Shown here: positions 1 to 59,459 of the stretch, piece by piece | Layout: the number at the start of each line of letters is the position of its first letter | Position numbering within the stretch: position 1 is the stretch's first letter | From: Candidatus Micrarchaeota archaeon | Lineage (GTDB): Archaea; Micrarchaeota; Micrarchaeia; Anstonellales; SKW190 | Length of the DNA: 59,459 bases | Assembly (NCBI GenBank): GCA_026414265.1 | Contig: JAOAJI010000001.1 | Coordinates: 4,009-63,467 of the forward strand | Direction: 5' to 3' | The notes under the pieces: generated by a model | Told to the model about the DNA's origin: nothing | What the model saw: only the letters and a program-made list of their open reading frames with translations | Databases searched by the model: none | Program-made: the position numbers and the translations under genes

Positions 1-213
1 GCTATTAACGGTGATTTACTGTATCCTGAATATTTCCACAACGATGCTGAAACCTTTAAGAGGTATGACACTACAAGACATCACAACAATCTCAAAGCAG
101 TTTTTTCTGAAGACAACAGACTGGTTGCTGTAGCAAAAATAATTAAAAGTGTTAAAAATAATAAACCTACATATTTTTTAGCGCCTAAAAAAGTATTCTT
201 GAGTGAACTATAA
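1..213 (+). CDS. 3' end of a CDS that starts upstream of the window (hypothetical protein)
   Basis: Frame 1 is open from base 1 to the TAA at 211-213 (AINGDLLYPEYFHNDAETFKRYD...KKVFLSEL). The stop directly abuts the next ATG. No recognisable motif. Confidence 0.4.
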   Translation, partial: AINGDLLYPEYFHNDAETFKRYDTTRHHNNLKAVFSEDNRLVAVAKIIKSVKNNKPTYFLAPKKVFLSEL

Positions 214-1458
214 ATGGCAGTTCAAATTTCAAAGAGTTGGTTAAGTTTACTTATCCTTTTTAGTTTATTGAGCACTTACTTTTATTCATCCATATCTAAT
301 GGCCAAGACAATAAAACAAATCAAACTGAATCCAATCTAACCATATACTATTTCTGGAGTTACACTTGTCCTCATTGCAAGGCAGCAAGACCTTTCATAG
401 AAACAACTAAAGTTAAGTACCCTCAAGTCACTTGGATAGAATATGAAGTTACTGCATTCCCTGAAAACGCTAAGCTGTTTGAATCATTTGCAAAAGCCCA
501 TAAACTGAATCATACAGGGACCCCAACATTCTTTATAGGTGGTAAAGCGATAATAGGTTGGAGAGACGAAGAGACGTCAGGTAAGCTAATAGATGAACGA
601 ATAAATTTCTGCCTGAATAACCCTGAATCATGCCAGGATTCATTAAAGATTACAAAAGGAGAGCTTAATTTAACCATTAACGAATCTCAACAATTACCTG
701 ATTACACAAAAGTAAGATTACCGCTGTTCGGAGAAATAGACTTGTCCAAATATCCCTTACTTGTAATAGCGATAGTAATAGGCTTGTTAGACGGTTTTAA
801 CCCTTGCGAAATGTGGATACTTGTTTATCTCATTACTCTCTTAGCATTGGAAAGAGACAGGAGAAAAATGATTATAATAGCAGGAAGCTTTATTCTGGCT
901 TCAACTGTTCTGTATTATCTGATTCTAACAGCCTGGCTAAACGTATTTTCATACCTGAGTTTTATCGAAATTCTCAGAATGTTAGTAGGGCTTTTTGCTG
1001 TTTCAGCAGGAAGCTATGGCATATACTCTTATTACAAGAATAGAGACAAGCCAGATGCCTGTGAAGTTGTCAGCCCTAACGAAAGGAAAAAGATCATTAA
1101 TATGATTAAAGAATTGACAAAACCACAGATAATGCCTGCTACTATTTTAGGGGTTATGTTCTTGGCCGTGAGTGTAAATCTCATAGAGTTTGTGTGCTCT
1201 GCAGGTTTTCCTGCAATTTTCACAAAGATTTTAGCTGATAATAAACTCTCTTTCTGGGAAAACCAATTCTATATTCTAGTTTATTTGTTCATGTTCGAAT
1301 TTGACGATTTAGTTATCTTTAGCATTGCGATACTAACCTTGTCTGCGTATAAAGAAACAGGAGAGAAGTACGCTAGACTAAGCCATTTCATAGGTAGTGT
1401 GATCATGTTAATTCTTGGACTATTCCTATTGTTCTGGCCTGAAGCACTAATATTTTAA
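214..1458 (+). CDS. Thioredoxin-fold domain fused to a CcdA/DsbD-like membrane thiol-disulfide transporter
   Basis: Signal/TM segment followed by a WSYTCPHCK (CxxC) thioredoxin motif. The multi-TM C-terminal half has Cys in NPC (DGFNPCEMW) and in EFVCSAGFP, as in CcdA/DsbD transmembrane domains. Confidence 0.65.
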   Translation: MAVQISKSWLSLLILFSLLSTYFYSSISNGQDNKTNQTESNLTIYYFWSYTCPHCKAARPFIETTKVKYPQVTWIEYEVTAFPENAKLFESFAKAHKLNHTGTPTFFIGGKAIIGWRDEETSGKLIDERINFCLNNPESCQDSLKITKGELNLTINESQQLPDYTKVRLPLFGEIDLSKYPLLVIAIVIGLLDGFNPCEMWILVYLITLLALERDRRKMIIIAGSFILASTVLYYLILTAWLNVFSYLSFIEILRMLVGLFAVSAGSYGIYSYYKNRDKPDACEVVSPNERKKIINMIKELTKPQIMPATILGVMFLAVSVNLIEFVCSAGFPAIFTKILADNKLSFWENQFYILVYLFMFEFDDLVIFSIAILTLSAYKETGEKYARLSHFIGSVIMLILGLFLLFWPEALIF

Positions 1459-1506
1459 ATGCTTTTATGTTCATCGTTATTCTATTAAACTTTTTATTTA
1501 ATTGTT

Positions 1507-1630
1507 GCCGAGGTGGCGGAACCTGGTAACGCGCACGCCTGGAGCCGCAAGTTTATAAAGAAAAAATTAGAAATAAAGACAGTGAGCGTGTTCCTGAAAA
1601 GGATTCAGGGTTCAAATCCCTGCCTCGGCG
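1507..1630 (+). tRNA. tRNA-Ser(GGA) with a roughly 40-nt intron at the canonical 37/38 position
   Basis: Acceptor GCCGAGG/CCTCGGC. Anticodon stem CACGC/GCGTG enclosing CU-GGA-G, intron (1545-1584), then A. Long variable arm (ttcctgaaaaggattc) and T arm CAGGG-TTCAAAT-CCCTG. Confidence 0.8.
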
Positions 1631-1650
1631 TTTCTCAATAGATTGATTTT

Positions 1651-2097
1651 ATGATACCAGAAATTGTTGGAGGAAGCATAGAACTTAATTTTGAAAACAA
1701 TTCGCTAAAATTCAAATCAGAAGATACAATCAAATTAGAGCTGAAACTGAAGATACTCAGAGAGGTTAGAGCAAATGAATTATCGGTAAGCTTCTACGGA
1801 CTCAGACTCGAAAGCTACGGTAGAACTCTTTATTACAAGAAAGTCTACGAGGTTAAACAAGTATTAGAATCTGTGAAGACTTATCAACCAGGTGTTTATA
1901 CTTATAACGTAGAGCTAAAGGTACCAGTACTGAAAGAACCCAAACTAGAAGGCTTTGATAAAATCGTTTATGACATGAGTAAGTTTTTTGTACCCCCTAT
2001 TAAATGGTACGTAGAGGCAAAACTAGACATACCTTTAGCTTTTGATATAAATAAAAAACTTGAATTAAAATTGGAAGGAGAACCGATTTATACCTGA
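1651..2097 (+). CDS. Hypothetical beta-rich protein (possibly arrestin/Spo0M-like, weak)
   Basis: 148-aa ORF with alternating beta-strand-like pattern and no diagnostic motif. Sits upstream of two SPFH genes. Confidence 0.45.
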   Translation: MIPEIVGGSIELNFENNSLKFKSEDTIKLELKLKILREVRANELSVSFYGLRLESYGRTLYYKKVYEVKQVLESVKTYQPGVYTYNVELKVPVLKEPKLEGFDKIVYDMSKFFVPPIKWYVEAKLDIPLAFDINKKLELKLEGEPIYT

Positions 2098-2193
2098 CAT
2101 AAAAGATAAAGTTCGCGAATCTTTTTTCATTCAGGTAAAATTATAAATCTAAATTCTGATAATGTCATGTTTGAGTGTTAGGGGGTTTGATTT

Positions 2194-3060
2194 ATGCCTT
2201 TCTTGGATTGTTGTTTAAGTTTACTCTTTATCATTTTAGTGATATTATTATCAAGTCTACAAATAATTATGCAATATCAAAGAGGTCTAAAGTTCAGATT
2301 TGGAAGGTTTGTAGGTCTTCTACAACCTGGGCTTCACGTGGTTATTCCAATTATTGAAAGAGTTGAAATAGTCGATATGCGGCTTATGGCCCTTGACATA
2401 ACCAAGCAAGAGACCCTAACAAAAGATAACATCTCTACTTCAATCAACGCCATTATATTCTATAGAGTGACAGATCCTATAAAAGCAGTTCTCAATCTGC
2501 AAAACTTTACATTAGCACTTTTCCAGCAAGGACAGGCCGCAATGAAAGAAGTAGCTGGATCAGTAGAACTAGATAAACTGCTGTATGACAGAGACGCTAT
2601 CTCTGAAAAAATAAAAGAAATTGTTAGCAGAGAAACTGATGATTGGGGAATAGACATAATCGCACTAAAGATACAAGACATTGAATTACCTGCTGACATG
2701 AAGAAAGCAATTGCAAGACAAGCACAAGCAGAAAGAGATAGAAGAGCAACAATATTACAATCCCTAGGAGAAGCAGAAGCCGCTAAATTAATTGCTCAAG
2801 CATCTGAAATAATTAATTCTACTCCTGGAGCCATGCATTTGAGAACATTAAATGCTCTAAATGTGCTTTCAAGTGATAAAACAAACACGATAACTTATGT
2901 ATTGCCTATTGAAGCAGAAACCTTTGACGAAGAAGAAGAATGGAATCTGACTAAAGATTCTGGATCTGGAAATACATCGACAAATGAAAAGACTGATGAA
3001 AATGAACAAGAAAAGGATAACAAATCAAGTTTTGGGTTCGAGATCAGAAAAAAAGCATAA
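2194..3060 (+). CDS. SPFH/band-7 (stomatin/prohibitin-like) membrane protein
   Basis: N-terminal TM, then QYQRGLKFRFGRF...PGLHVVIPIIERV...TKDN...YRV.DP and an ARQAQAERDRRA coiled segment typical of stomatin family proteins. Confidence 0.85.
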   Translation: MPFLDCCLSLLFIILVILLSSLQIIMQYQRGLKFRFGRFVGLLQPGLHVVIPIIERVEIVDMRLMALDITKQETLTKDNISTSINAIIFYRVTDPIKAVLNLQNFTLALFQQGQAAMKEVAGSVELDKLLYDRDAISEKIKEIVSRETDDWGIDIIALKIQDIELPADMKKAIARQAQAERDRRATILQSLGEAEAAKLIAQASEIINSTPGAMHLRTLNALNVLSSDKTNTITYVLPIEAETFDEEEEWNLTKDSGSGNTSTNEKTDENEQEKDNKSSFGFEIRKKA

Positions 3061-3092
3061 AATATAAATAGAGATATTTATGAGGTGAAAAT

Positions 3093-3812
3093 ATGGTCAT
3101 AGCAATAATTAATCAATACGAAAAAGGAATAAGGTATTTCTTAGGCAGGTATGAAACGGTTTTAGAGCCTGGGCTGTGCCTAAACATTCCTTTCATCCAT
3201 AAGATAGACAGATTAGACATGAGAACAATAACGATAAAAATCCCTAGACTCGAATGCCTTACAAAAGACAATGTGTCTATTAAAATAACTGCTGCAGTTT
3301 ATTACAAAATTGTAGATATACAAAAAGCAGTACTAGAAGTAGCTAACGTGGACTATACTGTAATGCAGTATGCACAAACAGCAATGCGTGACGCTGTTGG
3401 AAAATGGGAACTGGACAAATTATTGTCAGAAAGAGATACCATAGGTAAAACCATAGAGAAAATTGTTGATACTGAAACTGCTAACTGGGGTGTAGATATA
3501 CAAAGCATAAAAATCCAGGACATTGAAATTCCTGAAGATATGAAAAGGTCTATGGCAAGAGAAGCAGAAGGAGAAAGAATAAGAAGGTCCCTACTCATTC
3601 TCGCTGAAGGTGAACTCGAAGCAGCGAAAAACTATGCAAATGCAGCAAAAACACTGAAAACTTCAAGCGGAGCGATGCATTTGAAAACTCTGCAGGCACT
3701 CACTACAAGCATAAGTATGGAAGACGCTCCAACACATATTTATTTAGTGCCAAAAAACCTGCTCAGAGCCCTTGGTGCACTCGGAAGCACATCACTAAAA
3801 ATTAAAAAATAA
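3093..3812 (+). CDS. SPFH/band-7 (stomatin-like) protein, paralog of the upstream gene
   Basis: Same motif series as the upstream gene: YEKGIRYFLGRY...PGLCLNIPFIHKI...TKDNV...YYKIVD...AREAEGERIRR. Confidence 0.85.
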   Translation: MVIAIINQYEKGIRYFLGRYETVLEPGLCLNIPFIHKIDRLDMRTITIKIPRLECLTKDNVSIKITAAVYYKIVDIQKAVLEVANVDYTVMQYAQTAMRDAVGKWELDKLLSERDTIGKTIEKIVDTETANWGVDIQSIKIQDIEIPEDMKRSMAREAEGERIRRSLLILAEGELEAAKNYANAAKTLKTSSGAMHLKTLQALTTSISMEDAPTHIYLVPKNLLRALGALGSTSLKIKK

Positions 3813-3839
3813 TGCCAAAACCTATAACTAAATTAAATT

Positions 3840-5456
3840 TCATGAAAACAAGTATGCTGAAGAAACAATGTAGATCGGATAAAATGTAGATAAACCTAAA
3901 ACCACTATCAAAAAAACATCTTTACCGTAATTCAAACCTAATATCAAAGAAATAGAATAAACGATAAAATACGTATACATCAATAAGTACTTGTCTATTA
4001 TCGCACTTTTTGAATCTGTATCTGTTACCTTCAAGGATTGAGTCTTCAAGGCAGATAACAGGCCTAAAAACAAAGGAAACATTAAAATGGAAATGATTAA
4101 TGCATACCTTGGAACCCTTACTAAAGATTCGCGCTCTCTTTCTAATTCCATCATCTTTAATAGATGTTGATGCGAAGCTATTATCGCATCCCTAAACTTA
4201 TTGCCTATGTGATAAAGCAAAAGCAAATTCGAAACTAGCTCTTTTATTAGAGATGAACTTATCAAATTCTTTGAACTAAAGTCTGAATTAAAACTAGAAT
4301 AGCGATTAATTAATCTGATAAGTGAATTTTCAGTGCCAATGCTTTTCATGTCCCTGTAAAGTTCAGAAAAAATAAATGAAATATTTCCATATTGCTTTTT
4401 TGACAATTCCCTTATCATATCATCAAAAGACATGACATTGTCAAGAGTACTTATGTGAAGATACGTGTTTGCCATATCTTCTACTCTAAATTTGGAGTAA
4501 CTACTGTAAATTGAATAAGCAGAATAAATAAGAAATACGAATGAAACTATCAGCAAATAATAGTCTAACTCAAAAAAAATCATGAGATAGAAAAGAATCA
4601 AAATGACAAAAGACTTGATGAACTGGATCACAAATCTCTTCCAATAAATCAAATCTTGTATACTTGGATTCATCAACTCTGATATTACAAGCAAAAGCAA
4701 TAACAAAAAAGAAAGAATTACATTTGAAGAATCGTGGCTGTCAGAAAAGAAAAATGATACAGCATTAAAAAATAGAGGAAATAAAACACCAAAAGAAACA
4801 AAGACCAATATAATAAACGTATACAAAGAAGCGTACTTTTTTACATCGTTTATATAATATTGATAAAAAATTTGATAAGATGATGAAAATACTTCACTGA
4901 CTTTGCCTGTCTGATAAGAAATAATTAAAAACTCTGAAAACATCTCAATTCTGTCGCTATACCAATCAGTAAAAGAGTTCTTAACTGCTGAAGAAAAGTC
5001 ACTTCCTTCGTCTAACCTTCTCAAAAGTGCTTTGAAATTTTTTGATAACAGATAAATATCGTTTTCAGCCAATATTCTAACCATCTCATAAATGGAAATA
5101 AATGAGGAAAAGGACATAACATTTCCTGTTATTTTAACAAGTTCGTAATGAATAATGTTCAGTTCTCTCAGGTAAGACAGAAGTGGTAAGAAATATAAGA
5201 TTATTACGACTAACAGGAAAAGTAGAAGTGATTCATAGATATACATTTGAAAAATAGTAAATGAAATTCCTGAAACTGAAAATGAAAATAAAATTACAAA
5301 GAGTAAATACTGCTCATAACTTATACGCGTATGAATGATTTCTTTTACTATGTTCTCGCTAAATCTGTTGTAGAGCTTTTTGCGAAACTCATAAGATGAA
5401 AAAAAATTTACCAACAAGTTCTTGGACTTGTGATCATAATTTCGCATAGATCTCAT
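3840..5456 (-). CDS. Polytopic membrane protein, likely type IV pilus/archaellum platform (PilC/FlaJ/TadC-like)
   Basis: 538 aa with many TM helices. Overlaps the stop of the upstream secretion-type ATPase gene by 23 nt (5434-5456), the usual ATPase-platform pairing. Confidence 0.55.
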   Translation of the reverse strand: MRSMRNYDHKSKNLLVNFFSSYEFRKKLYNRFSENIVKEIIHTRISYEQYLLFVILFSFSVSGISFTIFQMYIYESLLLFLLVVIILYFLPLLSYLRELNIIHYELVKITGNVMSFSSFISIYEMVRILAENDIYLLSKNFKALLRRLDEGSDFSSAVKNSFTDWYSDRIEMFSEFLIISYQTGKVSEVFSSSYQIFYQYYINDVKKYASLYTFIILVFVSFGVLFPLFFNAVSFFFSDSHDSSNVILSFLLLLLLVISELMNPSIQDLIYWKRFVIQFIKSFVILILFYLMIFFELDYYLLIVSFVFLIYSAYSIYSSYSKFRVEDMANTYLHISTLDNVMSFDDMIRELSKKQYGNISFIFSELYRDMKSIGTENSLIRLINRYSSFNSDFSSKNLISSSLIKELVSNLLLLYHIGNKFRDAIIASHQHLLKMMELERERESLVRVPRYALIISILMFPLFLGLLSALKTQSLKVTDTDSKSAIIDKYLLMYTYFIVYSISLILGLNYGKDVFLIVVLGLSTFYPIYIVSSAYLFS

Positions 5457-6741
5457 CTACTTTTTTTGAGAGCTCATAGAACGCTAGCTTCTGACCGAGA
5501 ATGTCTTTGGCAATGTTTACAAACTTCATAAGCATATCGTAATCACTGATTCCTACTTTAGACATTTTGAACTTAGTTTGTTCGTCTAAGCTTTCATAAA
5601 AAGTCCTAAACGATGTTGGAGAAGAAAGAGCACTATGACGAATTAATAAGTCTGCCCTAGGAAAATAAATATCGTTTAATTCCCTAATCTCAATCAACTC
5701 TTTTTTACCGTTGTTATCAGTTAATTGCCTGAATCTACGAAGATTAAGAATAGCGTCAGAAACAGAAATTACATCATTACTTATTCCGTAATTCTCAAAC
5801 CTCTTCAGCACTTCTCTGGAAGAATTTGCATGCATGGTTGTATAAAAACTCCTTGCCTGACCAGATAACATGCACTCAACTAATGCTTCTGCTTCTTCCT
5901 TTTTCCTTATCTCGCCTATAACTAACCTGTCAGGCCTCATCCTCAATGAATCCCATATCAGATGTTTCAATCTTATATCCCCAAATTCAGACAAATGAAC
6001 AACGTGGTCGTTAATAAAATTCAATTCACGCGTCTCTTCAATCACAAGTATCCTTTCATTTTGTGAAAAAAACGAAGAAAGTGCATTCAATAAACTTGTT
6101 TTGCCACTAGCTGTGTTACCTGATATTATTATGGAAGAATCGCTTAGTACAAGTAGCCAAAGCAGTGCTGCTACATCTGAACTAATAATGTTGGAAGAAA
6201 CAAACTCACATAAGCTATAGGGAATCAAATTGAATTTTCTTATAGTTAGTTCACAATCGCTTATAGGATTAAGTGTAGCATGTAATCTGCCTATGTTAGA
6301 AATGTTGGCATTTAAATAAGGAATAGAATAAGTTATTCTTCTTCCACTTTCTCTGGCAAGTCTGTTAACCAATTCGATAAAAAAACTGCGATCTGTTATC
6401 TTCAAACCTGTTTTCAACCAACCCTTACCTTTAACATAGACATACACTGGTTTGTTTAAACCTATAATCGCTATCTCCTCAACATTGTTGTCTCTCAATG
6501 GTCTGTCAAAAAAAACAGTGTTGGACACTAATATCTTTATCAGCTTCTCAAATCTATCAAATTGATCTGGACTCAAGTAATAACCTTTGTCATACGCAAA
6601 GGAAGTCAAACTGTCTTTCAAATTTGTCAGATCAAAATCAGTGATCAGAAAATCGTTCAAAAATATGCTTTCGTTTTGTGTGATTATAGGGATGTCTAAA
6701 TCATACTCAATTTCTCTGGTTTCATAGGAGTAACCAAGCAT
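5434..6741 (-). CDS. Type II/IV secretion-family ATPase (FlaI/PilB/VirB11-like)
   Basis: Walker A GNTASGKTSLLNAL, Walker B LVIEETRE, RMRPDRLVIGEIR box and TTMHANS His box. Confidence 0.85.
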   Translation of the reverse strand: MLGYSYETREIEYDLDIPIITQNESIFLNDFLITDFDLTNLKDSLTSFAYDKGYYLSPDQFDRFEKLIKILVSNTVFFDRPLRDNNVEEIAIIGLNKPVYVYVKGKGWLKTGLKITDRSFFIELVNRLARESGRRITYSIPYLNANISNIGRLHATLNPISDCELTIRKFNLIPYSLCEFVSSNIISSDVAALLWLLVLSDSSIIISGNTASGKTSLLNALSSFFSQNERILVIEETRELNFINDHVVHLSEFGDIRLKHLIWDSLRMRPDRLVIGEIRKKEEAEALVECMLSGQARSFYTTMHANSSREVLKRFENYGISNDVISVSDAILNLRRFRQLTDNNGKKELIEIRELNDIYFPRADLLIRHSALSSPTSFRTFYESLDEQTKFKMSKVGISDYDMLMKFVNIAKDILGQKLAFYELSKKVDEIYAKL

Positions 6742-6918
6742 AAAGAGTTATTGCTCGTATCAGATTAAAAACATAACAAGCATCTAACCAAATACTGACT
6801 AAATTATTTCTAGATTTTCTCATAAAAATGTTTTAATGACCATTTTGTGAAAATTTGAAGGTAAATTTTTTATGTGTTATGCAAATTATAAATGTTATTC
6901 GTTGAATTAGGTGATTTT

Positions 6919-8247
6919 ATGATTGTTATGAAATTTGGTGGCTCTTCAGTAAGAGACGCTGAAATGATAAAAAAAGTGACAGAAATAGTAAGAAGCAGTT
7001 TGGATAGAAAACCTATAGTAGTTGTTAGCGCGTGCCAAGGGATAACTGACCTTCTACTGAAAGCCATAGACGAATCATTTCAAAACAAGCTTGACGCTTA
7101 CTTGGAAATAGAAAAAAGGCACAGAAAAATTATCAATGACTTGAAACTCAAAGAAAATCTGATTGAAGACCTGTTGTCTGAGCTGAAAAATCTGTTAACA
7201 GCAAATTACTTCATAAAAGAAAAAGGTAACAGACTAAGAGACCACATAGCGTTCTTCGGAGAGCGTATGAGCTCAACCATCATAGCTGAATACATGAAAA
7301 CTACTGGATTAAATGCTAAACAGTTTGATTCTGGTGATTTAGGATTGATTACTGACGATAATTTTGGAAACGCTTCAATTATGCATAACACTTATGAGCT
7401 CATAAGAAAGGCTTTCAAAGAAAAAGTAAATAATCAAACAATACCTATTATAACAGGATTTGGTGGCAAAACTTTGAATAACGAATATACTACTTTTGAT
7501 AGAGGAGGCTCTGATTATGTTGCATCGATATTCGGAGCTGCACTCAATGCAGAAGAAATACAAATTTGGACAGACGTAAGCGGGATCTATTCGTGTGATC
7601 CTAGAATAGTACCTAATGCAAAAAAAATAGAACTCATGGCTTTTGAAGAAGCCTCTGAATTGGCATACTTCGGAGCAAAAGTACTTCATCCTAAAACTAT
7701 TCTGCCTGCGATTGAATCAAAAATACCAGTTAAAGTACTGAACACTTTTGACCCAGAAGATAAAGGAACTACTATCGTTGATAAATGTGAACACAATGAA
7801 ACTACTAAAATACTGGCCTTGTCTATAAAAAACGCAATAGTAATAGAAGTAAAATCAACCAGGATGCTTGACACTTATGGATACCTTGAAAAAGCTTTTG
7901 CCATCTTCAGCAAATACAAAAAATCAGTAGACATGATAACAACAAGCGAAATAACCATAACATTAACAGTTGATTCAGATAAATTTGTCAAACAAATCAG
8001 CGAAGACCTAAAACAAATTGCAAATGTCAAAACTTATGGGAATCAAAAAATAGTTTATGTGTTATGTAACCCAAAATTCGATAAAAACGAAATCGTGTCA
8101 TCAATTTTCAGGATTTCACAGGAAATAAAAGTTAATATCCACATGCTTTCAATGTGCTACGATACTATTAGTATAGGATTAGTAGTAGACGATAAAGACT
8201 CGGTAAAACTTGTTAAAGAATTACATAAAAAGCTCATAGAAACTTAA
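6919..8247 (+). CDS. Aspartate kinase
   Basis: MKFGGSSV, FDRGGSDY, IWTDVSGIYSCDPRIV, ELAYFGAKVLHPKT and C-terminal ACT-like repeats. The ATG at 6919 is preferred over the ORF-track start at 6892. Confidence 0.9.
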   Translation: MIVMKFGGSSVRDAEMIKKVTEIVRSSLDRKPIVVVSACQGITDLLLKAIDESFQNKLDAYLEIEKRHRKIINDLKLKENLIEDLLSELKNLLTANYFIKEKGNRLRDHIAFFGERMSSTIIAEYMKTTGLNAKQFDSGDLGLITDDNFGNASIMHNTYELIRKAFKEKVNNQTIPIITGFGGKTLNNEYTTFDRGGSDYVASIFGAALNAEEIQIWTDVSGIYSCDPRIVPNAKKIELMAFEEASELAYFGAKVLHPKTILPAIESKIPVKVLNTFDPEDKGTTIVDKCEHNETTKILALSIKNAIVIEVKSTRMLDTYGYLEKAFAIFSKYKKSVDMITTSEITITLTVDSDKFVKQISEDLKQIANVKTYGNQKIVYVLCNPKFDKNEIVSSIFRISQEIKVNIHMLSMCYDTISIGLVVDDKDSVKLVKELHKKLIET

Positions 8248-8284
8248 ATGCCTAACTTAATAACATTAATAACATAAAAAGAAA

Positions 8285-8357
8285 TAGCCCTACCAGGATT
8301 CGCACCTGGGTCTTCGGGTCCAAAGCCCGACGTACTTGGCTGCTATACGATAGGGCT
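8285..8357 (-). tRNA. tRNA-Gln(UUG)
   Basis: The reverse complement folds as AGCCCTA..GTAT-AGCAGCCAAG-TAC, TCGGG-CTTTGGA-CCCGA (anticodon TTG), CCAGG-TGCGAAT-CCTGG, TAGGGCT. Confidence 0.85.
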
Positions 8358-8396
8358 ATCAATAACTTAAGTAACGTAACTAATATGATAAAGTAA

Positions 8397-8600
8397 TCAA
8401 TCCTTTCTGTAAACAGTCAATGGTATGACACCTAACAAAAACTCTCTCTTTGCAATCTTTATGGAATCGTCTCCTTCTAAAACTTCAACTAATGGAGGTG
8501 CACCATAGCTCAATTGTAAAGCACGTGCTCCAATAATTCTAGCGATCTCATATCTACTTAAATTAAAATTACCATCACTCTTTTCTTTCATCGTATTCAC
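8397..8600 (-). CDS. rpoK: DNA-directed RNA polymerase subunit K (Rpo6)
   Basis: 67 aa carrying RYEIARIIGARALQLSYGAPPLV, the conserved Rpo6/RpoK core. Confidence 0.85.
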   Translation of the reverse strand: MNTMKEKSDGNFNLSRYEIARIIGARALQLSYGAPPLVEVLEGDDSIKIAKREFLLGVIPLTVYRKD

Positions 8601-8754
8601 TCATTATACATGCTGTTAATTTATAGCATAAAGAATAATTTATAATTTTTACTATCCAAGTCGTTTATCAATACTTTAAAAACATTTTACAAAATAACTA
8701 TTAACGTTGAATAAATAAGTTTTTGAAAATCGATAATTTAGGAAGGTTTAGAAA

Positions 8755-8877
8755 GGGCCCGTAGCTCAGCGGTAGAGCGGCAGTCTTATATGACCCGTTC
8801 TGCTGTAGGAGATCAGAAATAACCTTGGAAAGGTCTAAGAGAGCTGTAGGTCGAGGGTTCGAATCCCTCCGGGCCCA
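8755..8877 (+). tRNA. tRNA-Ile with anticodon UAU and a roughly 51-nt intron at 37/38
   Basis: GGGCCCG-TA-GCTC-AGCGGTA-GAGC, anticodon stem GCAGT/GCTGT, loop CT-TAT-A, intron (8791-8841), A, T arm GAGGG-TTCGAAT-CCCTC, CGGGCCC-A. The acceptor and D arm match the archaeal tRNA-Ile pattern. Confidence 0.7.
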
Positions 8878-8949
8878 TAATTAAATATAACACAACTCGA
8901 ATACTAATGCTCTTTTAATTTTAATTTATATTATCTATAACTGACTCGT

Positions 8950-9942
8950 ATGAATAGACAAGAACTCTACTCAATAACACTGATAACATTTGTTAGCATA
9001 ACTTCTATTTTCGTTAGCTATCAATTTTTTGCAATTAATCAAAATCTAAAAAGCACATCAAACAATGAAACGAGCAATTTTTCATATACAATTGTCACAA
9101 CTTCATTTCCAGTATATTCGATAACCAAGGAACTTGTAAAAGAAACAGGCATACAAGTTAAGTTACTGCTTAAACCAGGAATGAACGCACATTTCTATGA
9201 GCCCAAATTTTCAGACATTCGTATAGCAGATAAATCAAGGATTGTTATTACAACAAATAAATACTTCGAAATCTGGGCAGAAAAATTAGCACAGGCATTG
9301 GACAGAAATAAGGCCAAATCTTTTGATGCAAGTGCTTATGTTGAGATGCTGTGTGAAAAAAATGATGAAATTACTTATGATGTCAGTGAACAAAAGAACG
9401 AATGCAATTTAGATCCTCACGTATGGCTGTCTCCTAAAAACGGTTTGTTGATTGCTAAAGGAATAAGGGATTTGCTGAAAACCGAATTTCCATCATATTC
9501 GGAAAAAATTGAAATGAACTATCAAAGAATTCTTGCAGAACTGAAAAAAATAGACAGTAATTATGAAAATATCTTGGCAAATTGTGAAAACAAAAACGTC
9601 TTTGTTTATCATAAAGCCTTAGGTTACCTTGAAGCACATTATAACATAAAGCAAGTGCCTATTTTAAATAACTTTGTACCTGAAGGAGAACCGTCTACAG
9701 GTCATGTAGAACTTATCATCAAGCAACTCAAAAGAATTAACGCTTCCCATATACTCATGGAACCTTATCTGAATCAAAAGAGTATCGAATACTTGAAGGA
9801 TCATGGAATAACACCTTTGAGTTTTGATACAATGGAAGTCTACTATAAAGAAGATGTTGATAATAATATAACATATACTCAGAAACTTGAGTATAACCTG
9901 GTCCAGTTAACCAAAGCGTTGAAGTGTGTTAAAAATGAATAA
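8950..9942 (+). CDS. Metal (Zn/Mn) ABC transporter substrate-binding protein, ZnuA/TroA family
   Basis: N-terminal TM anchor, DPHVWLSP motif, and position first in a three-gene ABC operon. Confidence 0.8.
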   Translation: MNRQELYSITLITFVSITSIFVSYQFFAINQNLKSTSNNETSNFSYTIVTTSFPVYSITKELVKETGIQVKLLLKPGMNAHFYEPKFSDIRIADKSRIVITTNKYFEIWAEKLAQALDRNKAKSFDASAYVEMLCEKNDEITYDVSEQKNECNLDPHVWLSPKNGLLIAKGIRDLLKTEFPSYSEKIEMNYQRILAELKKIDSNYENILANCENKNVFVYHKALGYLEAHYNIKQVPILNNFVPEGEPSTGHVELIIKQLKRINASHILMEPYLNQKSIEYLKDHGITPLSFDTMEVYYKEDVDNNITYTQKLEYNLVQLTKALKCVKNE

Positions 9943-10714
9943 CAAAAATTATGAACTCATATTCGAAAATGTGTGGTTTTATTACGGAAACTATGCTGTG
10001 CTTGAAAACATATCCTTCAGAGTCAAGAAGGGAGAGTTTTTGGCAATACTTGGTCACAATGGAGCAGGTAAAACTACATTAATGAAGTTGGCTCTTGGCA
10101 TATTGAAGCCATCAAAGGGAAAAATAACATGGCTGTTCCATGACTCTGAAACTGTTGAACCACAAAAAAAAGAGGAAACAAAAGTTAATAACATTTGTAA
10201 GAAAATAAGTTATGTACAACAAAACCTGAGCGAAATAGAGTTCTCTTTTCCAGCTAATGTAGAAGAAGTTGTTTTGCTCGGAACATTCAACAACTCGTTA
10301 AATCAAAAACGGCTGTTAGATAACTTATTTTATTCCAAAGAGCACAGAAATTCTGTAGACAAGGTATTGAAACTACTTAAAATCGAAAATCTCAGAAAAA
10401 AATTGATAGGTGAATTGTCAACTGGACAACTGCAAAAAGTGTTCTTGGCGAAAGCCTTAGTGTCTGAGCCAGAAGTACTTTTCCTTGACGAGCCAACATC
10501 TGCCATGGATCTCCAAAGCCAAATAGAATTCTATAGTCTGCTAAAAAAACTTAACGAACAACAAAAAATAACGATTATCTTGATATCACATGATATCGGC
10601 CAAATCCTGAATTATGTAACTAGAGTAATTGTTCTAAACAAAAAAATAGTTTTTGAAGGTAATACGAATGAATTTGACGCTAACAGTTTCTTTAAATTGA
10701 CAGAAAAAATATGA
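9935..10714 (+). CDS. Metal ABC transporter ATP-binding protein (ZnuC-like)
   Basis: Walker A GHNGAGKTT, signature LSTGQLQ, Walker B VLFLDEPTSAMD, H-loop SHD. The ATG at 9935 overlaps the upstream stop. Confidence 0.9.
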   Translation: MNNKNYELIFENVWFYYGNYAVLENISFRVKKGEFLAILGHNGAGKTTLMKLALGILKPSKGKITWLFHDSETVEPQKKEETKVNNICKKISYVQQNLSEIEFSFPANVEEVVLLGTFNNSLNQKRLLDNLFYSKEHRNSVDKVLKLLKIENLRKKLIGELSTGQLQKVFLAKALVSEPEVLFLDEPTSAMDLQSQIEFYSLLKKLNEQQKITIILISHDIGQILNYVTRVIVLNKKIVFEGNTNEFDANSFFKLTEKI

Positions 10715-10732
10715 GAGAGGAACTGAGCGATT

Positions 10733-11542
10733 ATGCTAATCGAAATTTTGAATTATCCTTTTTTTCAAAGGGCTATTATAACAGGATTGCTTCTTTCTGT
10801 ATCTTGTGCAATTCTTGGCGTTTTCCTTATCCTAAGAAGAATGGCGCTGATAGGCGATGGAATAAGCCATATCGCATTCTCAGGAATTATTTTAGGACTT
10901 TTCCTTAACATCTATCCTTTTGAAATAGCAATCATTTTCACTCTGATATTTTCTATGTTAATTGTTGTAATAAAAGAAAAATTCAAGATTAAAAATGACG
11001 TTGCATTAGGGATAGTTTTTACCATTGCCATGGCTTTAGGAATCACGCTGTTAAGTGTATCTGAAAACATTAACATAGATATCCATTACTTTCTATTTGG
11101 CTCGATTATTTCGGTTACTCAAGAAGATGTCATTTATTCAATGATACTTTTTGCTATTGTAATCACATTTGTTTTATCTAACTATAAACAGTTGTTTTAC
11201 GTGTGCTTTGACGAAACCAATGCCATGATTTCAGGAATAAACGCAAAATTACTCAATATTCTTCTAGTTGCTTTAACAGCGATTCTGACTATAGTTTCAA
11301 TTAAAATTATAGGAGTGCTTTTAGTATCATCGTTCTTGATCATCCCTGCAGCTACTGCAATATTACTTTCAGATTCCTTCAGAAAAACATTGGTTTATTC
11401 TTCAGCATTTGCATCACTGGCAGTCATATCAGGGCTATTCCTTTCCTATTTGCTCGATGTATCCTCTGGCGGATTGATAGTTCTAATGTCTGGACTCTAT
11501 TTTTTGATAACTGGACTAGTAAAAAATTTTGTCAAAAATTAA
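10733..11542 (+). CDS. Metal ABC transporter permease (ABC-3/ZnuB family)
   Basis: 269-aa polytopic protein with the GDGISHIAFSG motif typical of ABC-3 permeases. Last gene of the operon. Confidence 0.85.
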   Translation: MLIEILNYPFFQRAIITGLLLSVSCAILGVFLILRRMALIGDGISHIAFSGIILGLFLNIYPFEIAIIFTLIFSMLIVVIKEKFKIKNDVALGIVFTIAMALGITLLSVSENINIDIHYFLFGSIISVTQEDVIYSMILFAIVITFVLSNYKQLFYVCFDETNAMISGINAKLLNILLVALTAILTIVSIKIIGVLLVSSFLIIPAATAILLSDSFRKTLVYSSAFASLAVISGLFLSYLLDVSSGGLIVLMSGLYFLITGLVKNFVKN

Positions 11543-11665
11543 ATATGAAAAGGTGCAGATGATGACAGAGGTGATCTCTGAATTGAATTGATGATTGATG
11601 AGCAGACTGATGCACCTGAAATAGTTAAAGGAAGGTTTATAAATGTTAATTTTATTTTTTTTAGC

Positions 11666-12172
11666 ATGGGATCACAAGAATCTGATTTGAATAAAATATA
11701 TGGAAGTAGTGAAACTGGAGCTTCTGGTATTCCAAGCAACTTAGCCAACCCATTTCTCAGAATAGTCGCTTTTGTAATAGACTCTATAATCTTAGGAGTT
11801 GTTGCTTTTTTGTTCTTAGTAGTATCTGGGTTCTCGATGGTCGCAGGAGGCGCTACTCTTTCTCCTCTAGCAGCGATTACACCTATCCTGTTTATGATTT
11901 TCGCTATTGCATACTTTCTTGTCACAGAAGGTATGATGTGGAGCGCTTCACCAGGTAAGAAAATCGTAGGAATAAAAATAGTGAAGGAAGATGGTAGTAA
12001 CCTTGACTTGGTAACTGCATTAATAAGGTTGGTTGTTAAAAGCATTCTTTTCGCTATACCTTTCGTGAATTTCCTGATACTTCTGGCAAGTCTGTTTTTC
12101 ATGTTCACAAGTCCAAAAAAACAAGCAATTCATGACATGATCGTAAAGACTTACGTAGTAGAAAACAAATAA
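11666..12172 (+). CDS. RDD-family membrane protein
   Basis: ANPFLRIVAFVIDSII, GKKIVGIKIV and KKQAIHDMIVKTYVV, the RDD-domain pattern. The ATG at 11666 is preferred to the ORF-track start. Confidence 0.7.
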   Translation: MGSQESDLNKIYGSSETGASGIPSNLANPFLRIVAFVIDSIILGVVAFLFLVVSGFSMVAGGATLSPLAAITPILFMIFAIAYFLVTEGMMWSASPGKKIVGIKIVKEDGSNLDLVTALIRLVVKSILFAIPFVNFLILLASLFFMFTSPKKQAIHDMIVKTYVVENK

Positions 12173-12195
12173 TTCTGCCCTCAAACGAGGATATT

Positions 12196-12780
12196 GTGCA
12201 AGCCATGCAAGGACAACCAGAATATCAGCAATATAATATTGACAACAATATAGGCAATTCAAATAACCAACAACCAGAAGATAATATCATAAACCAGAAT
12301 AACATACAGTATTTTTTTGCAAATCCAGTAAACAGAATCATAGCAGAGATTATAGATGAACTATTGGTAGTTACAGTTGCATTTATAGTTGGTTATACTT
12401 TATTTGCATTAGGTATAAATACAACTAACCTACCTAAAAAAGAGTTGGTCGATCTTGTAGCAGAGATTACATTTGTCATTATTGTGATATTTTTATTTGT
12501 TTACAGGACTGTATGCGAAGGGATTCTTTTTAGCGCCACAATAGGTAAGCTCCTGATGGGAATAAGGGTAGTTAATCACGAAGGGAAAAAGCTAGACCTA
12601 ATGACAGCTATCAAACGTAACCTGACAAAAACCTTACCTGAGTTCATAGGAATAAGTATTCTTTTCCATGTGTTAAACTTGATTTTGATCATAGCTACAT
12701 CAAAAAAACAAACTGTACAAGACATTGTTGCTAATACTTATGTAGTAGTTACTTACACTAGTATGCAAAAGTTCAGATAA
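12196..12780 (+). CDS. RDD-family membrane protein with an N/Q-rich N-terminus (tandem paralog)
   Basis: NRIIAEIIDELL, GKLLMGIRVV, KKQTVQDIVANTYVV. Same architecture as the upstream gene. Confidence 0.7.
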   Translation: MQAMQGQPEYQQYNIDNNIGNSNNQQPEDNIINQNNIQYFFANPVNRIIAEIIDELLVVTVAFIVGYTLFALGINTTNLPKKELVDLVAEITFVIIVIFLFVYRTVCEGILFSATIGKLLMGIRVVNHEGKKLDLMTAIKRNLTKTLPEFIGISILFHVLNLILIIATSKKQTVQDIVANTYVVVTYTSMQKFR

Positions 12781-12791
12781 CTAAATCTAAA

Positions 12792-13541
12792 TCATAATAA
12801 TACTATGTTTATGAGATTGCCTAAACCATAGCTGACTATTGCAGCAACCATTCCGATAACCATGAGCTCAAGCCCGTCTCTTACTATGCTCCTGTTATTA
12901 ATCCAAGCCTTGTATGCGCCTATCAGGAATAAAATCAAAGCAGTGAAAATGGATGAAATTAATCCCAAAACAATAGCACTTTCATGAAAAATGCCAAAAT
13001 ATTCTGCAATCAAAACAGGTAAAATAGGGACAAGTGAACCTAAAAAAGCTGATACCCCCACTATCATGGCATCATTGACAGCTTTGTTCGTTTCAGGCTC
13101 TCGCAATTCCAGCTCTTCGCGCATCATGAACTGAAGGAAGCGCTTTTGGTTCTTTGTTATGTGCTCTACTATTTGTTTTAGCAACTTGCCCCTGAAACCC
13201 TTTCTGTAGTAAACTTCGTAAACTTCTTTTTTCTCTTCTTCTGGATTTTTCGAAATTTCTTCTTCTTCCTTCTTCTTCTGAGAATAGTAATAATCAGAAG
13301 AGGCCTTCGAAGAGGTGTACGCGACTGCTGCCATGGAGATACTCTCTGCAAGTGCAGCTGCCAATCCTGAAATCAAAGCTATTTTGATACTGGTAGTAGC
13401 AGCCAATACGCCTAAAACTACTCCTAGTGTGTTAACTATCCCGTCCTGTGCACCCAAAATTATTTGTGAATATACAGAAGCTATTCCAGAATGCTCTTTC
13501 TCTATATGTTTTTCAAGGTCGAAGTACTTCTTCTTTACCAT
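12792..13541 (-). CDS. VIT1/CCC1-family iron/manganese transporter
   Basis: GAQDGIVNTLGVVLGV motif, acidic/basic cytosolic loop and C-terminal TM bundle. The ATG at 13541 is preferred. Confidence 0.75.
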   Translation of the reverse strand: MVKKKYFDLEKHIEKEHSGIASVYSQIILGAQDGIVNTLGVVLGVLAATTSIKIALISGLAAALAESISMAAVAYTSSKASSDYYYSQKKKEEEEISKNPEEEKKEVYEVYYRKGFRGKLLKQIVEHITKNQKRFLQFMMREELELREPETNKAVNDAMIVGVSAFLGSLVPILPVLIAEYFGIFHESAIVLGLISSIFTALILFLIGAYKAWINNRSIVRDGLELMVIGMVAAIVSYGLGNLINIVLL

Positions 13542-13573
13542 ATAAAATAAAATGTTTGACAGTGTATTTATAC

Positions 13574-14167
13574 ATGATGAATAGAGCTCTGATTGAGGAA
13601 CTGGAAATCGTGCTTTCACAACCACACTACAATCCTTTGTATGTCATTTTTTTCTTAATAATGTTCGTATTAGGATTCTATGCAACCTTCGCAAATTCAT
13701 TTACAGCTATCACTCTCTTACGTGCACAAAAATATGTTAGCTCAGGTAAAATACCTAAAATATTGGTTATGTCTATTGCTATTGCTTTGATTGTACCAGT
13801 ACTTACTGTATACCTTGGAACCATACTCAATGAACCTTATGCAATCGCCATAGGGTCTGTTTTTTTTGTACTGAGCTTACTAGGAGCATATCTAGGATCA
13901 AAAAGCAGACTTGACCTCTTAAGAGAATTAGGGTTCAGTACTGACGAATCAGCTAAGTATTCCTTTATACTAAACTTCCCTACAGGCACCTGGGAAAATG
14001 AATTAACATACTTCATAAATTATTCAATCAAAGTGATAATTTTCCTGCTGAAGCTCGGCGTAGTCGTTTTCGTTCTTCAGCAAATCTGGCCGTTTATCAA
14101 AAAGTTCATGTTCGCAATTTTAAGTATTGCCCTCTGGTTTTTAATCAAAGTTTACATGATCTACTGA
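13574..14167 (+). CDS. Hypothetical membrane protein
   Basis: Several TM helices and no motif. The ATG at 13574 avoids overlap with the divergent VIT1 gene. Confidence 0.5.
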   Translation: MMNRALIEELEIVLSQPHYNPLYVIFFLIMFVLGFYATFANSFTAITLLRAQKYVSSGKIPKILVMSIAIALIVPVLTVYLGTILNEPYAIAIGSVFFVLSLLGAYLGSKSRLDLLRELGFSTDESAKYSFILNFPTGTWENELTYFINYSIKVIIFLLKLGVVVFVLQQIWPFIKKFMFAILSIALWFLIKVYMIY

Positions 14168-14245
14168 ATCTCCAAATCCCTGAACAACTTGTAACAAATG
14201 GATCAGCAATAACCATTATTAAACACTTGAGTTGATTATTCTTGT

Positions 14246-14530
14246 ATGGAAAAAATGATAAGAAAAATACTGGCACAACCGTTTGAAATAGACGAAAACC
14301 AAAAACAGGCTGTTCTTAACAATTCAAAAGTTATGAAACTACTTGCCTGTGCAGGTGCAGGTAAAACGGAAACTCTGGCAAGAAAGGTCTGCTACTTGAT
14401 CCTTGTGGAAAACCTCGAACCTGAAGAGATTGTTGTGTTTACGTTTAACGTCAGGGCCGCAAAAGAAATAAAAAGAAGGATCTATGACAGAATGGCGTTG
14501 TACGATTTAAAGAAGTGCAGAGTTGGTTAA
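14246..14530 (+). pseudogene. N-terminal fragment (about 85 aa) of a UvrD/PcrA-type superfamily-1 helicase
   Basis: Q-motif-like QKQAV followed by Walker A ACAGAGKTETL and motif Ia VVFTFNVRAAKE. The reading frame then ends, with roughly 600 aa of helicase missing. Confidence 0.7.
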
Positions 14531-14982
14531 AAACTGTTAGCGATAAGTCACAGAAGCAATATATACATGCATTAAGATACTTCTGTGAATTTTGTAGGAA
14601 AACACCAAAACAGTTGATATTGGAAAGGGATAAAGAAATTCGAAATACAGATCCTAATTCGAGAACAAGAATAAGAGACTTGGTTCTTGACTTTAGAAAA
14701 TACTTGGAAAAAGAGGGTTATGCTCCTAAGAGTATAAACTGTTGGGATGGTGCAGTAAGAAGTTTCTTCACAGCAGTACTATGAAGAGCTGGGATGATCA
14801 ATGTAAAGAATTATAGTGAAAGTCAAATTGCAAAGAGAAAGGATTTGGTGCCTACTTTAGAAGAATTAAAGAAAATGTTAGATGTATCAAACTTAGAAGA
14901 AAAATTCAGAATAATCTTTATAGCACAAACTGGAATGAGAGTGTCAGATGCTCTTAAACTCAAAGTTAGAGAATTGAGCTGA
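14515..14982 (+). pseudogene. Decayed tyrosine recombinase/integrase in two pieces (14515-14784 and 14794-14982)
   Basis: SAM-like N-domain (QKQYIHALRYFCEF...YAPKSIN..GAVRSFF), then a stop, then the catalytic domain up to the first Arg box (TGMRVSDALKLKV). The remaining catalytic residues are missing. Confidence 0.7.
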
Positions 14983-15062
14983 TAATTGCATTAGAAAGAA
15001 TTTATCCTGGCTCAGAAGTAAGAAACAAAAAATAAAAAAAGGAGAGAACAATAATTTTTACT

Positions 15063-16715
15063 TTAGTCTAGGTCTGATCCGCTAGGCATTCCTCCCTGGT
15101 CACCGCCAGGCTTAGGAGTTGAGGACTTGCCTTTGGAAGCGATCAAGTCATCGATTCTTAGTATCATTTTGGCTGCTTCGTAAGCACTAGCAACTGCCTG
15201 TTTCTTTACCTTTGTAGGTTCTATGACACCCAAGTGCAGCATGTCATCGACTTTGCCTTCGTGTACATTGACTCCGTAGTGTTTCTTGCCTTCCTTGTGT
15301 TTTGCTCTTAGTTCAACAAGTACGTCTATTGCGTCCATGCCTGCGTTCTCAGCCAACGTCTTAGGTACTGATTCTAAGGCTTCTGCAAAAGCTTGTATCG
15401 CCAATTGCTCTCTACCACCTATTTTCCCTGCGTATTCGTTGAGCTTCAGAGCCACTTCGATTTCCACGCTACCTCCGCCTGTAACGAAGCTGCCTTCCTC
15501 TAATGCGCTTGCGATTGCTCCGATAGCATCCTTCAATGCCCTTTCAGTTTCGTTTACTACGTGCTCTGTTCCGCCTCTTATGAAAATTGTTACGCTCTTA
15601 GGGTCCTTACAGCCAGTCACAAATGTCATTGCTTCTCCAGCGACTTTCTTTTCTTCAACGTGTTCTGCATAACCCAAATCTTTGTCTGACAAGTCGTTTA
15701 AGTTTGATACAAGTCTTGCACCAGTTGCCCTAGCTAACTTGTCCATGTCGCTCTTCTTCACTCTTCTCAGAGCGACTATTCCTTCTTTTGCCAAGAAATG
15801 TTGAGCCAAATCATCTATGCCTTTTTGGCATATAACAACATTGGCCCCACTCTTTTTGACTTTATCAACCATTTCCTTCAACATTTTTTCTTCTTGTTCT
15901 AAGAAAGCACCCAATTGCTCAGGTGAAGTGATTTCAATTTTTGCATCAGTCTCTGTTTTTTCTATTTCTAAAGCACAGTCTAGCAATGCGATCTTGGCGT
16001 TTTTGACTGACTTAGGCATACCAGAATGAACGATCTCTTTGTCTATAACAATACCTTTAATAAGTTGCGTGTCTTCAGTTCTACCACCTTCTTTCTTTTC
16101 AAGTTTTATTAGTTCAGTATCAACGTTTATTTTACCGTTCTTAGTTTCTGCAACAGACCTAACTGCTTCAACAACCATCTTTGCTAATAGATCTTTTGCT
16201 TCTCCTACTCCAACAGTTTTAGAACCCATTGACACCATTGCTAATTTAACCAAAGTGTCTGTATCTTTCACGTCTACTTTGGATGATACATCTGATAATA
16301 TTTGTTGGGCTTTTTTAGCAGCAAGATCATAGCCTTTAATTATTGTGCTTGGATGTATGTTTTGGTCTAATAGGTCACCAGCCTTCTTTAACAGCATACC
16401 TGACAATAGTACTGCAGTTGTTGTACCATCGCCTACTTCTTTATCCTGTGTCTTTGCTATTTCCACCATCAATTTAGCCACAGGATGCTCTACGTGCATT
16501 TCTTCTAAAATCGTTGCTCCGTCGTTCGTTATGACTATGTCACCGAGCTCAGACACTAACATCTTGTCCATACCCTTTGGACCAAGAGTGCTTTTTATGG
16601 CCATTGCAACAGCCAAACCAACGGCTATGTTGGTCCTCTGTGCATCTCTACCCAAGATTCTTGTAGAGCCCTCAGGCAAAATTATATACTGCTGACCTTC
16701 CAAATTTTTAGTCAT
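15063..16715 (-). CDS. ths: Thermosome subunit (group II chaperonin)
   Basis: [36 protein letters not shown] and a C-terminal GGMP tail. The ATG at 16715 has GGGGTGA upstream. Confidence 0.95.
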
Positions 16716-16854
16716 ATAATTCACCCCTTCACTTATTAACATGATTAATAGATAATACCCAACCTAAAGTAATTGATGTAAATCAAAAAACCGTGAATTT
16801 TAGATGCAAATATATTACTAACAAAGAAAGCTTTTTAAAGGTTATATCAACAGT

Positions 16855-17301
16855 TTATCTCTTTTTTTCTTCTTTGGCTTTGAGATAATATTTAAGAAGT
16901 AAGTTTTCCGGATATTTAATTATTTGAATTTGGTCTTCTTCTATTGCTATGTCTCTAGCAGTTCTACCAAGATCGTCTTTAGCATTAATATCAGCTCCAC
17001 TTGTAATCAAGTACAAATACATGTTTAAGTCTCCTTTTCTTGCTGCTTCGTGAAGAAGAGTGGAATTCAAGTTTGTTGGATCTCTAGTATTAACATCATA
17101 ACCTGATTCAAGAATTTTATTCAATAACTCCATATTGGACTCACGAACAGCCTCAAACAATATCTTAACAATTTGCTCTTTTTCAGTACTGACATTCTTA
17201 TTTTCATAGTCGTTCAATGGATATTTGCCCTTGAAGTTTATTCTTTTAAGATTAGGATTGTTTTCTCTCTTTTTGTAGTTTTCCATTTTATCACCAACCA
17301 T
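16855..17301 (-). CDS. Small ankyrin-repeat protein (2-3 repeats)
   Basis: STLLHEAARKGDLNMYLYLITSGADINAKDDLGRTARDIA. Confidence 0.8.
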   Translation of the reverse strand: MVGDKMENYKKRENNPNLKRINFKGKYPLNDYENKNVSTEKEQIVKILFEAVRESNMELLNKILESGYDVNTRDPTNLNSTLLHEAARKGDLNMYLYLITSGADINAKDDLGRTARDIAIEEDQIQIIKYPENLLLKYYLKAKEEKKR

Positions 17302-17327
17302 GAATCAATGAAAAATTATTATAAAGG

Positions 17328-18572
17328 TTACTCATATTTCTTAAGTATTTCAATGACATGTTGATGATTTTTTCTTTCTGCTAATTCTAAAGCAGTTTTG
17401 CCTTGGTTATTTTTATTATTGATATTAGCCCCGTTATTCAAAAGCAGTTCAAGAACTCTAAGATTACCTATGGATGCTGCAACCATTAGAGGAGTGTTTC
17501 CATAAATATTCGGTTTGTCTATCAATGAGCCTCTTTTTAACAGTACCTTTGCAGTTTCAACGTTGTCAGAAAATGCGGCATAATGTAAAGGGATTTCTAG
17601 TTTCTTTGTTTCAGCGTTCACATTAAAGCAATAACTCAGTAAAAGATATACCATTTCAGCGTCAGCGTATTCAGCAGCATAGTGGATAGGTCTCTCTAAA
17701 CTTCTATTTGGTGTATCTACTTTGGCGCCATACTTCAATAATTTCTTTATCAGATTCTTTCTATTGAATTTAGCTGCGTAATGAACAGGAGTGTCGCCTT
17801 CTACGTCTTTCTTAAAGACATTTGCATTGTAAGACATCAACAGATCAATTAAATGCTCGTGGCCTTTAGCAACTGCTAAATGCAAAGGGGTTTTAGAGTT
17901 AATGTTTTCATAATTAACAGGAATGTACTTCAATAACAGTTCAACTGTTCTCAAGTGCCCGTTCAAAGTAGCAAGATGTAATGGCGTGTCTCCGTATTTG
18001 GCTTCTACTAACGGATCTGCATTGTTCATTAATAACACTTCAACTATTTTCGTATGACCATGAAGTGCAGCTAGATGCAATGGCGTTTCCAAATCCATAT
18101 TTTTGGCATTAGCTAAAGAGCTGTTCAAAGAAAGTAGATATTCGACTGTTTGAACGTTTCCAGAAATCGCTGCCAAATGTAAGGGAGTGTTCGATTTATG
18201 ATTTCTTACATTAACTGTAGCGCCTTTTTCAACAAGTAGTTTAACAACTTCGTACCTGCCTTGCCATGCAGCAAAATGTAACGGAGTCTCGTCATATCTG
18301 TTTCGTGCATTGACATTTGCGCCATGTTTTATCAACAACTCAACTGTTTCATAATTACTGTCTAAGGCAGCTATGTGTAACGGATACCTGTCAAACAAGG
18401 TATAAGAATTCACAGATATACCTGAATTAACGAAATTGATGATTCCTTCAACATCGTTATTCCTTATTGCAGATAAAAATTTAGCCTCAGTAAGAGGATC
18501 CAAAGAGCGAAATTTACTCTTATAATCTTGAGATTGAGAACTACGTTGATTTCTGAAGGATTCTTTTCTCAT
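17328..18572 (-). CDS. Ankyrin-repeat protein (about 11 repeats)
   Basis: Recurrent 33-aa units of the form TPLH.AA..G......LL..GA..N, for example TPLHFAAWQGRYEVVKLLVEKGATVN. Confidence 0.9.
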   Translation of the reverse strand: MRKESFRNQRSSQSQDYKSKFRSLDPLTEAKFLSAIRNNDVEGIINFVNSGISVNSYTLFDRYPLHIAALDSNYETVELLIKHGANVNARNRYDETPLHFAAWQGRYEVVKLLVEKGATVNVRNHKSNTPLHLAAISGNVQTVEYLLSLNSSLANAKNMDLETPLHLAALHGHTKIVEVLLMNNADPLVEAKYGDTPLHLATLNGHLRTVELLLKYIPVNYENINSKTPLHLAVAKGHEHLIDLLMSYNANVFKKDVEGDTPVHYAAKFNRKNLIKKLLKYGAKVDTPNRSLERPIHYAAEYADAEMVYLLLSYCFNVNAETKKLEIPLHYAAFSDNVETAKVLLKRGSLIDKPNIYGNTPLMVAASIGNLRVLELLLNNGANINNKNNQGKTALELAERKNHQHVIEILKKYE

Positions 18573-18605
18573 GCAGATTATTTTGTTATAAAAATAATAA
18601 AAATA

Positions 18606-21600
18606 TTACTTTATGTTTGTTGTCTTATCAGAACTTTCTTCCATCATGAAACTTTGTATCTCTTGCAACACAGACAAGAACTCCTTTAGACCATCTTTTG
18701 TGAGTTTTGGTACAGGTACTTTTTTCCCAATCTCATCCATATCCTCTGAAGACAATAATGTTGAGCTAACGATTGGCGCAACAAAGATCACTCCTAAGCG
18801 CGATCCTGTAGATATGCTGCTACTTGTAGCAATCCTGTTCTGAACCGCGTGTTGATGCAAAGCATCAAGCTCATGCAATACATACATTATATCTCCGCCA
18901 GTATTTCCGAAGTCTGTAAAGAAACAAAATATGTAATCAGGTTTAATCGCGTGATGCGAATTATGAGATTTCATACTAGATATGTTTCTTATGTAATCTT
19001 GATTGATCTTATCATTGGTTTCTTCAATAACTTTCCTGCAAGAAGAAACCATAGCTCTTAAATCTGTGCCTTGTCCTATGACAACAAATGGTAGTTCCAA
19101 GAAATATTGTGATCCTAGTTTTTCATACGAGAATGTAGACGGAGTTACCACACTTTCTTGGAACTTATTATCTGATACTGATAAAATTTTCAAAGTCAAG
19201 TCTCTATAAAATTTATGCCCAGCATTCTGCTTAAGTGCTTCTAAATATCCTAATACCATGGCAGATACATGATACAGAGAAAACTCTACAGGTGTAAGCT
19301 CTGAATCACTTGAAATTTGACGATCCATCTGACCCATACTCCCGCTCGTATCTATTGCTAAATACATTACCAACGGCTTCTGGAATAACGATTTACCTTG
19401 ATATTCATCTACAATTACTTTCTTCCTTTTAAACATCGGAACTCTTTGAGTACCTTGAACAAAGTTTTCTGCAGCCTTTCTTACATCAAGATTACCGCGT
19501 AACTTTGAAGGAGTAGATTCTACTAATAATTGACCATACATGTACTGTGAGAAATAGTCACGATACACTTCTACTAACTGTGAATCAACCATAACTGATA
19601 CTTTAGAAGTTACATCTCCTTCAGAGATTTTTTCAGAGGAGGTAGACTTTTCTTGATTTTTAGAGTTAGCATTTTGTTTGTTTTTTTCTTCTTGCTCTTT
19701 ATCCTTTTGATCTTGATTTGAACTTTTTTCGTCCTGCTCTTGTGACTCGCTTTCTTGATCATTAGCACAACCTGAACCTGATGCCAGCACTAAAGCTAAC
19801 TTGTATCTTTTCAAAGCTGCCAACAAACTAACAAGTTTTATTACACTAACTATTGACGTAAAACTATCGCCTATGTTTTGTTGTGCATGAATGTAACTTT
19901 TCACTTCATCTAAGGAATCAAAAATTCGTTCAACGAATCTTTCTGCTGTTTGCTCATCTAGAGAATCTGAAACAATCTTTAGCGAAAATTGACTTCTATA
20001 AAGTTCAGAATCAATTTTAAGATAACCTAGAATAGCGTTCAATAAAACTTGCTGGTCTAAATCAACTAATGATGAAACATAAACTTGATTGTCGTAAGGA
20101 GACGTTTGAAAGTAAAAATGAGTAAAGGATATCAACAAATTGGTAATCAATTCATACATGGATTTTGAAAACTGACTCATGGAAGTTGAAAGCCCAAGTT
20201 TTTGTATGTCTATGTCTCTCTCAAGCAATAGCCTATCAATTCTAGAATCTTCAGTTATATTAAAAAGAACACTAGAAAATGAAATGTCCAACAAAACCAC
20301 TACATTGATTAATGTTGCTTTTTCAGAATTTGGGTTTTCATCTGAAAGGATGGTATACAGCTTCTGCATATGTTCAGGATTGTCTGGATCTATATCAGAA
20401 GGAAGAGCAACTTTTTGCTTAAGATCACTGTATCTTCTTAACAATTCATCCAGAGCTTCACGCCTTAATAACTTTAAGTAATCAACATAACTAATTTGTG
20501 ATTTATTCTCCTCTTTTAGTATCTCTTCAACCCTTTTAACACAAGCAAGTAAAAACTCAGAAGCTGCTTCTATGTGCAGATCTATAGAATAACCTGTACT
20601 ATCCTGAATGTCAAATTTCGTTGAATACATTATGTCCTTTTCAGTCAAATCTCTTACTCTGCTTTTGTAAGTTCCAAATGAGATGTGTGCAAACTCATGA
20701 TATACCAAGTTCATTGCCAACAAATAATTCAGCTCTTTAGAAGGGAATAACATTGTGTATGGGGTCAAGTATACATAAGTGCCGTCAGTGTAGGCATATC
20801 CACCTGATGACGAAAGTCGTATAACGTCATTCTCTAAAATCAACGACTTGGTGTCTTTTTCTAGTGCACTTACTGTACCTTCGTCTAGATTGAATCTTGT
20901 AGCTATTTCAGAAATTGGAATCTTTGCACGAAAAATATCAAAAATTCTGTTTGAACCTGTAGACAAAGGCTTGTAAATAGAAAAACCTTGTTCATCGAGT
21001 TCATAGATATAGCCTAAAATTTGATTGGCTGACATTGACCTAAGAGTCATTCTCTTCAGTAGTTCTGTTGTTGTTGTTGAATCTAAATCGCTGTTTAGAG
21101 AATTCAGTAAATGATCTAGGTCACGTTCTACGAATAAGCTCAATACAGAATTTACAATAGAATTGACAGATCTCAAAGGCAGATTCCTTGATACTAAAGA
21201 TAGGATCAGATTATTAAGATGATAGTAATCTTGAAAAAACTCTGATTTTAATTTGTCAAAATTTTCTTTTATGTTGTCTACGAAGCTCTGGTCATTCCTT
21301 TTTTCTGATAACTCTCTAACTTTAGTATCGAGCTTTTGACAGAAAATCTTGAAAAGCCTTTCTAACTCCTTATTTAAATAGTAATCAAATACTATTCCCT
21401 GCTTACTATCTATCTCAATTAATCCCTTTAATTTTTCATCTAATATTTGAACGCCGTTCAAGACTCCTATTAACAAGTTTTCACAATAAATCAATGATTT
21501 AGGAAGTGATAAAATTAATCTAGTTACGTAATCCTTTTGATTAGAGTCATTGAATGAGTCAAAATCATACTCAAGATAAAACATACCTACTGCTGCTGGC

Positions 21601-22487
21601 TTAAATATACCGCCTTTCGGATAATTTATCACCAGGTAAGGATCTGAAAATAAAGAAACTGAATCAAGCATAAACTTGTTTCCAACAATTTCTACGTATA
21701 AATCGAAATATGACTTCAGTATGTCTACAAATTTCAGTATTCTCTGATCAACATTTCTAAGCACTAATAATTGTTTTAACTCTTCAAATGAAGTTACTTC
21801 TCTTATATCTTGTGAGATTAAATTAGCAAGAACAGTGTTCTGGAATATTGGAGTTTTCAAAGAACGCGTTATTAGATCTACACTCTTTAAGAACAACAAA
21901 TACGATGAATTGCTCTGATGAAAGAAGCTCAAATCGTCTAATAAGTCATTTACTGATCTAAATTGTTTAAATATGTCGTCAATTAAACCTTTACTAGCTA
22001 ATCGAACTATGCTGTCCTTGCTACTACCAGAAAATTCAGTCGATAGCATATAAAATCGAATTCTCTTAGCCATCAATAATGATATTCTGTATAAATTTTG
22101 ATACTCTAATTGTTGAAGATCCTCTGTCTGTGTAAAAATAGTATCATAAGAAACAATTCTCAACTGATTTAGTTTTATCGCCTTAAGTAAATCTCTCTTT
22201 TCTAACTTGATTAGTAATTGGTTGTAAATTTCTAAAGCAAGCTTCTTTTCAAATTCATATATTGATAAACCAGCAAAATTAGCTCTTAATTTAGTATAGA
22301 TCTCTATAACTTGTTGGTTAAGTTTTGTTTTTTCTTCAAATCTTTTTGGTAATTCTTGAGATGAGATGTCAAATAGAAGCTTGACAAAGCTCTTAAAGTT
22401 CACCTGTTCATGAACATTATCGTCTTTTTGATTATCTTGTTTTCTTACTTCTGATTTTTTTCTACTTTTAAACAACCAAAATGACAT
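18606..22487 (-). CDS. 1293-aa protein: long helical N-region, HExxH motif, acidic low-complexity linker, C-terminal vWA/MIDAS domain
   Basis: YHEFAH at aa 596-601 (HEFAH at nt 20685-20699). Acidic Q/E/D/K/S-rich stretch at aa 909-958 (nt 19614-19763). MIDAS DTSGS at aa 1046-1050 (nt 19338-19352), followed by GQGTDL and FFTDFGNTGG. The start lies 1 nt after the AAA gene stop. Confidence 0.7.
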   Translation of the reverse strand: MSFWLFKSRKKSEVRKQDNQKDDNVHEQVNFKSFVKLLFDISSQELPKRFEEKTKLNQQVIEIYTKLRANFAGLSIYEFEKKLALEIYNQLLIKLEKRDLLKAIKLNQLRIVSYDTIFTQTEDLQQLEYQNLYRISLLMAKRIRFYMLSTEFSGSSKDSIVRLASKGLIDDIFKQFRSVNDLLDDLSFFHQSNSSYLLFLKSVDLITRSLKTPIFQNTVLANLISQDIREVTSFEELKQLLVLRNVDQRILKFVDILKSYFDLYVEIVGNKFMLDSVSLFSDPYLVINYPKGGIFKPAAVGMFYLEYDFDSFNDSNQKDYVTRLILSLPKSLIYCENLLIGVLNGVQILDEKLKGLIEIDSKQGIVFDYYLNKELERLFKIFCQKLDTKVRELSEKRNDQSFVDNIKENFDKLKSEFFQDYYHLNNLILSLVSRNLPLRSVNSIVNSVLSLFVERDLDHLLNSLNSDLDSTTTTELLKRMTLRSMSANQILGYIYELDEQGFSIYKPLSTGSNRIFDIFRAKIPISEIATRFNLDEGTVSALEKDTKSLILENDVIRLSSSGGYAYTDGTYVYLTPYTMLFPSKELNYLLAMNLVYHEFAHISFGTYKSRVRDLTEKDIMYSTKFDIQDSTGYSIDLHIEAASEFLLACVKRVEEILKEENKSQISYVDYLKLLRREALDELLRRYSDLKQKVALPSDIDPDNPEHMQKLYTILSDENPNSEKATLINVVVLLDISFSSVLFNITEDSRIDRLLLERDIDIQKLGLSTSMSQFSKSMYELITNLLISFTHFYFQTSPYDNQVYVSSLVDLDQQVLLNAILGYLKIDSELYRSQFSLKIVSDSLDEQTAERFVERIFDSLDEVKSYIHAQQNIGDSFTSIVSVIKLVSLLAALKRYKLALVLASGSGCANDQESESQEQDEKSSNQDQKDKEQEEKNKQNANSKNQEKSTSSEKISEGDVTSKVSVMVDSQLVEVYRDYFSQYMYGQLLVESTPSKLRGNLDVRKAAENFVQGTQRVPMFKRKKVIVDEYQGKSLFQKPLVMYLAIDTSGSMGQMDRQISSDSELTPVEFSLYHVSAMVLGYLEALKQNAGHKFYRDLTLKILSVSDNKFQESVVTPSTFSYEKLGSQYFLELPFVVIGQGTDLRAMVSSCRKVIEETNDKINQDYIRNISSMKSHNSHHAIKPDYIFCFFTDFGNTGGDIMYVLHELDALHQHAVQNRIATSSSISTGSRLGVIFVAPIVSSTLLSSEDMDEIGKKVPVPKLTKDGLKEFLSVLQEIQSFMMEESSDKTTNIK

Positions 22488-22488
22488 T

Positions 22489-25368
22489 TCATCGACCCTC
22501 AGATTCTGAATTTTCTAGTCTACTTTTTAGGCCTTGAGCAAATTCAGAAACTAATTCATTTGATTCTATCTCATTTTGTGAATACTTTTGAAACTTGTCA
22601 ACCATATATTGACTATTTAATTCCTCATAAATTGGCTTCCAGAATCTACTCCTTGAACCTGATGTCAGAAAGTAAAGACACGAAACTGTCGTACTTCCTA
22701 TAGTAATGTATATCTGATTAAGTTCTCTCAACATATCTACAGTTAAGTCGTAAGCTTTGTTTTGATCATGAACATACTTCATTATTTGGTTAAATAAAAA
22801 CGCAAAATCATCCAAATATAGCTTTATGAATTGATGGCTTTCATTTTTTGCATCTTGCAATTGGAATATTCCACTAGGCAGTACAGGGGTCTGGAAATCT
22901 CTATAGAATAGGTATGTCGATGCCCTGTTCAAAAAGTTGTCAAGAAAGTTCGTAGTCAAATTCATTGTAGCGACTATTCTGACATTCTTCAAATCAAAAA
23001 CTTCATCTCCTATCGTTATCTGCTCCTTTGTTAATAAAGCATTCAGCTGCTGCGTGTATTCTTGAGTCATGTCTATCTCGTCAATATGAATTATGCATAC
23101 TGTCTCTGGTGAGTCTCTAGCAGCCCTCAAAGCTTTTACAAGCTCAGTTTCCTCCAAGCTTCGACTTTTATCTCCAGATTTAACTTTAACACCCAGATCT
23201 ATAATCGATAATTCCCTTGCATTCACATAAAAGTATTGCACTTCTTTCCTTTCTCTACTAAGCTCTGTAGCTAAAATGTCTTTAGCTAATCTAACCATCG
23301 TGCTCTTTCCTTCCTGAGGCGCGCCAGTCAAAAGAGTGAATCTCTGACCTGTTATCAAACCTCCAACTATACTACACAATGTCAAAAAGTGATGCTCTGA
23401 ATAAACAAAGCTCTGAGTCGTAATGCCATTTTTATCTTTCATGTCAAAAATGTAAAATTGATTTTCTGAAGGAACATCATTTGAAGCTTCAAGCCTTTGA
23501 TTTGCTCTTTCTTTATTCTTTAGCTCAGTCAGAATACTAGCAATCAATTTATAAGACCTGTCGCTCTCACTTAATACAGTCATCGGACCTGTTGGTAACA
23601 TTGAAGTAATTATTATAGCACTCAATAAATGTGCCTCTAACTTTGAACTCAAAGACTCATATAATTCTTCCTTCTTACTCTCTTGTGATATATCTGATCT
23701 AATAAGAGATATTTCTCTTTTTATTCCATAATAAGTCGAACCTAAAGAATAACATGAAACAGAAATTGACGAATTCTTATCAGACATGTAATCGATTACA
23801 GAATTTTTTAAAAATACCAATGAACCTAAATAAGTCATCAAAGCGTTTTTTATAACCCTGATGCTTGGACGTCTCACATTTGTATTTGTGATTTGTTCGT
23901 ACATTGCAATGATCTTAGCAACAAATTTGTTCATTTTATCTTTTATTGTTTCGTCATTGATTCCTGCTTGTTCAATTAATTTCTCAACATATGCCTTTAG
24001 AAACTCTGTAAGTTTTTCATGTTGTGGATAGCCAAAAACAACTTCATATAACCTCTCACTGGTAGATTCAGGTATGAAATTACCAGAAGAATTGTACATA
24101 TTCCTTATGTTTCCTGTTGCAACTACAAACAACCTTCGCGGTACAGGTATTTCAATTTCTATTCTCTTTCCTTTCACTTCAGGATTGGTTGAATTATCCA
24201 AAATTTGTTCAATGGAATCTACCAATGCTTTGAGTTTTTCATATAACATTTCGAATTTCTTTTCATCTAATTGGCCAAAATATCTCGATAAATTTCTTTT
24301 CTCCAAAATCAATCTAATGTTCTCTTTCAGTCTTTTGAGTTCTTCTATATCTTCATGACTTATCTGGTCGATATTGAAACCCAACCTAATAGAATTTGGA
24401 GTAGCTTCTGACGTTGTCGTTGAACAGATCTGGTCAAAAAAACTATTCAAGTTTTTGGCGCTTCTTTCCTCTTCGCCTTTTCTGTGAGGCAACTCACTCA
24501 ATTCGTCCAATAAAAGAATAACAGATTTAGGCGAATCACTCAAATAAGTGGCAGTTAATAACGTTAATAAATTGTGCCTTTCTTTCACATCAATTCCCAA
24601 ATTGAAAATGTATTCTCTGCTAAATATAAAGTCAGTTGGGGAATTTAATGAAGGCAAAACAACTATGTAAGTATCAACAATACATGCTTGTTTATCCAAC
24701 AAAAAATCATGTAAATGTGAAACTATTTGTTTGAACTTTTCTTCATTTTCCACCATGAAACTACGCTTTAATATAGACGCTATCGTCTCAACTAATTTAG
24801 CCTTCTCATCATCTGTGTAAACGTTATCAGCTATATTCTTTAAGATAGGAAAAATCGTGTTAGAACTAAATAATTGAGAATATTCAGGAGTGTTAATCAA
24901 GCTTGAAATCGCATCATAATCCTTAGTCTCGCAAGCCCTACAAACGCTATGCAAAAAATTATGCATGCGATTTAAATCTTTCATTGCTATATCAACAAAA
25001 CTATCCAATTCTTTTACCATCTCTCTAAACTCATGAATCGCGAAGTGCGTCTTACCAGTACCAGGGTGACCAACAAAATACATAACGTTTGTACACGGAT
25101 CCCCTAAAATATAATCTAAAAATCTCTTGAAAACTTTTAAGTAAATCTCTGGGCTCAAAACCCTATAGGAGATATATGTTGATGAACCTTCTACCTTGGT
25201 AAACAAATCCAATAACTGAGTATATCTTTTATGCGTAATTGCCTCTTCAGCAAGAGTAGAAACACTACCGAATGGCCTAATTCTTTCTGCATGTCCAACT
25301 TCAACTCCTTGATGACGATTTATTTTTAAAATTCTCATTCTCACCAACCTCTCAATAGATGAATTCAT
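22489..25368 (-). CDS. 959-aa tandem AAA+ ATPase of the AAA_5/MoxR-like type
   Basis: Module 1: Walker A GHPGTGKT (nt 25048-25071), Walker B VILLLDE (24502-24522), VVATGN. Module 2: Walker A GAPQEGKS (23302-23325), Walker B IIHIDE (23077-23094), VATMN. Confidence 0.75.
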   Translation of the reverse strand: MNSSIERLVRMRILKINRHQGVEVGHAERIRPFGSVSTLAEEAITHKRYTQLLDLFTKVEGSSTYISYRVLSPEIYLKVFKRFLDYILGDPCTNVMYFVGHPGTGKTHFAIHEFREMVKELDSFVDIAMKDLNRMHNFLHSVCRACETKDYDAISSLINTPEYSQLFSSNTIFPILKNIADNVYTDDEKAKLVETIASILKRSFMVENEEKFKQIVSHLHDFLLDKQACIVDTYIVVLPSLNSPTDFIFSREYIFNLGIDVKERHNLLTLLTATYLSDSPKSVILLLDELSELPHRKGEEERSAKNLNSFFDQICSTTTSEATPNSIRLGFNIDQISHEDIEELKRLKENIRLILEKRNLSRYFGQLDEKKFEMLYEKLKALVDSIEQILDNSTNPEVKGKRIEIEIPVPRRLFVVATGNIRNMYNSSGNFIPESTSERLYEVVFGYPQHEKLTEFLKAYVEKLIEQAGINDETIKDKMNKFVAKIIAMYEQITNTNVRRPSIRVIKNALMTYLGSLVFLKNSVIDYMSDKNSSISVSCYSLGSTYYGIKREISLIRSDISQESKKEELYESLSSKLEAHLLSAIIITSMLPTGPMTVLSESDRSYKLIASILTELKNKERANQRLEASNDVPSENQFYIFDMKDKNGITTQSFVYSEHHFLTLCSIVGGLITGQRFTLLTGAPQEGKSTMVRLAKDILATELSRERKEVQYFYVNARELSIIDLGVKVKSGDKSRSLEETELVKALRAARDSPETVCIIHIDEIDMTQEYTQQLNALLTKEQITIGDEVFDLKNVRIVATMNLTTNFLDNFLNRASTYLFYRDFQTPVLPSGIFQLQDAKNESHQFIKLYLDDFAFLFNQIMKYVHDQNKAYDLTVDMLRELNQIYITIGSTTVSCLYFLTSGSRSRFWKPIYEELNSQYMVDKFQKYSQNEIESNELVSEFAQGLKSRLENSESEGR

Positions 25369-26611
25369 TGATTAACAATCTAGTCTCACGATAATCATTA
25401 TTATCATTAGGCATAGGGCCTTGCGATTCACCTCTCGCAAGTTTGTTTAGCTCAACCCTTAAATGAAAGTATTCTAATAATTTGGTTGAGATTATTTGCA
25501 CGTCATTTAAGGACAATTCAATACTTGAAAATCTATCTAAAGAATTTTGCATCAAATTAAAGACATGATAGATTTCGCTTCCGTTCGAAAACATCTGATA
25601 CGATGTCAAATAAGTAAGAAATTCCATTAGGGAATAATGTGAAGGGTCAAATATGAAAAAATCATCTCTGTCTGTTTGACTAGTATCACTGTTCTCTAGG
25701 TCATCAGAATGAATAATAAATTGAGAAAAAACTTTTTCTAAATATGCAGTAGGTTTTATTGATATTAATAAAGGCTCTAACAACAAGTATGGAATACTAT
25801 AGATGTTGAGAACCTCCATAGAAGCAAGAATGATAAAGAAATCAACAGATGGAAATCTTGCAGTTCTTAATTCCATCAATAATGAATTCTTCATTTCTTC
25901 TGAAAGGTCGATCCTTCGTGATATTATGTGCTCAACAAATGCTGCATATCTGTGGTTAAATTCACTCAAAGAACTCAAAAAATCATTTATTGCTCTGTGA
26001 TTAGTAGATTCTAATAATTGCATCAACTTCTCTTGATCAATAAACAAGCTAGAATAAAGTTGAGCAAGGGTATGCATTTCTGAAAGAGTTGCTTCTATTT
26101 CTGTAAAATGTCCACTCGTGATGAGTCTGCTTTGTATAAGTTGAAATACAACAGGTAATTTTGAAATGTTTTCAGATGGTCTTAATTTGGACATTTGAAT
26201 AGAATAAGATAATGGAACATATCTTGTCCTTTCCAAATATTCTCTCTCTTCTACACTTAACAGCAATGGCCTATAATATACGTAATCAAGTATTCCTTTC
26301 AGTAAAATTGATGACAACAAAACTTTAGTAGATTGAAAACCTTTGTCTTCAGCCATCAATCCAGTTGGAGCAGAGCCATTAAAATATCGTGCCCTATTAA
26401 TTACAAAGGAAGTAATAATCTGTCTCAGATATTGTTCGAGCAAAAAAATATCCCTATCTATATCCAACTGACTTCTACTGAATGAACCTTGAGATATTAA
26501 AAAAAACCGTCTATAGCTCTTTACGAACCTTTTGTATTGCTCGTATTTACTTTTATAGAATTCTTTCTCTTGCTGAGCCATAAAACCACTGTTTTGTATA
26601 ACATATAACAC
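25352..26611 (-). CDS. Hypothetical all-helical protein, first gene of the AAA/vWA cassette
   Basis: 419 aa with no motif recognised. Its 3' end overlaps the AAA gene start by 17 nt, suggesting translational coupling. Confidence 0.5.
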   Translation of the reverse strand: MLYVIQNSGFMAQQEKEFYKSKYEQYKRFVKSYRRFFLISQGSFSRSQLDIDRDIFLLEQYLRQIITSFVINRARYFNGSAPTGLMAEDKGFQSTKVLLSSILLKGILDYVYYRPLLLSVEEREYLERTRYVPLSYSIQMSKLRPSENISKLPVVFQLIQSRLITSGHFTEIEATLSEMHTLAQLYSSLFIDQEKLMQLLESTNHRAINDFLSSLSEFNHRYAAFVEHIISRRIDLSEEMKNSLLMELRTARFPSVDFFIILASMEVLNIYSIPYLLLEPLLISIKPTAYLEKVFSQFIIHSDDLENSDTSQTDRDDFFIFDPSHYSLMEFLTYLTSYQMFSNGSEIYHVFNLMQNSLDRFSSIELSLNDVQIISTKLLEYFHLRVELNKLARGESQGPMPNDNNDYRETRLLINEFIY

Positions 26612-26634
26612 AAAAAGACTTATAAACCATGTTT

Positions 26635-27888
26635 TTATGGCAACAACAACTTTAAGTAGAATAGTGGTGATTTGACTTCTTTTTTTGTTTCTTCATTTGC
26701 CAACATGTCTGTAAGAAGTTGTCTGAACTCTTTTTTTGTCGCAGCCTTGTTTATGAACATGTTGAATAAAAATTTGAACCTTGAAATTCTCTGAATAAAG
26801 TAAGACATTTCTAGCTCATGCCTTAAGTATTTGTCTAACATCAATGAATATTCTTTTAGCAAATCTGAAGAAATGGGTAATTCGTCTCTTTGTTTTTCGA
26901 AAGCTTTTACAATAACTTCAGAAGCAAACTTTGCAGATGTTACTGCATTTGCTATGCCTTCGCCTGAAAAAGGATCAACTAAATGTGCAGCATCTCCAAC
27001 TAAAACCCAGCCATTACCGTATACTTGTCTCCTAAAAGAGCCATTAGGGATATTCCAAGCGCCTATTTTACCAATTAGTTCCGCATTTTTCATTCTTTCA
27101 ACTATCATAGGGTTGGTTTTGATTATCTTTTCAAGTAAATGTATTGGATTAATTTTTCTTTTCTGTGCATCAGAAGTTAACATACCAAGCCCTATGTTTG
27201 CGTTTTTGTTTTCTAAAGGAAATATCCAAAGATACCCAGGTAATACATCTTCAGTAAAAAATAACTCTATGTTGTCAGATAAACCTTCAACGTTCTTCCA
27301 ATAACCTCTAACTGCTACAGCAGTATGCTCCTTAGACGGTTGAGGTAACTTGAGTTCTCTAGCTACTACTGAGGTAAATCCGTCTGCACCCACTACTACT
27401 CTGGAATAAAATTCTACAACTTCTTTTTTTTCTTTGTCTAACACTTTAACTCCTATTACTTTGTTATTTTCAAATATCAAATTAGTACACACTGTGTTTT
27501 CTAAAGCTGTGACATTTTCGTTTCTTTTGGCTGCTTGAAAAACAAGGTTATCTGCATCTATACGTCTCACTATGTATCCAGCACAATCCAAGCCTTTTGC
27601 ATTTGGATAAGGAACAGTGACACTTCTATTGTTTGGTGCAACCATTGTCAAACCACGTACAGGGGCCTTATTCAGAGCATCAAATTCATTAATTAAACCC
27701 AATTCCCTGTAAACACTTATGGTCTTTCCACTGTGAGCATCCCCACATATTTTGTCTCTTGGATACTTTTCTTTTTCAATCAGTAATGTTTTTAGACCAG
27801 CTTTGCCGAGAAATAAGGCTGTTGAACTGCCAGCAGGCCCTGCGCCAACCACTATAGCGTCATAACGATTGTGCATGTAATCAATCAC
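26635..27888 (-). CDS. Geranylgeranyl reductase-family flavoprotein (digeranylgeranylglycerophospholipid reductase-like)
   Basis: DAIVVGAGPAGSSTA dinucleotide fold, KICGD, VVGADG and VGDAAHLVDPFSGEGI. Confidence 0.85.
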   Translation of the reverse strand: MIDYMHNRYDAIVVGAGPAGSSTALFLGKAGLKTLLIEKEKYPRDKICGDAHSGKTISVYRELGLINEFDALNKAPVRGLTMVAPNNRSVTVPYPNAKGLDCAGYIVRRIDADNLVFQAAKRNENVTALENTVCTNLIFENNKVIGVKVLDKEKKEVVEFYSRVVVGADGFTSVVARELKLPQPSKEHTAVAVRGYWKNVEGLSDNIELFFTEDVLPGYLWIFPLENKNANIGLGMLTSDAQKRKINPIHLLEKIIKTNPMIVERMKNAELIGKIGAWNIPNGSFRRQVYGNGWVLVGDAAHLVDPFSGEGIANAVTSAKFASEVIVKAFEKQRDELPISSDLLKEYSLMLDKYLRHELEMSYFIQRISRFKFLFNMFINKAATKKEFRQLLTDMLANEETKKEVKSPLFYLKLLLP

Positions 27889-27908
27889 TTAAATTGATTT
27901 TTACATAG

Positions 27909-29051
27909 CTAAATTAAAAAACCCCATGTGTTTTCCATATTGCCTATGCCGTTCTTCAAATTGATAGTTTTGTCTTTGGTTTTAATTACCAACTCTTTCA
28001 TTATTGCTGGGTATTCATTATAGTACAGATGAGACGTGATGGGCAAATCAAATATTGATTTAGTGAAATGCCAACAAGCGTTTGAATACGATTCACAGTA
28101 ACCCTTTACCTCTAAATCAAGGTCTTTGCCATATAAAATATGCTTGTAATTTTGATGATCAACTCTAATCGGATCTACACTCAAGTCCCTGCAATAATAA
28201 ATCTTGTCTTGGTTGTAATCGTAATAAGTTAAATCATGAGTGATTTTGAACAAAGGATTACCTAAACTTATGCTATTGCTAATATTACCTTTCAACATTT
28301 CCTTACCTAAAAAAGATACCATGTAAGTCACATAACTTTTATCAGGGAAATGATAGATACCCCAATACCATTGAGGTATTGGTGCAGCTACAAGAATTCT
28401 TTGGAAATATGCAGTTCCAACAAAATCATATGACTCTCTTGAGGATTCATTACTATAACTACCTTTGAGCTCTAAATGCTCAATCCTCAAACCCTCTACT
28501 TCAAAAGGTCCAAAAAATTTGTCAGAGTAATTTGGGCCTACATATTTGCTTTTGTTTTTTTGCTCTGCGATGAATTCAAACTTCTCATCTTTTTTATCAA
28601 TTTCTATAACATATTTACCTTCTTTTTCATAGAATTTAGTGAATGCCTGTTTACCATTTGATATCAACTTCCTTTCTTTGGGATTAACTCTGAATTTAAG
28701 GGTTTCTAAAATGTAGTCTTCGTGCATCTTGTTATGTTGATTATCGTAATACCAACTCGCATGTGCTCCGTTCAAAACGAATTCGTTATTATTTTCATCA
28801 AAATCTATAGTTTCTTTCATGTACATTTTGCAATCATTACACTGAATAAAATCGTCCCTTTTTGTTGACCACAGGATCATCAACTGCCTTGTTTTAAACG
28901 TTTTTTCAGTAGATTCATCGTGAATGAAAAATAACCAGAACCACCAGAACCAAGCACCTTTTTGAAGATGCAATTTAGGTTTCCAGATATAAGAATAAAG
29001 CTGTTTCCTCTTTTCTTCGCTGTCGTGAGAGCCAAAAATCAAGTCTGACAT
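27909..29051 (-). CDS. Hypothetical protein; tentatively AttH/CrtC/tocopherol-cyclase-like
   Basis: Trp-rich N-terminal GAWFWWFWLFFIHD and C-terminal GIGNMENTWGF, which loosely recall the WW and E..WG motifs of that superfamily. Lies between lipid genes. The functional call is weak. Confidence 0.3.
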   Translation of the reverse strand: MSDLIFGSHDSEEKRKQLYSYIWKPKLHLQKGAWFWWFWLFFIHDESTEKTFKTRQLMILWSTKRDDFIQCNDCKMYMKETIDFDENNNEFVLNGAHASWYYDNQHNKMHEDYILETLKFRVNPKERKLISNGKQAFTKFYEKEGKYVIEIDKKDEKFEFIAEQKNKSKYVGPNYSDKFFGPFEVEGLRIEHLELKGSYSNESSRESYDFVGTAYFQRILVAAPIPQWYWGIYHFPDKSYVTYMVSFLGKEMLKGNISNSISLGNPLFKITHDLTYYDYNQDKIYYCRDLSVDPIRVDHQNYKHILYGKDLDLEVKGYCESYSNACWHFTKSIFDLPITSHLYYNEYPAIMKELVIKTKDKTINLKNGIGNMENTWGFLI

Positions 29052-29109
29052 AAAAAATCATTATTATTTTTTGTGAAAAGAATTTAAATGGTAACTTCAT
29101 TGAACAAAT

Positions 29110-29877
29110 ATGAAGAAATTTAAACTTGGTTTGATCGGTTGTGGGTTCATAGGACAAACTATTCTTAGACACTTTAAAAATAACGTAGTTTGGATTTATG
29201 ACTTAGATTATAGTAAAATCGTTGAAGTGAAGAAAAAATTCAAAGCTAATTTTAAATGCCTTAGAGAGTTAGATAAAAGCAACTTAAAGGAAATAGACCT
29301 AGTCGTTGAATGTGCATCTCAAGAAGCAGTTAAAAAATACGCTGGAATAATCCTAAAAGAAACGAACTTGCTTATTGCTTCTGTAGGTGCTTTAGCTGAC
29401 ACTAATTTATTTAATAAAATTATAAAGATTGCCAAAAAGAATTACACGAAAATACTTGTTCCTAACGGAGCAATAGGAGGTATAGACGCACTACAATCAT
29501 TGGGAACGCTAAAAAAAGTCAAACTCACTACCATAAAGAATCCGAAATCACTTGGTTTAGACGAAAAAACAGAGCGCGAAGTAATATTTTCAGGAAATGC
29601 TGAGATAGCCTGTAAGAAATTTCCAAAGAACGTAAATGTTGCAGCAACTCTATCGATATTCGGCTTGGGATTCAAGGATACTTTTGTGGAGATAATAAGC
29701 GATCCAAATGCCAAAAGAACCAAGCATGTAATAGAAGCTGAAAGCGATTTTGCAAAAATGAGCTTTGAAATAGAATCAGACACTTCTAAGGAAAATCCAA
29801 GAACTAGCGTAACAGCCGCAAATAGTATCATAAAAACAATAAAAAACCTAAGTGAAGGATTTGTAGTAAATGTTTGA
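29110..29877 (+). CDS. L-aspartate dehydrogenase-like NAD(P) oxidoreductase (NadX family)
   Basis: LGLIGCGFIG Rossmann start, NGAIGGIDAL, and C-terminal KHVIEAESDF..NPRTSVTAANSI typical of NadX. Confidence 0.65.
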   Translation: MKKFKLGLIGCGFIGQTILRHFKNNVVWIYDLDYSKIVEVKKKFKANFKCLRELDKSNLKEIDLVVECASQEAVKKYAGIILKETNLLIASVGALADTNLFNKIIKIAKKNYTKILVPNGAIGGIDALQSLGTLKKVKLTTIKNPKSLGLDEKTEREVIFSGNAEIACKKFPKNVNVAATLSIFGLGFKDTFVEIISDPNAKRTKHVIEAESDFAKMSFEIESDTSKENPRTSVTAANSIIKTIKNLSEGFVVNV

Positions 29878-29944
29878 TTTCGTTTGTTTTAATAAAATTA
29901 GTTAAATTTATAATATGAAAAATTATGAATTATAGCAGATACTT

Positions 29945-30976
29945 ATGCAAATTAATTTATCTAGTTCTTTCGATAAATGTTGGGATGTTCTTCCACAAGT
30001 TTCGAGAAGCTTTGCCTTGTGTATTAAAATGTTGCCTAAACCAATAGACAATCAGATTATGGTTTCTTATCTGATTTTTAGATTGATAGATACTGTTGAA
30101 GATTCTAACATAGAAAAAAAATCAAAGAAGTTGTATTTTCAAGAGATAATTAGAGTGTTTTCAAAAAAATTATCCCAAGAAAACTTAGAAGAGTTTAAGT
30201 TAAAATTGCTAAAAAACATTAACTGTACGTATGAAAAAGTTCTTTTAGAAATCATTCCTTTGCTACATGAAGCGTTTTTTTCATTTCCTCATAAAATTAG
30301 GAAAAGAATCCTGTATTGGGCAAAAGAAATGGCAAAAGGCATGTACAAATTCCAATTCTCTTTAATTAAAACTATTGAAGACCAAAACAAATACAGTTAT
30401 TATGTAGCAGGTGTTGTTGGTTATTTATTTACAGACTTGATTTACCTGAACAAAAAAGTAACATACTCCACTTACAGGAGATTACTGTTGTACGCAAACC
30501 ATTTTGGATTAGCACTACAAAAAATAAACATTCTGAGAGATGTAGCAAAAGATATCTATGAAAATAGATACTACTGGCCAGAAGAACTATTAAAAAAATA
30601 CGGAATAGATTACAAGAAATTGTTTTCAGTCAAGTACAGGAAAAAAGCCATGAGAGTAGCTGCGGAACTCATAATTGACACAAAAAAATATCTTCACGAT
30701 AGCATAAAATATATAATGGAGTTGCCAAGCAAAGAAGTTGGTCTTAGACTCTTTTGCCTGATTCCGCTGTTCATGGCAATAGAATCTTTTATTAAAATTT
30801 TACAATCCAATGACTTGTTCAATGTCAACTCAATAGTTAAAATATCTAGAGAACAAGTTTTTGAAATAGTTAACTTTGCCACTAGTGTCGCTTCATCCAA
30901 CGAAAAAGTTGTTGAATGGTTCAATAAGAAAATGATAGATTTAGAAAAAGAAGTTATAAATATAAATAAATACTGA
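29945..30976 (+). CDS. Squalene/phytoene synthase-family head-to-head prenyltransferase
   Basis: SRSFALCI, first Asp-rich box FRLIDTVEDS, YSYYVAGVVG, second box NILRDVAKD. Confidence 0.8.
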   Translation: MQINLSSSFDKCWDVLPQVSRSFALCIKMLPKPIDNQIMVSYLIFRLIDTVEDSNIEKKSKKLYFQEIIRVFSKKLSQENLEEFKLKLLKNINCTYEKVLLEIIPLLHEAFFSFPHKIRKRILYWAKEMAKGMYKFQFSLIKTIEDQNKYSYYVAGVVGYLFTDLIYLNKKVTYSTYRRLLLYANHFGLALQKINILRDVAKDIYENRYYWPEELLKKYGIDYKKLFSVKYRKKAMRVAAELIIDTKKYLHDSIKYIMELPSKEVGLRLFCLIPLFMAIESFIKILQSNDLFNVNSIVKISREQVFEIVNFATSVASSNEKVVEWFNKKMIDLEKEVININKY

Positions 30977-31028
30977 CGCTTCTTGTCTAAAGTTTACCAC
31001 AAAAAAGCCAAAGATTTATAAATCCTAT

Positions 31029-31058
31029 CATGATACATTCATGATAGAAGCATGATAC
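31029..31058. promoter_or_regulatory. Three direct CATGATA(C/G) repeats with 11-bp phasing upstream of the wHTH gene (operator-like)
   Basis: Copies at 31029-31036, 31040-31047 and 31051-31058, each start exactly 11 nt after the previous one. Confidence 0.4.
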
Positions 31059-31111
31059 AATCACAATCGGATCATGCTTCTACATGTAATCACAGGCTTT
31101 CTGTGATTGAA

Positions 31112-31124
31112 TGACGCTGGAGGG
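31112..31124. repeat. Left arm of a 12-13 bp perfect inverted repeat (T)GACGCTGGAGGG
   Basis: Exact reverse complement of 31885-31897. GC-rich in an AT-rich context. Confidence 0.8.
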
Positions 31125-31168
31125 ATTACACATCAATAGTGTAATTAAATTAATTAGAAGTGATTAAA

Positions 31169-31657
31169 ATGGACTCTGATATAGATAACCAAAACCAAGA
31201 ATCTATCAATAAAATAAAAAATTTTGCAGACTCAGTAAAAACTGAGTTGCTACAAATAGACAATAATACATTAAAAGAATTCAATGATCCGTTATTCATA
31301 GGAATTCTCCTCTTCAAACTACTAGAAGAGAGAGAAAACACAAACAGGTTGCTCAAAACATTATTACAGAAAATCGAGCAACTCGAAAGAAAAATAGACA
31401 AAACTGATTCTCAAGGAATTAACCTAGAATCAGTCCAAGAAAAACTAGAATTGAATTTGGATTTATTACCAGAACAAGATCAGAAAATTATAGAATTAAT
31501 TAAACTGAGGGGAAAGGTTTGTGCTGCAGAAATAAAAGAAGAATTTAATTACAAAGGTGAAAACGCCGCAAGTGCGAGACTAAACAGATTGTTTGCACTT
31601 GGTTATCTGAAAAAAACAAACGTAGGAAAGAAGGTCTATTTCCTACTGAACGAATAA
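31169..31657 (+). CDS. Winged-helix DNA-binding protein with an N-terminal coiled coil
   Basis: C-terminal IIELIKLRGKVCAAEIKEEFNYKGENAASARLNRLFALGYLKKTNVGKKVYF resembles a MarR/TrmB-type wHTH. Confidence 0.55.
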   Translation: MDSDIDNQNQESINKIKNFADSVKTELLQIDNNTLKEFNDPLFIGILLFKLLEERENTNRLLKTLLQKIEQLERKIDKTDSQGINLESVQEKLELNLDLLPEQDQKIIELIKLRGKVCAAEIKEEFNYKGENAASARLNRLFALGYLKKTNVGKKVYFLLNE

Positions 31658-31884
31658 TGGATCATTTAAAAGCCTCCACAGGCAACGTGTAAATTATTAA
31701 TTTGTTAATGTGCAAGGCGATTATACCAAAGGCAGAGAGATTAATTTTCATAAATAATAAAAATAAAGACCAGTTTTTTGCCGAAAATAATAAAAGGCAA
31801 ATTAAAAAAATTTAATGCTTCTGCCTCCCTCAAGAGAAGTTATTCTAGCTTCTTAGCAGAAGAGAAAACAACCCCCTCAAAAAA

Positions 31885-31897
31885 CCCTCCAGCGTCA
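31885..31897. repeat. Right arm of the inverted repeat CCCTCCAGCGTC(A)
   Basis: Exact reverse complement of 31112-31124. Confidence 0.8.
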
Positions 31898-31922
31898 ATT
31901 TCCTAACTAAGATTTAACACAA

Positions 31923-33665
31923 CTAGGCTTTTCTTCTGAACATTTTTTCAATATCTCCAAAAGTAAGTTTAATGACTACAGGTCTTCCATGAGGACAAGT
32001 AAACGGCTTCTCTGTACTCATTAATCTTTGAATCAAATCACTCATTTCTTTGAAACTCAGTTCATGATTTGCTTTGATCGCGCTTTTACATGCTTTCAAA
32101 GCCATTTTTTCTCTAAATTGTGCATCATCAATATTTTGAGTGTTTACAAATTCTTCTAAAATTTCTTTAATCAGATTTTGTCTGTATTCCAAGAACTCTG
32201 GTATGGCTCTCAAAACAAAGTAGTTATCACCAAATTGTTCGATTTCAAAGCCTTGGGAATTGAATTTATCAATTAACATAGACATCAGTTTCGATTCTGC
32301 AGCAGTCAAATTCAACGTGATTGGCATAACCAATTCTTTTTTCTTAAGTTCTTTATTCGAAATCAATTTATCGTAGATGATTCTTTCTTCGGCTGCATGC
32401 TGATCTACTAAAACTAATTCATTGGTAGTTTCAAGCAGAATGTAAGTCTTGTTAACTTGCCCGATTATTCTGTAATTTGCAAACTGTGCAACGTTATTTC
32501 CTTTTGGAGCAGACAAATTTTTTAGAAATTGCTTGTTTGGCTTTATTACAGAGCTAATATCTTTTTCTTCAAAAACGAGCTGTGTTTTTTGTTTGTTTAA
32601 ATCATTGAGACTAACAAAAGACTTTCCAGTCCTATTATCAGGTACTACGCTAGTTTTTATACCAATCCTTAATTCAGAAGAGTTTTTGAGATTCTCAGTA
32701 AATTTCTTGAACGAGTCTTTAATCAGAGAATAAACCTTTTCGATGTTAAGAAATTTTACTGACTTCTTGTTAGGATGAACATTTACGTCAACTTCTTCAA
32801 AAGGCAAAACTAACCTCAGAACAAACACTGGATTGGTGGCTAAAAAAATCATGTCTTTGTAAAGGTTTTTGACAAACTCCTCTATTTCGTAGGATTTAAC
32901 TAATCTGTTGTTAACAATCAAAAGCTGATAACTTGACGACTTGACTGAGAAACCTGGAATAGAATAATAAGCAATCAAATTGTAATTTTCTTTTTGTGAC
33001 TCAATTCTAATAAGATTTCTTGCTATATCATAGCCAAAAACTTCACGTATTCTTTCTGATTCAGTTGATTCGTAGTATTCCTTGTATATTTTTTGGTCAA
33101 TCAAAATTGTGAACTTAACATTCCAATAAATTATTGCAAAATTTTCAATCAATTTCATTATATTGTAGAGCTCATTTTTGAAGTTTTCCAATTGTTTTCT
33201 CCTAACAGGCATGTTATAAAACAAGTCTTCCACAATTACTTCTGTGCCTTTTGTAATAGCAGCTATTCCTTCAGAGATAACCTTGCCTTCCTTGAGCTTA
33301 ACAAAATAGCCATTTTGACTATTTTCTGTTTTACTTTTTATGGTTAAAATAGCTACTCTTGAAATACTGGCCAGAGCTTCACCCCTGAAACCCAAAGTTC
33401 TGATTTTTTTCAAGTCATTTTCATCAGAAATTTTACTTGTTGTATGTGGCAATGCACAAATCAATAGATCTTCTTTGTCCATTCCGTCGCCGTTGTCTCT
33501 CACTACAAGTGTTCTCAAGTTTTTAGACAGTTCTATAACGATTCTGTTCGCGTTTGCATCTATGGAATTCTCAATTAATTCTTTGATGACGTTCAAGGGT
33601 CTTTCGATAACCTCCCCAGCAGCTATTTTTTCTTGGAGCTCTTTGCTCAAAAACTTTATTTTCAT
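31923..33665 (-). CDS. mutL: DNA mismatch repair protein MutL
   Basis: IAAGEVIERP, ELIENSIDA, DNGDGM, LGFRGEALASI, and C-terminal CPHGRP. Confidence 0.95.
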   Translation of the reverse strand: MKIKFLSKELQEKIAAGEVIERPLNVIKELIENSIDANANRIVIELSKNLRTLVVRDNGDGMDKEDLLICALPHTTSKISDENDLKKIRTLGFRGEALASISRVAILTIKSKTENSQNGYFVKLKEGKVISEGIAAITKGTEVIVEDLFYNMPVRRKQLENFKNELYNIMKLIENFAIIYWNVKFTILIDQKIYKEYYESTESERIREVFGYDIARNLIRIESQKENYNLIAYYSIPGFSVKSSSYQLLIVNNRLVKSYEIEEFVKNLYKDMIFLATNPVFVLRLVLPFEEVDVNVHPNKKSVKFLNIEKVYSLIKDSFKKFTENLKNSSELRIGIKTSVVPDNRTGKSFVSLNDLNKQKTQLVFEEKDISSVIKPNKQFLKNLSAPKGNNVAQFANYRIIGQVNKTYILLETTNELVLVDQHAAEERIIYDKLISNKELKKKELVMPITLNLTAAESKLMSMLIDKFNSQGFEIEQFGDNYFVLRAIPEFLEYRQNLIKEILEEFVNTQNIDDAQFREKMALKACKSAIKANHELSFKEMSDLIQRLMSTEKPFTCPHGRPVVIKLTFGDIEKMFRRKA

Positions 33666-33673
33666 AAATAACA

Positions 33674-36229
33674 CTAGTTTTCAAAATAATTTGATAATTT
33701 GTTTTGCTTAATCTGGTTCATATTTTCTCGAACCAAACTTTTTTCTTCTTGGTTAATTAAATTACTACTTATAGCTTTCTTCTTTTCCTGCAACTCGAAC
33801 ATTTCCATAAGAAATTCTGCCTTTTTGATAACGTTGTCAGGTAAACCAGCAAGCTTTGCAACGTGAATACCGTAGCTTTTGTCTATTTTGCCTCTCAAAA
33901 ACCTGTAAGTGAAAATTATTTTTTGATTTTCCTCTTTTACCTCAACATAATAATTTACTACGTTATCCAAGTTTAGCTCAAGCTCGTTCAATTGATGGTA
34001 ATGAGTTGCAAACATTGTTTTTGCTTTGATGTGCTTAGCGATATATTCTGCAATAGCATATGCAAGACTTATACCATCGTATGTAGAAGTCCCTCGACCA
34101 ATCTCGTCCAAAATTATGAAAGACCTTTCCGTCGCATTATTGAGTATAAAAGCTGTTTCAAGCATCTCAAGCATAAAAGTAGACTGCCCAGATACTATGT
34201 CGTCTCTCGCACCTATTCTTGAAAATATTTTGTCTACTATTGGAATCTTTGCCTTCTTTGCAGGTACAAAACTGCCCAGATGAGCCATGACAATGGCCAA
34301 AGCAGTCATTCTCATGATCGTAGATTTTCCTGCCATGTTAGGGCCTGTTATTACAAGTAATCTTTCTTTTTCATTCATTAAAATGTCATTAGGAATGAAA
34401 TATGTCAGTACTTTTTCCATAACAGGATGTCTTAATTCTTTGATTTCTAAATCAAAAGATTCATGCATTATGGGCTTAACGTAATCATTTCTTTGAGCAA
34501 CCATAGCAAGTGAATGAATACAATCTAAATAAGAAATCGCTCTAGACAAGTAGAATAAATTATTGTAGGACTCGTCAATTTTTTTCAAGACTTGTTCAAA
34601 AAGTTCTTTTTCCAAATTCGCGATTCTTTCATCCAAATTTAAAATTTCTATTTCTTTCTTGTGTAATTCATCAGTGATAAACCTTTCTGAAGAAACTTGG
34701 GTTTGTTTTCTTATGTAATCTCTTGGTACTTTGTCAAGATTTGCTTTTGATACTTCTATAAAGAAGCCAAAAACAGAGTTGTATTTGACTTTCAAAGACT
34801 TTATTCCTGTTCTTTTCCTCTCACGTTCCTCGTAATCCAATAGCCAGGAATTCAAATTACTTCGCAATGACTTGAGTTCGTCTAATTCTTTTGAATAGCC
34901 TTGTTTAATCAAAATCGATTCATCAAAAGTATCGTCTATAGCCAAGCTTAATTCGTTCATCAGTGACAAAATATTACTCAGATAGTTTTCAACGCTTAAC
35001 ATAGTTTCTTGAGTCAAAAATTCAGGATTTTTAACAAATATACGTTCAAACACTTCATATGAATCAGCTTTTAGAGAATTTACAATTTCCAAAGAATGCT
35101 CCAAAGAATTTCTGAGTGATAATAAATCCTTCTTGGAAGTATTTCTTAGTTTTATTCTAGTCAATACACGTTCAATATCAGAAATTTCTTTTAGTTGGTC
35201 ATGAATATAACTAAGGAGCTTGGAATTAAAATAGAATTTCTCAACCAAATCTAACCTATTGTTGATTTTATCAATTTTTCTTAATGGCTTTGTGAGCCAA
35301 AACTTTAGTAATCTCTTTCCCATGACAGTAGAAGTATAATTCAGAACAGAAAATAGAGTATTGTTTTCAGAGCCGTCTCTCATGGATTTTACTAACTCTA
35401 AATTAGTTGCAGTGTTACTATCTATTTCAAGATATTCATCAAAATTTATTCTTTTAACAGTACAAAAATGAGATTTGCTCAATTTCAAGTTCTCAGCTAT
35501 ATACTTTATCAGATTGGCTATAGGGATAATTTCATTATCACTTATACCGAAACAAGATAAGTCAGAGACTTCAAAGAACTCTTTAAGAAATCCTTTAGCT
35601 GAATTTAGCTCTGCATTTTCAACTACTGTATAAAACAAACCTCTTTTCTTTAAAGATTCGAGAATAGAAATATCATTATTGTCTAATATCACTTCTGATG
35701 GTAAAAACTTGTCTAAAATTTCATCTAAAGCATAGTTAGAGAAAAAGAACAATTCTCCTGTTGAAATGTCTGCCATACCATAAGAAATTGCTTTAGTCTT
35801 ATCTGGCTTAGACACAGAAAGCAAATAATTGTTAGAAGTAGACAGAAGATTCTCTTCTATCAGTGTACCTGGAGTAATTATCCTTACCACGTCACGCTTT
35901 ATCAAACCCTTAGCGAACTTAGCATCCTCTAACTGCTCGCATATGGCTATTTTTCTTCCTTTTTCGATTAATTTTTTCAGGTAGTTGTAAACAGAATGGT
36001 AGGGTATTCCTGCCAAAGGTACTTTTTTTTCCCCCTTTCCCTTAGAAGTCAATACTATGTTTAAGTCCTGTGCTAGTGTCTTTGCATCGTCAAAAAAGGC
36101 CTCGTAGAAATCGCCCATACGGAAAAGAACTAAGCAATCATTGTGCTTCTTTTTAATTTTAAGGTATTGGAGAACTGCAGGCGTAAGATTAGATTCATTT
36201 ATGTTGTCTGAAATGCCTTGAGTTTCCAT
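33674..36229 (-). CDS. mutS: DNA mismatch repair protein MutS
   Basis: TPAVLQYL..FRMGDFYE mismatch-binding motif, Walker A GPNMAGKST, DEIGRGTSTYDG, and THYH. Confidence 0.95.
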   Translation of the reverse strand: METQGISDNINESNLTPAVLQYLKIKKKHNDCLVLFRMGDFYEAFFDDAKTLAQDLNIVLTSKGKGEKKVPLAGIPYHSVYNYLKKLIEKGRKIAICEQLEDAKFAKGLIKRDVVRIITPGTLIEENLLSTSNNYLLSVSKPDKTKAISYGMADISTGELFFFSNYALDEILDKFLPSEVILDNNDISILESLKKRGLFYTVVENAELNSAKGFLKEFFEVSDLSCFGISDNEIIPIANLIKYIAENLKLSKSHFCTVKRINFDEYLEIDSNTATNLELVKSMRDGSENNTLFSVLNYTSTVMGKRLLKFWLTKPLRKIDKINNRLDLVEKFYFNSKLLSYIHDQLKEISDIERVLTRIKLRNTSKKDLLSLRNSLEHSLEIVNSLKADSYEVFERIFVKNPEFLTQETMLSVENYLSNILSLMNELSLAIDDTFDESILIKQGYSKELDELKSLRSNLNSWLLDYEERERKRTGIKSLKVKYNSVFGFFIEVSKANLDKVPRDYIRKQTQVSSERFITDELHKKEIEILNLDERIANLEKELFEQVLKKIDESYNNLFYLSRAISYLDCIHSLAMVAQRNDYVKPIMHESFDLEIKELRHPVMEKVLTYFIPNDILMNEKERLLVITGPNMAGKSTIMRMTALAIVMAHLGSFVPAKKAKIPIVDKIFSRIGARDDIVSGQSTFMLEMLETAFILNNATERSFIILDEIGRGTSTYDGISLAYAIAEYIAKHIKAKTMFATHYHQLNELELNLDNVVNYYVEVKEENQKIIFTYRFLRGKIDKSYGIHVAKLAGLPDNVIKKAEFLMEMFELQEKKKAISSNLINQEEKSLVRENMNQIKQNKLSNYFEN

Positions 36230-36326
36230 ATGATATTAATTCAATACGTTAAATTTAAAGTATGAGATGAAATAAGAATTACTATTTCTGATAGGGATTT
36301 AATCCTTATCTACAAAAACTATTTTG

Positions 36327-37166
36327 ATGCCAAAATTGAATACCGAAAAAGTAAGTAATTACAAACGATTTGTAGTTAGAGATAAAATAGAAGAGGCAAA
36401 AGATATATTTACTCTAATTTTTGACAAAAACTTGAAGTCATTGCCTGGACAATTTGTAATGGTATGGCTACCTGGAATAGACGAAAAACCGTTCAGCATA
36501 GGCAATGACAATCCTCTTGAATTGAGCATAGCAAAAAGGGGTAGCTTTTCATCAAAACTGTGTGAATTAGAAGTAAATCAAGAAGTTTTTGTCAGAGGAC
36601 CTTATGGGAATTGTTTTTCCATAAATGATATTAGAGCTAACGATCTCCTAGTACTGGTTGCTGGTAGTTATGGATTAGTACCTTTAAGATTCTTATTAAA
36701 TTACATAGCAAAAACAAAAAAAGATCTATTCAACGATATTGAGATTGTATTAATTTATGGAGTTAGAACAAAAGAATTTATAATGAAAAATTTACCAAAA
36801 AGCAAAAAAGTTAATGTCGTTATAACAACAGACGATGGAAGTTTTGGCATGAAAGGCAGAGTTACAGATGCTCTAAAAGACATACTAGAAAAAAACGTAC
36901 ATGAATATACTAATATCCACGTCATGACCTGTGGTAATGAAAAAATGAGCTTTGCAGTAGCAAAACTATGCGAGAATTACAAGAACGTCAAACTACAAAT
37001 GTCATTGGAAAGAATAATGAAATGTGCGATAGGCATATGCGGTCACTGTGCCATAGGTAGTAAGTTGTGTTGCAGAGACGGAACTGTTTTTGGAATAGAG
37101 ATCTTGAAAGAAAACGAGTTTGGGAGAATTTGGAGAGAACTTGACGGAAGTGAAACAATTCTATGA
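36327..37166 (+). CDS. pyrK: Dihydroorotate dehydrogenase electron-transfer subunit (PyrK)
   Basis: FAD/NAD-binding fold (GQFVMVW, PFSI) and C-terminal 2Fe-2S cluster CAIGICGHC...CC. Confidence 0.8.
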   Translation: MPKLNTEKVSNYKRFVVRDKIEEAKDIFTLIFDKNLKSLPGQFVMVWLPGIDEKPFSIGNDNPLELSIAKRGSFSSKLCELEVNQEVFVRGPYGNCFSINDIRANDLLVLVAGSYGLVPLRFLLNYIAKTKKDLFNDIEIVLIYGVRTKEFIMKNLPKSKKVNVVITTDDGSFGMKGRVTDALKDILEKNVHEYTNIHVMTCGNEKMSFAVAKLCENYKNVKLQMSLERIMKCAIGICGHCAIGSKLCCRDGTVFGIEILKENEFGRIWRELDGSETIL

Positions 37167-38437
37167 AAAGTGAAGATGACATAGACTTTGTTTTGGTGAA
37201 AAAAGCAAAGGTAATTTCAAAAAGCAAGATAATAGAACAAGACGTGTTGTTTAACTATAAAATTATAAAAGTTGGTAAAAATTTGCAAGATGATGCCAAC
37301 ATAATAATTGACGCAACTGACTATTATTTGATGTATGGGTTTATTGATCCACACGTTCATTTAAGAAACTTTAGTGAATCATATAAAGAGGATTTTGAAT
37401 CAGGAACCAAAGCTGCTGTTCATGGAGGAGCAACTACTGTAATAGATATGCCTAACAACAAACCTTTTGTAGACGATCAAAATAAACTTGATAGAAAAAT
37501 TGAACTAGCTAAAAACAGCAAGTTATATTGTAATCTACATTTTTACTTAGGGATAAGCAAGAATAATATAGATAATTTTTTTCAAGTAAAAAACTGCATA
37601 GGTTACAAATTATATGCTTCACAAACCACTAATGTAGAAGAAAACTTGAGCTTTGAAGAATTAAAAAAAATACTAGTTAATTATGACAAAGACAAAACTC
37701 AAAGACCTTTGTATGTCCATGCAGAAAAAGTAACTAATCATGTAACAAAAAACTTAGAGGAGCATGAAAAAAGCAGAAGCGAATTTGACGAGCTTGAACT
37801 GGTTAAACATTTGTGTGACATCAATAAAAAGATCCACATTACTCATGTATCTTCTCCGTTCACAGCAGACTTTCTTGTAAAAAATCGAGTTTCTTTTGAT
37901 TTGACTCCTCATCACTGCATGTTCTATTTAGATGAAAACATTGTTTTATCTGAAAAGGCACAAAATCTTCTAAAGGTTAATCCTCCGATAAGGAAAATAG
38001 AAAGTCAGAAATTCCTGACAGGATACTTAAAAACCAGTTATTGCTTATTAGGATCTGACCATGCACCGCATTCAATGGATGAAAAATCTGATGAATTCAG
38101 TAAATGTCCATCAGGCATAAGCTCCTTAGACGTAATATTGCCACTTTGGCTACACATATTCACAAATATAGAGGAAAAGCATTCAGGAATGAGATTATTG
38201 GCAGAAAAGAATTTGAAAATGTATAGGAAATTCAGGATAAAAAACAAAGGAGAAATAAAGAAGGACAATGTAGCAGATTTGGTCATCTTCGAGGAAAAAG
38301 AAGTAAGAATAGACACGTCAAATTGGTTTTCGAAAGCAAAAAAAAGCCCTTATAACGGTTTTCTCTTAGGATATAAAGTAGTTACTACGATCGTGAATGG
38401 CAAACTAAGATACCATAATGGAAAAGTTCACGAATGA
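37163..38437 (+). CDS. pyrC: Dihydroorotase (cyclic amidohydrolase)
   Basis: GFIDPHVHLR metal-binding motif, GGATTVIDMPN and GSDHAPH. Overlaps the pyrK stop by 4 nt. Confidence 0.75.
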   Translation: MKSEDDIDFVLVKKAKVISKSKIIEQDVLFNYKIIKVGKNLQDDANIIIDATDYYLMYGFIDPHVHLRNFSESYKEDFESGTKAAVHGGATTVIDMPNNKPFVDDQNKLDRKIELAKNSKLYCNLHFYLGISKNNIDNFFQVKNCIGYKLYASQTTNVEENLSFEELKKILVNYDKDKTQRPLYVHAEKVTNHVTKNLEEHEKSRSEFDELELVKHLCDINKKIHITHVSSPFTADFLVKNRVSFDLTPHHCMFYLDENIVLSEKAQNLLKVNPPIRKIESQKFLTGYLKTSYCLLGSDHAPHSMDEKSDEFSKCPSGISSLDVILPLWLHIFTNIEEKHSGMRLLAEKNLKMYRKFRIKNKGEIKKDNVADLVIFEEKEVRIDTSNWFSKAKKSPYNGFLLGYKVVTTIVNGKLRYHNGKVHE

Positions 38438-38467
38438 TTTAAAAAATGTTATAAATAACATATTAAT

Positions 38468-39586
38468 ATGGAATATAAAAACAATAATTCTCTATTAGCT
38501 CAGAGACCAAACAAAATAATAGGTACTCCTCAACAAGATTTCATCAGTAGGAGATACCTGCTGTCAGGCTATTCTCTCTTAGTTTCCACATTACAAGAAT
38601 TAAGAGAAAGAAGGATAATCTTTTTTGAAAGTCAAGAAAAAGAGAAGGCTAAAATCCATGGTTTCGAAAGAGAGACATATACAGTTAAAACCACAGAAGA
38701 GATTTCGTTAATCTGCATTTCTGGGAGGACTCACGAAGAAGAAAAAAGTTCAGAGTTCGAATTGAGAATAGTGCCATTGGTGTTAAACATAAATGATAGA
38801 AATCTTTTATTAGGAGAATTTCTAGTGAAAAAAAAGAACAAAACATATCCAATACTATTTTACAGGAGTAGTGGTAATACAAGAGGTTATGACTCAGGAA
38901 AATGGAGAATCTCTGCTCTTAGCCTAACAATTCCAATATCTGCTCTTGTTGATAATCCAAAAAAAAGATCAGAGAAAGATTACATAAGTTTGTTGAAAGC
39001 TTTTGCTAATTCTGATTCGTTGAATTCATTGGATTTAGATTCTTTCAACAGATTGTTTTATCAGATTTATGAAAGATATATACCAGTGATTGCCAGATAT
39101 AACAATTCCAGGTATCTTGCACTGACAAGTAAAGAGGAACCACGTGTAACGTATTTGATAACTAAACCAGAGTCTATAGACCTTCGCTACTTCTGGCTTA
39201 TCAAACTTAAATTAGACGATAAGCTAACTGAAGATGTGAAAAGTGAAGTAAAAAGAAGACATCCAGAGTTCACAAAAAGCGAAGATTTTGACAAAATGAT
39301 CTTGATAGATGCAGACGTCTTTTTAAGACTAGACGATTTTCTCGAATCTGTATATACTCATCTATTAAGCAAAGGTAAATTAGCGAGATTAGATGAACGT
39401 AATGCTGATGTAAAGATAGGCAATGAAACCTTAGTTGAATACCTGTGGAAGCGTCAATTACTTTACGTATGTCCTTACTTACCTTATTCTAATGTTAGAG
39501 ACCTAGAGGAGTTACCGACATATTCCCATGTGTTTAGGACCTATCCTGCTTTTTCGATTTTTGGTGCTTATGGTTATATTTGGTAA
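38468..39586 (+). CDS. Hypothetical protein
   Basis: 372-aa ORF with coding-like composition and no recognised motif. Directly upstream of the frameshifted paralog. Confidence 0.5.
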   Translation: MEYKNNNSLLAQRPNKIIGTPQQDFISRRYLLSGYSLLVSTLQELRERRIIFFESQEKEKAKIHGFERETYTVKTTEEISLICISGRTHEEEKSSEFELRIVPLVLNINDRNLLLGEFLVKKKNKTYPILFYRSSGNTRGYDSGKWRISALSLTIPISALVDNPKKRSEKDYISLLKAFANSDSLNSLDLDSFNRLFYQIYERYIPVIARYNNSRYLALTSKEEPRVTYLITKPESIDLRYFWLIKLKLDDKLTEDVKSEVKRRHPEFTKSEDFDKMILIDADVFLRLDDFLESVYTHLLSKGKLARLDERNADVKIGNETLVEYLWKRQLLYVCPYLPYSNVRDLEELPTYSHVFRTYPAFSIFGAYGYIW

Positions 39587-39638
39587 AAAAAATGTTCATA
39601 ATGCTTCTTTACATAGTTATAATTAATATAAAAAGGTG

Positions 39639-41697
39639 ATGAAGATGCCTGGAGAGGATATCATTATTGAAAGTGCTAATGAAAACACAAGTAATGAAAG
39701 AATTAAAGAATTAGAACAACTTAAAATGAATTATTTAAAAGAGTTAGAGAGACTACAGGAGGAAGAAAGAGAACTAATGCAAAAAAAAGATTACGAAAGT
39801 ATCAAAAGACTAAATCTAATAATTAGGCCCAATATCGCTGCCGTTAAAGAACAACTTGACCAAATTGAACAGCAACTAAGTTATGAGAGTTTATCACCAC
39901 TAGATAAAAAATTTATGACTTAGAAAAAAATATAGAAGAACTACAAAACAAAATAGAAGAGTTAGAAAAGCTTGGCTTTAAGAGAACTGCTGATCAACAA
40001 CACGACTTGACAAGATCCAGAAGTGAGCTACAAGAACTACAACGCGAACTACAAATATTAAAAGAACTCAAAAAACAAGACAGCACAACTGACACTACTT
40101 CGGCTGGAAAAAATAATACTGGTTCTAAAGAACCTGCTAACAAACCAGATCAATCAACCTCTAAAAATAATCAAGACGTTAACTCTGATAAACAACCTGA
40201 ACCACAAAAAGAGAATACGAACAAACATGCAAATGTTGATGTAAGTTCTCACGTGGATACACTAACCAAAATAAGAGAAAAATCACAAAGGATAACTGGC
40301 AAAGCGTCTAAAGTTAGAAGTATTACTTTTTTTTCACAAACTTTCCTGCCTGGGCAGTTCAACAAGTATTAAACAAACCTCAGGAAAATCAACAACAACC
40401 ACAAACTGCTGAAAATACAAACACACAACAAGGTAAAGAAGATGCTCTTAGAGTAGTAAAACAATCACCATATTCGTTAGCAAAATTAGGCCTTGGTATC
40501 GGAGTTCCTTTAGCTGTAAGCGCGCTGAGCTTAACAACCAACTTGCTATCAGGAATGCCGATAGTGAATGGAATCGTATCAGGAGTTGGTGCTGCTATAG
40601 GCGTGAAAGCATTGAGCGATACTCTTGCTAAAGCAAGTGTAATAAAAAGAACTGAAAAAGAAATAAGAAGTGTAAACATAGAATTGCTACACGTAGCGAT
40701 AGAAGAACAGAATAAATTGACTATTCCTCAACTAGGTGAAGCATTAACAACTACTCATGCAGACGTCTCGCTAACAACGATTTACTCTAAACATTATGAA
40801 AACTTAAGAAATTACCTAAACAACAATCCAGGAATGATATCTAGGTATATCAGAGCAGTAGCTGAGAGAAGTGTTGCATTGGCAGCCCATGATACAGTAG
40901 AGATGACTGAAGTTCAGAAATTCTTAGAATCGCATGTACAGGGAATTGCTGCTTTAATCGCTATAAAAAATGGAGCAGAATTCATTACAGAAGAACATGT
41001 TAAGAAGGCTCAAGAAGAACTAGACAAGGAAATTCAAAGCGCGAGCAAAAAAGGAAAATGGTACACTGCATTGAGATGGTTTATTTCTGCGATAGTTGGT
41101 ATAGTAACAGGCTGGTTTGCATGGTTTAAATCTTCTGAAGCAACAACTAGCGCCAATAAAACAGACGCATCAAGCACTACGAATTCTCAAGTGGAAACAA
41201 ATCAATCTGCCATAACACAACACGAAGGCGTTGTTACACCAGGAATAATAGATATCTCAACAGCAAAAAGCGATGTTCAAAGATTGATTGACTACATGAA
41301 GAACAACGAAGAAGTAGTTAAAAACATGTCATTCAGAGAGATAGTAGAAAAAGCAGGTCTACAAAGTGAAGAAGTTAAACAACAATTGATTGAAAGCTTT
41401 GTCTATACAGGTAAACCAATAGGTTTGGAAACACTTAGAAGATTCACAGGCTTGGACCCTGATTATTTAGCAGAACACGTTGTCAGAGTTGATGCAGCAA
41501 GAGATTCTGCAAATTTATCAGAATACCAAAAACTTTTGCATGAAGTAAGTAAAGGATTCGAAGAAGCCAAACAAACAGTTGATAAAACAGATCCTAAATG
41601 GAAAATTGCTCTAGACGCATTAAAGAAGCGATTAAACGATAAAGGAATTAACGTGGCAGAAGGAGGTACTCACATACCAAAAAGAAAAATAGTTTAA
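39639..41697 (+). pseudogene. Coiled-coil/membrane protein gene split into three frames by two 1-nt homopolymer shifts; paralog of 46190-48298
   Basis: Segments are 39639-39923, about 39908-40372, and about 40333-41697. The frame changes occur at the A6 run (39906-39911) and the T8 run (40327-40334). Adding one base at each gives one continuous reading frame that aligns with the intact paralog across both junctions. Confidence 0.75.
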
Positions 41698-41710
41698 TCT
41701 ACAAAAGACC

Positions 41711-41724
41711 TTTTTTATTTTTTT
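41711..41724 (+). terminator. T-rich tract (TTTTTTATTTTTTT), a likely archaeal intrinsic terminator
   Basis: Lies 14 nt after the stop at 41697. Archaeal RNA polymerase terminates on oligo-T. Confidence 0.4.
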
Positions 41725-41725
41725 A

Positions 41726-41800
41726 CGCTCCCACTGGGATTTGAACCCAGGTCTTAGGCTTGAAAGGCCCACGTCCTTGGCCGGGCTAGACGATGGGAGC
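41726..41800 (-). tRNA. tRNA-Glu(UUC)
   Basis: Reverse complement reads GCTCCCA-TC-GTCT..GGAC-G-TGGGC-CTTTCAA-GCCTA-AGAC-CTGGG-TTCAAAT-CCCAG-TGGGAGC-G. Confidence 0.85.
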
Positions 41801-41971
41801 TTTAATATACTTTTTTGAAAAGAAGATTTAAAATATTTTTTAAAGTGTTGCAAAAATATATTCAGGTATGATAAACTTTAATTAGAAATAAAACCAATTC
41901 ATTTATATTTTTGCTTCTTATTACTAGTTTTACTCCTTGTATATTATGCTTTATACGAATTAATTTTTCTT

Positions 41972-43783
41972 TTGTTCGTAAGTTTCTCTCTTGGTTATCT
42001 AGTTACTAGAGAACATTCGCTATTGAATTTTGGATATGGATTAGCTTTGCTTGCTATTATTGGAATTATATTTAATTTGGTAAAAATACCAATAACTTGG
42101 GAATTGTTTTTAGTACTTGGTATTTTAGCAACATTTGTAGGTAAGAAATTATTGAATTCGTATTTTATTGAAATTCAGCCCCACAATATAAAATCAGATA
42201 CTGTTTTCAATAATATTATAATTGGACTGCTACTAGTCAATTCCATAATCTATTATGTTGGTGCAACAAATTATTTATGGTATGAAGACGGAGACCCTTG
42301 GGGTCATGCAATAGGAGTATATGTGATAAAGGAAAACAAAAGTTTTTCAACCTATTTTAACGAATTGCCGATTGAACTTTTTGAAAGATTGTATATTGAA
42401 CCTTATCCTCCTGGTTACGATATTTTGCTTGCATTACTTGCACAAATTAACAATTCCATCATGTTCACACTTAAATTTTACAATGCCTTTTTAGTTGCAT
42501 ATACTTTAATTCCAGCCTATTTTCTTTTTCTTTTATTGAGTAAAGACCTAAAATTTTCAGTTTTTGCCACTTTTGTTTTACTCATGCTTCCTGCATACAT
42601 GTCTCATTTCATTTGGGCTCAGACATTAGCTATGACCTTTTTCTTATTAGGGTTGTATAGTCTGGCAAAGGTTATTGAGGACAAGAAATACGTGTTGGCT
42701 TCTATAATTACCATAAGCGCTTTGGCATTAACACAGCCATCGGTAGCCGTTATTTTTGTTCCTGTGGCAGGAATTTTGGTCTTATCAATTTTAAGAGAAA
42801 AAGGATTTGATATACAAATTTTGAAATACTTTTTGTTGATCGGATTTCTATCATTGATAATTCCTCTAATAGTTTATTGGATCCCTACGTATCTCAAATT
42901 CGGTTTTGAAAAAACGTTATATGGCATTGGATTATTTGATGCAGAGCAAAAAAAAGCGAACATAGCTGAAATGTTTACACACAGAACTTTAGACACTTCT
43001 GGAGGATTTGTTTATACTTTGGATGATTTCATAAACGCTAAAGAGTTTGGAAAAATAGACCAACACATAGGTATAGGAATAGTTGCCAGTATTTTGTTAA
43101 TCATAGGCTTTGTTTTGTTATTCTTTGTGACTTTAAAAAACAATAAATTTGTTTATACTTTTGTTTTGTTATTCTTTATTTTTTCTATAATAGGAGTACA
43201 AGGAAATGCATTACCAGTAAAATTATTTCCACACAGATTCTGGGTGTTTTTCGCAATTCCTTCAGCTTTCATAATTGTATATGCAACTTTTTACCTATTA
43301 ACTTTGTTAAAGAATAACGTAGCTAAAACTTTGCTTGTTGTTATAATAATTATTCTTATAGGATACACATCTGGGCTCCCAAAGTACAAAGTTCAAACAG
43401 ACATATGGCCACCTTATGTGTTCAAATCAGATTATGAAATAGATGGATATGGCAAAATGATGAATTTAACTGATAAAAATTCAAGAATATTTAGTTTATG
43501 CAACTCTGACTCAATCATAGTAGGATACGAGAGAAAAACAGATATACATTTAAAAGAGCATTATTTGTTCAAAAAAGCCATTCAAAACAAGACTGTAACT
43601 GTCAAAGATGTTGATAACTATGTTAAATTCAAGAACTATACTTATGTAATCATAGACACTAGTTGTATTTCGTATTACAACGAAAAAGAAATTAACAACA
43701 TGCTTAACTATTTTTTCTCAAATACAGAATATACTATGATTTACAACAACCCAGGTTTTTTCATGTTCAAAAGAGTAAGATAA
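41972..43783 (+). CDS. Polytopic GT-C-fold glycosyltransferase-like membrane protein (ArnT/PMT/STT3-like)
   Basis: At least 12 TM helices, an early loop YLWYEDGDPWGH and a soluble C-terminal domain. The start is uncertain: the frame stays open and hydrophobic for about 90 nt upstream without an ATG or GTG. Confidence 0.45.
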   Translation: MFVSFSLGYLVTREHSLLNFGYGLALLAIIGIIFNLVKIPITWELFLVLGILATFVGKKLLNSYFIEIQPHNIKSDTVFNNIIIGLLLVNSIIYYVGATNYLWYEDGDPWGHAIGVYVIKENKSFSTYFNELPIELFERLYIEPYPPGYDILLALLAQINNSIMFTLKFYNAFLVAYTLIPAYFLFLLLSKDLKFSVFATFVLLMLPAYMSHFIWAQTLAMTFFLLGLYSLAKVIEDKKYVLASIITISALALTQPSVAVIFVPVAGILVLSILREKGFDIQILKYFLLIGFLSLIIPLIVYWIPTYLKFGFEKTLYGIGLFDAEQKKANIAEMFTHRTLDTSGGFVYTLDDFINAKEFGKIDQHIGIGIVASILLIIGFVLLFFVTLKNNKFVYTFVLLFFIFSIIGVQGNALPVKLFPHRFWVFFAIPSAFIIVYATFYLLTLLKNNVAKTLLVVIIIILIGYTSGLPKYKVQTDIWPPYVFKSDYEIDGYGKMMNLTDKNSRIFSLCNSDSIIVGYERKTDIHLKEHYLFKKAIQNKTVTVKDVDNYVKFKNYTYVIIDTSCISYYNEKEINNMLNYFFSNTEYTMIYNNPGFFMFKRVR

Positions 43784-43813
43784 CAGCAATCTTTTAAACT
43801 AAAATAACCAAAT

Positions 43814-44548
43814 ATGTTTGCTGGACCAGTTTCCTCTGTGATCGAGATGGATCTTACAGCGAATATTCAAATCCAAAAGCAATTTGACCTAGCTAAATTA
43901 ATCCAGAAGGATTGTTGGAAAACTATTTTGATCGATTTAATTGAGAGGGAAAAACTTGATCCATGGAATATAGATATCGTTGAATTAACTTCCCATTTCA
44001 TTAAAGAAATAAGGCATATGAAAAATTTGAATTTATCGATACCTGCAAATGTTATTCTTGCATCTTCAATACTGTTGAGATTTAAATCAAGTTCACTGAA
44101 GGATTTGGTAGACTATGAGCAGAACTACATCATAGAAGAGGATAACAATTACAATGTGAACCAGTTAATTGAATTGCCTAATTTAACACTTTTGACTAGA
44201 TTACCAAGGAAAAAATTCGTCACTTTAGACGAATTGATTAAAATGGTAGAAGAAGTGATGCACAAAATAAAAATAAGGGCACAAAGTGAACTAAACAAGC
44301 AAAACCAGAAGATGATAGAAATTAAAATAGAAGGCTATGATATCGAGAAAGAAATGGAAAAAATATTGAGTGTGATGAATGAACTAAAAGACCATAACAA
44401 TATGCTCACTTTCAGCATGCTCACAAACAAAGTTGATAGAATTGAAGCATTTCTCCCTCTTCTTTATCTGAGAATGCACAACAAAATCTTATTGATACAA
44501 GAAGAATTCTTCGGAGAAATAATAATTTGCTTAAATGGCATTAACTAA
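43814..44548 (+). CDS. scpA: Segregation and condensation protein A (ScpA kleisin)
   Basis: REKLDPWNIDIVELTSHFIKEI, with LPANVILASSILLRFKS following. Confidence 0.75.
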   Translation: MFAGPVSSVIEMDLTANIQIQKQFDLAKLIQKDCWKTILIDLIEREKLDPWNIDIVELTSHFIKEIRHMKNLNLSIPANVILASSILLRFKSSSLKDLVDYEQNYIIEEDNNYNVNQLIELPNLTLLTRLPRKKFVTLDELIKMVEEVMHKIKIRAQSELNKQNQKMIEIKIEGYDIEKEMEKILSVMNELKDHNNMLTFSMLTNKVDRIEAFLPLLYLRMHNKILLIQEEFFGEIIICLNGIN

Positions 44549-44851
44549 TTTCTTGTGTAGCTTTTTTATTGTCCCAGAGGAAGTAACAGGTATCAATCTC
44601 ACATCTGAAAGAAATGCACAAGCAGATATCAACTTATGAAAATTGAGATGATCAACACATATTACCGCAATTCTGTCTTTTATTGATATAAGTTGAATTT
44701 TTACTTGAGATAAACCTACTTGACCAAAAAGAATTGCATACTGTTTCCTGATCTTTCTTATTATGTCTTTATCAATCTCTTCTGATAGTTCTGACTGGAT
44801 TAAAAAAGCAATGTACCTTTGCTTGAATTGTTTAACTTTCATTATCATCAC
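44531..44851 (-). CDS. RNase P protein component 2 (Pop5/Rnp2)
   Basis: KQRYIAFLI near the N-terminus and VTSSGTIKKLHKKL at the C-terminus, matching the archaeal Pop5 pattern KRYIAF...VSGTIKRLKRKF. Confidence 0.8.
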   Translation of the reverse strand: MMIMKVKQFKQRYIAFLIQSELSEEIDKDIIRKIRKQYAILFGQVGLSQVKIQLISIKDRIAVICVDHLNFHKLISACAFLSDVRLIPVTSSGTIKKLHKKLVNAI

Positions 44852-45323
44852 CTAAAAAGTTTTGATTTGATATCATTTCTTTAGCTATATCGTCTTCTAC
44901 GGAAAAAACGGATTTAAGAATAGAAAAATGCTCGTAATATGACCTCAGTTCATAAACTGAAGAAGCTAAACTACAAGACTTTAGTTGAATTTGATTCATG
45001 ATTGCAAAGTCTACAATTTTTTTGTAAGTAGATATTAGATAGACATTTTTAATAACACTGGAAATTGGAATCAATATCGTTAAACGCTTTTTTCCATTTA
45101 CTTTCCTGATCGAATTAAGCTGATTAATTATTGAATTATCTGCAACCAAAACACAATTACTGAAGTTACATTTCTTTGCTTCTTCTACTTTGTGAATCAA
45201 GTTAGGTATCTCATCCAATCTGATGATCCTTTTGATACCAAAAAATCTATACTCTGGTAGTTGATGAAAATTCTTAATTATATCTATATTAAAATTATTG
45301 TCAACTACGTCTATAAATTCCAT
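44832..45323 (-). CDS. RNase P protein component 3 (Rpp30/Rnp3), short form
   Basis: Occupies the conserved L15e-Rpp30-Pop5 gene order. SLASSVYELRSYYE resembles the Rpp30 C-terminal A.SP.ELR motif. At 163 aa it is shorter than usual. Confidence 0.55.
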   Translation of the reverse strand: MEFIDVVDNNFNIDIIKNFHQLPEYRFFGIKRIIRLDEIPNLIHKVEEAKKCNFSNCVLVADNSIINQLNSIRKVNGKKRLTILIPISSVIKNVYLISTYKKIVDFAIMNQIQLKSCSLASSVYELRSYYEHFSILKSVFSVEDDIAKEMISNQNFLGDDNES

Positions 45324-45332
45324 AACATAATT

Positions 45333-45836
45333 CTATCCTTTGTTGATAAGACCCCTTGCTTTTCTGCCTTGGTACGTTAAACCCCTATAAACCCTTCTCT
45401 TAACATTTTTAGCAGGTATTTTGATTGTAGATGCGTTAGGGTCAAACAGAATTACTTCATAGAAGTTGTATTGACCATCTTCTCCAATGTAATATGAGTT
45501 GAGGACTTCTAGGTTAGTAAACTTTTTCTGTGCTCTTTTTTCTGCTATCAACTGATACGATTCATTTCTGGTAACATATCTGAAGTTACTACCTGGTTTT
45601 CTACCTTTAGCAGGTTTTTCTCTTTTTCTTTTGCCTTTTCTAATTCTTACTCTCGCAATAATAAAGCCTTGTTTTGGTTTGTATCCTAATACTCTAGCTC
45701 TAGGGAGATTACTAGGTTTTTCTACTCGTACTACAGAAGGCTGCTTTTTCCATTCAATGATCTTCTTTCTAAGAGATTCAGACCTTTTCTTGTACTCTTG
45801 TATTATTGTCTGCTTGATATACTTATAAGCACCCAT
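45333..45836 (-). CDS. rpl15e: Ribosomal protein L15e
   Basis: MGAYKYIKQ start, RVEKPSNLPRARVLGYKPKQGFIIARVRIRKG. The ATG at 45836 is preferred to the extended ORF-track start. Confidence 0.9.
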   Translation of the reverse strand: MGAYKYIKQTIIQEYKKRSESLRKKIIEWKKQPSVVRVEKPSNLPRARVLGYKPKQGFIIARVRIRKGKRKREKPAKGRKPGSNFRYVTRNESYQLIAEKRAQKKFTNLEVLNSYYIGEDGQYNFYEVILFDPNASTIKIPAKNVKRRVYRGLTYQGRKARGLINKG

Positions 45837-45930
45837 GACTATAACCTCTATTTTTAGATAACTCAAATTAATGATAGTAATGTTTTTAATAGTTATTATA
45901 TAGATGGAAAATACTATCGGTGAACGTGAA

Positions 45931-46089
45931 ATGGGAAAATTTCCTGAAGCAGATAGACTAATTGCTAATACTAAAATCTGTTTTAAATGCAAAGCCAGAA
46001 ATCCAAAAACAGCTCAAAAGTGCAGGAAGTGTGGATACAAGTATCTAAGACCTAAGAACAAGGAATTGGCTGCAAAGAAAGGCGCTTAA
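45931..46089 (+). CDS. rpl40e: Ribosomal protein L40e
   Basis: [30 protein letters not shown] zinc-ribbon core. Confidence 0.85.
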
Positions 46090-46189
46090 TTTTTGTTATA
46101 AAAGAAAGCATTATTGCACTTTCTTATTGTTTTTTTTAACACATATTTTTTAAATAGATGGGTTTATTTCTTTCTTTAGGTGTTAGCTT

Positions 46190-48298
46190 ATGGCAATTGA
46201 CGATAGTGGCAATGCTCAAGAAAATGAAGAAAAAAAGAAAAATGAAGCAATTGAAGAAATTTTATCATTAAAAGATCCGAGCAAGAAAGAATCGAATAAA
46301 GGCACTGAAGAAAAAGGAAACAAAGAGAATCAAGGAAGCACACGTACAGAAACAAAAACACAAATTGAAAATTCAGTAGATAATCAGATACACCCATTGG
46401 TAGAGCTTCAGGAGATAAGAGAAAGGTGCCAAAGATTAGGGAATTTCAGCACTAAAGCAAGAAGTGCTATTCTTTTTTTAAGCAATTTCCATGCCTGGGC
46501 TCTAAAACAAGTCTTAAATCATGTGAATGGAATACAAACTAAAGATCAACAAATAGAACCAGTTCAACAACCAAATCAAAAGAGTTTTGGAAAGGTAATT
46601 GCTGGTGTTGTTGTTCTACCAGGAATGACAATGGCTTTAGGGCATCTCTTACCTGCAACTGGCTCGATCTTTGGCATGTTTACAATCCCGTATGCTCCAA
46701 TCATAAAAATTGGATTTGGAATTGCAGGCTCTGCACTAGCCTTGAAAAATCTGAGCGATGTCTTGGCTTTCAAGAGGGTTGATAAGAGAACCACTAATGT
46801 AATGGAAGAAATAGAAGAGTTGTTAAATGAACAAAATGAAAAGATAATAGAAGAGGACATTAGAGATTACGCAAAAGCGTTGGCTGAGAGATTAGTGAAC
46901 TTAGCAGCGCATGGGAATAACTCATTAAACTCTACTCAGCAACAAAACGATAACTCGATTGAATCTATTATGAATAGAGGATTAGGAACACTCAATTCAT
47001 TGATACAAAGGTATAAAACAGATAATCAAAACTATCAAGAATTTGATGCAAATAAACTTCTGTTAGAAGAGATAGAAAAGTCGAGAAGAAAAGGGAGAAT
47101 TTTTGCATGGCTAAGATTCTTCGGCTCTTTGATTGGAGGAATTGTTGGTGCATTTGGATTAAGGGCTTTGTTTGGCTTATTTGATAATCATGACCAAACC
47201 ATACAGCATAAACAAGGAATACAAACAGAAGAGAAGATTACAGAGACCCAAAATAGTGCAAAATTAACTGAGAGCACTAATCAAGAACAACTACAATCAA
47301 ATACTGCAAACCAAAGTTTGTCTAAACCTACTCAAACCCATGCAGTAGAAGAAAAAATATCTAGTGATAGAGAAATTAAAATAAACAAAAGCGATCAACC
47401 TATTCCTAAAACAGAAACTTTGCCTGAAACAAACAAACAGCAAATGAGTGGAAACGTGCCAATTAATAAACCAATAACAGATACTAAAGATATAATCGCA
47501 CCGTTAACTCCACCTAAAGCTACTGTACCTGAAATAGTATTCCAGCCACCTGAAATGCCAAAATTGATAGACCCTTTTGAATTACCTAAAGACGATACAG
47601 TTACAGAAGACAGTACTACTCAACACTATGAATCTTACAAAAGTGCAGAAGGTATCAAACCATTGAATAGTAAGACAGTATCAGAAGCTATAGATCCTTT
47701 GGCAATGAACAGAATCAGCGAAGAAGAAATTCTAGAGGCATCAAGAGGCAAAGTTTCTGCTGAAGAATTACTTGACAAAGATAGCGTACAAACAACTACA
47801 GCAAAAACAGATGACATTAGAAAACTTATTCAATACATAGAAGAAAACAAAGATAGGATAGATGGAAAAACCTTTGAAGAAATAGTTAAAAACGCAAAAT
47901 TAGAGGATAACGAAATTGCTGAACAAGTAATCAAAAGCTTCCAAGAAAAACAAGGAAAATTAAATGACGAAAGCTTGGACAACTTCAAGAGACTTGGAAA
48001 GATAGATCCAGATGCATTGACAAGACACGTAGAAACTATGAAAGAAAGTAGAGGAGTTGAAGAAAAGGCTTATGATATTTTTGAAAACAAAATCCTACCT
48101 AAAGATGTAAGAAATGCATTTGACGAAATGGATACAAGAAGATATGAATTATCAAACTCATTCAAGGATGCAAAAATACCTGGGAATGACGAACATGACT
48201 TGCAGAAGTACAGAGCGGCTGAACAGAAATTGAGAGAAGCAAACACAACTCTCAGAAATTTGAGCGAAAAATATATGAATCATAAACTAACCAAATAA
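46190..48298 (+). CDS. 702-aa coiled-coil/membrane protein, the intact paralog of 39639-41697
   Basis: Charged N-terminus, Gly-rich hydrophobic segments (GKVIAGVVVLPGMTMALG..., FGSLIGGIVGAFGL), a polar Q/T/P-rich spacer, and a conserved C-terminal domain (IRKLIQYIEENK...FEEIVKNAKL...IDPDALTRHVE). Confidence 0.7.
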   Translation: MAIDDSGNAQENEEKKKNEAIEEILSLKDPSKKESNKGTEEKGNKENQGSTRTETKTQIENSVDNQIHPLVELQEIRERCQRLGNFSTKARSAILFLSNFHAWALKQVLNHVNGIQTKDQQIEPVQQPNQKSFGKVIAGVVVLPGMTMALGHLLPATGSIFGMFTIPYAPIIKIGFGIAGSALALKNLSDVLAFKRVDKRTTNVMEEIEELLNEQNEKIIEEDIRDYAKALAERLVNLAAHGNNSLNSTQQQNDNSIESIMNRGLGTLNSLIQRYKTDNQNYQEFDANKLLLEEIEKSRRKGRIFAWLRFFGSLIGGIVGAFGLRALFGLFDNHDQTIQHKQGIQTEEKITETQNSAKLTESTNQEQLQSNTANQSLSKPTQTHAVEEKISSDREIKINKSDQPIPKTETLPETNKQQMSGNVPINKPITDTKDIIAPLTPPKATVPEIVFQPPEMPKLIDPFELPKDDTVTEDSTTQHYESYKSAEGIKPLNSKTVSEAIDPLAMNRISEEEILEASRGKVSAEELLDKDSVQTTTAKTDDIRKLIQYIEENKDRIDGKTFEEIVKNAKLEDNEIAEQVIKSFQEKQGKLNDESLDNFKRLGKIDPDALTRHVETMKESRGVEEKAYDIFENKILPKDVRNAFDEMDTRRYELSNSFKDAKIPGNDEHDLQKYRAAEQKLREANTTLRNLSEKYMNHKLTK

Positions 48299-48300
48299 AT

Positions 48301-48882
48301 TCACAGATCAACATTGTCAAACTTTTTCAAATAATTAAGACAAGTATTTTTTATTTCTTTAGTTGGAATAACAACCACTATGCCTTCATTAGGTTGACCA
48401 TAACATAGTAATTGATGCTCTTGCATCAACACCATAATGGGCAATGCAACTAGATCCTCTTCTCCGATTATTCTTATAACGATTGGTTCATAATTAGATA
48501 TAGTTTTCTTATCGTGAAATTGATTAATCAAAAATTTAATCAATGACTTGTTTAGCATTCCAGGTGGATTTTCAAAAACGAATTGGTTCTTGAATTTATT
48601 ATTCAACATTTCTTTAGATTTTTCGTCTAATTCTTTTCTCATGGTCTTAAAATCAAAAACTACCATGGAACAATTAAAACCTAAATCAATTAACTTAAGA
48701 ATTGTTGAGTCACCTACTGCAATTATATCACGTCCATTCAATTGTTCTTTGACGACATCGTCTGATTTGATCACAGTACCAAAAGGTTCTCTTAATTTAT
48801 CTCTCAAATAATCCGGTAATTTAAAGAATTTAGAATCATTTATCATAATGAGTTGTAAGAGTTTGTCACAATAAGATTTCAT
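48301..48882 (-). CDS. DUF359-type GTP-dependent dephospho-CoA kinase (archaeal)
   Basis: IIAVGDSTILKLIDLGFNCSMVVFDFKTMRKE matches the VGD...D.KT.R signature of the family, and the size is right. Confidence 0.55.
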   Translation of the reverse strand: MKSYCDKLLQLIMINDSKFFKLPDYLRDKLREPFGTVIKSDDVVKEQLNGRDIIAVGDSTILKLIDLGFNCSMVVFDFKTMRKELDEKSKEMLNNKFKNQFVFENPPGMLNKSLIKFLINQFHDKKTISNYEPIVIRIIGEEDLVALPIMVLMQEHQLLCYGQPNEGIVVVIPTKEIKNTCLNYLKKFDNVDL

Positions 48883-48944
48883 ACAAAGTTATATGAAAGT
48901 ATAAAAATAAAAATTAAATAATTGAATTAGCTGATGTGAAATTG

Positions 48945-49160
48945 ATGAAATGTGAAGACGATGACTGCTATGAAACTGAAAATTTAATTGAATGTGTTTA
49001 CTGTAAAAAATTTTTTTGTAGAATGCACATCAAACCTTTACTTCCTTTAGAGTACAAGTTCCTCAAAAGGTATTTAGAAGATGACAAACACGAATTGATA
49101 AAGAAAGTGGAATTAAAAATGGGCCATTTCTGCAGAGAATACGCAAGATATATTGCATGA
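48945..49160 (+). CDS. Small AN1-like zinc-finger protein
   Basis: C-x4-C-x8-C-x2-C-x4-C-x2-H spacing in CEDDDCYETENLIECVYCKKFFCRMH, plus a distal H..C. Confidence 0.5.
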   Translation: MKCEDDDCYETENLIECVYCKKFFCRMHIKPLLPLEYKFLKRYLEDDKHELIKKVELKMGHFCREYARYIA

Positions 49161-49165
49161 TTTAA

Positions 49166-50131
49166 TCAAAACAACTTCGTTATCAAAACCCCAACTAGAA
49201 TCGCTAATATCATTGATGGAATTATAGCAACCAGTGCAGGAAAAACAGTCCTTCTTTTCATGAGTGCTTCAAGCATTATATTAACAGAGAATATGCCTAT
49301 GATCAAACTCAATAGCAATCCCACTAGACCGTTAGCAAAGAAATTGATCGTTGTAAGTGTTGAAAACATAACAAGATCACCGCTACCTAAGTCGACTCTA
49401 CTGTAAACCCTTTCTTGGGATTCTATACGTTTTAAAATTAGTTCTGCATCCTTTTGCTCAATTCTATTAGTCTTAATATCAGATTCTATCATTTCCTTAG
49501 CTTTTTCTTTTTCAATCTCAACGTACGAGGTCACGGTCATAGGTAAATTATATTTAACTATGTTTTCTGCAAAATACACCATGTGCTTTGTTACGAAAAC
49601 AGAAACAATATCATAAACTAGTAAAAATAGCGAGAATATTATGATGGTCGTGAAATCGAAAACCAACAGAATAATGATTGCTATACCTGTTGCACTTATA
49701 ATGGCCATCAAATCTTTAAGAACAACGTACTTTTGTTTAAGAAAGTAAACAATAATCGTGAGCAAAATAGAACCAATTATGAGCAACAGAATATCAAATT
49801 GCATGAATAGAGGCAGTAACATCGAATAAAAAAATGTCAAACTGGGAAAAAAGAAAACTAGAAATTCGAAAGACATGGCAACTTTCTTGACATGCAGAAA
49901 CTTAAACAGAATAATCATGAAAATCGTTACAAAAACTAAATTCACTATCAAAGAAATCCAATTTATTTCACTGTATGATTGTTCTATTTCCTCTTCGATA
50001 ACAGATCTCAAAGCATTACCTGAAGAGCTAATATGATTATACAATCCAAATATTGTCAACATTGTAGAGATGAGCAGGTAAACGAGAATCCTATTTTTAC
50101 CAACTAGTAAATCTTTAAAAAAATCATTCAT
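49166..50131 (-). CDS. Presenilin/signal-peptide-peptidase-type intramembrane aspartyl protease (PSH-like)
   Basis: YD motif (LLVYDIVSVF), GxGD motif (LGSGDLV) and PAL motif (FPALVAIIP), in TM helices in the canonical order. Confidence 0.75.
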   Translation of the reverse strand: MNDFFKDLLVGKNRILVYLLISTMLTIFGLYNHISSSGNALRSVIEEEIEQSYSEINWISLIVNLVFVTIFMIILFKFLHVKKVAMSFEFLVFFFPSLTFFYSMLLPLFMQFDILLLIIGSILLTIIVYFLKQKYVVLKDLMAIISATGIAIIILLVFDFTTIIIFSLFLLVYDIVSVFVTKHMVYFAENIVKYNLPMTVTSYVEIEKEKAKEMIESDIKTNRIEQKDAELILKRIESQERVYSRVDLGSGDLVMFSTLTTINFFANGLVGLLLSLIIGIFSVNIMLEALMKRRTVFPALVAIIPSMILAILVGVLITKLF

Positions 50132-50152
50132 AGTACCACTGAAAAGTTTCTG

Positions 50153-52252
50153 TTAAGCCTGGTCAACTAATCTATACTTCCCATACGTTACCATGTAAAG
50201 TTCTCCTTTCTTCTCTAAATCATCAATGATTTTTCTTGTAGTTGAAGAATCTATAGAATATCTTTCTTCTGCTGTTTTAATTAATTGCTTTTCGTCTATT
50301 TCATTAAATTTAGTGAAAAGCTCTCTTGCTATTTCAATTATTATATTGTATTTATCAAGCATTGATTTCGGCTTTCCTATAGTTATCATATCTATGTCTA
50401 TCCTCCCAGTCTCTCTGTCAACCAAAATCCTGTTTAAAACGAAGTCCATTAAAGAAATTGCCCTTTTAGCATCTGATTCTTCGACTATTTTGGACATCCT
50501 CAGTTTCGCACTTGCCTCGCTCAACCTTATCAAGCCTTCTATTTGCCTTGGAGTTATAGGCACTGCACCTTGTGATTTACCTATTTTTCTTAACTCAACA
50601 TAATAATCCCTTATAATCTTCATAGCCTCTTCTGATAAAACAGGCCTAACATTCTTTCTCATATATGCAATATATTTTCTTAGAATCTCTGGAGAGATTA
50701 TATCGTCATCTGTTATTTCAGAGTATTTTTCAGGTATTGCTTCTGCACCCAATTGATGCCTTTTCAAAATGAACTCAGCTAACGTAGAGTCCTTTTGCTC
50801 GTCCATGACGTCGATAACAGGGAAAATCAAATCAAACCTTGATAGAATTGTTGGAGGGATATCAAATTGGTCTGCTGGAGGTTTGTTTGGATCAAACCTA
50901 CCTCTTTTAGGATTTGCTGCAGCCAAGATCGCTGTTTTAGCCTTGAATTTTGCAACTATGCCTGCTTTCGCTATGCTCACTGATTGTGATTCCATGACCT
51001 CGTGCATCGCAGCCCTTTCGTTTTCATCAATTTTGTCGAATTCGTCAATGCAAGCTATTCCTCCAGAAGCCAGTACCAAAGCACCTGCTTTCAGAGTCCA
51101 GCCGCCTTCACTCAACTCATCTCTTTCTGCAGAGGCAGTTAAACCAACACCAGTAATACTCTTTCCGCTAACAAATATGCACTTAGGAGCTATTTGCTCT
51201 ACTTGTTGTAAAAACCTTGTTTTCGCAGTTCCAGGATCGCCTATCAATAACAAGTGAATGTCTTCACGCATTTTTGTCCCCAAAACGTCTTTGTCTTTGG
51301 TACCTCCAAACAACTGCAGAGCAATCGCTAATTTTACTTCTTCATGACCATATATCATTGGTGCTATTGATTTCGTAATCTTTTCAACGATTCTTGGATC
51401 TCTTGCAAGAGCTAAAATCTCTTTCTCGTCATCTTCAGAAATCTCGATTTCCTCAAAATCTTTTTGTGTATGAGAGAAATTGATAACCTCAACGTATTTT
51501 GTGTAATTGTTTGTTTTTTTGCCTTTCCTCAAGTTTATTACAGGCCTTATTCGCATTATTCCTGTTACTATGACATTATCACCTGGATTAATAGTGTTAA
51601 CCAAATCGTCTTCAAATATCAATTCAATTTTTGCCGCTGGTGTTCCTCCTCTAACTCGTTCTAGAATTTCCTGTGCCTCAGCCCTCTGCAAATCGATGAA
51701 ATTAGACGATTTTTCATCTAGTTGAAGCGCAGGCTTTTTACATACATCACATCTCACAGGAAGCTCTGTGTTCTTCAAAACATGGAACTTTTGCGTAGAA
51801 TTGCATAAAGAGCATCTCAAAACTGCTTTTTCTACTCTATGCAATACCTCAGTTCTCTTAGTAATGAGTGCTTTGAAAGTTACCAAGCCATCAATGTTTT
51901 CAGATTTTATGTTCTGAATCAATAGATTCCTGTCTGGCCAGTTCTTTAATCTTATGTTAGGCTCGAAATCTTCTAATCCAAGGTCAACACCATGTTTTTT
52001 TAGCTCTTCCTTGGCCAACTCCAAAACTAAATCAGGGTTTGCTTCTAACGCATCTATCAAAACAGGACTGAACAATTCCATTTCCCTATAGTCTATGTAA
52101 AAACTTTTTTTATCAGGGTAATAGGCTAAAAAGTCCTCGATTCTCTTTTTCAGAATGGTTGAAAAGAACTTTTCCCATACTTCAGCTATCGTATCTACAT
52201 CTAAATTAAATACTTCGATATTTTTTGTTCTCATAAAATCAAGCTTGAGCAA
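50153..52252 (-). CDS. mcm: MCM replicative helicase
   Basis: Zn ribbon CSLC...CDVC, Walker A GDPGTAKT, Walker B CIDEFDK, arginine finger SRFDLIF, and a C-terminal wH. Confidence 0.95.
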   Translation of the reverse strand: MLKLDFMRTKNIEVFNLDVDTIAEVWEKFFSTILKKRIEDFLAYYPDKKSFYIDYREMELFSPVLIDALEANPDLVLELAKEELKKHGVDLGLEDFEPNIRLKNWPDRNLLIQNIKSENIDGLVTFKALITKRTEVLHRVEKAVLRCSLCNSTQKFHVLKNTELPVRCDVCKKPALQLDEKSSNFIDLQRAEAQEILERVRGGTPAAKIELIFEDDLVNTINPGDNVIVTGIMRIRPVINLRKGKKTNNYTKYVEVINFSHTQKDFEEIEISEDDEKEILALARDPRIVEKITKSIAPMIYGHEEVKLAIALQLFGGTKDKDVLGTKMREDIHLLLIGDPGTAKTRFLQQVEQIAPKCIFVSGKSITGVGLTASAERDELSEGGWTLKAGALVLASGGIACIDEFDKIDENERAAMHEVMESQSVSIAKAGIVAKFKAKTAILAAANPKRGRFDPNKPPADQFDIPPTILSRFDLIFPVIDVMDEQKDSTLAEFILKRHQLGAEAIPEKYSEITDDDIISPEILRKYIAYMRKNVRPVLSEEAMKIIRDYYVELRKIGKSQGAVPITPRQIEGLIRLSEASAKLRMSKIVEESDAKRAISLMDFVLNRILVDRETGRIDIDMITIGKPKSMLDKYNIIIEIARELFTKFNEIDEKQLIKTAEERYSIDSSTTRKIIDDLEKKGELYMVTYGKYRLVDQA

Positions 52253-52335
52253 ATACTTATTGCATAGAAAATTTTAAAATCACATAAAGCAAAAAAAGGT
52301 TTTTATTGTGAAAATGAGACATAGCATAGATAAGG

Positions 52336-53976
52336 ATGTATGAATTACTAATGAAAAGTAAGGCAAAAAAAAACTCATCTATAGTTGTAATAATAATATT
52401 GTTTCTTGCCAACTTACTTTTATCACAAGTATCTCTAACTTTGGACAAAAGCGTTTATTACAGAGGAGAAGTTATTTATCTTAACATAACCAACGTAGGT
52501 AATTCTAATTATTCGTTTTCTCAATGCAGTAATTTCCTAATACCACTAGTTTTTCGAATATACGATAAAGACGGTAATCAGATTCATCTGTTTGACCAAA
52601 GAAACGTGTCTTGCACTACCTTTGTTCTAGAACCTAATGATTATATTTACTTTGCATGGAACCAAGAAAATTTTGTGAACAACCAATTCTACAATAATTT
52701 AAAGAGTGGTATTTATACAGTTAGAGTTATCGACTCAAATGGTAAGGTCATAAACACAACGAACTTCAGAATAGTAGAACCTCAGGCAGATAGAATAGTT
52801 TTCAGAGCAAGTAAAAAGAACTACATGAAAGGGGAAAAAATCGAATTTCTTATAATAAATAACGCAACTTATGACGTAGAATACTTGACATGCAATCTGG
52901 ATTTGAAGATCTACGATAAATACAATGCACAACTGAACATCCATAAGCCAAATTTTAAGTGCAACGCAGACACAAAGAAAGTAAGTAAAAATAGCGTAGA
53001 AGTAGTAGCTTCATGGAACCAGGAATTTTATGACCTAAGAGCAAATACGTTCATAGCAGAACCTGGAGATTATAGAGCCGAATTCCTGGGTTTTTCAACC
53101 TCATTCACCATTCTCCCTGAAGAAGAACTCGGAAAAAAATTTTCTATCAGGACAAACAAATACCAATATGAGAATAACGAAGAGGTTGAGATATACTTGA
53201 CTAACTTGGGAAACATTAACATACAGTTTTCTGTTTGCGGAATAAATGAACTAAAAATCTTTGACGAGAACAGAAAACAATTGAGACTACATGAAAAAGA
53301 ACTGATCAATTGTCAAGCAAAAGCTACTGTTTTACCTGGCAAGACAGTTACATTAGCAACATGGAACTTAACACATTACCTGTGTGATCAAAACAATAAA
53401 TGCTACAGATACAAGGTGCCAGGAGGAAAATACTACATACAATTTGAAAATAACGAAATAGAAATCATGGTAAAAACAAGGTCTGATGAAACCATAAAAG
53501 AAAAGCCGCCATTCCCTTCTCTAAACAATTTCAAGTTATTTAACATAACGCTGAAAAACGGATGGAATATGATAAGTTTACCTATGATAGGACAAAAAAG
53601 TATAATTTCAAACAATTGTTCAACTGAAGTTGTTTTCGAATTCACTAAAAACAGTTTCGAAATAAGGAACATAAGCAATTTAGAGCACAACAAAGGCTAC
53701 TTCGCATATAACTTTGCTAACGAGTGCACCATAACCTTTATAGGGAATAATTACTTAACGAAATCAGCTTATTCATATAAACTCAATAAGGGCTGGAACT
53801 TGATAGGAAGTTCTTACGATGTGATAAGAAAAGAAGAGCTCAAAGGTTGCAGTATTTTGTCTAACATCATAACCTATTCTAATGTCAACAAAGACTATGT
53901 AAAAGCAGATTACCTAGAACCTGGAAAAGCATACTGGATTCTGGTTAACAATGATTGTGACCTAAAGATAGGTTAA
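52336..53976 (+). CDS. Secreted/surface protein with three tandem beta-sandwich repeats of about 110 aa plus a C-terminal domain
   Basis: Signal/TM segment, then three repeats sharing (K..Y..GE.I.....N.G.......C......I.D........H........C.......P)....W. These loosely resemble BsuPI-type domains. Confidence 0.6.
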   Translation: MYELLMKSKAKKNSSIVVIIILFLANLLLSQVSLTLDKSVYYRGEVIYLNITNVGNSNYSFSQCSNFLIPLVFRIYDKDGNQIHLFDQRNVSCTTFVLEPNDYIYFAWNQENFVNNQFYNNLKSGIYTVRVIDSNGKVINTTNFRIVEPQADRIVFRASKKNYMKGEKIEFLIINNATYDVEYLTCNLDLKIYDKYNAQLNIHKPNFKCNADTKKVSKNSVEVVASWNQEFYDLRANTFIAEPGDYRAEFLGFSTSFTILPEEELGKKFSIRTNKYQYENNEEVEIYLTNLGNINIQFSVCGINELKIFDENRKQLRLHEKELINCQAKATVLPGKTVTLATWNLTHYLCDQNNKCYRYKVPGGKYYIQFENNEIEIMVKTRSDETIKEKPPFPSLNNFKLFNITLKNGWNMISLPMIGQKSIISNNCSTEVVFEFTKNSFEIRNISNLEHNKGYFAYNFANECTITFIGNNYLTKSAYSYKLNKGWNLIGSSYDVIRKEELKGCSILSNIITYSNVNKDYVKADYLEPGKAYWILVNNDCDLKIG

Positions 53977-53979
53977 AAT

Positions 53980-54663
53980 ATGGAAAGTAAATTCGCAATG
54001 ATTGAAAATAACTTAAACAATATTAACTTAAAGGTTAGAGAGGCATGCGAATACTACAACATCGACTTTAATAAAGTAAAGATCTTGCCTGTAACCAAGT
54101 TCGTTAAAGATAGAGAAATCTTTGAGTTCCTAATTTCTAAAAACTACAAAGAATTTGGAGAGAATTATTACCAAGAACTCGAACAAAAAGCTAATTTGAT
54201 GAAAAATGTAACCTTTCATTTCATCGGGCACATACAATCAAACAAAGTAAAAAAGCTTTGTCAAATTAGTAATCTAAAATACGTGCACTCGCTATGTAGA
54301 AAAAAAATCGCTGAACTATTTGCGCATTACCAAGAGCATCAAATCAAATTTTTCATTCAAGTGGATTACACAAAAAAAGAAAACAGGAATGGAATAGAAG
54401 AAGATAAAGTGTTTGAGTTCTATGATTATTGCAAATCTTTGGGATTGGACATAATTGGCTTAATGACTTATCCTTTGGAACATCAAGCAGAAGAGAGTTA
54501 CTCTAAACTCTCTGAACTAAAGAAAAAATTGGAGAAAGAAAAGAGAGCCAAAGTATTGTTATCTGCTGGAACAAGCAGTGATTTTGAATTAGCTATAAAA
54601 TACAATACAGACATACTCAGAATAGGAAGAGCTATTTTCAAAAACATAAGTAATAACTTTTAG
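53980..54663 (+). CDS. YggS-family pyridoxal-phosphate homeostasis protein
   Basis: ILPVTKFV (PLP Lys), FGENYYQE and HFIGHIQSNKVKK. Confidence 0.85.
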   Translation: MESKFAMIENNLNNINLKVREACEYYNIDFNKVKILPVTKFVKDREIFEFLISKNYKEFGENYYQELEQKANLMKNVTFHFIGHIQSNKVKKLCQISNLKYVHSLCRKKIAELFAHYQEHQIKFFIQVDYTKKENRNGIEEDKVFEFYDYCKSLGLDIIGLMTYPLEHQAEESYSKLSELKKKLEKEKRAKVLLSAGTSSDFELAIKYNTDILRIGRAIFKNISNNF

Positions 54664-55313
54664 CGCTTCTCAAGTGGAAAATATTCATGGAATTTGTCAA
54701 CCACGTCCTTGTAAGAACTCACAACAAATTTAGCGGATTTACTTACTTTTTCATCCTTTGGATTGTATGCAATAGAGATGTCTGCAGATTTAAGCATGCT
54801 TATGTCCTGGAGATTATCGCCTATCGCAACAGAAATATCTGCATTGAACTTGCTCTTTAGATCAGTTAAAAGTCTGCCTTTCCAGTCATTGGGAGAATAT
54901 TTTCCATACACGGGCAAAACTTCTTTTAGTTTGTTATCAGATAATACAAAGCTATGAGCATAAACAAAATCAAAACATAAATCATTTACCTTAATAAAAT
55001 GGTTTATCAAATCAAGATAACCATCAGATAATATACCTATTTTTGAATCTAATTCTCTGAATTTGTATATTAATTCCTTGACGTAAGGAATCAAATGCAT
55101 TTTTTCAGCAGCTTTTGATAAAATTGAACTCTCATAACCCAGTAACTCGTTAGCTATAAGAATGAATCTTTCTTTTGGATCAGAATTAATTAATAAACTC
55201 TCTAAATGTTTTCTTTTATTAATTATATCCCCAATAACACTTATCGATCTTGGTTCTGCAATAGTCTCATCAAAGTCAAAAACTACTAGTAACTTAACGC
55301 TTTTTGAACCCAC
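54660..55313 (-). CDS. HAD-superfamily hydrolase (phosphoserine phosphatase-like)
   Basis: Motif I VVFDFDETI, motif II ILSDG, motif III/IV K...GDNLQD. GTG start. Confidence 0.6.
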   Translation of the reverse strand: MGSKSVKLLVVFDFDETIAEPRSISVIGDIINKRKHLESLLINSDPKERFILIANELLGYESSILSKAAEKMHLIPYVKELIYKFRELDSKIGILSDGYLDLINHFIKVNDLCFDFVYAHSFVLSDNKLKEVLPVYGKYSPNDWKGRLLTDLKSKFNADISVAIGDNLQDISMLKSADISIAYNPKDEKVSKSAKFVVSSYKDVVDKFHEYFPLEKR

Positions 55314-55366
55314 GGTTAACTATAATTGCGAAATTAATTAAATTACTTTTATCAATAAGGATTGTT

Positions 55367-57310
55367 ATGCACGTAAACGTAAAACTGCCTGATGGAAAAC
55401 TAATCAAAGTAGAAAAAGGAATAAGAATAATCGATTTGGCCAAACAGATCAGTAATAAACTTGCTTATGAAGGCATAGTTGCAAGGATGAACAATAAACT
55501 AGTTGATATGAGCACTATGATAACAGAAGACTCTGAACTAGAGATATTGTTGCCTGATAGCAAAGAAGGATTAGAAACTATTAGGCACTCCTGCTCACAT
55601 GTTATGGCTCAAGCTATACTCAGGCTATACCCTGATGCACAGCTAACAATAGGTCCTGTAGTAGAAGATGGCTTCTATTACGATATTTATCTGACACATA
55701 ACTTTACTCCAGAAGATTTGAAGAAAATCGAACAGGAAATGGAAAACATAATCAAAGAAGACCAACCTTTTGAAAGAGTAGAACTAGCAATAGACGACGT
55801 AATTAATCTTTATTTGGACAACCAATTCAAACAAGAAATAATCGAAGAACTAAGAAAAGATGGCCACAAAATGATATCTGTTTATTATAACAGAAAAACT
55901 AACAAATCACCAACTAACGCAAAAGAATTCTATGACATGTGCACAGGACCACACGTACCATCAACAGGCAGAATCAAGGCTTTTAAATTGATGAAAGTAG
56001 CAGCTGCCTACTGGAGAGGTGATGCAAAAAACCAACAACTCCAAAGGATTTATGGAACCGCTTTTGCTTCAAAAAAAGATCTCGAAGACTACGTCAAAAG
56101 GATAGAAGAGGCAGAGAAAAGGGACCATAGAAAGCTTGGCAAAGAACTCAACCTCATAATGATGCATGAATTCGCTCCTGGTATGATATTCTTCCTGCCA
56201 AAAGGGTTCATAATAAGACAAGAACTTGAAAATTTCATAAGAGAAGAACAGAAGAAAAGGAATTACCAAGAAGTAAGAACCCCAATAATATTGAACGAAA
56301 AGCTCTGGCACATTTCTGGGCACATACAGCACTACAAGGAAAACATGTACTTCACTAATATAGACGAGCAGTCTTATGCAATAAAACCAATGAACTGCCC
56401 AGGGCATATGCTCATATTCAAGAACCAAGCAAGGTCCTACAGGGAACTCCCTCTGAGAATTTCTGAAATGGGATTGGTGCATAGGCACGAGCTCTCTGGA
56501 GTTCTAACAGGAATGGTGAGAGTAAGGTCATTTGTACAAGATGACTCACACATCTTCATAGCTAAAGAGCAAATTGAAGAAGAAGTCTTGAACGTGATCA
56601 ATTTAGTAAAAACTGTTTTGGAAGTGTTCAACTTCGAGTACCACGCAGAATTATCCACGAGACCTGAAAAATTCATGGGTGATTTAGAAACTTGGAATTA
56701 TGCTGAACAAGCTTTGAAAAATAGCTTGGAAAAAGCACAGCTCAAATACACTATAAACGAAGGTGATGGAGCATTTTACGGACCTAAAATAGACTTCAAA
56801 GTCAAAGATGCAATAGGAAGGGTTTGGCAACTCTCTACAATACAACTCGATTTCCAGATGCCAAAGAAGTTCGAGCTCAATTACGAAGGCAAAGACGGAA
56901 AACAGCATACACCTATAGTCATACACAGAGCAGTTTTCGGGTCGTTTGAAAGGTTCATAGGTATTTTGATAGAACATTACTCTGGGAAATTTCCTGTATG
57001 GTTAAGCCCTGTGCAAATAGCCCTACTGCCTATATCAGATGAATACTTGGATTATGCAAAAGAACTGGAAAAAAAGTTCAAAGACAAGGGATTCAGAGTT
57101 GTTCTAAACGACAAACAAGAGACCATAAACGCTAAGATTAGAGATGCTCAACTAGAAAAAATACCTTACATGTTGGTCATAGGCAAAAAGGAGAAAGAAA
57201 CACACAGATTGACTGTTAGAGAAAGAAACGGAAAACAATACGAACTCGAAGAAGAAGAGTTCGTGAACAAAATAGAACTGATGATTAAACAAAAAAAGAA
57301 CATAGAATGA
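55367..57310 (+). CDS. thrS: Threonyl-tRNA synthetase
   Basis: TGS domain start (MHVNVKLPDG), editing-domain RHSCSHVMA, class II motifs (MNCPGH, FVQDDSHIF, GPKIDF), and the anticodon-binding domain. Confidence 0.95.
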   Translation: MHVNVKLPDGKLIKVEKGIRIIDLAKQISNKLAYEGIVARMNNKLVDMSTMITEDSELEILLPDSKEGLETIRHSCSHVMAQAILRLYPDAQLTIGPVVEDGFYYDIYLTHNFTPEDLKKIEQEMENIIKEDQPFERVELAIDDVINLYLDNQFKQEIIEELRKDGHKMISVYYNRKTNKSPTNAKEFYDMCTGPHVPSTGRIKAFKLMKVAAAYWRGDAKNQQLQRIYGTAFASKKDLEDYVKRIEEAEKRDHRKLGKELNLIMMHEFAPGMIFFLPKGFIIRQELENFIREEQKKRNYQEVRTPIILNEKLWHISGHIQHYKENMYFTNIDEQSYAIKPMNCPGHMLIFKNQARSYRELPLRISEMGLVHRHELSGVLTGMVRVRSFVQDDSHIFIAKEQIEEEVLNVINLVKTVLEVFNFEYHAELSTRPEKFMGDLETWNYAEQALKNSLEKAQLKYTINEGDGAFYGPKIDFKVKDAIGRVWQLSTIQLDFQMPKKFELNYEGKDGKQHTPIVIHRAVFGSFERFIGILIEHYSGKFPVWLSPVQIALLPISDEYLDYAKELEKKFKDKGFRVVLNDKQETINAKIRDAQLEKIPYMLVIGKKEKETHRLTVRERNGKQYELEEEEFVNKIELMIKQKKNIE

Positions 57311-57828
57311 TAACAATATCGGCCTTCTTTAGAATCATGTATTCATGCTTTGAAGTCTTGCTGATATGATGTTCTGTTTATTGGCTAGTTTATGTTCTAC
57401 TAATTGTTCATAATTTTGCGATTGAACTTCTTTAAGTCTTTTTCACAACCTCACGCTAAGGTAAATTTATTTTCTCTGTCATTATGCTTAGAAAATAGAA
57501 CATAATCGTGCCTTTAGTTAAAAAAGTTCATGAATGATTTCATGATCAACATCCAAAGACGTTTATTGATGAGCACCTTTAATGAAGACATAGTCATTGA
57601 CATAATAGTCACTTTTCAAACATATCTTTCTTAGGAAAGTTTTGAAGCAAAAGCATAGTAGACACAAGTATACATGTTCATAATACATAATATTATCACT
57701 AGCATCACATGAATATCTGCGAATACACTTGCATAGTTAGTAAAAAACTTAAAAATTTAGCTTTGGTATTGTGGTATTTGTTATACAAATACGATATTTT
57801 TTTAAAACTTTTCCTGCTCTATAAGGAT

Positions 57829-58401
57829 ATGGAATCAAATGAGCTTGAACAAAAAATAGAAATGATGCTTAGTAGAATAAATGAACTGTACGATGAAGTT
57901 GTTAATCTAAATGTATATAAAAGAAACTCCTATGACGAATTCGTTAAAATTTGTGCTGACTTGTTATACTACATTAATAAATACAAAGATACTAGTAGTA
58001 TCATTTGGAACTCGAATCATGGCCATCTAGGATTGTTCATAAAAATAATGGAATTAGAATATGCCTTCTTTGTTAAATATCACAGAACGAATGCCTTACC
58101 TTGGTTCCTCGTAGCAGAATTCAGGCCTAAAATAAGAGACGTTGCAGAGGACATACTCATGTCTTACAAAGAAGAATACTGCCCAATACCTGGATTACAC
58201 GAATGGTGCAGACAATTACTTAAATACCTCAATAGAGTAATGACCAATGTTAACGCATTAGAATACGTTGACAAAGATTATGGAATTAAATTAGCAGAAA
58301 GCTTGAGATCCAGTTTAGAAAAAAATACGCGCTTTAAACAAGCCAATAATGATCGTCTTCATAAAAATAACTTAGATAAAAAAAACATACTCAGAAACTA
58401 A
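57829..58401 (+). CDS. Hypothetical helical protein
   Basis: The ORF is open from 57709; the ATG at 57829 (MESNELEQ) is the more plausible start. No motif recognised. This is the closest plus-strand gene to the CRISPR array. Confidence 0.45.
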   Translation: MESNELEQKIEMMLSRINELYDEVVNLNVYKRNSYDEFVKICADLLYYINKYKDTSSIIWNSNHGHLGLFIKIMELEYAFFVKYHRTNALPWFLVAEFRPKIRDVAEDILMSYKEEYCPIPGLHEWCRQLLKYLNRVMTNVNALEYVDKDYGIKLAESLRSSLEKNTRFKQANNDRLHKNNLDKKNILRN

Positions 58402-58421
58402 ATGCGTTATTCAACTAGTTC

Positions 58422-58952
58422 TTAAGATTTGCTGCTGATCTTAGACCTTGTTGATCTCATAACATGATAGTAGTACTCAATAACCGATTCGTAACCTGCT
58501 CTGTAATAATAGAAATAGAGAATTCGGATTATGTAATTATAAACAACAAATAAAATGAGAACATCCAAACCATAAACTAAAGAATAAGCAGGCAAAGCAG
58601 AAAAAATCGCTGTTAACATTCCAGTGAACACCGAAAAAAACGTAGTCCTGAAAGTATATTTGTCCTCGATAATACTTGGCTTGAAACTCTTAGGTAAATC
58701 ACCAACCCTGCTTTTAACTAAGAAATAACACTCCTTAACAGCATTGTTGAATAAGAACATACCAAAGATTCCTGTTATCAATGCCAGTAAAAATACCAGG
58801 CCGTTAGCATCTGCAAAATTGCCTTGGGCAATGCTAGGAAAAAGAACATACTTAACTATAACAAATATAAGAATAGTAACTATCATCGACGTCGTGATAA
58901 AATTATCCTGCTTTTTGTAAGTCTGCTTGGCGTGTTCGTAAAGCTCTTTCAT
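58422..58952 (-). CDS. Hypothetical membrane protein (4 TM)
   Basis: Hydrophobic helices. The ATG at 58952 is preferred over the upstream GTG. Confidence 0.5.
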   Translation of the reverse strand: MKELYEHAKQTYKKQDNFITTSMIVTILIFVIVKYVLFPSIAQGNFADANGLVFLLALITGIFGMFLFNNAVKECYFLVKSRVGDLPKSFKPSIIEDKYTFRTTFFSVFTGMLTAIFSALPAYSLVYGLDVLILFVVYNYIIRILYFYYYRAGYESVIEYYYHVMRSTRSKISSKS

Positions 58953-58985
58953 ACTTACAGGCGCTGCCACTGTCACTGCCACCAC

Positions 58986-59108
58986 ACTTCAAAACACACC
59001 AATTTCCACTTCCTTTCAGCATAAAAAACCAAAACTACCGCCACTAATCCGAAGCGCCCCATCTACTTCCTCATATCTTAAACTAATTCAACCACCAACA
59101 TTCAACAA
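58986..59108. other. A/C-rich, G-poor flank of the CRISPR array (leader or trailer)
   Basis: By hand count, only about 5 G in roughly 123 nt. This is a sharp compositional change from the neighbouring sequence. Confidence 0.5.
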
Positions 59109-59459
59109 CTTCAAGTCGTCTTTACATTGACAGGTCATGTTCTACTGAAAGAGTCTCAGTGGAAGGTCCTCACTGGTACAATAAGTGAGTCGCAGTCGTC
59201 TTTACATTGACAGGTCATGTTCTACGACCGGGCCGTAGCGTGCTCCATATAACCCAGTTTGTAGAAGTCGCAGTCGTCTTTACATTGACAGGTCATGTTC
59301 TACAACCTGTAATGCAAATTACAACTGCGACTTATGAGTGTCGCAGTCGTCTTTACATTGACAGGTCATGTTCTACTGGTGTTAGAGAGTTGAAGAGGGT
59401 GTTTTTTAACACAAAGTCGCAGTCGTCTTTACATTGACAGGTCATGTTCTACTTTGAAA
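59109..59459. CRISPR. CRISPR array with five 37-nt repeats (GTCGCAGTCGTCTTTACATTGACAGGTCATGTTCTAC), continuing past the window end
   Basis: Repeats at 59109-59145 (first 5 nt divergent), 59189-59225, 59267-59303, 59340-59376 and 59416-59452. Unique spacers of 43, 41, 36 and 39 nt. Confidence 0.95.

Follow-up and report, generated by a model that had tools for sequence, protein, structure and literature searches.

A five-gene cassette of a micrarchaeal genome was found to encode a real tandem AAA+ ATPase with intact catalytic motifs, a partner protein of 1,293 aa (the 'giant') with a conserved HExxH motif and a C-terminal vWA domain, an all-helical protein and two ankyrin-repeat proteins. We give about even chances to the reading that this cassette forms a lineage-specific AAA+/vWA-MIDAS protein-remodelling machine, possibly proteolytic, which would act on or through solenoid proteins. 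The carriers are a small group of symbiotic archaea (Micrarchaeota), in which a double ATP-driven motor is encoded beside a giant uniting a putative zinc-protease motif and a metal-dependent MIDAS domain, with ankyrin or HEAT repeat proteins as neighbours. The combination is undescribed: all relatives of the giant are annotated as 'hypothetical', and the giant itself, a member of an unnamed family, has no family match in PADLOC, NCBIfam or Pfam. A sequence-only reading of this DNA had likewise recognised no described system, which stands, while the AAA_5 clade, VMAP and midasin connections that it had drawn were not supported.

Layout of the cassette and its leading gene

Open reading frame analysis of the window (the whole stretch of DNA analysed, 59,459 nt) confirmed the layout reported earlier: five tightly packed genes, all on the minus strand, for the helical protein (25352..26611, 419 aa with a GTG start), the ATPase (22489..25368, 959 aa), the giant (18606..22487) and ankyrin-repeat proteins of 414 aa (17328..18572) and 148 aa (16855..17301). 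The first two genes overlap by 17 nt (25352-25368), a 1-nt spacer (22488) precedes the giant, and gaps of 33 and 26 nt follow. In the prediction of a gene caller the ATPase begins 10 codons further downstream (949 aa), in which case the overlap would vanish. As a geranylgeranyl reductase gene lies 23 nt upstream on the same strand, with short gaps, spacing alone cannot delimit the cassette. The TATA-box-like tttataa (26620..26626, minus strand), 39-45 nt upstream of an ATG at 26581, may be the promoter of the cassette and suggests that the leading gene starts at this ATG (409 aa) under a promoter of its own, more likely than at the GTG. Downstream of the last ankyrin gene a run of six T (16785..16790, minus strand) is a possible archaeal terminator ahead of the thermosome gene. 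The cassette proteins are probably cytoplasmic, as a conserved hydrophobic or membrane segment was found in none of them.

The 419-aa protein matched nothing in Pfam, NCBIfam or PADLOC. Its position is taken in relatives by a gene for a helical protein of 168-330 aa, and a helical gene precedes the ATPase at all loci that include the upstream region. The upstream proteins of the other loci form a self-consistent family among themselves, to which similarity of the 419-aa protein was undetectable. Since this protein is an orphan even with respect to its positional counterparts, the suggestion that it is the VMAP component of a vWA-MoxR-VMAP ternary system is unsupported.

The tandem ATPase and its giant partner

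Both modules proposed for the ATPase were recovered within one chain. Module 1 (residues about 90-520; 23809..25101, minus strand) carries the Walker A motif GHPGTGKT (100-107), the Walker B motif LLLDE (285-289, in LLLDELSEL), the sensor-1 motif ATGN (417-420), R439 and R504, and alignments place two long helical or coiled-coil insertions in it. Its P-loop gives a weak Pfam AAA/AAA_22 match, and without the P-loop a PDB search finds no relative of this module. Module 2 (residues about 655-835; 22864..23406, minus strand) displays GAPQEGKS (682-689), HIDEID (761-766, in IHIDEID), the sensor-1 motif ATMN (800-803) and R815, and is matched on residues 674-816 by Pfam AAA_22 (42 bits), AAA (37 bits) and AAA_5 (33 bits). 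Chance can be dismissed as the origin of these motifs, because both sets are invariant in six homologues of 22-34% identity. The sensor-1 motifs, however, which had been taken as a sign of the AAA_5/MoxR/dynein/midasin clade, are not diagnostic of it: AAA_5 does not outscore AAA or AAA_22, and profile searches against PDB sequences return TRIP13 (E 7e-4 for module 2), Cdc48 and NSF with no MoxR-class protein among the matches, so that the ATPase cannot be placed in that clade. The structural model is poor (pLDDT 44); its best Foldseek matches are dynein and RNF213.

The giant consists of an N-terminal helical region, the HExxH domain, a charged linker, the vWA/MIDAS domain and a C-terminal tail. 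Its family comprises about 12 clusters among 1.84 billion representatives, a search of which gave 11 relatives, and all relatives derive from Micrarchaeota-type MAGs. As anticipated from the sequence, an HExxH motif is embedded in the chain (HEFAH, 598-602, with H598, E599 and H602; 20682..20696, minus strand); the family form HExxH(I)xxG(S/T)F is preceded by TDGxxIYxxP, and HExxH is invariant in all nine full-length relatives. In the model, with a confidence of only 50-80 for this domain, the motif lies on a helix after three short strands; sequence searches with the domain match no peptidase family. A further stretch, N743-I-T-E-D747-S-R-I750-D751 (20235..20261, minus strand), represents the family motif NIxEDYRID, with N, D, I and D unchanged in 9/9 relatives, and is a candidate for the helix with the third metal ligand. 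The linker before the vWA domain (residues about 902-960; 19608..19784, minus strand; pLDDT <30) is indeed a disordered, low-complexity charged stretch, rich in Ser, Glu, Gln, Lys and Asn, and all relatives possess a comparable D/E/K/G/S-rich stretch at this position. The acidic character ascribed to some 50 of its residues held only in part: it is only moderately acidic (15 D+E versus 8 K+R), and its counterparts are not always net acidic.

The vWA domain (18633..19382, minus strand) with a complete MIDAS was borne out more fully. DTSGS (1046-1050), GQGTDL (1139-1144) and FFTDFG (1189-1194) supply D1046, S1048, S1050, T1141 and D1192, none of which varies across the 12 sequences compared. With the giant homologues being only about 20% identical, the invariance of HExxH and the MIDAS residues in 9-12 of them speaks against chance. 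Pfam recognises no vWA domain in the window's own protein; VWA_2 was detected in one of the 12 family members (E 4e-4), and ViaA matched weakly in two. The model shows alternating strands and helices in a beta-alpha-beta order (pLDDT 70-90), and the only Foldseek PDB matches above a probability of 0.5 are the collagen VI C-terminal region (0.99) and chains of Integrator INTS10/13/14 (0.84) and CaV1.2 (0.80), all of which we take to be vWA-containing. Against BFVD a phage VWFA protein ranks first (E 3e-7), and further matches are a phage CobT (E 1e-5), a vWA protein of a Vibrio phage and a 'metallopeptidase' of a cyanophage. These alignments cover both the HExxH and the vWA part, and those with the phage 'CobT' and 'VWFA' proteins extend over 700-950 columns. 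These matches fit the logic of CobS/CobT and NorQ/NorD put forward before, and the cassette shares with these, CbbQ/CbbO and RavA/ViaA the principle of an AAA+ ATPase with a vWA-MIDAS partner. The chain ends in T-N-I-K (18609..18620, minus strand; family motif [ST]-N-[IV]-K with N1291 invariant), proposed as an ATPase-docking element by analogy with the C-terminus of NorD (PMC13036017).

Conservation and divergence among lineages

Ten lineages were compared (the window, L001/L013, L003/L015, L004/5, L006, L007/8, L009, L010, L011 and L014). ATPase and giant are neighbours in all ten and homologous over their full length (ATPase BLASTP E 1e-23 to 1e-140). The exact five-gene order is shared with the nearest relative only; the conserved core runs from the upstream helical gene through the ATPase and an optional gene of roughly 100 aa to the giant. 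The two ankyrin proteins were verified by Pfam (Ank_2, E 1e-86, about 11 repeats in the 414-aa protein; Ank_4, E 2e-12, in the 148-aa protein), and both have orthologues at conserved positions in the nearest relative. Ankyrin or HEAT genes, depending on the lineage, directly adjoin the cassette in 6/10 lineages; further ones were found neither elsewhere in the 59-kb window nor in the roughly 10-kb flanks.

The cassette has evolved far more rapidly than its flank. Between the window and the nearest relative, 95% identity is retained by the flanking thermosome, as against 33% for the ATPase, 34% for the giant and 43% and 55% for the longer and the shorter ankyrin protein. Accessory genes are turned over as well, with ankyrin exchanged for HEAT, the roughly 100-aa gene present or absent and upstream genes non-homologous. 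Rapid divergence and accessory turnover suggest that the targets belong to a host-symbiont or virus-host interface and not to core metabolism.

A proposed remodelling machine and its alternatives

If NorQD, CbbQO and Rea1 are a guide, the ATPase would form a ring, either a trimer with six modules or a double-ring hexamer, which may hold on to the vWA domain by a loop or hairpin inserted in the pore and by the S/T-N-I/V-K tail, while the MIDAS metal would catch an acidic side chain of the client. By ATP hydrolysis the vWA domain could then be turned or pulled against the giant's N-terminal part, whereby the linker would be stretched and the client remodelled. Precedent exists for finger-in-pore binding, for a C-terminus of the partner resting on the post-sensor-1 loop and for stretching of the linker (PMC13036017). 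The HExxH/EDxRID site may be a zincin-like peptidase cutting the held client, or else a metal site; for operons that combine MoxR, vWA and peptidase genes, a role as degradation systems has been predicted (PMC3495828). The adjoining ankyrin and HEAT proteins would be clients, or exchangeable adaptors choosing the client.

A vWA-MoxR-type NTP-dependent conflict system, antiviral or directed against the host, in which the solenoid proteins would detect an invader, the AAA+/vWA pair license the response and the HExxH peptidase serve as effector, appears possible but doubtful. Fast divergence relative to the thermosome, accessory turnover, a patchy and narrow distribution and a parallel architecture (PMC7159879) argue for it, as do very weak matches of the relatives' upstream proteins to VMAP-M2 (E 0.18) and EAD11 (E 0.067). 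However, a VMAP-C domain was not found, the PADLOC matches were limited to generic ankyrin ones and to mad8 on module 1 (E 4e-5), and, unlike in the described ternary systems, no effector domains follow the vWA domain, which is C-terminal (PMC7159879). Moreover, the cassette occurs once per contig, at the same chromosomal position beside housekeeping genes in two related genomes, and no integrase or other mobile-element genes lie near it. That the pair instead serves as a CobST/NorQD-like metallochaperone or chelatase, with HExxH holding the metal ion to be inserted into one enzyme, is unlikely. Enzyme maturation by such pairs has precedent in NorQD and CbbQO, and the giant model resembles a phage protein annotated as 'cobalt chelatase CobT subunit'; yet the weak Pfam CobT match is confined to the low-complexity linker (residues 908-952), none of the ten neighbourhoods contains CobN, NOR, Rubisco or another candidate target enzyme, and rapid divergence is unexpected in a maturation factor for a conserved enzyme.

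An archaeal counterpart or precursor of midasin/Rea1, with its concatenated AAA modules, helical linker, charged stretch and MIDAS domain split over two genes and stripping assembly factors from ribosomal particles, is highly improbable. ATPase and giant follow each other as the corresponding domains of midasin do, the dynein and RNF213 matches of the weak ATPase model would agree, and in L014 a ribosomal-protein operon begins directly downstream of the cassette; ribosome genes are otherwise no feature of the neighbourhood. Against this, a chain has two AAA modules only, midasin is absent among the 50 Foldseek matches listed for either protein, no ubiquitin-like partner was recognised, and the fast-evolving family is confined to Micrarchaeota-type MAGs rather than to lineages near eukaryotes; a specific link to midasin was not found. 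It is also quite unlikely that ATPase and giant alone are the functional unit and the ankyrin and 419-aa genes unrelated same-strand neighbours, as might be read from the four lineages without an adjacent solenoid gene, from the orphan status of the 419-aa protein and from L010, where some ankyrin genes lie on the opposite strand or beside a sigma-70-like gene. The remodelling machine including its neighbours is favoured over such a bare pair by the solenoid genes, which touch the cassette in six lineages and are otherwise missing from the flanks, by the ankyrin positions kept in the nearest relative, and by the helical gene that stands before the ATPase wherever the upstream region is present.

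Organisation, surroundings and divergence of the cassette

Re-reading of the open reading frames returned exactly the five minus-strand genes, lengths and junctions of the earlier sequence-only reading, namely a 419-aa protein (25352-26611), a 959-aa tandem AAA+ ATPase (22489-25368), a giant protein of 1293 aa (18606-22487) and two ankyrin proteins, ANK414 (17328-18572) and ANK148 (16855-17301), joined by a 17-nt overlap, a 1-nt spacer and gaps of 33 and 26 nt. The ankyrin assignment of the last two was also correct, both carrying tandem repeats that match Pfam Ank families (E 1e-86 and 2e-12, respectively). A thermosome gene (15063-16742) lies just downstream and a geranylgeranyl-reductase gene 23 nt upstream, so that gene spacing alone cannot delimit the cassette. 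An in-frame ATG at 26581, preceded at a distance of 39-45 nt by a TATA-like element (tttataa, 26620-26626), and a T6 run (16785-16790) downstream of the last ankyrin gene suggest one transcription unit of five genes, in which the first protein would start from M11. No conserved hydrophobic segment was found in the cassette proteins, which speaks against a membrane or secreted apparatus, and the system is therefore probably cytoplasmic. The housekeeping flanks and the conserved chromosomal position likewise speak against a mobile defence island. The window is AT-rich (GC about 33%) and archaeal; two apparently intron-containing tRNA genes of 123-124 nt (1507-1630 and 8755-8877) are consistent with an archaeal genome. 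Upstream of the geranylgeranyl-reductase gene, on the same strand and after a 20-nt gap, a 380-aa protein is encoded (27909-29051), which has no Pfam match and was not found beside the cassette in relatives.

Three contigs represent the nearest relative of the window; two of these, L001 and L013, are 98% identical in nucleotides where they overlap. Together with L012 they present an upstream gene, the ATPase, the giant, ANK(420), an extra ANK(147), ANK(139) and the thermosome gene, in the order of the window. The thermosome genes (window 15063-16742, L012:3746-5398) share 95% protein identity and about 79% DNA identity, in contrast to 33% for the ATPase, 34% for the giant and 43% and 55% for the ankyrins, and similarity collapses at the cassette boundary, inside the last ankyrin gene. 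Thus the cassette diverges far faster than its flank while its chromosomal position is kept. Just past the thermosome gene of L012 a CARF/Card1-like gene (5437-6222; Pfam HFX_2341_N, CARF_Card1) was detected, for which tblastn found no counterpart in the window.

Contigs encoding relatives were retrieved for ten lineages, in all of which the giant is directly preceded by a homologous tandem ATPase of 846-947 aa (BLASTP E 1e-23 to 1e-140 over near full length). A gene of 86-126 aa stands between the two in seven lineages and is absent in the window, L011 and L001. Wherever the upstream region is present, a helical protein of 168-330 aa precedes the ATPase; five of these proteins form one family. 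Among the upstream proteins of the relatives, the only domain matches were very weak ones to VMAP-M2 (E 0.18) and EAD11 (E 0.067). The 419-aa protein of the window showed no detectable similarity to these upstream proteins, including that of the nearest relative (BLASTP, HMMs, shuffled Smith-Waterman). It had been suggested as a possible VMAP component, an idea left unsupported because the protein has no Pfam match at E 0.1 and hence no VMAP-C domain. Of the five genes, the ATPase-giant pair is conserved in all ten lineages; what is conserved as a unit comprises less, and varies more, than a fixed set of five genes.

Solenoid genes, encoding ankyrin or HEAT repeats, adjoin the cassette in six of the ten lineages. 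L010 shares the ankyrin type with the window and its nearest relative (L012/L013). In L003/L015, L004 and L006 the adjoining genes belong instead to a HEAT-like family of paralogues (up to six copies), and L007, L009, L011 and L014 have neither type. By tblastn, no other ankyrin or HEAT genes were found in the 59-kb window or in the flanks of about 10 kb at the other loci. Adjacency in six of ten lineages with two repeat types indicates that the association is recurrent, though not obligatory, and that the repeat type is exchangeable.

Architecture of the giant and the tandem ATPase

Word-indexed searches missed all relatives of the giant, so that an exhaustive HMMER search of 1.84 billion representatives was needed, which yielded 11. 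Eight of them measure 1105-1330 aa; the remaining three reach only 401-603 aa, and one of these is named as partial. Those with names are all 'hypothetical protein' from Candidatus Anstonellales (Micrarchaeota, DPANN) or from generically labelled archaeal MAGs. In the family alignment a variable, helical N-terminal region of 350-520 aa is followed by TDGxxIYxxP, an invariant HExxH within HExxH(I)xxG(S/T)F, an invariant N..D..ID (NIxEDYRID) about 145 residues further on, a D/E/K/G/S-rich low-complexity stretch, the vWA domain and, at the extreme C-terminus, [ST]-N-[IV]-K with invariant N. The claimed linker holds as a charged low-complexity stretch before the vWA domain, but its net acidity applies to the window and not to every member. 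The complete MIDAS was confirmed, since the residues of the DxSxS motif (D1046, S1048, S1050), T1141 and D1192 are invariant in 12/12 sequences.

Pfam detected no vWA domain in the window giant and, in its sub-regions, no vWA, CobT_C, DUF2201 or peptidase family; VWA_2 matched one of the 12 members (E 4e-4), ViaA matched two weakly, and the family profile weakly matched the MIDAS strand of the pilus protein SpaC (E 0.07). Membership in the CobT, NorD or CbbO families found no Pfam or NCBIfam match except on the low-complexity linker, and tblastn of the giant against phages gave no match.

Residues 520-1293 were modelled from an alignment of 12 sequences, and the C-terminal domain (pLDDT 70-90) displays the beta-alpha alternation expected for a Rossmann-like vWA fold. 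Only three Foldseek PDB matches exceeded a probability of 0.5, one at 0.99 to a collagen VI C-terminal chain, one at 0.84 to an Integrator INTS10/13/14 chain and one at 0.80 to a CaV1.2 channel chain, all of which we take to be vWA-containing; midasin was not among the 50 matches listed for this model. In BFVD, the best matches were a phage 'VWFA domain protein' (E 3e-7) and a phage 'CobT subunit' (E 1e-5), followed by a Vibrio phage vWA protein and a cyanophage 'metallopeptidase' (E 5e-3), in alignments of 700-950 columns that take in both the HExxH part and the vWA part. Because of the invariant MIDAS residues, the model and the PDB and BFVD matches, a vWA/MIDAS domain in the giant is supported, and the C-terminal vWA fold read from the sequence is borne out. 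According to the model, the C-terminal 770 residues have a predicted CobT/NorD-like partner architecture. The HExxH motif lies in a helix following three short strands (pLDDT 50-80), a topology compatible with a zincin-like, putative metallopeptidase region at moderate model confidence, for which the conserved N..ED.RID downstream would be a candidate source of the third ligand. No peptidase family was matched by its sequence, a profile of the region returned only noise against PDB sequences, and a single BFVD match is named metallopeptidase.

The ATPase alignment comprised the window protein and five homologues at 22-34% identity. Word-indexed searches had found one relative only, and peptide patterns sought in genome and metagenome collections gave nothing useful. 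Both modules possess Walker A, Walker B, a sensor-1 polar residue and an arginine finger, invariant in the six homologues: GxPGTGKT, DELSEL, TGN, R439 and R504 in module 1, which has long helical insertions, and GxxQEGK[ST], DEID, T(M/S)N and R815 in module 2. Two AAA modules in one chain, as originally described, are thereby established at the level of motifs, and by these the 959-aa protein is assigned to the AAA+ superfamily as a tandem member.

Its clade within AAA+ is uncertain, and this applies to an assignment to MoxR or AAA_5 as well. Residues 674-816 match AAA (37 bits, cut-off 21), AAA_22 (42 bits) and AAA_5 (33 bits, cut-off 22), while the N-terminal half gives a P-loop-level match only. 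Across the six members AAA and AAA_22 match all and AAA_5 four (on module 2), the former two with better E-values; AAA_3 and AAA_lid were not matched. Single-protein searches of the PDB found nothing, and the family profile run against all PDB sequences retrieved Cdc48/p97, TRIP13 and NSF, and no MoxR-class protein such as RavA, CbbQ, NorQ, McrB, dynein or midasin. The profile of module 2 alone retrieved TRIP13 (E 7e-4), and that of module 1 without its P-loop only noise. An AlphaFold model was built from a two-sequence alignment and reached pLDDT 44, for which reason its Foldseek matches, led by dynein and RNF213 with ClpA/B/C also present (TM about 0.2), are suggestive at most; as regards the helix-2 insert and pre-sensor-1 beta-hairpins of the MoxR/AAA_5 clade, module 2 of this model shows short strands at 730-735 and 783-792 (pLDDT there 40-75), and midasin was not among the 50 matches listed. 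Given these divergent Pfam, PDB-profile and model matches, the ATGN/ATMN motifs, previously taken as an AAA_5 signature, are not diagnostic.

Relation to described AAA+/vWA systems

The core of the sequence-only reading, an AAA+ ATPase with a MIDAS partner, was right, and the pairing of CobS/CobT and NorQ/NorD type that it recognised is upheld by the adjacency in 10/10 lineages, the succession of helical part, linker and C-terminal vWA, and the BFVD matches. As in NorQ/NorD and CbbQ/CbbO, an ATPase gene is followed by the gene of a partner that begins with a helical part, continues with a linker and closes with a vWA domain bearing a DxSxS-T-D MIDAS, and the partner's extreme C-terminus is conserved, which is functionally important in NorD and CbbO (PMC13036017). 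However, the cassette ATPase differs from NorQ and CbbQ in its two AAA modules, its chain of 860-960 aa and its long helical insertions, and it is not assignable to the MoxR clade; the giant is twice as long as NorD or CbbO and has the invariant HExxH; and the cassette possesses associated solenoid proteins and no nearby target-enzyme gene. With regard to CobS/CobT, the last 774 residues of the giant find their closest structural counterparts in phage CobT-like and 'metallopeptidase-vWA' proteins (BFVD E 3e-7 to 5e-3), which cover its helical/HExxH part and vWA domain, and a charged stretch precedes the vWA domain as in CobT. On the other hand, the giant shows no sequence-level similarity, its Pfam CobT match falls on the low-complexity stretch only, its N-terminal region of about 520 aa is extra, and no CobN is present at the cassette. 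COG3864/DUF2201-type proteins combine a HExxH domain with a vWA-like domain and are encoded beside MoxR genes; presumably they may be the nearest described architecture to the giant, although Pfam did not report them.

The vWA-MoxR-VMAP ternary systems share with the cassette an AAA+ and vWA core, a third helical protein, variable accessory or effector genes and fast diversification, but the cassette has no VMAP-C, its ATPase is tandem, its vWA domain is C-terminal and not followed by effector domains, and its hosts are DPANN archaea, whereas the ternary systems were described mostly in multicellular bacteria (Kaur et al. 2020, PMC7159879). The likeness drawn to midasin/Rea1 stands for the domain order (concatenated AAA modules, helical region, charged low-complexity stretch, C-terminal MIDAS) and does not extend further: the components are split over two genes, the AAA modules number two and not six, the small cassette-associated proteins show neither a recognisable UBL nor any other known domain, so that no UBL-domain partner was found, and the cassette proteins gave no specific structural or sequence match to midasin/Rea1. 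When the ATPase profile is compared with the sequences of solved structures, Cdc48/p97, itself a tandem AAA protein, and TRIP13 score best (E 6e-6 and 4e-4), but similarity covers no more than the P-loop and the stretch from Walker B to the arginine; the ATPase has no N-domain, and a vWA partner is not a feature of those families. That the earlier reading did not recognise this combination as a described system agrees with the databases, as the giant, the upstream protein and the small protein have no family model in Pfam, NCBIfam or PADLOC; the cassette thus comprises at least three such families and is confined to a DPANN lineage.

Possible function and accessory genes

The closest mechanistic precedents are MoxR-class ATPases with vWA partners. 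In the NorQD cryo-EM structure the ATPase pore accommodates a finger of the vWA domain, and the C-terminus of NorD rests on the post-sensor-1 loop; rotation powered by ATP stretches the linker of NorD, and acidic client residues were proposed to be bound by the MIDAS (PMC13036017). MoxR-vWA-peptidase operons were proposed as degradation systems, with recruitment assigned to the vWA protein, unwinding to the ATPase and cleavage to the peptidase (PMC3495828). Starting from the parts list and its conservation, we infer every step of the following scheme by analogy. The tandem ATPase ring would grip the giant's vWA domain and conserved C-terminal tail, the MIDAS would capture a client, ATP hydrolysis would work against the N-terminal part via the disordered linker, and the HExxH site would process the client or bind metal. 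For clients or adaptors, the ankyrin/HEAT proteins would be the most economical candidates; that the ankyrins are mere bystanders is made less plausible by solenoid adjacency in six of ten lineages.

That the cassette evolves rapidly while the adjoining thermosome gene hardly changes points to a function in interaction or conflict. A conflict or defence role would also fit the turnover of accessory genes, and it resembles the ternary systems (PMC7159879), yet PADLOC returned nothing specific, a VMAP-C domain is missing, the vWA domain is placed differently and the locus shows no mobility. A role as metallochaperone would be in keeping with the CobT-like shape of the giant, but linkage to a target enzyme is lacking and the Pfam CobT match lies on low-complexity sequence, and a midasin-like role has architectural analogy alone to recommend it. 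The most far-reaching reading, in our estimation a rather improbable one, is an unrecognised class of cytoplasmic AAA+ machine restricted to Micrarchaeota, in which a two-module ATPase drives a giant MIDAS metalloprotease and interchangeable ankyrin/HEAT adaptors direct it to cleave host or viral proteins. If true, this would be an adaptor-guided, ATP-licensed protease at a symbiont-host or virus-host interface, evolving in an arms race.

AAA+/vWA-MIDAS pairs are widespread, but clients are known for only a few of them, namely Rubisco, NO reductase, chelatase substrates and pre-ribosomes. With its tandem ATPase, HExxH partner of 1100-1330 aa and recurrent ankyrin/HEAT neighbours, the cassette is a structurally distinct branch of these pairs, and as the neighbours are plausible built-in clients or adaptors, it offers a tractable system for target selection by MIDAS partners. 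Moreover, Micrarchaeota, which depend on host contact for their biology, have very few multi-gene systems that are both conserved and specific to the lineage, and the cassette is one of these.

Several minor observations concern individual loci. In L014 (region 5789-8636) the giant gene is immediately followed by a ribosomal-protein operon (S17, L14, L24-like, S4e, L5, S14, S8), an adjacency that is probably coincidental. Several small helical cassette proteins end in a hydrophobic-Tyr C-terminus (FIY, IIY, RIY, TVY; window 25355-25363, L001:410-430, L003:1541-1558, L007:5232-5246) and three proteins of about 100 aa in aromatic-x-G (IYTG, YYMG, FYFTG); these ends, inconsistent across loci, might be a candidate docking tail. 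Around the cassette of L006 six paralogous HEAT-like genes are found (2471-5761 and 13998-22066; 325-755 aa), whose products have a conserved N-terminal region in common with the HEAT-like proteins of L003 and L004. In L010, a putative archaeal contig, three tandem ankyrin genes and a following gene for an 876-aa protein with sigma-70 region 2 and 4 matches (218-5052) lie about 1.5 kb upstream of the cassette, an arrangement reminiscent of MzaA, the ankyrin-sigma factor of an anti-phage system described elsewhere.

Follow-up and report, generated by a model that had tools for sequence, protein, structure and literature searches.

Archaea such as Pyrococcus furiosus combine dispersed CRISPR arrays, a shared Cas6, and both type I and type III effectors. 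The archaeal genome considered here resembles them in that its arrays lie far from the cas genes, its repeats are unstructured, and I-B and III-B modules coexist, but differs from Pyrococcus furiosus-type genomes by its two unrelated repeat classes (37 and 30 nt) and its single detectable Cas6. Another close counterpart is provided by the type III (Csm/Cmr) arrays of Thermus thermophilus, where the 5' handle of Csm crRNAs is AUUGCGAC, one base from the handle ACUGCGAC that we predict here (PMC8157118). As in Thermus thermophilus, the repeats would be Cas6-type class 1 repeats of approximately 36-37 nt whose last 8 nt give the crRNA handle. In contrast, there is no relationship over the remaining part of the repeat, the array belongs to an archaeon with a small genome, and the processing is one that we infer.

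The window, meaning the whole stretch of 59,459 nt that was analysed (G000:C28:4009-63467), holds in its final 351 bases five copies of a 37-nt direct repeat, hereafter R1 (Table 1). Four of the five are exactly GTCGCAGTCGTCTTTACATTGACAGGTCATGTTCTAC, for which the expectation in shuffled sequence was 0 (100 shuffles), and the first has CTTCA in the place of GTCGC, with four mismatches that all lie within its first 5 nt. The repeat periods are 80, 78, 73 and 76 nt. Four complete spacers of 43, 41, 36 and 39 nt are present, together with only 7 nt of a fifth, and the positions confirm the original prediction of five repeats, these spacer lengths, and an array running off the window. Because the final base of the window is also the final base of contig C28, the array was cut by the assembly and not by the window. 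The locus combines at least three near-identical, regularly spaced direct repeats within the 23-50 nt range, unique spacers of 36-43 nt that in BLAST searches of the metagenome-assembled genome (MAG) match only themselves, a degenerate repeat in the window with a homologous AT-rich leader on contig C23 and in the sister genome G001, and cas genes on other contigs of the same MAG. It is a genuine, conventional CRISPR array end, corresponding to the leader-distal (trailer) part. We hold with good confidence that this is the trailer part of a conventional array belonging to a genus-specific, type III-associated family of 37-nt repeats. The 187-aa membrane protein encoded beside the trailer is not a Cas protein, its sole match being a weak one to a 2TM 'Effector' (E 0.002).

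Table 1. Coordinates of the array end and of the adjoining features, numbered from the first base of the window.
Feature	Position	Strand	Remarks
CRISPR array, trailer end, 5 repeats + 4 full spacers + 7 nt	59109..59459	-	anatomy; strand from G001 operon-leader-array order
Trailer-terminal degenerate repeat	59109..59145	-	CTTCA for GTCGC on + strand; last 5 nt degenerate as transcribed
Spacer 43 nt, 44% G+C, oldest assembled	59146..59188	-	
Repeat 2, exact consensus	59189..59225	-	
Spacer 41 nt, 54% G+C	59226..59266	-	
Repeat 3, exact consensus	59267..59303	-	
Spacer 36 nt, 36% G+C	59304..59339	-	
Repeat 4, exact consensus	59340..59376	-	
Spacer 39 nt, 36% G+C	59377..59415	-	
Repeat 5, exact consensus, then 7 nt of next spacer to contig end	59416..59452	-	
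Trailer flank, G-depleted on + strand (5 G in last 120 nt), between array and 4-TM gene start	58986..59108	.	
187-aa membrane-protein gene adjoining trailer, co-directional with array	58422..58985	-	

The imperfect hairpin that had been read in the repeat did not hold. Its letters are present, but neither strand of the repeat is folded more stably than shuffled sequences (MFE -3.0 and -3.1 kcal/mol, z +0.68 and +0.30), and the homologous repeat of G001 has a changed loop and one stem pair broken without compensation. With neither thermodynamic nor covariation support, the hairpin was rejected. Variable spacer length (36-43 nt) and an unstructured repeat fit Cas6-dependent class 1 arrays, and the last 8 nt of the transcribed repeat are predicted to form a Cas6-derived crRNA handle, ACUGCGAC. 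Classification with repeat-family tools, which the original prediction had proposed, was run against Rfam and matched no family, either for the last 5.4 kb of the window (E <= 0.1) or for the contigs carrying the 37-nt or the 30-nt repeat (E <= 1). The window repeat falls outside every curated Rfam CRISPR-DR repeat family. The exact repeat was also absent from the metagenome_contigs and genome_contigs collections; a pattern made of the repeat termini only gave, among the matches listed for genome_contigs, chance matches, nearly all of them one per contig.

The absence of the exact repeat from these collections and the lack of assembled sequence past the right edge of the window are the points in favour of an array serving a class 2 or other unfamiliar effector beyond the contig end, a reading that we regard as extremely improbable. 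Neither a TnpB/Cas12f Zn-ribbon match nor an above-chance anti-repeat is found in the MAG, the spacers are long and variable in length, and in G001 the homologous array adjoins a type III module, hence one of class 1. In detail, partial complements of the repeat outside the arrays reach at most 15 nt anywhere in the MAG, a length that does not exceed chance, and PF07282, the model run for class 2 (type II or V) effectors, gave no match. A presumed resemblance to Cas12f/Cas14 was rejected on the lack of a TnpB Zn-ribbon and of an anti-repeat and on the type III context in G001.

This type III context is the main evidence for the association of R1. G001 is the only other genome of the genus and is 75% complete. 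Its contig C65 encodes, on one strand, Csm3 (C-terminus, 77 bits), a Csm4-like protein, Csm5, Cas6, Cas4, Cas1 (181 bits) and Cas2, followed by an AT-rich leader of approximately 250 nt and then by at least six repeats CTAGAACATGTAAAGTCAATGTAAAGACGACTGCGAC. Compared with the reverse complement of the window repeat, this sequence is changed only at positions 1 and 11-14 (5/37). Searches allowing up to three mismatches missed it, and C65 was located through a Cas6 search in the family. The position of an R1-family repeat behind a Csm module indicates that the family is probably type III-associated, a link that rests on one related genome. The order operon, leader, array in G001 indicates that the crRNA sense corresponds to the minus strand of the window. 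The same order, read on that strand, supports a leader located to the right of the window, past the contig end, in agreement with the original prediction.

Ten more R1-type repeats lie at the end of G001 contig C15. In the innermost of these the degeneracy again affects the outer 5 nt (CGATT), which bears out the earlier interpretation of the degenerate first repeat of the window as trailer-terminal. The G001 arrays (C65 and C15) resemble those of the MAG in repeat identity (32/37, with the predicted handle and all of the 3' 23 nt unchanged), in spacer length (37-41 nt), in a homologous leader, in a trailer repeat degenerate in its outer 5 nt, and in a G-depleted trailer flank, that of C15 being as poor in G as that of the window. 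They differ in two respects. The G001 leader follows Csm3-5, Cas6, Cas4, Cas1 and Cas2, whereas the assembled leader of the MAG follows non-cas genes, and the G001 spacers have the G+C content of their own genome (30%), whereas those of the MAG average 44% against 33%. Within the C15 array (L225 10907-11099), two adjacent spacers are identical and a third has 25 nt in common with them, shifted in position; these spacers cover a ribosome-binding-site-like GAGGTGA and an ATG, and their sequences suggest repeated acquisition from one target region (three spacers).

Within the MAG, R1 recurs on contig C68 (40-149, opposite strand), where the repeat on the flank side is degenerate in a similar manner, with two mismatches, and on contig C23 (1-103), where it has one. 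With the window included, two array ends (C28 and C68) are alike and C23 is the opposite end. The reverse complement of the C23 flank can be aligned to the G001 leader, in one orientation only, with a local score of 46 (shuffle mean 22, sd 3.2, maximum 39; z 7.6); no such alignment was obtained for the flanks of C28 or C68. C23 therefore carries the leader end and the window the trailer end. The C23 leader is preceded not by cas2 but by an ankyrin-repeat gene, a lysyl-phosphatidylglycerol-synthase-like gene, aIF5B and Rad50. The left flanks of C28 and C68 show no significant similarity to each other (z 1.9). The only sequencing run found to contain the stretch is a DNA run of a hot springs metagenome, no RNA run being listed, and its contigs break inside the array and provide no extension. 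In these run contigs C28 and C68 have similar depths (21.1 vs 17.6), which favours two arrays of one genome over two strain haplotypes.

At three R1-family trailers, the approximately 120 nt beside the terminal repeat are markedly poor in G on the strand corresponding to the window plus strand. G counts, with P values calculated against genome windows, are 5/120 in the window (58986-59108, P 0.0013), 11/120 on C68 (150-350, P 0.048) and 5/120 on G001 C15 (L225 10290-10409, P 0.0013). The three flanks share no alignable similarity, and the leaders show no such depletion.

Spread over 117 contigs, the MAG totals 1.18 Mb, has a G+C content of 32.8% and is estimated to be 90.7% complete. Its archaeal markers are aIF5B, a zinc-hook Rad50, the ribosomal proteins S3Ae and S15, NAC, and an HMG-CoA synthase of archaeal type. 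Genome sizes in the phylum are 0.5-2 Mb, which suggests a DPANN-like, probably host-dependent, lifestyle. Genome-wide searches gave no match on C28 to Cas1, Cas2, Cas4, Cas6, RAMP, Cas7/DevR, Cas3-HD, Cas10 (two models) or the TnpB/Cas12f Zn-ribbon, so that the earlier statement that 59 kb contain no recognisable cas gene holds for the families searched. The suggestion of an orphan or novel array is not supported. In the whole MAG, Cmr4-6, a CARF effector, Cas1, Cas2, Cas6 and a type I-B module were found on other short contigs, and in G001 the repeat stands at a standard type III locus. Specifically, contig C80 encodes Cmr4 (173 bits), Cmr5 and Cmr6 (186 bits), and behind them a Cas1 (83.8 bits) cut off by the contig end that scores best as the I-B Cas1b; contig C93 carries a CARF-RelE-type protein (278 bits) and a Cmr4 N-terminus. 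Contig C14 opens with Cas2 (72.4 bits), followed by a 30-nt repeat (R2) and not by R1. Cas10 was not detected in the MAG or in G001 with three models, and neither stand-alone Cas4 nor a TnpB-type Zn-ribbon was found in the MAG. C80 and C87, the latter carrying type I-B genes, match the genome in G+C and in tetranucleotide use (r 0.96), although the cas-bearing contigs are short and bin membership is unprovable for the smallest. The tiny contigs C103, C112 and C6 carry fragments for IspD and a short-chain dehydrogenase, CheW and a histidine kinase, and may be bin contamination (estimated at 3.3%).

The type I-B genes raise the question of which effector the 37-nt arrays supply. Contig C87 encodes Cas7b (C-terminus), Cas5b and Cas3 (HD and helicase), forming a type I-B module, and the sole Cas6 found in the MAG heads what appears to be the type I-B operon. 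The N-terminal part of this Cas6 is on C15, which shares an exact overlap of 77 bp with the end of C94, and the gene comes immediately behind genes for ribosomal proteins. The arrays could then feed a type I-B Cascade (Cas8b-Cas7-Cas5 with Cas3), instead of or besides type III, with processing by the Cas6 of that operon and PAM-dependent targeting of DNA. Arrays shared by type I and type III effectors are well documented in archaea, and in-trans use of the 37-nt arrays by these genes on other contigs is possible. We nevertheless judge this reading unlikely. In G001 the repeat family follows a Csm-type module that includes a Cas6. The R1 repeat ends in ACTGCGAC, it lacks the ATTGAA(A/G)N 3' end of type I-B repeats, and it is not adjacent to the I-B operon. 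It is the 30-nt repeat, ending in ATTGAAAT, that adjoins Cas2 here, and the Cas1 of C80 is best scored as that of I-B; the end ATTGAAAT presumably resembles classical I-B repeats. A pairing of the 37-nt repeat with type I-B was dropped on the evidence of the G001 locus.

A different reading is that the 37-nt arrays of the MAG are relics, the Csm-Cas6-Cas4-Cas1-Cas2 module having been lost and processing and extension having ended. None of the seven proteins of the G001 module has a homologue in the MAG by tblastn, the C23 leader abuts the ankyrin-repeat gene at the position where G001 has cas2, and the leader-proximal C23 repeat carries a point mutation. Against this, the internal repeats are all identical, the leader has been conserved (z 7.6), the MAG contains other genes for type III and for adaptation, and the assembly, no more than 90.7% complete, is shattered exactly at its cas loci, with the second leader end left unassembled. 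Moreover, contigs break after one to four spacers and an extra spacer is seen in the run contigs; this could reflect population variation in spacer content, low coverage being also possible. Taken together, relics appear distinctly unlikely, less so than an unfamiliar effector but more so than a supply of crRNAs to type I-B.

The lack of G001 Csm-module homologues and the non-cas genes flanking the C23 leader indicate that the R1 arrays probably depend on cas genes at other places in the genome, acting in trans. Either the cognate module was lost and its service taken over in trans, or the module lies beside the second, unassembled leader. Cmr4-6 show no linkage to the 37-nt repeat in the assembly. 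For the preferred type III association, a promoter in the leader to the right of the window would drive transcription of the minus strand. Cas6 would cut each repeat 8 nt before its 3' end, giving crRNAs that start with the handle ACUGCGAC, and these would load into a type III effector, Cmr-type in the MAG, recognising complementary transcripts of an invader. The effector would cut the RNA, and Cas10, whose gene was not found here, would make cyclic oligoadenylate that switches on the CARF effector, while Cas1-Cas2 would add new spacers at the leader end.

The composition of the spacers sets this MAG apart. A recount gave the same G+C values as the earlier hand count (19/43, 22/41, 13/36 and 14/39), and the excess over the genome that had been claimed from it was confirmed, the six complete R1 spacers of the MAG averaging 44% G+C compared with 33% for 40-mers drawn at random from the genome (P about 3e-4, a value that rests on six spacers). 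The R2 spacers of the same MAG average 33.5% (n=6), and the R1-type spacers of G001 30% (n=14), the same as its contigs, which indicates that the excess is real and specific to the R1 spacers of this genome. A proposed reading of this difference is that the spacers derive from replicons of a different base composition. It would be in line with R1 arrays directed against the nucleic acids of another organism of the spring (for example a host archaeon, its plasmids or its viruses), and not against viruses of their own lineage, and run in trans by Cmr after loss of the Csm module, a combination that we consider very doubtful. The search for spacer targets that had been suggested was run and returned no protospacer, in a BLAST of the MAG against itself, in scans of viral contigs, or in a metagenome scan.

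The second repeat class is found on two contigs of the MAG. The 30-nt repeat GTCGAAATAAGACTAAGGTAGGATTGAAAT forms an array directly after Cas2 (C14:449-544) and also fills contig C98 (31-388), and it is identical in G001 (C35, L203 8242-8482). Elsewhere, at C27:21023-24212 (L062 6023-9212), a stand-alone Cas3''-type HD protein of 301 aa (PADLOC Cas3b, 82 bits) is encoded beside a 735-aa protein, and the syntenic position of G001 holds a 30-nt-repeat array. The family of the 735-aa protein, with paralogues at 40324-41691 and 46187-48295 of the window, is genus-specific and multicopy, with five matches in the MAG, four in G001 and none elsewhere in the order. The possibility that it is a hidden large subunit was rejected, given this distribution and the lack of an informative atlas or Pfam match.

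R1 is confined to two of the 176 genomes of the order, both from this genus, and R2 likewise. A relative of the MAG Cas6 is present in four of the 401 sampled genomes of the phylum. For Cas6 relatives, a word-based search returned the query alone, and an exhaustive one gave identities of at most 40%. The four contexts examined are contigs of 1-3 kb without arrays. As for Cas6 loci of the same order, those of G071 and G051 have no nearby array and that of G169 has an unrelated 30-nt repeat. The window array is conventional, class 1 and probably type III-associated and Cas6-processed, and stands in a lineage where CRISPR is rare, as CRISPR-Cas is in this small-genome archaeal phylum as a whole. 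A genus with I-B, type III (Cmr here, Csm in G001) and two repeat classes provides a useful case for the upkeep of immunity in reduced, probably symbiotic archaea. What goes beyond routine annotation are the G+C-rich spacers of the MAG and the recurrent G-depleted trailer flank, both from small samples.

Two further observations concern the assembly around the trailers. At window positions 14430-14506, within the first part of a UvrD-type helicase gene, C28 and C68 overlap by 77 bp. In the window (14231-14982) this gene ends after approximately 90 codons (Pfam UvrD-helicase, 65.8 bits), and next to it lies what is left of a phage-integrase SAM-like domain (27.1 bits); the region is a rearrangement junction or a strain polymorphism. 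The full-length helicase, with a C-terminal PD-(D/E)XK/Cas4-like end, is on C68, 0.5 kb from the other R1 trailer. Closer to the array, window positions 58321-58476 occur in the run contigs as two variants that differ by 11 substitutions and a 3-nt deletion, with depths of 6.4 and 12.8, indicating at least two strains in the sample.
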